Assembly: GCA_002269645.1 (NCBI GenBank)
Contig: NIVC01002910.1
Location: forward strand, 1-35,697
Direction of reading: 5' to 3'
Length of the DNA stretch: 35,697 nt
Source: Macrostomum lignano
Taxonomy: Eukaryota
The position numbers and the translations under genes were made by a program. Below are positions 1-35,697 of the stretch, piece after piece. Under the pieces are notes generated by a model that was not told the DNA's origin, did no database searches, and worked only from the letters and a program-made list of their open reading frames with translations. Positions within the stretch are counted from its first letter, which is position 1; each line of letters begins with the position of its first letter.

Positions 1-363
1 GATTCGTCCGGATCTCCTTGTTATCCTGCTCCAGATGGTCGATTTCCTCTCTGAAGTTTTTTCCAGGGTAATTTCTGGTATTAGTGTCTGCCCCCGTTAA
101 CAGCCAACGCTTTAGTTAGGCGAGCTTTATAAGGTAAAGTATAAGGTAAAGTATTAATTAAAAAACCGATAAAGATAGGCATAATTCTTATTAACAAACG
201 CGGCTTACTGTTGCCTGCGCAGCGTGTCCTGCGACTCCACAATGTATTTCCGGCGGTCATTTTCCAGTATGCGGTACTGGTTCTGCAGCCGCTCGTATTC
301 TTCCTGCAGCAGGGCGTCGTTTGACTCTTCACCGTCCTCGGCGGCGGATCTGGGGCGCGGCAT
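1..363 (-). CDS. ODAD1: 5' part of a CCDC63/CCDC114 (ODAD1/ODA-DC2) family coiled-coil outer dynein arm docking protein; exons 209..363 and <1..50; continues beyond the window
   Basis: ATG at 363 gives MPRPRSAAEDGEESNDALLQEEYERLQNQYRILENDRRKYIVESQDTLRRQ, then a GTAAG donor at 208. A TTCAG acceptor (51-55) resumes in phase 2 with QEEIDHLEQDNKEIRTN. The pattern (MPR..S..EL..LQ.QYRI.E.DR..Y..ESQ....Q..EI..LE) resembles the CCDC114/CCDC63 N-terminus as I recall it. Only about 68 residues are visible, so the paralogue cannot be resolved. Confidence 0.7.
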
Positions 364-497
364 TGTTCAAGCTCGGCTGCGCATGAAGAAGGGACGATTT
401 TGATTTGGAGTGGCGAGGTCAGGCCGGGTTTCTCGAAAATGTCCTTTCGAAATAATGTTCGAAATAATGTTCGAAAAAATGGGAATCAGAACTTTGC

Positions 498-510
498 GTC
501 ACTAAGGAAC
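498..510. promoter_or_regulatory. RFX X-box-like motif upstream of the ODAD1-like gene
   Basis: GTCACTAAGGAAC (reverse GTTCCTTAGTGAC), about 135 bp upstream of the ATG at 363. It is a loose fit to GTNRCC-N(0-3)-RGYAAC. Confidence 0.3.
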
Positions 511-525
511 CTTAGAATCAGCTGT

Positions 526-969
526 TAGGGTCAGAATGGACTCAGCTAGGGTCAGAATGGACTCAGCTAGGGTCAGAATGGACTCAGCTAGGGTCAGAAT
601 GGACTCAGCTAGGGTCAGAATGGACTCAGCTAGGGTCAGAATGGACTCAGCTAGGGTCAGAAGGGACTCAGCTAGCGTCAGAATGGACTCAGCTATAGGG
701 TCACCTTGGACTCAGCTAGGGTCAGAATGGACTCAGCTAGGGTCAGAATGGACTCAGCTAGGGTCAGAATGGACTCAGCTAGGGTCAGAATGGACTCAGC
801 TAGGGTCAGAATGGACTCAGCTAGGGTCAGAATGGACTCAGCTAGGGTCAGAATGGACTCAGCTAGGGTCAGAATGGACTCAGCTAGGGTCACCTTGGAC
901 TTAGCTAGAGTCAGAATGGTCTTAGCTAGGATCACATTGGACTCAGCTAGGGTGAGACTGGACTCAGCT
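526..969. repeat. Tandem minisatellite, 21-bp unit AGAATGGACTCAGCTAGGGTC, about 21 copies
   Basis: Directly visible. It translates as MDSARVR / WTQLGSE repeats. A variant unit GGTCACCTTGGAC occurs near 699 and 888, and the right end is degenerate. Confidence 0.97.
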
Positions 970-1387
970 GCTAAAAAGCGCATGCAAAGAAAAAAATAGA
1001 AATCTACTCCATGATTCAGACCATAAAAGGCTAAAAATTAAACATGTTTATTTTAACAAATCAAGTTATACCGAAGCATTAGGTAATACCCACAGTACAG
1101 TGCAGCCTGTTGGGTCCGGTGGGCATAAAAACTTTTCAGTACGCAAGTACAAAGGGAATGTTTAATCCGATTAAACCATTTGCGGGAGCAGAAAAAGACC
1201 ATAAATCACAAGAAAGGAGCGAATCTTTCAGCTAAAAAAATATCAATTTGAGTTCCCTATTAAGCTTTTGAATTTATAAAAAATTTCAATTACAGATCGA
1301 GACGGGTTTGCAAATCAGGTAGTACATAAGAATTAGAGAGCGCGTAACAATATGTATTTGTATATATAATTAAACAAAGCAAGTGAG

Positions 1388-4247
1388 TCAGGGGAGAACG
1401 GGCGCAGGGGCACCGGCCCGCCTGGCAGCGTAAGCAGCGCGCAACTCAAGGAAACAAAGCAACAGCAATTCTCTCAGATTGAAAGCTTAAGAGAGTCTAA
1501 TGGAGCAGGTGAGACTACTCTGCCTCACTTTGTGGTGATTCGCACGTTTCGCAGCTCGAGCTCGCGGGCCTGCATCTTCTCCGATGCGCCGCTAATAGAG
1601 TGGAAGTAGTTGGTGGCCAGAACGTGCTTCTGCTTGACGCGGTGGATCAGCATGTTGCCATAGGCCTTTGACAAGTCTCCGACTGCTTCATGCGCATCGG
1701 CTTCGTCCTTGGTGAGCAGCACGCAGTTGCTGGGACTCCACGGCTTGTTGACGTCCCAGCGGACGAGCTCCAGGTCAGCGATGTCGTCCCAGCAGCTGAG
1801 GATGGACTGGCCCTCCCAGATGTTGTTCACCAGGTGTTTCAGGTCGGCCTCCTCGATAAGCAGCGCCTGGCCGCCCTCCTTCTTGCGCAGCAGCCACAGC
1901 ATACGCTTGAAGGCCGACTGATCTTCGCGGGCGCGGGCGACGTTGTCCTTGGCGAGGCATCGGCGGCACTTGCCAATCTTATCAGACTTAACGCCCAGTG
2001 GAAACTCTGTACTCTTGAGGTAGCGGCCGCAGGAGGAGCAGTAATGAACATTGTGGCGCAGCTGCGCCGGGTCCTGGGGCACAGCGAGCAGGTCTGCGAT
2101 CTCAGGGTTGAAGGTCGGCGTCTTGCAGTACTGCAGGAACAGCGTGCTGATGCGCTTCCGCAGGCCGGACAGCTTGTCCTCCGCCACTCCGCGGATCAGC
2201 AGGTCGGCCTCGCGGTCGATCAGCTCGATGAGGTCCCGCGTCAGTTTGCACTCGTGCTCCTTCACCGTGTGCTTCAGCGTGAGCAAAACGTCCAACCGCT
2301 CATCCTGCGTGAGGTACTTCATCTGCAGGCTGTTGTAGATCCCTAGTAGCTCGCGGCCTCGCAGGGTGAACGGCGTGTCCATCTCCAAAGTTTGCCCTCC
2401 CCGTTGCGCCATTTCTTGGGCGCGGCCGCCTTCTTTAGGAGGCTCTGCACGGCCTTCTCCTTGTTCTCCTTGCTGGAGTCGAGCTGGTGCCGGTCCACGG
2501 CAGCAATCAGCTCCGTCTCCTGGTCCAGCAGCTGGCACAAGGCCGCCTTCCGTTCAGCGCCCGTCAGAGTGGCGTTGATGCGGTCTAGCTCCTCGCGGCG
2601 CCACTGCTCAGGGTGCTGTGGGTGGGAAATATATCGCAAAATTTAAATGATTCATTCAAACCAGAGTACTCGTAAATAAACTGCATTAAAAATTTCAAAT
2701 AGACTCTCGTACCTGTACAAAAGTTCGAAGTCTTCCTTAGTCTTCGGGTTCATGCGCCGCTCGAACTCCCGCCTGGTTCGGTCTTCCTTCTCCTTCCGCT
2801 TGCGCACCTCCTCCTGGCGCTCCCACTCCAGCCGCGTGTCCCGCTCCTGCTTGAGCCGGCTGACGTACTGCTTGGCTAGCCAGCGTCGGTAGTAGGTCTG
2901 CACGGTGACAATTTTGCTCAGCATTCGCTTCTGGTACTCGTCCGCATTCTCGTATCGGCCTGGCACAACCAGCTTATCCTCGGCGGTGCTCACGTAGACG
3001 CCAGGCTTCGTCATCTGCGTGCTGGTGGCGTTGCTGGTCTGCTGCGTCTGGTGCTTTGACTCCACAGTCTGTGTGTCCCGGTTGAACACCGGCACCAGGC
3101 TGGGCGGCTTCGGCTTCGGGTTCGTCTGCGTCTGCGCATGGTGGTACTCGACTCCCGACCGTTTGTGCCGGTAGCCACCGAGGAAAGGCTTGCGTCTTAG
3201 CTGCCTATCAATCTCCACGTTCACCTCCTTGGTTGAACTGTCTAGTCCCGGCACGCGGACCGTGATGACGTCACCGCCGCCAGCTCCGGCGCCGCGTCTC
3301 GCCTCTGCGGAGGCTGGAAGTCGCAGCGGCCGACCGTCCGGACTTCCGCACTCGACCTCGAAGGCGATAGTTTCGTTTGCATCAACTCCGAAGTCGGCCA
3401 CTGCGAAGTGATCAGCGACCGGCTTGCCATTGAATAGCACCTGGAGCTCCGTGGGATCACGCCGTGTCTCGGCTGAGACGTGGGCTTTCACCTGACCGAT
3501 GGTGCTCAGCAGCGGCATGGCAACTGTCAGCACCTGATTGGAGGCCGGCAGCACAAGTCGAAGTGTTGCCAGCTGCTGCAGGTTTGCCTGAGTGGGCGCT
3601 GGCGCAAGTGGCTCCGGCCCGGGCTCCCCTTGCTCCTGGCCTGTCTGATTCTCCTTTTCCTCGGATTCCTGCGCCCCATCCTCTTCGACCTCCTGCATTC
3701 CCGCTGCTGCCTCTGCCTCATCTTTCTGGCGCTCAGTTTCAGCGCCACCGTCCTCTTCTACAGCAGCTTCCTTCTGCTCCACCTCTTCCGACTCTTCTTG
3801 CGTTTCACCTTCAACATCGTTCTGAGACTCAGTTGCCTGTTCCCCGCCTTCCTCTTTGTTCTCTTCATCACCCAGACCGCCGCCGATTTGCTTCGCAGGC
3901 GCACTACCAACTTTTCGCTTATCTGATGCTGTCGCTTCAGCCTCCGCCTCCTCTGCAGGCTCCGCCGAGTCCTTCACCCCCTTCTCCACCATCTGATCGG
4001 CCGGCTCTTCCGCCGCCTTTTCGGCAGCTTCATCCGCCTCTTTCTCCACCGCCTCATCTCCAGCCTCATCCGCAACTCTCTCCGCCGCTTCATTGGAAGG
4101 CTCTTCTGCAGTCTCATCTGCAGGCTTCTCCTGACCCTCAGCTTCCGCACCAGCATCGGGTTCGGGTTCAGCCGGCTGGTCGACTGTTTCTTGCGACTCC
4201 GGCTCGGGCTGCTCGTCCACCTCGGCAGACTCGTCTTTTTCCGACAT
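1388..4247 (-). CDS. IQUB: IQ motif and ubiquitin-like domain-containing protein (IQUB / FAP253, radial spoke); exons 2713..4247, 1546..2615 and probable last exon 1388..1444 (or stop at 1525 if unspliced); two 1-bp frameshifts near 2609 and 2391
   Basis: Acidic N-terminus, then a ubiquitin-like segment (TLRLVLP...QVLFNGKPVAD...). Family motifs: KPFLGGYRHKRSGVEYHHAQTQT, IQ motif IVTVQTYYRRWLAKQYV, RRMNPKTKEDFELLY, QWRREEL...ERKAALCQLL, QDERLDVLLTLKHTVKEHECKLT, VRWDVNKPWSPSNCVLLTKDEA. GTACG donor at 2712 and CACAG acceptor at 2616. The frame is restored only by adding one base at each of two sites. Confidence 0.93.
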
Positions 4248-5580
4248 TTTTGTGCATGCATTCAAAATAGATTCGCAATTATCAATAATTGGTTCAAATA
4301 CTAGAAATAATACACGATGATATAATCCTATTCGTCTAACAGACAAAAATCTGAGATTAGTTTAGAGAATCTAAGCTTAAAAAATCCAGGCCACTTATTT
4401 TATTCTGCTTATCTGTAGAATTTACAATATCTTTTTGTAATGCTGTATAATTTTTTATTATTTTAATGCATAATAGTAAAATTAACAAAAAACCAAAGTG
4501 ATACTTTTCTTATCGAGCAAGCAGTCATCAATTTTCTGATTGGTATGAAAAAATCAATTTAATTCGAGCACTAACTTAGACTCGCCAGACAACACTAGCC
4601 AAAGCAAATCTTTCTGGAATATTGAAGTTACACTTGTAGAAACATGAAATTAGTATTAAATATTTTTGATAGAATAATTTGGACTCAAATATACTTTTTA
4701 AGAGTTTGTAAGCAAAAGCTTTCAAACTATTTAATAAAAATTATTTATATTATTCTATGATATTTCACACAAGCTATATTGACTTTATACTACAAACAAA
4801 ATGTGAAGATGATATAGATTCAAGTTTAATATTGTTCAGACAATAATATTCATTAATTCTGTATTTAGAGAACTAATATAAATCTATGATTTCACAGACA
4901 ATTAAAGTAGTTTCGAAGAATTTATAAAATATCTAAAAGCATGCCACACAAGTCATAAGCACAAAAATGTCATGAGCAATTAGTGCATTTTTTATTCCTT
5001 ATTGATAGTACTAAATCATAAAGAATTTCGATGGTCATGGATCTCAGGATAATTTATTTCTTTTTAGTACAATAAAACACTTAATATTCAGAGCCGCTGC
5101 ATGTGCCACCAGAAAGGAAAATAAATGATGCATCACTACTCTACTGTTTGACAAAAATGAAACACATAGTTGAAAAATTACTTGCGCAAAGTAAGAAGTT
5201 ACCAGTGTTAGTAATGAGTTCTAAATTTTGTAAAAGTCACGAAATACCATAGCGTCAACAAAGTAAACGGATATCCAAACTATAAAATGATCGTGCTAAA
5301 AACCTTAATCGTAAGAGTGAAACTGAACTAATTTTTTAAGAATAATCTGATACAATACAAGTTACTCTGCAATTCAAAACTCCCTTACAAACTGTTTCCT
5401 GAGGAACAATCTTTTAACAGCATAGAATGTTTACAGCTTACACTGGAAAAAAATAAAACGTTATTGCTCCTGTTTCTCTACATTTTTTAGATGTAGAAAC
5501 GATTCTTAGGATAATCTCGCTGGAGTGTTTTGTTTTACGTCTATTTTTAAAAACCCGTAATCAATTTTTAGTTGACGTGA

Positions 5581-5595
5581 ATTGCTACTGGCAAC
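5581..5595. promoter_or_regulatory. RFX X-box-like motif upstream of IQUB
   Basis: ATTGCTACTGGCAAC (reverse GTTGCCAGTAGCAAT) has one terminal mismatch to GTNRCC-N3-RGYAAC. It lies about 1.3 kb upstream of the IQUB ATG. Confidence 0.35.
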
Positions 5596-5679
5596 TTTTA
5601 CAATTCTGCAATCTGTAGTTCGAATAAGAGCCAAATGTAGCTATGTGAAAATTGCAACCGAAAACCGTAGGTGTATGAA

Positions 5680-5743
5680 TTGCCAGCAGCTGTAGGTTCG
5701 CATGAGTTGGCGCTGGCGCAAGTGGCTCCGGCCTGGGCTCCCC
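5680..5743 (-). repeat. 64-bp dispersed copy of IQUB coding sequence 3566..3629
   Basis: 58/64 identical by manual alignment, same orientation, no indels (EPRPEPLAPAPTHANLQLLA vs EPGPEPLAPAPTQANLQQLA). Confidence 0.9.
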
Positions 5744-5940
5744 AATTTGAATAGCAAAGTCGAAAAGCAAATATTTCATCCCTGAAGTCCAAAACAGTTA
5801 CACATGAAAAAATCTATTGATTTTGTGCATTTTTGGCTTTAAAAAATCACTAGAAAAGAAAAAAGTTTCTCACATTTTTGTCTGTTATTGGCTAGAAGCA
5901 ATTAGTATCCTAATAAATCACGAGACATGGTCGTTTGTAC

Positions 5941-8410
5941 TCATTCATGTATAGACTCCTCTCCCCCGCATTGTGCAGGTTGTTGTCTTTGAATGTCCAC
6001 GAGGAGGTCAAGCTCATTTGGCCCTGGTGGCTCAGAATTTGGCCGCAGAGACGTTGGTACAAGCGCCTGCTGATTCCAGGTGCTGCCGTCCGTTAGCCTA
6101 CACACGGCGTTCGTTGTCTTCACGATCTGTAGTGGTCCAGAGAGCCGCGTCCCCAGCTTCCCATTTCGCACTGGACGACGCACTCGAACCCAGTCACCGG
6201 CGCACAATGTTGGTGGTCGCGCCTTCCGCCGCCGGTCGGTATAAGCTGCCGTTCGCTGCTGTCTCTCCCAAATTCGCTGGGCGATATCTGGTCGTGCCGC
6301 CGTAGTGTCCTTAGACGGAGCCAGTAAAGACAGTGCAGTGCGCCAACGTCTTCCTAGCATCAGCTCCGCTGGACTCTTGCCAGTCAGCGCGTGCGGCGTA
6401 CTGCGGTAGGTCTCAAGGAATTGCAGCAACGCGTCTTGCATGGGGAAATTCTCTGCCCTGGCCGCTCGTATGCTGTCTACCAGAGTCCGGTTGAGCCTCT
6501 CCGTCTGACCGTTCGTGCTCGGACGGTACGGGCTGGTCTTCTGGTGCTGGATGCCGCGCTCCCGCAGGAACCCCGTCAGCGCATTGCCGAACTGCGGTCC
6601 GTTGTCGGTAAGCACCGTCTCGCAGAGGCCGATGTCCCGTACCGCTGGGTCCCAACAGTAGCTGACGTAGCGCTTGATGGTCTGTTCGCAGCTCAAAGTG
6701 ACGCCCATATAGGTAGTAGTGCCACTTCTCCATGGCCCACAGACTGGCCAATGCCTCCCGCTCATTTGCAGCGTATCGCTTCTCGGTGTCGGTCAAGGCT
6801 CGGGCGGCAAAGGCGATTGGACGCTCGACGCCGTCTTGGACCTGGGATAGCTGTGCACCGAGAGAATCCGCACTAGCGTCGCTGGTGACAATCGTCTCGG
6901 CCTCTGGGTCAAAATGCGCCAGGATCGGTGGATTACAGATTGCTGCTTTAGCTCTTGGAATGCTCTTTCGCAGTCCGTCGACCACTCGAACTCCGCATCC
7001 TCCTTCAGTAGGGCCCTCAGAGGCGCTGTGACTTCAGCAAAATTGGATACAAAGCGCGTCAGGTAGTTTGCAGATCTTAGGAACGCCTGCAGCTCCTTCC
7101 GGTTAGACGGTGAGCGCAACTGGCTGAATGCCTTGGTCTGGGACTCTGAAGGTCGCATACCGTCGGCTGAGAAGATGAAGCCGAAAAATTCTACCTCCGT
7201 CTTGCGCAGCAGGCATTTGTCCTTATTGGCCGTTAGGCCAGCGTCGTTCATACGCCCTAATAGCGCTCGCAGTCTTGAATCATGTTCAGTCATGTTTGCT
7301 CCGAAAACAATGAAATCGTCCAGAATATGTTCGACACCGTGAAGTCCGGCTACTAAGTCGTCCTTTGGAATCATCCTTTGGAAGGCTGCTGGCGCTGACG
7401 CTAAGCCGAACGGCACTCTGCAATACCGATACAACCCCTGGTGCGTGATGAACGCTGTCAAGTCACGCGATGCCTCATGCAACTGCATCTGCATGTAGCC
7501 AGCTTTGAGATCGATCTTTGAAAATACGTGGCCACTTGCTGCCTTGATCTTTGCCGAAATCTCGTCCAGCTGAGGCATCGGATGTCGATCGATTACGAGC
7601 GACTTATTCGGCTCTCGCACGTCGATGCAGATTCGAATGTTGCCGTCTTTCTTGTTTGCGACAACCAGGTTGGATATCCACGGGCTGGAGTTTATTCGTT
7701 CAATGATGCCCGCTGCCTCCATGCGGTCAAGTTCATTGCCTACTTTCTGTTGCTTTGCAAGTGGAAGGCGGCGTAGCGGCTGCTGCACTGGTAGCACAGC
7801 TGCATTTACTCTCGGCTTGTGCACCGCCCCTTTGCAGAGTCCGATTAGACCACTGAAAACCGCTGGGAACTCCTCCGCTATGTCTACACTGGCGATACTA
7901 TTTTCAACCTCCGGAGGCTGCAGTTGTACCCGGAATCCCAGCTTTTCCATTAGGTCACGGCCAATGGTGTTTTCGCCCGACCTCGAGATATAGAAATCGT
8001 GATGCAGCTCCCGACTTTCGTGCTTGACGGCAACCTTTGCAATCCCAGCCAGTGAGATCTGCTTTCCGCCGTAAGCTTTTAGCTGCATTGCTGAAGGTCT
8101 TAGCTCCAAGTTGTCTAGAGTCTTTGCTTTGGCTTCGCAGAGCAGGGACACCTTGGCCCCGCAGTCGACCATCAGGTTGACAATCTTCCGGCTGCCACCC
8201 AGTTGTAACGCGACTCTGATCTCGCCATTGCCGTGCACCGAGTAAATCGTAACCGTGTCCTCTGTGCTGACCTGCAGAGCCTTGCTGCGGCAGCATCGAC
8301 TGAAGTGATTGAGCTTGCCGCAGTTGTTGCACTTCTTGCCATGAGCGGGACATTTCGCTTTCGCATCATGGCTACGGCCGCATCGCAGACAGGACCCTCC
8401 GGCTTCAAGC
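5941..8410 (-). mobile_element. Decayed Ty3/gypsy LTR retrotransposon internal region (gag zinc knuckle, PR, RT, RNase H, partial integrase); frameshifted, internally deleted, no LTRs recognised
   Basis: CCHC-type knuckle CLRCGRSH...CPAHGKKCNNCGKLNHFSRCC; protease LMVDCGAKVSLL; RT motifs SPWISNLVVANKKDGNIRICID, FSKIDLKAGYMQM, PFGLASAPAAFQ, ILDD; RNase H IVTSDAS...ERPIAFAARALTDTEKRYAANEREALA...LRTDHQAL; integrase LTDNGPQF...SPYRPSTNGQTERLNRTL. The order PR-RT-RH-INT is gypsy-type. A purine tract GGGGGAGAGGAG (5956..5967) could be the PPT. Confidence 0.93.
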
Positions 8411-9392
8411 CCGTGCAACCCGTCAGTCACTCCCAGATGCGCCGCGGCAATGTTCTCGCACTCAAGCTGGTAGACAGGAAGGCAAGCGGTCGCAAAACTG
8501 TGTACTTGTTGGACACGCACGGTGTTGCTGAAAGCACGGAAGTGAGGCGAGTGATCCGAGGCGGAGCGGAGGAGTCAGTTTTAAAACCGAATTTGGTGCT
8601 GCAGTACAATAAGAACATGGGAGGCGTTGATCGCCTTGATGCAGCACTGCAGCCTTACAGTGCGGGGAGAAGAACATACAGATGGCACCAGAAGCTCGGG
8701 TTCCACATTTTGCTGCAGTTGGTCCGCAATGCCTGGATCTGCAATTGCCAAGGAGGAAGCGATATCAAATTCGTTGAATTTTTGGAAGCTGCGATCCGTA
8801 CTCTCATGGAGCAGACAGGCCGGGGCAAACGTCTGAATACATCGAAGCGCAAGGCCATCTCACAGCACGCGCCATCGAAGCTGCCGCCGACAGATGCCAA
8901 TGCGAGGCCGACAAAGCGATGCAGAGTCTGCTACAGCAATGGTGTGGCCAAAAGAACGGTGTTCGTATGCACTGGTTGCCCAGGAGAGCCCGGGCTGTGT
9001 GCTGTACCATGCTTTCAGAATTGGCACACTGCAGCAGCACAGTAGTTGCACTGGTGGTACGGTGCAAAACTTAATTACGTTCAGAATACGAAATTCAAAA
9101 CGCTCCTCCTAAATGCCTCATCGATGTTTTAAATATTGTTTACCTAATTGTTTTTTGTTCTGTTGTTGTCCGTTTTTAAAGTTTTTGTTATCTATCCTGT
9201 ACTTGCAGTCAAATATAGTTAAAAAATTGCGAAAAAATAACATGGTACGCACAGCATGCCATCCGTGACTTATGGGGATGTCGAAAAGTCATATTTATGC
9301 TAAACCATCTGGGCCATAGACACGTATTCTCAGTGTATGGTTAAATGAGACCCATGGCACGCCTGGCGTGCCATCAGTGTTGGCGGGGTTAA
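8410..9392 (+). mobile_element. 3' half of a piggyBac (PGBD4-like) DNA transposon, with transposase C-terminus and right end GGGG-TTAA
   Basis: RRGNVLALKLVD...YLLDT, KPNLVLQYNKNMGGVDRLD (third catalytic D), RWHQKLGFHILL, and C-terminal cysteine-rich domain RCRVC...FVCTGCPGEPGLCAVPCFQNWH, stop at 9045. GGGG followed by TTAA at 9385..9392. The 5' boundary is approximate. Confidence 0.88.
9354..9392 (+). repeat. Putative piggyBac right terminus with 21-bp interrupted palindrome and TTAA target
   Basis: ATGGCACGC-CTG-GCGTGCCAT at 9354..9374, then CAGTGTTGGCGGGG|TTAA. A degenerate copy ATGGTACGC-ACA-GCATGCCAT lies near 9242..9262. Confidence 0.65.
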
Positions 9393-10065
9393 ATGATAAG
9401 TGTTATTTTATTTGGTTTATTTCATTCTGAATCTCTTTAAGCCTAAAACCATCTCCAACGACTTGATAGAAACTTCCGCATGCGAGGAATCGGAGCGATT
9501 ACTCAGTAATTGCTCTCGCACAGTCAGCGATCCTTGTAGAAAATTTATAGTTTTGCAGCCCCAACAGACGCGTTAGTTTAGAAGAGTTTTTTTCGGCATG
9601 CACGACCGATGTCATACTCGGCCTCAACCATGCCATTAGTAGAACGTACTTACTATCGCTCTCCTGAATAATACGACTTCAATACGCTCGGCTAATGGAT
9701 TTCCTGTCCGGATCATGCTAGTTTGGGCAAGCAAATAATCTGACATCAATGACTGCATCAAAATCTTTGTCGGAAAACCAGCTTGAATGCATTTATAGCA
9801 GTTGCTAGTGTATGCAGACCTGAATATGCAGCTCATTTATTTAGATATTTGATTCTATCTGCAGTATTTGATCTTTGATATTTGCGTGGCTAGTGAATAT
9901 TTTCCTAGCTGAATCTACTCCGTACTCTACTTGATTGATGTAATTTCCCCACGCCAGACACTGTAAGTACGCAGAGAACTGCAAAAATGGAGAGGAAGAT
10001 AGCGAGACGCCTAGAGTCCCCCGCTAAGCATTCACAGCTATCAGGTGTGAGGAGGACGCAACGCT

Positions 10066-10079
10066 GTTGCTTAGGCAAC
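10066..10079. promoter_or_regulatory. RFX X-box motif upstream of the ITPR-like gene
   Basis: GTTGCTTAGGCAAC, with perfect inverted GTTGC/GCAAC half-sites in a 14-bp X-box layout, about 740 bp upstream of the ATG at 10818. Confidence 0.5.
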
Positions 10080-10817
10080 TCAGAGAGGCCTTGAAAGGAT
10101 TTTGGAAGCTACAGTAGGCTGGGAGCATACGATACAGTATGAGAATATTTAATCGCACGAGGGGAGCCCGTGTGACGGAAAAACAATAGCATGAAAAAGG
10201 ATGTGGCGAGAGGGAGATCGCAACTCCCAGTGTGCGCTGTCAGTGGTTATGCTCAGCTCTCGCTCCGCCCTCGCATTCGCCTCCAGGCGGTTCTGCACTC
10301 CAGTCTACAGAGCAATGAGCTGAGGAAGCAGCCTATGACAGGTCTCAGGCAGGTGGCAGCCAATCCGTGGCCATTTCTGCCCCAGATCGCTGCTGCGGAC
10401 CCGCTCCTCAACCGCACTCAGTTGCTACGAGAGGAGAGAGAGAAAGAAGCGAGCATACCTCACCGGCGACTCACGCAGAGCTGTGTGGGATGACCCGCAG
10501 CCAAATTTCTGTTCCAAAACCGTCGCATCTGTTCATCCCAGTAGCGATCCCCAATTCTTCTCCTACTGCTCCATTAGGCCTGCCACTCTCGCGCTCCTTC
10601 CCCGTACACGCTGAATAAGTACACCATTTCCCCATAGCTACGCATCCCGATAGCTTTTAGTCTCGTGTTGTTGAGCCCCCTGGCCCAACAACCCACTAGT
10701 AAATTTTCGGAGCAGCCGACAGGTTCAGAGAGGTTTATAGCCACATCATCGGTCGATATTGATCAGATCCAAGGCACAGTCGACCAGCACTAGTCAGGCG
10801 TCGGCCAGCCGGTGAAA

Positions 10818-13800
10818 ATGGCGGCTATCGCAGAGGATGTTCTCTGCATCGGCGACACCATCGCACTGTACTCCGATGATGTGCTGGGCTATGTGTACGC
10901 CTTGCAGTCCAGGTGAGCTTCTGAAAATTTCCATTGAAGTAGTGCTTCTTCATGAAACTTAATAGTGTTGGAAGTTCACTTATCGATTACTGAAAGCAGG
11001 TCGGTCAGAAGTCTGCTCTCACAAACTCTTAGAATTTGATGGAGTGAGTCCAAATCGATCGTTAAGAAATGAATGTTCTAAATTTGGCTTTTTTGCCCTG
11101 GCATGCAGACAGACCAAATCCTAATAGTGAATGACACACGAGTATTCTATGAGTTTTTTTTGCCTGAGATCGCGGGTCAACCTGCCAGCCTGAGTGGCCG
11201 ATTGAAGACTCCGTTGCCATGCCAATGTCAGACCTGAGGGAGCGCTTATCTTCATATTTAGACACTAACTCACTCACTGCTATCTCGTGAACCGGCTTGC
11301 AGAGCAGAGCTCTCTCTCATCGCCCATTGAAGCCCAACATCTCGACCATGCGCAGTGAATGCGCGGTCTTGCAGATATCAGTGCCGAGCTCAGCCTAGAA
11401 TGACTCGGTGCTGTCTCTTATCAATTCAAGCGCCGCAGGGCACAAAAACAAACGCCGACCTTCTCCTCGCAGAGTCAAACGGTTGCTGTGACCTCAGCTC
11501 AATTGAAATTTTTTTAATCTCTTTAGCAAAAGAACTGTTCAAACTAGCAAAAAAGATGCTCACCAGAGGAGATGCTAAATTTCTGATGAATGTCAACCAT
11601 ATTTTCAAAAGCTTATCTGCATCTGTCCTCTTTTCAGCTCGTCCCATGCTGTGTTGGCAGTGAATAGCAAGGAGGACCGAGTCCAGCCCCGCTGTCCAGA
11701 TGCTCAGGGTGCGTCTTCAGCCAGACAAACTGGCGCAAAGCTGCAGTCGGTTTAAGATAAATTTCCACTTGAGAGAGGGGATTTCGGTTCACAGAGCCCA
11801 GCTGGCCGAAAGGGAGCTGTGTGGAGTTTAGAAGCGAGGACCACCGGGAAGACGTGGGAGAAAAAACGACGCTGTTTAGAACCAACTACTGGTCCCATTC
11901 GATGTCAGGCATAATTTGGTCTAAAAATAGAAATGAAAAACAGAAAATTTTAGACAGCTTCCTATCCCAAACTTTCAGTGCTGTCCTTCAAAATCTGCTC
12001 TGCCAATCGGTACAAGCTGCAGAAGGCCTACAGAAAGCTGGCAGCTGCTCAGTCAAGTACGAGCAGCGTGGCTCAGATGGCTCAGCTGACGCAAGCCAAG
12101 GTGAGTCCAACTGACTGGGTCAGCAGGCATTTGCGAAATGTCTTGAACAACTTTCTAGAGGTTACAAAAGCTAATGAGTCAACTTTTTAAATCATCAAAC
12201 AATGCTTCCTGTACGATATAACCACAAACAATGGATAAGGTACAAAATTCGCTCCCGTGCAGATCGCGGCAGCGGCCGAGGAGGAAGACAACGCCGTAGA
12301 GCAGAGGCGCCAGAAAGGCAAGAAGGTGCTGTACGGCCAGATGGTGCAGCTGCAGCACGTCTTCACCGGAAAGTTCGTGCACATCAGCACACAGAACACG
12401 TCGCCGACGGAGAGCAGCAACATGCAGGTGACGCTGAGCAGCGAGAACGCTGCCTTCGCCTTGTTCCGCGTGATGCCGCGCTTCAAAGTGAAGGGCGAGG
12501 GCGACCTCGTGCAGATTGAGGACCAGGTGGTGCTGGAGAGCGTCAAGAGTCCCGGCCAGTTCCTGCACGTCAGCCGGCACAAGTTCGAAGCCCACATGCC
12601 GGTGTACGCGGACTCCTACGAGCTTAACTTGTCCGTGAGGTTCAGCGGCTTCACTCTTATCAGGCGGTACCACGAGACCGAGGACGAAGCCAACAAGATA
12701 CGAGCCGGACAGCCCGTCAGGTTCTTCCACACCGAGCTGGAGGCCTACCTGGTGTGTGAGGGTACATTCAACGAGCCCGAAGTCGAAGACGTTCACCTGC
12801 GAGTCCGAGCTGTCGAACAGACAAAGCCGAAGACCATGTTCCCGCCCACATCCGCCATCTGCTACTGGCAGCTGGAGTTCTTCGAGGGCTGCATCAGCGG
12901 CGACATCATCAAGTGGGAGCAGCAGGTGCGCATCCGGCACATGTGCACCAGGAAATTCCTCATTATCGACAATGATGGCCGTCTTGCGCTCACGGAAGAC
13001 TGCAAGGACGCCAGGGCCGTGTTCCGGCTGCATCCCGTGCTCAGGGTGAGCTTGGCTTTGTGATTTGGAGTCACAGTGGTGTGAGTTCACAACCGATGTC
13101 CCGTGGCGTAAATGCATGGCAAGGACAAGTTTTCTAGGCGGGACCCAAATGGTAGCAAATTTCAGCGAGTACAGGGTGCGGAGTTACTCACTACCTGATT
13201 TACCTTTTGCATCCCCCCAAATTTTTACTCCCAAGATGGTAAACTTGGAGTCGAATGTAAAGATCAACTACAGCGTAAGTTGGCGGCCTGAGTTCTTTTG
13301 GCAGGCTCATGCCTAGTCTTGTGAAGAGAACATTTGTTAGCATCCAGTTAGCTGTCATTGATTCATTATAATATGTCCGATACTCGACTTGATTTGTTGA
13401 TTAAATGATTTCATAATTTTAGCATTTGGTGGTTCAGTTATTTATTGTCTTAAGACTAATTGACAACATTATAGGAATAATCCTTGATTGATTAATTTGT
13501 ATTTCTAGGAAAGAGATGAAATTGAGGACACAACATATTGCCGAATCGAACACGTGGTCACCGGTAACTGGCTGCATGGTAGCAAAGGTGAGAAGCGTAT
13601 TCCACAAATACAAGCCCTATTTGATTGAACGAGAAGCACCTGTTGACACTGAGTACTAACATACGGCCTCTTTTATTTCAGAGGACTACTCGCGAAAGAC
13701 CCAAAGCGATGAAGCTAGCAGTCACAACTCTATGGCCGGCCTGGTCTGGTCTCAGGCGCCCCTAAAGAAGGTATTTATTTGAAGCCTTTCAGAACACCGA

Positions 13801-16800
13801 TAATGCTGACTCCTGATTACATTCACACGCTAATCGTTAGGCATGTACCCTCTCTGTGATGTGGAGGTTGGCTCTCATGCGTGTGAATTGCAAGAATCGC
13901 GCCACAGTTTAATCGTGAGAGTCAGACGCGTCTACCGCTGAGCTGCCCTGCCCCTTGAATTGTATTTTTACACTCAATAGGCAATGGCTCACTGAAACCC
14001 CATTGAGTTTCAATGACTGCGGAACCACTCCAACTGGAACTGCAGGTGGAGATCGTGTCTGAGATGCAGTTCGACGACGCCTTCACCATCTACTCGGTGG
14101 AGGAGGAGCTGGTCAGGATTTTCAACTTCGCGGCCGGCTGCGTCCCGTTCATTCAGAAGCTCTGCCTGCAGGTAAGGACCGGTGTTGGAGCGGGCGAGCT
14201 GGGTTGTCAGGGAAAAGTGCACACTCTTTCAGGCTGGGAGTTGCGTCAGAGACATGTACTTCAGTACCAGTACGAACAGCAGGCAGTACACGTACGGTAC
14301 AGTATGCTGTCGCCATGAAGTCGATGGCGACTGGGCGCTCAGAGGCGCATCACCAAGACTGCTCTCCCTGACACACATTTTAGCTGCGCGGAGTGCCGTT
14401 TAGCTCAGCCGAGGGGAGTGCATCTGCTGAGGTAAAGACTCAAACTGGTGCTGATTGGCTGATCTGCAGCCTCACTCTGTGACACGTGCTTAGGCTGGTA
14501 ATTTAGCACCTGAGCTAGATTTTTTTAACGGTGAAGTTCACGATCAGTTAAGCAAACATGATATCAGGCTTTGTGCGGTGGTGAATAAAAATTCCAACTT
14601 CAGAGGTGATACCAACCTGACAACAAATTTAACAAGTGAAACTCAGTCAAAACTCGAATTCAAAACTGAACTTTTTTAGCGCAAGCAAGGCGGTCAGTCC
14701 ACACTGAATGCCTATAGAAGTCACACGATCGCCAACGCGCTGAAGGAGCTGCGCGACTTCATGATTGTCAACAGCGAGCCCGTCAAGAAACGACAGAAGC
14801 TGCTCAGGAATCTCAGGGTAAGATCGAGTGGAATTGTGCAACCAACACTTTCGCATGGACTCCATCGTTAAGAGTTTGAATTTTGGAAATGGTTAAATGC
14901 GTAGCTGAAAAAATAGGGGAATGAATGAACTTGTGAATGTGAGTTTGTGAATGTGTAAATTTGTGAATGGGTGAACTTGTGAACGGGTAATTTGTGAATT
15001 TGTGAATGTGTAAATAAAGATAGGCCTTGCAATAGTGCCTTCTCACTGCGGTTCCTGCAGATCGTGGAGCTGCTGGTGCGGCTGCTGCAGACGCCATTCA
15101 GAGGCGGTCCCGACCAGCAGTATCTGGTGAAAATCTTCGTCGAGTGCTACGAGGTCCTGTACACCTACCTGATGGGCGACAGTCGCAAGAACGAGCTGTA
15201 CATTGCTAAGCATATCGACTTCTTCCGCAGCCAGGTTGTGCTGGAGGTGAGAAATTGCTCAACTTTTCCTTTTAATGAGCATTGCTTTCGAGTAAAACTT
15301 TACAGGAATTCCACAGTATGCACTTCAACAATGTGATCCCTCGCTCGCCTCAAATTTCAAGAGCTCGCCAGAATGTGTAAGTAGATCGCCGAGAGAGCGC
15401 GTTTGCACACCTTCTAGACTCGATGTGACTAGCGGGGCTGCTCACACAGTCAGCTCTAGTTGGTGCCAGCCGGATTACCTGCTCAATTTTGTGCCCGCTT
15501 TTGTATCTTGCAGTACCTTGCTTTGTCCTGTCGAACCGGATGCACAGATTTTATTGATACTAGTATAGCATCATTAAAGTACACACTGACTAAGTCGAGC
15601 TCAAAATGTCGAAGACAAGTATTTTACTTTTTGCTTCGAATTTGCTAAAAGTACTGACTGGATTCACGAATGCTACTAACCAGACTACTAACCAGACTAA
15701 CTAATTAGACTTGTCTCCCATTATGCCCCTCTTGCTGTTCCGCAATTGATCCTGTTGTTTTTAAAAAAATTGATGCGACGTTCATCATGATGGTAGCATT
15801 TTAGTTTAGAATTTTTCTGGGAGGCCTGATGTGCTTTGGGACACCTTGGATGTTAATGGGAGGCTTGGAGTGCTTTAGGACACCTCGGATGTTTATGGGA
15901 GGCTTGAAGTGCTTTGGGACACCTCGGATGTTTATGGGAGGCTTGAAGTGCTTTGGGACACATTGGATGTTTATGGGAGGCTTGAAGTGCTTTGGGACAC
16001 CTCGGATGTTTATGGGAGGCTTGAAGTGCTTTGGGACACCTCGGATGTTTATGGGAGGCCTGGTGTGCTTTGGGACACATTGGCTGTTTATGGGAGGCTT
16101 GGAGTGCTTTAGGACACCTCGGATGTTTATGGGAGGCTTGAAGTGCTTTGGGACACATTGGATGTTTATGGGAGGCTTGAAGTGCTTTGGGACACCTCGG
16201 ATGTTTATGGGAGGCTTGGTGTGCTTTGGGACACCTCGGATGTTTATGGGAGGCTTGGTGTGCTTTGGGACACCTCGGATGTTTATGGGAGGCTTGGAGT
16301 GCTTTAGGACACCTCGGATGTTTATGGGAGGCTTGGTGTGCTTTGGGACACCTCGGATGTTTATGGGAGGCTTGGTGTGCTTTGGGGACACCTCGGATGT
16401 TTATGGGAGGCTTGGAGTGCTTTAGGACACCTCGGATGTTTATGGGAGGCTTGAAGTGCTTTGGGACACATTGGATGTGTTATGGGAGGCTTGAAGTGCT
16501 TTGGGACACCTCGGATGTTTATGGGAGGCCTGGTGTGCTTTGGGACACATTGGCTGTTTATGGGAGGCTTGGAGTGCTTTAGGACACCTCGGATGTTTAT
16601 GGGAGGCTTGAAGTGCTTTGGGACACATTGGATGTTTATGGGAGGCTTGAAGTGCTTTGGGACACCTCGGATGTTTATGGGAGGCTTGGTGTGCTTTGGG
16701 ACACCTCGGATGTTTATGGGAGGCTTGGTGTGCTTTGGGACACCTCGGATGTTTATGGGAGGCTTGGAGTGCTTTAGGACACCTCGGATGTTTATGGGAG

Positions 16801-19800
16801 GCTTGGTGTGCTTTGGGACACCTCGGATGTTTATGGGAGGCTTGGTGTGCTTTGGGGACACCTCGGATGTTTATGGGAGGCTTGGAGTGCTTTAGGACAC
16901 CTCGGATGTTTATGGGAGGCTTGAAGTGCTTTGGGACACATTGGATGTGTTATGGGAGGCTTGAAGTGCTTTGGGACACCTCGGATGTTTATGGGAGGCC
17001 TGGTGTGCTTTGGGACACATTGGCTGTTTATGGGAGGCTTGGAGTGCTTTAGGACACCTCGGATGTTTATGGGAGGCTTGGAGTGCTTTAGGACACCTCG
17101 GATGTTTATGGGAGGCCTGGTGTGCTTTGGGACACATTGGCTGTTTATGGGAGGCTTGGAGTGCTTTGAGACACCTCGGATGTTTATGGGAGGCTTGGTG
17201 TGCTTTGGGACACCTCGGATGTTTATGGGAGGCTTGGAGTGCTTTAGGACACCTCGGATGTTTATGGGAGGCTTGAAGTGCTTTGGGACACATTGGATGT
17301 TTATGGGAGGCTTGAAGTGCTTTGGGACACCTCGGATGTTTATGGGAGGCCTGGTGTGCTTTGGGACACCTCGGATGTTTATGGGAGGCTTGGAGTGCTT
17401 TGGGACACCTCGGATGTTTATGGGAGGCTTGGAGTGCTTTAGGACATCTCGGATGTTTATGGGAGGCTTGAAGTGCTTTGGGACACATTGGATGTTTATG
17501 GGAGGCTTGAAGTGCTTTGGGACACCTCGGATGTTTATGGGAGGCCTGGTGTGCTTTGGGACACATTGGCTGTTTATGGGAGGCTTGGAGTGCTTTGAGA
17601 CACCTCGGATGTTTATGGGAGGCTTGGTGTGCTTTGGGACACCTCGGATGTTTATGGGAGGCTTGGTGTGCTTTGGGACACCTCGGATGTTTATGGGAGG
17701 CTTGAAGTGCTTTGGGGACACCTTGGGTTACTTAAAGGAGCAAAAATACGATGGGGGGGCAAGAGTGCTATATAGCCTGTAGACCACTCTCATCAAGAGA
17801 GCCTGAACAAAGAGGCGTTCTTGTTTCATTTTTATTCGAATTGGCGGTCACCAAAAAGGCTCTGCAACAACTTTTTTTTGCACGCAAAATTCGATTCCGC
17901 TTGTATTGAAGCCCCCCCCCCCAACCATCGTCCGGCGTGCGCTACGTGTGTTACCCCACTTCCGCTTCAAAATTTTACCAAAGTGCTTGAGTGTTTCCTA
18001 GAAACCTATAAATTAATACACCGATATCGAACCCGTCTGTAACACTGTCCCAACCTCTGCTGACTCCACTCGCAGGAAGAGGTCGGCCTGAACGCTGCCC
18101 ACATGATCATGGAGCTCATCAAGGACAACCGGAAGATTGTTGACAGAATTCCGCACAGCTACGTGGACGAAATTATCGAGTTATTGAAACAGAACAAGGT
18201 GAGTTTCGGCTCGAGTGCGGCCGGCTGTTTTCAGTGACAAATTATTCTGCAACTGATATTTTTGCCAATCGTGCAGAATTTCCGGTATCTCGAACTACTG
18301 AGCGTCTTGTGCGTCTGCGACGGTTTGAGCATGCCGGAGAACCAGAACTACATCACGGATAAGTGGCTGGTGGAGGGCCAGAGCTTCAGTCTGGTCTTCT
18401 TCACGGATCTAGGACAGACAATTGGCAAGGAGAAGGACAAAGTGTTCGTGTCTGTGGACAACAAGCGACGCTGGGTCTCGTTGGCTCAGTTCGCCAAAGA
18501 TGTGAGCGGGGTGCCATGTCGAGAATAAACTGAATACCAAAACCCAAGCCAAACCGTTTAAGCCAATCATTGAATGACCAGTGAGGAACCCGATCATTGA
18601 ATGACCAGTGAAGAATCCGGTCATTGATTGACCAGTGAGGAACCCGATCATTGAATGACCAGAGAGGAATCCGATCATTGAATGACCAGTGAAGAATCCG
18701 GTCATTGAATGACCAGTGAAGAATCCGGTCATTGATTGACCAGTGAGGAACCCGATCATTGAATGACCAGTGAGGAATCCGATCATTGAATGACCAGTGA
18801 TGAATCCGATCATTGAATGACCAGTGAGGAATCCGATCATTGAATGACCAGTGAGGAATCCGATCATTGAATGACAAGTGAGGAATCCGATCATTGAATG
18901 ACCAGTGAGGAACCCGATCATTGAATGACCAGTGAGGAACCAGATCATTGAATGACCAGTGAGGAACCAGATCATTGAATGACCAGTGAGGAATCCGATC
19001 ATTGAATGACCAGTGAGGAACCCGATCATTGAATGACCAGTGAGGAACCAGATCATTGAATGACCAGTGAGGAACCCGATCATTGAATGACCAGTGAGGA
19101 ATCCGATCATTGAATGACCAGTGAGGAATCCGATCATTGAATGACAAGTGAGGAATCCGATCATTGAATGACAAGTGAGGAACCAGATCATTGAATGACC
19201 AGTGAGGAACCCGATCATTGAATGACCAGTGAGGAATCCGATCATTGAATGACCAGTGAGGAATCCGATCATTGAATGACCAGTGAGGAATCCGATCATT
19301 GAATGACAAGTGAGGAATCCGATCATTGAATGACCAGTGAGGAACCCGATCATTGAATGACAAGTGAGGAACCAGATCATTGAATGACAAGTGAGGAACC
19401 AGATCATTGAATGACCAGTGAGGAACCAGATCATTGAATGACCAGTGAGGAATGACGAGTGGTAACCCAAATATTGAAAGAACCGAGGAACCCTTAGACT
19501 CCCCTCTGATTTTTAGTACCAGAAGGCGGTCGCGGCGTCGAAGACAAACGCGGACGGCTCGGTGCAAATCACGCACGTCAAGTCGCGCAAACGGCAGCTC
19601 AACAAGCGCAAATTGAGCCCAGAAGAGGTGAGACAGCGAGATGGAGAAAGTTAATTGTTATCTAGTTCAAACTTTGCAGTGCGAGACAGTGAGAAGTTCG
19701 TTAAGTTAACCAAACTAGTGTTCACTTATTTTATCAACCAATTTGAAGCTAAAAGCATATGGCCGGAACAAAGACGCTTTGGAGGAGATGGTGAGATGGA

Positions 19801-22800
19801 GAAAATAGCTTTAGCCTCACCGTTCAGTCACTCTGAGTGCATCGTGCTTCACATTCTCGCAAAGCGTACCCTGCGTGAAGTCCCCCATTTCTCTAGATTG
19901 CGTACCATTGTCAATCTCGGCAGGTTTACTTCCAGAATTTACAGCTTTCTATAAGTATCAATGACTCATGATACCACCAAAATTTCCAATAGCGTTCCAT
20001 CATTTTCCTGTATTCAACTTCCCATACGCTTCAGCAAAACTCGACAATCATAGAAGAATTCATGTTCCTGCAGCACCAGCTAGACTTGTTCGGAAAACTC
20101 TGCCAGGTAAGACGGGATCAGGATCAGGGATCGGGATCAGGGATCGGGATCAGGGATCGGGATCAGGGATCGGGATCAGGGATCGGGATCAGGGATCGGG
20201 ATCAGGGATCGGGATCAGGGATCGGGATCAGGGATCGGGATCAGGGATCGGGATCAGGGATCGGGATCAGGGATCGGGATCAGGGATCGGGATCAGGGAT
20301 CGGGATCAGGGATCGGGATCAGGGATCGGGATCAGGGATCGGGATCAGGGATCGGGATCAGGGATCGGGATCAGGGATCGGGATCAGGGATCGGGATCAG
20401 GGATCGGGATCAGGGATCGGGATCAGGGATCGGGATCAGGGATCGGGATCAGGGATCGGGATCAGGGATCGGGATCAGGGATCGGGATCAGGGATCGGGA
20501 TCAGGGATCGGGATCAGGGATCGGGATCAGGGATCGGGATCAGGGATCGGGATCAGGGATCGGGATCAGGGATCGGGATCAGGGATCGGGATCAGGGATC
20601 GGGATCAGGGATCGGGATCAGGGATCGGGATCAGGGATCGGGATCAGGGATCGGGATCAGGGATCGGGATCAGGGATCGGGATCAGGGATCGGGATCAGG
20701 GATCGGGATCAGGGATCGGGATCAGGGATCGGGATCAGGGATCGGGATCAGGGATCGGGATCAGGGATCGGGATCAGGGATCGGGATCAGGGATCGGGAT
20801 CAGGGATCGGGATCAGGGATCGGGATCAGGGATCGGGATCAGGGATCGGGATCAGGGATTTTCTTATCTCGCTTTCCGTTACAAATTAGGGTCGCAACGC
20901 AAAGTCAATCGAGGTGGTCACAAAGCGGCTCAACTACCTCACCTGGGATGAGGCTTTCATCTGCCTCACTGATGAGGATCTGCCGGACCAGCTGCGAGCC
21001 AAGTACTGCGAGCTCATCACCACCATGTTCGTGGACGTTGACGACAACATCAGCGTGCTGGACAGGATCGACCTCACCTTCGTATATGACGATGTTTCAA
21101 AGCATTCGCAGGCCAAGACGAGTGAAATGGTTAGTTGAGCTCTAATTTATTAAACTGAATTGATGGCTTTGAGAAGCTGCTTCGCGGCTTGCCGGGAAAG
21201 GAATTTAAAGTTTCTAAGCTTAGAATTATTGTATTAAGAGCAACAAACCCACTCAACTCTTCCCGCAGACGACTCTGAGAAACGCCTCAACCCAGCGCTA
21301 CTTCCCAGCCTTGCGCGACTGGTTGGCCAGCTTTCTGGACCAGAACCACGACATGACGGCCTCGGAGGTCGGGCACAACATTCTGCTTGCGCACGTGATG
21401 CAGATGCTGCATTATCTGGTGAGGTTCGGATACTACAACTCCACCACCGACATCAAGAAGCTTCTCAAGCCGCTGCTGGATCTGCTGGACGGACGAAACG
21501 ACAAGCCGCTGCCCAGAGGTGCATAATTTATTGTAGTTCAGGCTTCACAGCTTTTAGCAAGAATCCTGATTTTTTCCTGACGAATAATGGGTCTCTTTTA
21601 AAAATTACTCCAATCCCATTTCACTTGCAATTTGATCCACACTGACAATTGCAAATTTGATTCCGAATATCTGGGACGCTTTTCGATGCTGTATTTCAAA
21701 CTGCGATCCCATGGCCGCACTTTCCAGGCGCCTTCTCCGGCGGGATGGTGGCAGATGTGGCAGGAAGTAAATCAGCATTTTTTGGCTTTCTAGAGTCAAA
21801 TATTTATCAGCATTTTAAAACTATAAACTTCTCTGCTTGAACTATTTAAACTGTACTTTACCATTCTCTACGATACTCTTACATCATTTCGTACACAAAC
21901 ATACCGCCAGTTCTGTACACTGCCAAAACACTTCCTTGACCTATCCTGAAACTTAAATTTACTTGCTTCGCTAAAATTTTTTATAGAACAAAAACGTATG
22001 ACGCTACGGCTTGTAGTTTGAGAGCCGACGAACCTTTTTGCGAACACGTAGTTTAGTTTTGATGTCAAATTCCGAAACTAATTCCGAATCGAATCTACAA
22101 TATCTGCAGCTGCCACAACTGACTATGACAAAGTGCTGCAGCACTACCAGACGGTGGATCGCTACAAAAAATCCAGGGAAACGAAGGCTGTGGTTGATGC
22201 AAAGCACCAGTAAGTTGGGGCGTTTACAAAACTGCCGGTTGACGTGTCAGTATTAGTGAAAGAAAATGGTGACACCTTTCAGAGCGATGCGAGTTCTGGA
22301 TCTGTTTTTCAACTTTCGATTCAATGTTCGCCTAAAAAGGTTTGTGGCTGAGTTCAAGGATGTTCAGTTTATGGCGCAGAACACCTTGAGTAGCGCTCAG
22401 GATCCGCTGGCTGGCTTACTGAACGAGAATTACGACCTAAATAAAAGGTGAGCTGATCCGTTCAAAGCTTGCTAGTCTCATACTTTATGGAGTGCATACA
22501 AATATAGCCGTGATGAAGTAACCTGTTAACCTTATTCAGCATCGATACGGTTGCGAGTCAGCGACTGGCAGAAATGTTCACCGAGTCCTCTTATTTCAAG
22601 GACTTCGACATCGTCAATGTTTTGCTCGTACGTCTTGATACGCTCGACAATTACAAAAAAACTGCATAACGTATAGGGATAAGTTAGGCTTTTCCGAAAA
22701 TTTAAAAGCACCACGTTTCAAAGCTTCTTTTGAAACCGCTGCAGGACCTGAGCAACTATGAGTACCCGAAGATGGTGCAGATGTCAATGTGGCTGCTCAA

Positions 22801-25800
22801 CCGTTACTACTCAGCGCACAACCTGCTGTTCAAGCGTGCAGTGCTGGCCCAGGTGCTCATCACGGACAAGTCGGTCGCAGTGCACAAAATGGTGGACGAT
22901 GAAAGTCACGTGATGCGCCGGCTTATCGGCTCCAAGATGACAGACTCCGATGTGGAAAAGATGTGCTCCATTCTGTCTAAATTTAGCAGGTAAATTAATT
23001 ATAAAACAGATTTATAAAACTAATACAAAGCTAGCTACGCATCCATGTTACAAAAGGCGTACAGCCAGTAAACCTACTCGTAGTAATGACACTTCATGAA
23101 GCCCAAAAATTATTCAGATAGTTAGGAAAACGTTGTGAATTGTCAAAGCGATCAATACACCACTTACTCGTACGAACTCATCAGGGTCTGCCACCTTGAA
23201 GAGGAGCCAGAAGAGAGGCACCCGATGAACCAGGCGATTCTGTACAACCACGGACTTCTCAACGATATTTTCGATCTAGTGTCTCAGGACATCGACATCA
23301 ACCTGCTGGTAAGTCGGTCGAGCCGATTTAACTTACCGTATCGAATCATCAAAATTGAACTGCGATGCCGTGAAATGCTGTATTCCAAGGTTTTAAGAGT
23401 TCGTTCGGCCTAACGCAAATGAACTAGAAATTTTCTTTAAAGACCATGTTAGTCAGGACTAAATTTGAAACGGCCCCAACATACATATTCCCATAACTCA
23501 AGAACGTTGTTGTGGACAACGAGACGAGATTAAATGTTCAGGTAAGAGCAAGTCTTTCCTATTGATTGCACCATTGACAACCAGAAGCCCGGAGATTTTT
23601 TCTCAACCCATCACGCGCACGGTTTGTCTAACCAGGCTGGCTTTGCAAGGCCAGCCTGCCATGAGCTGTTCAGTCCATCGCACTTTTCTCAGCGTTTCAT
23701 TGCACCAACCGGAAAAGTTTTTGTCTCAAATTACCTCTCAATCTTGAAACCAATGAATACATTGCCGTTTTGTCTCATTTTATTTGCCAAGCTGTCTTGC
23801 CAGTTCCATTTCCTAGACATAAACTTCAAATACGTAGCGGTTCAAATTCTACCAAATCGTTAACACTTCTTTGCCACCCATTTGCTTCTTCAAGACCGCG
23901 CGCAATTCAAAAAAACAAAAGAAGAAAAAGGTATATTTTCCTCATTTGTAGATGAGCATCTGATGCACACAGAAAAAATTTGAAGCTGCTTCCTTGAGTT
24001 TTCGATTCACCACCTGCTTTATCGCACAGTACTACAGAGTACCTGTAGCCTGTTTTGTACAATGCTAAGGATAGAATGTTTCTTTACTGAAAATTACACC
24101 CAAAAACTGTACATGAAATGTTTTCGCACGGCACATTTGAAGTGCATTTAGTAGTTGTCTAAAAACATTACATGATAGCCAAATACGTAAAGAATTTCAC
24201 TAGGATTTACTAATTGTCTAATTTTTATTGTTTAAATAACTGACGTTGTTGTGCTCACTTAACTCTACTTTTCCTACTCTTTCTTTAATAACTGAATTTT
24301 CGCAGTGCTACGTACAAAATGCTTAAGTTATTGCGAATTCGCTTCAGGACGAGTACAGCGGACTTCGCAAAGTGTTCGCCAAGTGCTTCAGTCTGCTGCG
24401 CCTCATGGCCAGAGGAAACGCGGTCGTACAAAACCACCTGTTCGATCGCCTGGACGCCCTGCTGAGCTGCGTTGGCGCCGAGTCCGAGCTGGCCCTGGCT
24501 CTCGCTGAGGTGTTCACTGGAAACAAGAACACCTGCATGAAAGTTCTGCCGCATCACATTGCCAGAACTATGTCACTGATTGCTCAGCATGGGCCGAGAG
24601 CCCCAGAGTTCCTGGACATGCTCAACGCTCTGGTGAAGGTGGAGGAGCTGGACTTGCCGCTCAAGCGCAACCAGGCCTACGTGATGAAGTACTTCATGCA
24701 GCAGCGAACGGACGTGGCTGAGTGCCTGGACCAGGACAAAGAGGTCCAGCAGCGTCTGCTGCGATCGCCAACTCGCACGCCGGAGTCCGACTACATGATC
24801 GCTCTGGTCGACCTGCTGGCTACCTGTGCTGAGGGCGAGAACCGCTTCATCGAGTCCATCAACCAGACCATCTACAAGGTGAGCGACGTGCTGGCGATTC
24901 TGACGGACCCCGCCATCCCAAACCACAACAAGCGGCCATTCGCGCGCTTCCTGCTGTGGGTCTACCTCAACACGGCCGGCGGGATCATCGAGAGCGGAGC
25001 CGGAGACCTGCCGCACGACGGCAACATGTGGCAGCTGTTCAGCATGGTGAGGGAGGACCTGAGGCGCATGGCGGAGCTCGCCGTGGAGAGCCCGCAGCTT
25101 GTTCGACAGCTGCTGAAGATTCGCGTCTTCAAGAAGTGAGTTTATCAGTTGTCACAGCTATAAAAAACGAACAGCAGACTGTATCTTTGTTGCGGAGCAC
25201 CAACTGTCTTCTGTCACTAGTAAGACAGATTCTAGAAAAAAACATTTCACTGTTGTGAATCCAATACGTATCAACTGCCTCCACCAGGACTTTCTCACTC
25301 AGAGACAGCCCCAACACCCGAGACCTTGACCGAATCGCTCATTCTCAGCTCTACTAGAGTGCACTAAGAAATTGCTCACGTAACCGGATCTAGCTTCGCA
25401 AAGACAATACAGTTTGATGCCATATCGCGCTTTCTTGGATGGGATATATTGACGAAACATGACGCGACCCCTGAACAGAACAAGCTCTTCGTCGACACTA
25501 ATTTCCTTTTCTGGCATGTATGCACTGCGACAAATCTCAGCTACACTCGTAATAAATGGTCTTGCCTTTGCTAGCAAGTCGTTTCCATCGAAGTTGTTGC
25601 AGTCATAGAAGCGCAGCTGGCTACTGATCTGTTGGTACCTGTCCCTTTTCAGGCAAGCGAGTTGTTGGAAGAAAGGTGTTGCGTAGAAATCATCTTTGCT
25701 CCAATAGTTGGCGATCTCGGGCTTTTTAACTATTCCCATGTAAAGCGACATGGCGACAAACTTTCTTCATCTCGTCCACGGTCACGTTTTTCCACGCAGA

Positions 25801-28800
25801 GAACCTTTGAGGCAGGTTTGGCATCGATGCTTGTAGCTCGTCGAATTTGCGCCATTGGTCCAAGCGCAGAACTGTTGCAGCAGGTCAGCAGTCAGAAACA
25901 GCTTGAAAAACGCAGCTGGATCGTCATCAGCAGTCTCTGGCCTCGGCAAGTCAGGATCCACACCAGGCATTCCCCAGAACTCGGGGTCTGCATCTGGCCG
26001 TTGATCCTGCCCAGCTTCCCGTGCCACCCAAGCATCAGTTGACAAGTCTCCGACGTCTTCATTTGGCTGGAGATGCAGGTCCTCCTCCTCTTCATCTTTA
26101 CCCTTGTCCGCTGTTAGCCAGCCTTCCTCCTCCTCTAGTTCGGAGTCGGTATCCGGATCAAAATGCATTTGAGCCGCAGCCATGACAAACACTGTCCGAC
26201 ACTTGGAAATTATTGCACAAAATAAAGTTGCTGATCGATGATTTAATTAATTAATTGGCACTTGACTTTGATCATTTAGCTTCAAACTTTACCCACCCAC
26301 CCGTCCATCCACCCCACTCCACTTTGTTTTTTGCTTTCATGTTTATCGTTTATTGCTACGAGTATAAGCTAATCCGCCGGCTATCGCTGGCTACGGGGGT
26401 GTAAAAATATGCTGTAATAGTCTATGGCCTGCTCGGGTTAACTTGAGCTGTTGTTCGTCCACGTCAGCGAGCGAGCTATCTGTTGTTATTTAGCACAGCG
26501 GCATTTATACCTGAGCAAGTTTGCTGTTCCAGTTCTGTCCACAGACACTGCTGCACTGCGTTGCAGGAAGCAGCCAAGTCTGCAAGTGATCGACTATGAG
26601 GCTCAGAACCCTGTGCCGGTGAAGATTCAAATGTAATGTAATATCCAAAAATTCATGCATCAATTTTGTTGCCAACGGCATGAGTGTATACAGAAATATC
26701 AATATTATTAGTCGTATAGCCACGATTTTCATTCCTAATAACGGACCAAAAATCACAATCATAATTCCTTTTTCACGCATGCTTGTGCAAGTATTTATTA
26801 CTAAATTATTACTCATTTTTCTCCCTATGCGGGCTTACATTATTAGCCGCATCTGCTGACAATACCGCTTTTCAGGCACAAGAGGCACTCCTCAAAGAGG
26901 AGGCGATCGCACAAGCACAGGCTGGAGTCGCTGCCCCAAGTGTAATATAAAAATCTGCTCCGCATGCGCTCTCCTCTGACCTTTGAGTGCCGTGGGGTGG
27001 TAGTTCCGCTTTCGGTTTTAATCTGCTTTAGATAGCTCGTCCCTGTCGCAAGCATCCCTGAGTTTGTCTCTTCTCTGCTAGCTTTAAGATACTCGTAGGA
27101 CTTTTGGTTAATGCAGAGCAGTGAGATTCAGCTGACTCATGCTTTGCAGTTTTACCTTAACTTTTTTGTATTTTCATCGGAACTGAAGTCTCTGAGCCAC
27201 TGAAATCTGAGCCACTTCGGGTTACTGAGCCCGTTTCCATTTTCGATTTTCCTGATCTAAGAATTAGTAGATATGTGTCAAATAGAAAAATGCACTTTTA
27301 CTCATGCTAAAAAGTACATGATACCCTTTCTGTTTTATTGATGCTGTGCCTGCAAAATTTGATAATCAGAAAGTTAATAGGAGAACCGTCCCGTTGCAGC
27401 GAGATGGAAGACCCATCCAGCAAGGAGAAGCAGGACATGACAGACGAGGCTGCTCACGGCACCCTGAAATACCTGTTCGAGGGAGCCCTCCCCGTGGTCA
27501 ATGTACGTACAGTAAAATTACGCGCACAGGTTGCCTTAAGATTGTTCAGTAAATAACCACTTGAAAATTCTCTTCTAGGCCTTTTTCAAGAGCATTTACA
27601 TCAAGGACTTGGAGGATCACCCGAACGAAATAGAAGAGATTAACAAACTCGCCAAGATTCTCATCGTAAGAGAAAAAGATGTCCTTTGATGGTAGAATCT
27701 GTTTTTTTACCCATGATACAAAAGATTCTGCTAATTTACTGGCCTGCTGTCCCGTTTACGCAGAACTTCATCGAAGCAGCAATGCCACTAATCTCGGAGG
27801 AAAAGTACGTAAAGTACCTGCTGAGCAGTGCAACCAGCCTGCTCACAGTTTGCACCCTGCCTGCTAAAGTGAGTAGCGCTGAAACTGGTTGTTTGAAAAT
27901 AAAAAAGCGTAACATATTTCATACACAGTGTTGATTGTTTTTCAACAAACACCTGCAGGACAGGCAAATTAGCAGTCTAAAGGTGAAACAAAAGGTTTGA
28001 ATGGGACAGAAGTTACAATACTTTCTTGAATCTTAGTTACCACGAACACTGATTCCTGGACAAATTAAATTAATAATTAAGCATTATAGCGCTACGGAAA
28101 TTGCATTATTGATTATTGATATAAGTCCGACCGAGCTTGTAATCTATGCTCTAAAATGACTCAGCTATCAAAAATGCTAATATTGATTTTTGGATAATGC
28201 TTAAGATAAAAGGCGCCAATGTGCAGTAGTTTTCTCTGATTTATGACAGAAATTGTATCCTCGTACAGTAAGACTTGTGCATTGTGCGCCTTCGTAATAT
28301 AAAATTCACTTGATTCTGACATCTGACAAAGCGAAAAAATGAAACTCATCAAACGATTCGATGAAATGCCTTTTGAATTTCCGAATGGCTATCTAAAACA
28401 TTAATGGCCTTTCCTTTCTCCGATCAAACTCTGACAGGCTATTGAAGAATTTCGTGGAAAATACGGAGGAGGCGTCCAAATCAACTGGGACGTCAGAAGC
28501 GAGGCTCGAAAGGTGCTTAAGGAAACAGATTGTATTTTTGAAAAGGCATTATGAACAGAAAATTTGAGAAACATAAATATTTAATCTAATAAAACTCCAG
28601 CGATACGAAGAGTACTACTCATCCGAGGAGGAGCTGAACGTGCAGTTAAACGTGTTTGCAACCAACTACAGCATCTCTTACGGAGGCGAGAACACCGTCA
28701 AAGACCAGATCGGCTTTCCCAGCGACCAGGGTTCGTTTAAGAAGTTGATGCGCTTCTTGAAGACAGAAGTATTTAACCTAGGCGTTTTTACCCTTAGTCA

Positions 28801-31800
28801 TTTTCCTTTAGTTTTCTACCTGCCATCCCGCCCTTGTAGTGTTGCCGGAAGATTATAGTAGTACATTATACTCGATGAAAGTCTACCAGAATGTGGAAAC
28901 ATTTTTGATTCAATAAGTTCTTATCAAGTTTGCAAGTAAACCGATCAAATAAGCTAGGAATATATGATGGACTCTTTTAATTCCTAGTGCAATGCTTCAC
29001 GCTATGACAGTTCGAAATCCAAACTCCAAAACCAATCCAAACCACGCCAGAATACACTGGAATTGGCAGCGACGAAGAGCTCCCTCTCGGCAAGGAGTTC
29101 CAGGACCATGCGGCCTGCTTCATCGATGCCAATCGGCCGATCTCGGACCCACAAAAGTACAAACTTACTGGGAAGCTCGTGGAACAGCTTTTGTGAGTAA
29201 AAGATATGCTTTGTTTTGAGCTTATATGCTTGACGCACGTGTCTACATATTGCCACTTGGAAATGTCATCATTGACAGCATCTCCAACCAGATGGAGCTG
29301 AGCAATGAGAAGGAGCGCATTGAGCAGGAGATCCTTGACGTGAAGTGTCTTCAACTGCTGCGGGCCATCATACACAACGAGATTGTCAAGCTGCCGACCA
29401 ACTTTGACACCGTCGACTTCAAAGAGTAAGTGCCTTTTTTGTCTGCTTTTTCTCTTCTGGGAGTCTCACATGAGCTTTAAATGTCGTTGCAAAAAATCGC
29501 CTTCCATGTTCACTTCTATCTGAGCCTATTAGTGCACTGCACTGCATTAGCAAGCCGCTGGTCTTTCAGAATGGCTGGTCGAGGAAAGAAACTATATTAC
29601 AGGTAAAGGTACATTCGTACCGACAGTTACTGTGGAATGCATCAACACTGGTAGCATTAAATGTGTCTTGAAGTTACTCTGGTAACCTTTTAAATACTAT
29701 CTGATAAAAATTTTCTATTTAATGATTGTACGCTTGTAGAAGCGAAGCTTTATTATACATAATTATATATCGCGTGATTTTAATTAACACCGAAATGTGT
29801 TTTAAACATTTGTGGATTAATCATAATTCAGATAGCAGATGGCGATTAACGCATTTCAAGGCAGCAATCAAGGCATTCGAGCAGTTCAATTTTGTTCATC
29901 AATGAGTGGTCAGGGTCTTTTACCTGTAGTTCTGGTATGAAATTTACTCAAATTGACGACATGCTGACTGTGGTAAAAGGATTGTGCTGATTGTGGTAAA
30001 AGGCTGTCGTTGAAATTAAATACATTTTTCTGAGTCACTGGACTTATATTCTGGCTGCTATCTATTAACTCTGGAAAACACTTCCAGATCTGAACTTTGA
30101 GATTGGTCGTACCTTCCTTTTTTATTTGTCAGTTTGTTGATACTCAACATCTAATTGTGATTAAGTGGGCCGCCTTGATTCGTCGCTCACTAATGTTCGT
30201 TGAGCCTAATTTTGAAAATCGATTGCTGCGCAGTTAAATCGATAAAAATCGCGCTGACTTCCAGACGAATCGCAGCGATCGCTCAGGTGCAGATGGCGCT
30301 AAACAAGCACGACGCCATGCTGAAAGTGCTGCCGCACTTATCCAAGCAGTCGGACGAGATCGTGCGCGAGGTGCTCAGCTTCCTCGCCAACATGCTGTTC
30401 AACGGCAATGAAGAGGTCCAGGGCAGCCTGCTGGACTATTTCTACGGCACTCGCGAGGAGAAGTTCTTCGTGGCAGTGAAGAACCGGATCAGCATGTCCT
30501 CCATGGCCTGGAAAGAGAAGTGAGAGCAATGTATTTTGTTTTATCCCTCACCTCTACTTACCTTTATGATAGGTTCGAAGCACTATTCTGTTGAGCAATC
30601 CTTTAATCTCACAGCCGAGCCCTCATCAATCAGCATCAAGCGAAAATCGAGGAAGCCATCGCTGAGCTGCGAGACCTTCAACAGGCAATGAAGGAGGGCC
30701 GGATCTCAGCAGAGGCGCTCCAGGGCAGCAAGATGGGCTCGATGCTGCTCAATCTGAAATCAAGCAAGGGCAGCATCACTGGCAGCGGGGCTCGAATGCG
30801 GGGCAGCCGGAGCTACGCACTTGGCAGCACTGCGGAAATGCGGCGGCGGCAGACTCGAAATCAAGGATCAACGGCTCAACTTCGAGCATCTCGCAGCAAC
30901 CTGCATGACGTCGGCGGAGGCGGTATTCGCAACCACGGTTTTACTGGCGATAGTCGAGGCCCAGGCTCCACGGACTCAACTCGTCAGCTGATCAGAGGTG
31001 ACGCGACGGAGATGCAAAACATGGGCCAAGAGGCACCGAGCCACGCCACAGGCAACCGGGTGGCGCCAGCCGAGGCGGCCACTTCAAACATTGACGAGGG
31101 TGACATTGAGGAACTGGCGACGCGGATTGTAATGGAGGATGAGAATATGCAGATGAAGGACGACGGCTACATTGAGCTGGTGCTCCGCGTGCTCGCTTAT
31201 GTATGCGACGGGCAGAACACTAAGCTGCAGGACTACCTGAGAGAGCAGCCGGACAACATCAAGTCTATCAACCTGGTGGCGGAGACTTCACGTTTCCTCG
31301 GTCTCACCTACACAGCCATCAACAAGTCAAGTATATCGCTAATAATTCAAATATTTGACTCGTTGGTCGAGTTTGCCTCTGGAAACCTCAGCAATCAGGC
31401 CGTGTGCTACGACAACAAGGTTTGTGACTACATTAACTACCTGCTACGGTCTAAGCAATCCTATTCAAAGTGCGGTCTGCAAGAGGAAATGGATTTGAAG
31501 AGATCCATTGCAAACCTCATCGTGGCCATGATCGAAGAGAATGTTAAACGTGACGCTGAGCGCGACGCCTCTGAGCAGGCGGTTGTCGGCGCCGCGGGAA
31601 TCTCGCATTTGGAGAAGAGGCTCAAAGCCATCGCGGGGGTTGCCGATGAAGTCAAAGACACAATCGATGCCGACAGCATTCTGAATGTCTTTGTCGACTG
31701 CTATAGGCGACATCTGGACGCCGCGCTGGACAGAGACACGCGGGAGTCGATTATAGCTGTGGGATTCAAGTACTTTCACATCTTCCTGCGTTTCCAAGAT

Positions 31801-34800
31801 CTCGATCATATGAAGACCGTCAACTTCGAGGCAATGGTCGAGAAAGATGCTGACGCTGACGAGCAGCGACTCATCTGGGATTTCTACCAATCAAACACAA
31901 TGTCCATTGAGATCCTTAAGGACAATAATCTCCAGAAAGTCTACTTCCGCGTCAAAGATAAGAAGGTGCTGAGAGAGGAAGTGAAGGATCGCTTTAAGTA
32001 CGATGTGGACAGGTAAAGTTTCCTAAGTTTTCAATCTAACTTCTCTTGACTTCTTAATAATGCGTCTTCCGAAATATACTCGTAGAACTAAAAATAATCC
32101 CTAACAAGCTCTAATACTTGCCCCAAACTAAGATTTCTGTCATCAACATGCCCCTAGAGAAGATATACGAATTCCTAGTCCTATTACGGAATAAGATTTT
32201 TGATGAACTCACTATAATCTGACGGAGTTTCTTAACGGGAGAAAGACCAAACATAAGCGATCACAGCTTTATATTAAACTTAAACAGATCCTCTCCAACT
32301 AATAAGCTGCGCGACTTCTCCGACTGGCTTCGCGAGATCATCAAGGACATCAAGTGGCAGAAGCGAATCCTCAGCAACCCTCTCGGCTCCTTCTTCGTGC
32401 ACGGCTGGAAGGCGTTCAACATCCTGTGCATCATCCTGAGCCTGGCAATCAGCATTGTGGTGCTGAGCAGCTGGGACACGCCTGAAAAAATCACGGATCC
32501 TGTGCCAGTTCGAGCGGATGGAGCCGTTTATGCGACCTATGCTCTTGGAATCGTGCACAATATACTCAGCCTGTTCATTCTGATCAGTTTCTTCCTCAGC
32601 AATCATCCATATTTTCCGTCTATGCAACAAATTCGTACCTTTTGGTCGTAAGTTACCGCTATAAGCGTGCATTATTTAAAAAATTCCCAGCCTTGTGTCT
32701 GAATAAACAAAAAGTATATTTAAATAAGTTTCTGCTCTATCAATCGAATTCGCTTTCATATTGATTAACCTGCACTTGAATCACCACATTCAGTATACGG
32801 GTTTTCTCTGAGGGTTTATTGCTTGTTATTCTCACTTTCTATAATATAGGTCTAGCGGTTTAAGGTTCTTACAGCTCTTTATTTCTTCTATCAGACCGTC
32901 AGAGAAAACCGTATAAACTGACGGGATCTCCTAGTATCTAGGCTGAATTTGAATCTCACGAGTATTTCGCTCTGCGTAACTTTTAAGACAAATAATTGTT
33001 TTTTAAGTCTTGGATTTGAGCCAGTTGAGATCTGAAAACTGCGTCAGGAAGAAGCGCCGCTCCAGTTTGAGATGGGCGTCTATTTTATACAGATTGGCAT
33101 TTTTTACCTATACCGCCGCCGGTGGGGTGTCTTCGCGTGGTTAGCAACGGCGGGGGGGGGGTTTAAACAATAAAAATCTGGGACTCAGTCCCCTAGTTGT
33201 ACACGAATTTAGTTAGTTCTAGTAGGTTGCTAAGTGTGTGGGTTAGAGATTATTCGGGGTTTTGCAAATCCATGCGTTGAGTTGGATAAATTTTGGGATG
33301 GAAATATAACAGAAAAAGAGCTTAGTCTAAGAGAGCTCTCTTAACTCTGTCCATAGATGATCACACAGTCCTCTCTCTCTCTCGGTTGTCAAACTACTTG
33401 GGGTTGATCTCGCCTTCTTGGGCAGCTTCGGGTTGGATAGAAGTCCGTGGGCGGGCCGTGCGACTCTCCTCTGAAGTTCGCCAGGTTCTGACGCGTGCCA
33501 CGGGCCGATTGCTCTTTTTGACGTCATCCTAAATCGGGCCTCTCCTCGGTTTGCTTCTCCCAGCCGGTTTGAGCGCCATTGTGCCTGCGGCGGGGTGTTG
33601 CTACTCACTGGAATGGAAAGAGGCTTTATTAGATTCGGTCATTCATATCTGAATTGACTTTTGTTGCTGCTTTTGTTCGCCTTCTAATAGCTATCTAGGG
33701 GGTTTCATTGTGCTCTTCTGCCTCGCCCTTCACTGCGCCTGGGCATTTCATACTTTTCTACCTATCTTCTAACGTAGGGTAAAACTTCAGATTTCTAACT
33801 CTTTTACTCAGGAAGCTGATCGGAATTGGCTCCAAGACGGCCACAGAAGACGAGGACAACGCCGAAGGGAAGCTTCAAGCCTCCGTGTTCAGCTTTAGCA
33901 CGTTCTACTACATCGCCTTCCTGCTGATGTCAGTGCTGGGTACCGTCTTCTATGGCTACTTCTTTGCCTTCCATCTGCTGCACATTGCCAACCACAACCA
34001 GCTGCTGGCTAGGGTTATCCAGGCTGTTACCAAGAACGGTAAGGATATATTTGCTTCAGATTCGTGAACGGATATTATGGTAGACTCATAAATTTCTATC
34101 AGCTTGAAGAGCGGTGGATTGCTGACAACTAGTACTCTAAATAATACTTGTACTGGCATTGCAGGCTTATCACTATTATGGGTACTCATCTACTCCTTGG
34201 CTTTCTTCTACATCTACGCGCTGCTCAGTTTCGCTTTCTACCGAGAAATTTATGACTCCTCAACTGGCAACTTCTGTGAGACCATGTACCAGTGCACAGT
34301 CACCGTGATCCACAGGGGCCTCATCGCCGGAATCTACGACGTAAGCATTGGTTAAGAACTCGAAATTCTTGTTTGATGCTCTTTGTTTGCCTGTAAATTT
34401 TCACCTGTGAATAATTAAATAAAGTAAAAAACCCGTCTGAACTTTATCCCAGGAGGGCGATGTAAGTAATCGATGAATGTTTCCAGCTACTTCCTTGATA
34501 TCGTTGTTGTCTACCTTAGTCAATTTCCTATTGTAACCAATAATTCGTACCGGTTTGCCACCTTAATAGTCCGTAACTTCCTACTCTGAGTCTAATGCTA
34601 CTGCGCACGACACTTAAGTTTGAACTGTTTATTATTTGTGCATTTTGCACGCAGCACTGACGTGTGAGGCCCCTAGTCACTATCGACTAAAGCTACCAAA
34701 TGTGTAATGCTTCGAAATAGCAACCATCATGATAATTTAAATCGTAAAAGTCGAATGGCGAAACCGTTTCAGTATCTACCGGTTCCCGAAAACAGACCTT

Positions 34801-35559
34801 TCAATTATCACCTGGCAAAATCGGTATTCGACATCTCCTTCTTCATCATTATCACCACCATCGGACTGAACATCATCTTCGGCATCATCGTGGACACCTT
34901 CAGCGAGCTGAGAGACTCCAAATGGCAGATCGACCAGGACATGACATCCGTGTGCTTCATCTGCTCCAGGAATGCCTACGATTTCGAGCATCATGGAGAA
35001 GTGAGTCACTGTTTTGACTGGCTCCGGATCAGGGCTTTACAAAAAAAACAATTTTAAGTCTTGAGCACACAAGCTTTTACTGCCCAGCTTTCTATAAAAA
35101 TGAGCTCAACTTGCTTTTAGGGATTCGAGAAGCACGTGAAAGAAGAGCACAACCAGTGGGCCTACCTGTTCTTTATGCTCTACCTGGAGGAGACCCGAGA
35201 GAATGACTACACTGCCATTGAGCTCTATGTATCTCGACTAGTGAGTTCGACACATTTTATTGTCTACCAACTGAACATTTTTCTGAAGCAAGTGAGAATT
35301 ACGTTTGGTGTAACAGATTCCTAAATTTGAACGGGCGTATGATCTTCATAATCGTCAAAGATGAGGTTCATTTAAACAAAACGTAAAATAACTCACTAAC
35401 CCTCACCCTAATCTATTCTAGTACGAAAAAGAAAAGCTGGACTTCTTTCCGCTGAACAAGTCCATAACGCTGGAGGCGGCCGAGGACAACCAAGAAGAGC
35501 TGAAGCTCGAGACACTGATGACACAGGTCTCATTTCTGGTGCACAAGTGGAAAGAAGAA
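10818..35559 (+). CDS. ITPR: Atypical inositol 1,4,5-trisphosphate receptor-like Ca2+ release channel (IP3R/RyR superfamily), multi-exon, 3' end beyond the window
   Basis: Hand-spliced core exons, all GT-AG and phase-consistent with no internal stop: 10818-10912, 11638-11708, 11979-12100, 12263-13045, 13509-13587, 13682-13770, 14046-14171, 14680-14817, 15061-15246, 18076-18198, 18277-18501, 19517-19627, 20035-20106, 20890-21129, 21269-21518, 22110-22209, 22283-22447, 22540-22627, 22745-22989, 23185-23308, 24348-25135, 27400-27502, 27579-27665, 27764-27868, 28438-28512, 28601-28730, 29051-29192, 29279-29425, 30265-30519, 30615-32012, 32288-32647, 33812-34038, 34165-34340, 34773-35000, 35121-35240, 35422-35559. 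Motifs: [11 protein letters not shown]; [15 protein letters not shown] (beta-trefoil); RQKLLR; RKN; LSVLCVCDG; [32 protein letters not shown] (RIH-associated); six hydrophobic segments; [17 protein letters not shown]; CFIC...H...[10 protein letters not shown]. Confidence 0.95.
13880..13954 (-). mobile_element. Possible degenerate tRNA-derived (SINE-head-like) sequence in a channel-gene intron
   Basis: The minus strand reads GGGGCAGGGCAGCTCAGCGGTAGACGCGTCTGACTCTCACG...GTGGCGCGATTCT. This has an A-box-like AGCTCAGCGG and a weak B-box-like GCGCGATTC. The stems do not pair cleanly, so it is not a functional tRNA. Confidence 0.3.
14920..15016. repeat. Short degenerate tandem repeat (about 16-bp period, core TTGTGAA) in an intron
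   Basis: Six TTGTGAA cores are visible between 14931 and 15008. Confidence 0.7.
15818..17726. repeat. Intronic minisatellite, 39-bp unit GGAGGCTTGAAGTGCTTTGGGACACCTCGGATGTTTATG, about 49 copies, with a 470-bp higher-order duplication
   Basis: 13-aa periodic ORFs appear on both strands. Identical 131-aa ORFs at 16187..16582 and 16657..17052 give a 470-bp offset (12 units plus two 1-bp insertions). Confidence 0.97.
18565..19453. repeat. Intronic minisatellite, 27-bp unit GATCATTGAATGACCAGTGAGGAATCC, about 33 copies
   Basis: Directly visible. It gives 9-aa periodic minus-strand ORFs (IPHWSFNDR / MIGFLTGHS). Confidence 0.97.
20114..20859. repeat. Near-perfect intronic 13-bp array (GGGATCGGGATCA)n, about 57 copies
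   Basis: Directly visible. It fills about 745 of the 783 nt of intron 20107..20889. Confidence 0.98.
21728..21766 (+). other. Candidate 39-nt cassette exon of the ITPR-like gene (phase 1/1)
   Basis: TTTCCAG acceptor and GTAAAT donor. It matches the host intron phase and adds [13 protein letters not shown] without a stop. Confidence 0.45.
25171..26441 (-). mobile_element. 5' half of a decayed piggyBac (PGBD4-like) transposon in a channel-gene intron
   Basis: Acidic N-terminus, [90 protein letters not shown] (first catalytic D). It has several frameshifts and the second-D region is degraded. A possible left end TTAA-CCC lies at 26435..26441. Confidence 0.87.
26567..26632 (+). other. Candidate 66-nt exon of the ITPR-like gene (phase 2/2)
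   Basis: TTGCAG acceptor and GTAATG donor; encodes [22 protein letters not shown] in frame. Confidence 0.45.
26876..26941 (+). other. Candidate 66-nt exon of the ITPR-like gene (phase 2/2)
   Basis: TTTTCAG acceptor and GTAATA donor; encodes [23 protein letters not shown] in frame. Confidence 0.45.
29570..29602 (+). other. Candidate 33-nt micro-exon of the ITPR-like gene (phase 2/2)
   Basis: TCTTTCAG acceptor and CAG|GTAAAG donor. The frame is preserved and open across both junctions. Confidence 0.55.
32791..32920. mobile_element. Possible 130-bp MITE-like element with about 27-bp imperfect terminal inverted repeats
   Basis: Left CAGTATACGGGTTTTCTCTGAGGGTTT versus reverse complement of the right end CAGTTTATACGGTTTTCTCTGACGGTCT. 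No clear target-site duplication. Confidence 0.55.
34453..34461 (+). other. Candidate 9-nt micro-exon (GAG GGC GAT, Glu-Gly-Asp) in the pore loop of the ITPR-like channel
   Basis: CTGAACTTTATCCCAG acceptor and a perfect GTAAGT donor. It is phase 0/0 inside the phase-0 intron 34341..34772. Confidence 0.55.
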
Positions 35560-35697
35560 GTGAGTCTGCAGTTAGTCATCATCCTAGTACGAGATGTGTT
35601 TACGTTCATATTCAAGCCCAGTTATTCTTAGAGAAAACGTAGACTTCTTAGGATGTCATTTGACTTCCAGAAATTCGACTGCCAAAAGGTTACGGGT

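Follow-up and report, generated by a model that had tools for sequence, protein, structure and literature searches.

An IP3R-B-type channel gene

The window, by which we mean the whole 35,697-nt stretch of DNA that was analyzed, carries a gene for a putative IP3R-B-type intracellular channel on its forward strand. The gene was outlined with a crude dynamic-programming model, which yields too many tiny exons at low intron penalties and was used for ranking and domain scans only. Exon boundaries are approximate in the N-terminal half, and at the other end the window runs out about 25 codons short of the stop. The features are listed below, with the filter intron given for both ways of splicing it.

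10798..35559, + strand: IP3R-B-type intracellular channel gene (putative), ~38 exons in the crude model
10798-10912, + strand: N-terminal exon of the gene model
33812..34038, + strand: exon for the transmembrane helix before S5, placed by spliced alignment to the Dimorphilus-type locus L002 and to P0074
34165..34340, + strand: exon for S5, the pore helix and the first half of the filter; pore helix and filter align with those of ITPR2/3 and RyR1-3
34341-34772, + strand: single intron if the candidate micro-exon is skipped, 432 nt, phase 0
34341..34452, + strand: upstream intron if the micro-exon is used, 112 nt, acceptor ctttatcccag
34453..34461, + strand: candidate micro-exon GAGGGCGAT, 9 nt, Glu-Gly-Asp (EGD), phase 0/0
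34462..34772, + strand: downstream intron if the micro-exon is used, 311 nt, donor GAT/GTAAGT, acceptor ccgtttcag/TAT (slashes mark exon boundaries)
34773..35000, + strand: exon for S6, preceded by the last part of the filter loop and followed by the beginning of the C-terminal CxxC / H..H region
35121-35240 and 35422-35559, + strand: two more C-terminal exons

Residues 48-2541 of Patella caerulea KAK6195687 cover positions 11966-35553 in a tblastn search. Around the pore, exon 33812-34038 ends at the donor ACG/GTAAGG; exon 34165-34340 ends in phase 0 with ...GLIAGIYD, followed by gtaagc; and exon 34773-35000 starts with YLPVPEN behind a tttcag acceptor, again with a phase 0 junction. The gene region also contains a 13-nt minisatellite, which was taken into the crude model.

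Pfam searches of the 2,604-aa model product returned Ins145_P3_rec, MIR, two RYDR_ITPR domains, RIH_assoc and Ion_trans, all above their gathering scores, and the channel protein matches the PDB entries for IP3R1-3 and RyR1-3 with E values of 1e-33 to 1e-40. This domain set, together with the six-helix channel domain, places the predicted protein in the IP3R/RyR superfamily. The domain order is IP3R-like, and no SPRY or RyR-domain match was found by Pfam in the 2,604-aa model, the N-terminal half of which is crude.

Within the superfamily, the best full-length matches are to non-vertebrate 'ITPR-like' proteins from Patella, Tubulanus, Capitella, Dimorphilus, Macrostomum, Saccoglossus and Branchiostoma, joined by proteins of the unicellular holozoans Capsaspora (CAOG_04510) and Salpingoeca. 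Such relatives are 47-60% identical in the channel domain, versus roughly 35% for human and solved IP3R-A and RyR, and the 15 best are 46-65% identical to the channel region over ~260 aa. The taxa match the list of IP3RB-bearing organisms in PMC7992859, and we assign the predicted gene to the IP3R-B subfamily, an assignment made by similarity rather than from a tree. The subfamily was defined by Alzayady et al. (2015), as cited in PMC7992859; it occurs in most invertebrate phyla and is absent from vertebrates, flies and nematodes (PMC7992859). Its members include leech ip3rb2, and one member marks leech touch neurons (PMC7992859).

Loss of the glycine-rich selectivity filter

The pore loop reads GLIAGIYD(EGD)YL and contains no GGG(I/V/L)G(D/E) filter, which bears out the sequence-only reading on this point; the canonical motifs that it quoted also fit the solved ITPR2 and ITPR3, which read GLRNGGGVGD(V/I)L. 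In HMMER alignments, AGIYD-YL pairs with the canonical GGVGD-IL across a two-residue gap with the Asp retained, and the D of GIYD is thereby matched to the filter aspartate. The loop of the skipped form is 28 residues long, which is the conserved length in the family and equals that of RyR. Because the skipped AGIYD-YL already aligns with GGVGD-xL, EGD is, on this alignment, an insertion after the filter aspartate and not a repair of the motif. The earlier suggestion that the EGD form restores a GD-x-L ending therefore falls, since the skipped form already holds the filter D and x-L.

The altered filter is shared with relatives. A canonical glycine-rich filter is missing from 26 of the 30 closest, and those IP3R-B relatives that do have the canonical motif read GGGLG[DE]-ALP versus GIYD-YLP here. 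Judged from these alignments, loss of GGGxGD is a trait of the bilaterian IP3R-B clade and not of this gene alone. The filter had been put forward as novel; it proves to be standard in a clade that already has a name, although that clade is without functional characterization and its physiology is largely still to be determined (PMC7992859).

A candidate micro-exon in the filter intron

The pore exon end, the 432-nt intron and the phase-0/0 EGD segment have the sequence and phases given in the sequence-only reading. The segment lies in the context ctttatcccag/GAGGGCGAT/gtaagt, is open and codes for EGD; being no longer than 27 nt, frame-preserving and flanked by AG and GT, it fits the definition of a micro-exon as a candidate. 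If used, it would leave an upstream intron of 112 nt, which falls in the modal short class of the gene (12 of the 37 modeled introns are 76-126 nt long). A branch-point-like tCTGAAc, resembling CTGAC, is found 11 nt upstream of the micro-exon acceptor, a distance that matches several real acceptors of the gene. The acceptor is part of a CAGGAG tandem, in which the nested GAG could give a 6-nt version, GD, at 34456-34461. Spliced reads that contain the 9-nt micro-exon (junctions 34340-34453 and 34461-34773) would be expected to carry the sequence GACGAGGGCGATTAT.

Three other origins of the segment were considered and rejected. No other copy of the 432-nt intron is present in the window or in related loci, which speaks against a repeat or transposable element. 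Extension of the pore exon was dismissed because read-through past the donor at 34341 meets a stop after four codons, and a recursive splice site because a gap separates the 3' site from the 5' site and the whole intron spans only 432 nt.

The strength of the splice sites was assessed with position weight matrices built from 28 homology-backed exons of the gene; they rest on only 16-28 sites. On this scale the micro-exon donor ranks at the 54th percentile and the 9-nt acceptor at the 86th percentile of the gene's real sites; like all 28 real acceptors, the latter has C or T at -3. The 6-nt version would use a GAG acceptor with a score of 0.4 bits, lower than every one of the 28, none of which has G at -3. 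Across the 16.2 kb of the gene's introns, the EGD segment is the only AG..GT pair (3-30 nt) in which both sites are at least as good, and the minus strand, scanned over the whole window, holds no equally good pair. It is also the sole exon of at most 30 nt that the crude gene model keeps at an intron penalty of 18 bits. In-frame open AG..GT segments as such are common, with 9 in the 432-nt intron and ~60 in a 3-kb Paralvinella intron. An equally good, in-frame and stop-free candidate arose in 0.1-0.4% of 20,000 simulated 432-nt introns; scaled to 16 kb of intron, this per-intron rate gives a chance expectation of one such candidate over all introns in roughly 4-16% of genes. On site scores, intron scan and simulations alike, the earlier proposal of a 9-nt micro-exon is credible. 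SRRM4-type neural micro-exons carry a UGC motif directly before the 3' splice site; TGC is absent from the 60 nt upstream of 34453, and the segment is not predicted to be of that type.

The filter junction in relatives

The closest relative by identity comes from a TARA contig (scaffold_340418) and was recovered from two independent samples (P0024 and P0222; about 76-78.6% identity, with P0024 compared over 131 aa). It reads GLFD-QD-YVPLPEN within an uninterrupted genomic exon, that is, with two extra residues, the last of them D, at exactly the same junction. The position of the TARA sequence in the family bears on how this is read. The K/W intron is lost in both the window gene and its Macrostomum relative and is kept in the TARA relative; because this loss is common to the former two, the TARA sequence may not be the sister of the window gene, and its QD may have arisen as an independent indel or may be left over from an imprecise intron loss. 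No protein more than ~78% identical to the channel was found in 5.8 billion sequences, a search that turned up no transcript-derived protein of the species itself, and a metagenome scan gave more distant relatives only.

The insert is missing in five close relatives, including those of Macrostomum, the Dimorphilus-type loci, Paralvinella and Intoshia. The Macrostomum relative is interrupted at this site by an intron in which no good micro-exon candidate occurs, Intoshia has a 54-nt intron at the filter junction, the Dimorphilus-type loci have no intron there, and in the annotated models of the Patella vulgata and Elysia paralogues the intron is present and the micro-exon absent. A family-wide micro-exon was rejected on these grounds, since the intron of Patella, Elysia, Macrostomum and Intoshia holds none. 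In Paralvinella, the neighboring S5/pore-helix exon exists as two tandem copies whose splice sites are intact, which suggests splice-level diversification of the pore in this family.

Interpretation of the 9-nt segment

We consider the segment to be probably a genuine 9-nt micro-exon in the filter intron of an IP3R-B-type channel. The gene would encode a tetrameric intracellular cation channel of a spiralian, perhaps a flatworm-like animal, from a clade in which GGGxG[DE] has shrunk to G-(I/L)-(Y/F)-(D/E), with the acid and the following x-L-P kept. An ancient phase-0 intron lies directly after the acidic residue of the filter. Splicing would run from the donor at 34341 to the strong CAG acceptor 112 nt further on and then from the GTAAGT donor at 34462 to the acceptor at 34772; at the luminal mouth of the filter, the mature loop would be three residues longer, with two acidic residues among the three. 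The added acidic residues may alter conductance or selectivity, by analogy with RyR, in which acidic residues after GD matter according to published mutagenesis.

A chance pseudo-exon is the competing account, to which we give a substantial minority share of belief. The 9 nt would then never be spliced in, the protein would read GIYD-YL, and the TARA QD would be an unrelated indel. This fits the finding that the skipped form has the conserved 28-residue loop of the five close relatives and aligns with canonical GGVGD-xL with its acid in place, as well as the abundance of open AG..GT segments in introns; many introns were scanned, with a strong decoy expected in roughly 4-16% of such genes, and the intron loss common to the window gene and Macrostomum makes it less certain that the TARA sequence is the sister. 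However, the spliceosome would have to ignore a high-scoring CAG acceptor 112 nt past the donor, both sites equal real ones in strength and are unmatched as a pair in 16 kb of introns, and an explanation is still needed for the insert that the closest relative carries at precisely this junction. The 6-nt micro-exon, GGCGAT (Gly-Asp), is highly improbable: used through the distal GAG of CAGGAG, it would give GIYD-GD-YL, equal in insert length to the two-residue D-QD-Y of P0024 and, by inspection, aligning without gaps to GLRSGGGVGDVL, but it depends on the 0.4-bit acceptor that lies under all 28 real ones.

If the 9-nt micro-exon is genuine, how it is used is a further question. Both GIYD-YL and GIYD-EGD-YL could be made, with inclusion by tissue or stage tuning how long and how charged the filter mouth is. 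Structurally, either form seems viable: the skipped one is the family norm, and the TARA relative is a natural example of one with an insert. In animals, alternative use is frequent among very short exons, and the duplicated S5/pore-helix exon of Paralvinella, like the filters that mollusc and annelid NALCN and Cav3 switch through splicing (PMC4436565), offers a parallel. We nevertheless find a regulated cassette doubtful, as two strong splice sites and a short upstream intron favor constitutive inclusion and no SRRM4-type UGC motif occurs within 60 nt upstream of the acceptor. Because the first acceptor is strong and the upstream intron is 112 nt long, the sequence speaks as strongly for default inclusion as for regulated use, or more so, and we infer that the micro-exon would be spliced in by default.

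Several consequences would follow. An alternative EGD cassette, if true, would be the first splice-controlled change in filter length and charge in the IP3R/RyR superfamily and would parallel the tandem pore-exon duplication of Paralvinella. The ancient intron that splits the filter can adjoin duplicated pore exons, as in Paralvinella, or, as is probable here, host a micro-exon. More generally, bilaterian IP3R-B members have collectively given up GGGxGD and kept one acid, which raises the question of which ions they conduct.

Comparison with known systems

Compared with other IP3R-B members, most of which are without it, this channel has a possible lineage-specific three-residue insert after the filter acid. 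Its S5-to-pore-helix loop is short, as in RyR. The likeness to canonical IP3R-A (ITPR1-3) lies in the domain architecture and in the pore helix, S6 and CxxC / H..H region, which align with E values of ~1e-33 to 1e-40; the differences are the change of GGGVGD to AGIYD, two residues shorter, and the missing long luminal S5-P loop. The IP3-binding core of IP3R1, which we take to be R265, T266, T267, G268, R269, R504, K508, R511, Y567, R568 and K569, is partly preserved in the predicted protein: R265, K508, R511, R568 and K569 are identical and R504K is conservative, whereas T266V, T267R, G268A, R269P and Y567S are changes.

The channel domain aligns with that of RyR without interruption (E ~2e-37), and the skipped-form loop likewise has 28 residues. 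An acidic run, GDEIED, follows the RyR filter, and the D-E-G-D mouth of the EGD form recalls it. A ryanodine receptor, however, has ~5,000 aa, SPRY and RyR repeats and GGGIGD, whereas the protein predicted here has ~2,600 aa and none of these features; on its sequence it is not one.

Animal micro-exons are at most 27 nt long, often neural and SRRM4-dependent. The EGD segment resembles them in its length, a multiple of three that keeps the frame, in its strong flanking sites and in its predicted place in a surface loop of a signaling protein; it differs in having no upstream UGC motif.

The sequence-only reading took splice-controlled tuning of the filter of an intracellular Ca2+ channel to be, as far as known, undescribed. 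For IP3R and RyR we found no report of a splice-controlled selectivity filter, but such control is known elsewhere: NALCN (exon 15a/b, EEEE versus EKEE) and Cav3 (exon 12a/b) have splice-switched filters in molluscs, annelids and flatworms (PMC4436565). The likeness is that, within the same groups of animals, alternative splicing would alter pore-lining residues and with them ion selectivity. NALCN and Cav3 are four-domain channels of the plasma membrane with mutually exclusive, full-size exons and demonstrated function, whereas the present case is a putative intracellular tetramer with a candidate 9-nt cassette read from genomic sequence. If inclusion of the cassette is regulated, splice-tuned ion selectivity would extend from plasma-membrane channels to intracellular release channels.

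Gene identity and family

The channel gene occupies the final 25 kb of the window and continues past its end, as indicated by an N-terminal exon in a crude gene model and by the alignment of residues 48-2541 of a Patella caerulea protein (2,567 aa) to 11966-35553. The surrounding features are as follows.

526-969: minisatellite, 21 nt x21
1525-4346, minus strand: IQUB-like gene, upstream neighbour (IQUB-like domain PF25805, E 2e-53, and a ubiquitin-family domain)
5941-8520, minus strand: decayed retrotransposon pol region (reverse transcriptase and integrase in separate ORFs)
8233-9045, plus strand: piggyBac transposase C-terminal fragment (DDE_Tnp_1_7 and zf-Tnp_2), adjoining the pol region
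10798-10912, plus strand: N-terminal exon of the channel gene (crude model)
15814-17723: minisatellite, 39 nt x49
18566-19453: minisatellite, 27 nt x33
20114-20859: minisatellite, 13 nt x57

Of the four minisatellites, three are intronic to the channel gene. No frame of the 13-nt array contains a stop, and the crude model wrongly called an exon there. The IQUB-like gene has two long GC-rich exons.

The crude 2,604-aa model contains Ins145_P3_rec, MIR, two RIH domains, RIH_assoc and Ion_trans, and a domain scan of it found no SPRY or RyR repeats. The IP3-binding core seems only partly conserved: among the IP3-contact residues of IP3R1 (R265, T266, T267, G268, R269, R504, K508, R511, Y567, R568 and K569), R265, K508, R511, R568 and K569 are kept in the N-terminal exons (12263-15246), and the others are altered (T266V, T267R, G268A, R269P and Y567S, with K in place of R504). 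Among solved structures, the channel domain matches IP3R1-3 (E 1e-40) and RyR1-3 (E 2e-37) about equally; it aligns with RyR as one stretch, whereas the alignment with the canonical IP3 receptors (ITPR1-3, IP3R-A) is broken in two because the window channel is without their long luminal S5-P loop. Far nearer than either, at 47-60% identity, are "ITPR-like" proteins of spiralians (Patella, Sinanodonta, Tubulanus, Capitella, Dimorphilus, Paralvinella, Macrostomum and Intoshia), deuterostomes (Saccoglossus and Branchiostoma) and unicellular holozoans (Capsaspora CAOG_04510 and Salpingoeca). Both the range of taxa and the intermediate placement fit the IP3R-B subfamily, to which we would assign the gene by similarity. 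According to a leech paper (PMC7992859, citing Alzayady 2015), vertebrates, Drosophila and C. elegans have lost IP3R-B, and the physiological characterization of the subfamily is largely still to be determined. The subfamily is scarcely treated in the literature searched.

The selectivity filter is rewritten across the clade

The pore loop is encoded by the following features.

34165-34340, plus strand: pore exon ending in the filter residues GIYD, followed by a gtaagc donor, phase 0
34341-34772, plus strand: 432-nt intron after the filter acid
34453-34461, plus strand: candidate 9-nt micro-exon GAGGGCGAT, encoding EGD, preceded by ctttatcccag and followed by gtaagt, inside the 432-nt intron
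34773-35000, plus strand: next exon, YLPVPEN..., preceded by tttcag, phase 0

Re-reading the window sequence and its translations bore out the sequence-only description of these exons, the intron and the EGD segment. The interpretation attached to it stood in part: the filter is rewritten and the micro-exon remains a good candidate, but the filter is ordinary for its clade and EGD would not restore a GD-x-L ending. The glycine-rich GGGxGD filter is indeed missing. HMMER pairs the loop of the skipped form (GIYD-YL) with nhglrngggvgdilr, which means that two glycines have been deleted and that the D in GIYD corresponds to the filter aspartate of canonical channels. Comparison of GGGLG[DE]-ALP, in canonical IP3R-B sequences, with GIYD-YLP shows that the skipped form preserves the ancestral acid-x-L-P spacing. 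The EGD, which had been proposed to restore that ending, would thus be better described as an insertion after the filter acid. In the included form (GIYD-EGD-YL), HMMER matches the new GD to the canonical GD with one residue left over.

When the pore loops of 176 relatives were extracted and scored for GG[GA]xG[DE], the motif was present in 78, including Salpingoeca proteins and unnamed sequences, but in only 4 of the 30 best-scoring. Examples of bilaterian loops are GLIGDLFE in the Patella vulgata type, GIVEGMYSTFE in the Elysia type and GLLESFHE in Saccoglossus; in the subgroup nearest to the window gene, formed by it and the Macrostomum, Dimorphilus, Paralvinella and Intoshia sequences, the loop is G[LF]I.G[IL][YF][DES]-[YF]L.VPE. 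The rewritten filter is an ordinary trait of an already named, functionally uncharacterised clade.

In Paralvinella palmiformis (JAODUP010000861.1), the 176-nt exon for S5, pore helix and filter is present as two tandem copies (8108-8283 and 9469-9644) with 59% protein identity, ending GLIISLFE and GLINGLFD. Both are flanked by an intact acceptor and donor, as mutually exclusive exons would be, and only the first copy is used in the deposited model.

Splice signals of the candidate micro-exon

Bare AG..GT open segments are frequent (9 in the 432-nt intron, about 60 in the Paralvinella intron), and splice-site PWMs were therefore built from the gene's own exons, first from 16 donors and 14 acceptors and then from 28 homology-backed exons. 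With leave-one-out scoring, the donor of the candidate (GAT/GTAAGT) ranks at the 54th percentile among real donors, and its CAG acceptor at the 86th percentile among real acceptors. Of 1,355 AG..GT pairs (3-30 nt) in the gene's 16.2 kb of introns, no other has a donor and an acceptor that are both at least as good, and a minus-strand scan of the whole window found no equal. Among 20,000 simulated 432-nt introns, an equally good in-frame, stop-free candidate arose in 0.1% when each of the two sites had to match and in 0.4% when only the sum of their scores had to. The intron is non-repetitive, the candidate's AG is preceded at 11 nt by a CTGAC-like motif, as are several real acceptors, and use of the micro-exon would leave an upstream intron of 112 nt, within the modal class of the gene's introns (76-126 nt). 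A crude dynamic-programming gene model with an 18-bit intron penalty retained the candidate as its sole exon of <=30 nt and lost it at 22 bits. When the simulated rate is extended to the gene's whole intron set, roughly 4-16% of genes like this one would be expected to contain an equally good decoy, so the statistics support the exon without settling the matter.

A nested CAGGAG tandem acceptor offers a potential 6-nt version encoding GD; its GAG acceptor scores under all 28 real acceptors, in which position -3 is C (23) or T (5). Extension of exon 34165-34340 past its donor is ruled out by a stop four codons into the read-through. The gene's modelled acceptors, CAG in 23 of 28, have weak polypyrimidine tracts, and a CTRAY-like motif is often only 7-13 nt away from the AG, which is unusually close for a branch point. 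Two more short open segments, 27959-27982 (24 nt) and 19680-19695 (16 nt), have strong splice sites by sum of scores and may be either additional small exons or decoys.

An old intron and an insert in one relative

The phase-0 intron directly after the filter acid is common to the window, Macrostomum lignano, Paralvinella, Intoshia, Patella vulgata and Elysia. Besides the window copy, it was located as follows.

L010 (Macrostomum lignano), 7832-8164: 333 nt
L003 (Paralvinella), 8284-11252: about 3 kb
L004 (Intoshia): 54 nt
L011, 1629-1924
L013, 1666-3400

Its presence at six loci shows that it is old and conserved among spiralian IP3R-B genes; among the loci compared, only the Dimorphilus-type and TARA metagenome sequences are missing it.

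The most similar sequence, P0024 from a TARA scaffold (78.6% identity over S5-S6; an allele, P0222, comes from a second sample), reads GLFD-QD-YVPLPENR in a single uninterrupted exon. Its insert is two residues ending in D at the exact junction of the candidate micro-exon. Three adjacent introns are absent from this contig, as would be expected had they been lost through a copy of a spliced mRNA with a micro-exon in it; alternatively, the insert may stem from an independent indel or from the imprecise deletion of an intron. In the Macrostomum lignano locus (76% identical), the intron is filled by a short tandem repeat, the model reads GIYS-YL, and a scan of the intron found no good candidate; nor is there an insert at the junction in the sequences of the Dimorphilus type, Paralvinella or Intoshia. 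The window (exon 34773-35000) and the Macrostomum locus have both lost the K-W intron after S6, following ...SELRD(S/A)K, whereas it is kept in the TARA relative as well as in Paralvinella, Patella, Elysia and Intoshia. Given this shared loss, the TARA sequence may not be the true sister. In other respects the exon layout of the pore region is the same in the window and Macrostomum, a hint that the window derives from a flatworm-like animal. The comparative evidence for the micro-exon is suggestive only.

Discussion

The reading we favour, with some confidence, is that the 9-nt segment is a real exon. Its strong first acceptor and the short introns suggest that inclusion is probably the default, giving ...GIYD-EGD-YLPVPEN.... 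Two acidic residues would then be added at the luminal mouth, just beyond the filter aspartate. By analogy with RyR, in which published mutagenesis has addressed the acidic residues after GD, the added acids could increase the conductance for cations or change the selectivity for divalent ions. That the segment is a chance decoy, never used as an exon, is a real but lesser prospect; the expected decoy frequency and the insert-free relatives speak for it, the splice scores and the TARA insert against it. Within the real-exon reading, a regulated cassette in which a splice switch would make both forms is rather unlikely, if plausible in that both loop lengths occur naturally among relatives.

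Splice tuning of the filter of an intracellular Ca2+ channel had been put forward as not known to be described, and the literature searched contained no report of it for IP3R or RyR. In other channels it is established: the selectivity filters of NALCN and Cav3 are under splice control in molluscs, annelids and flatworms (PMC4436565).
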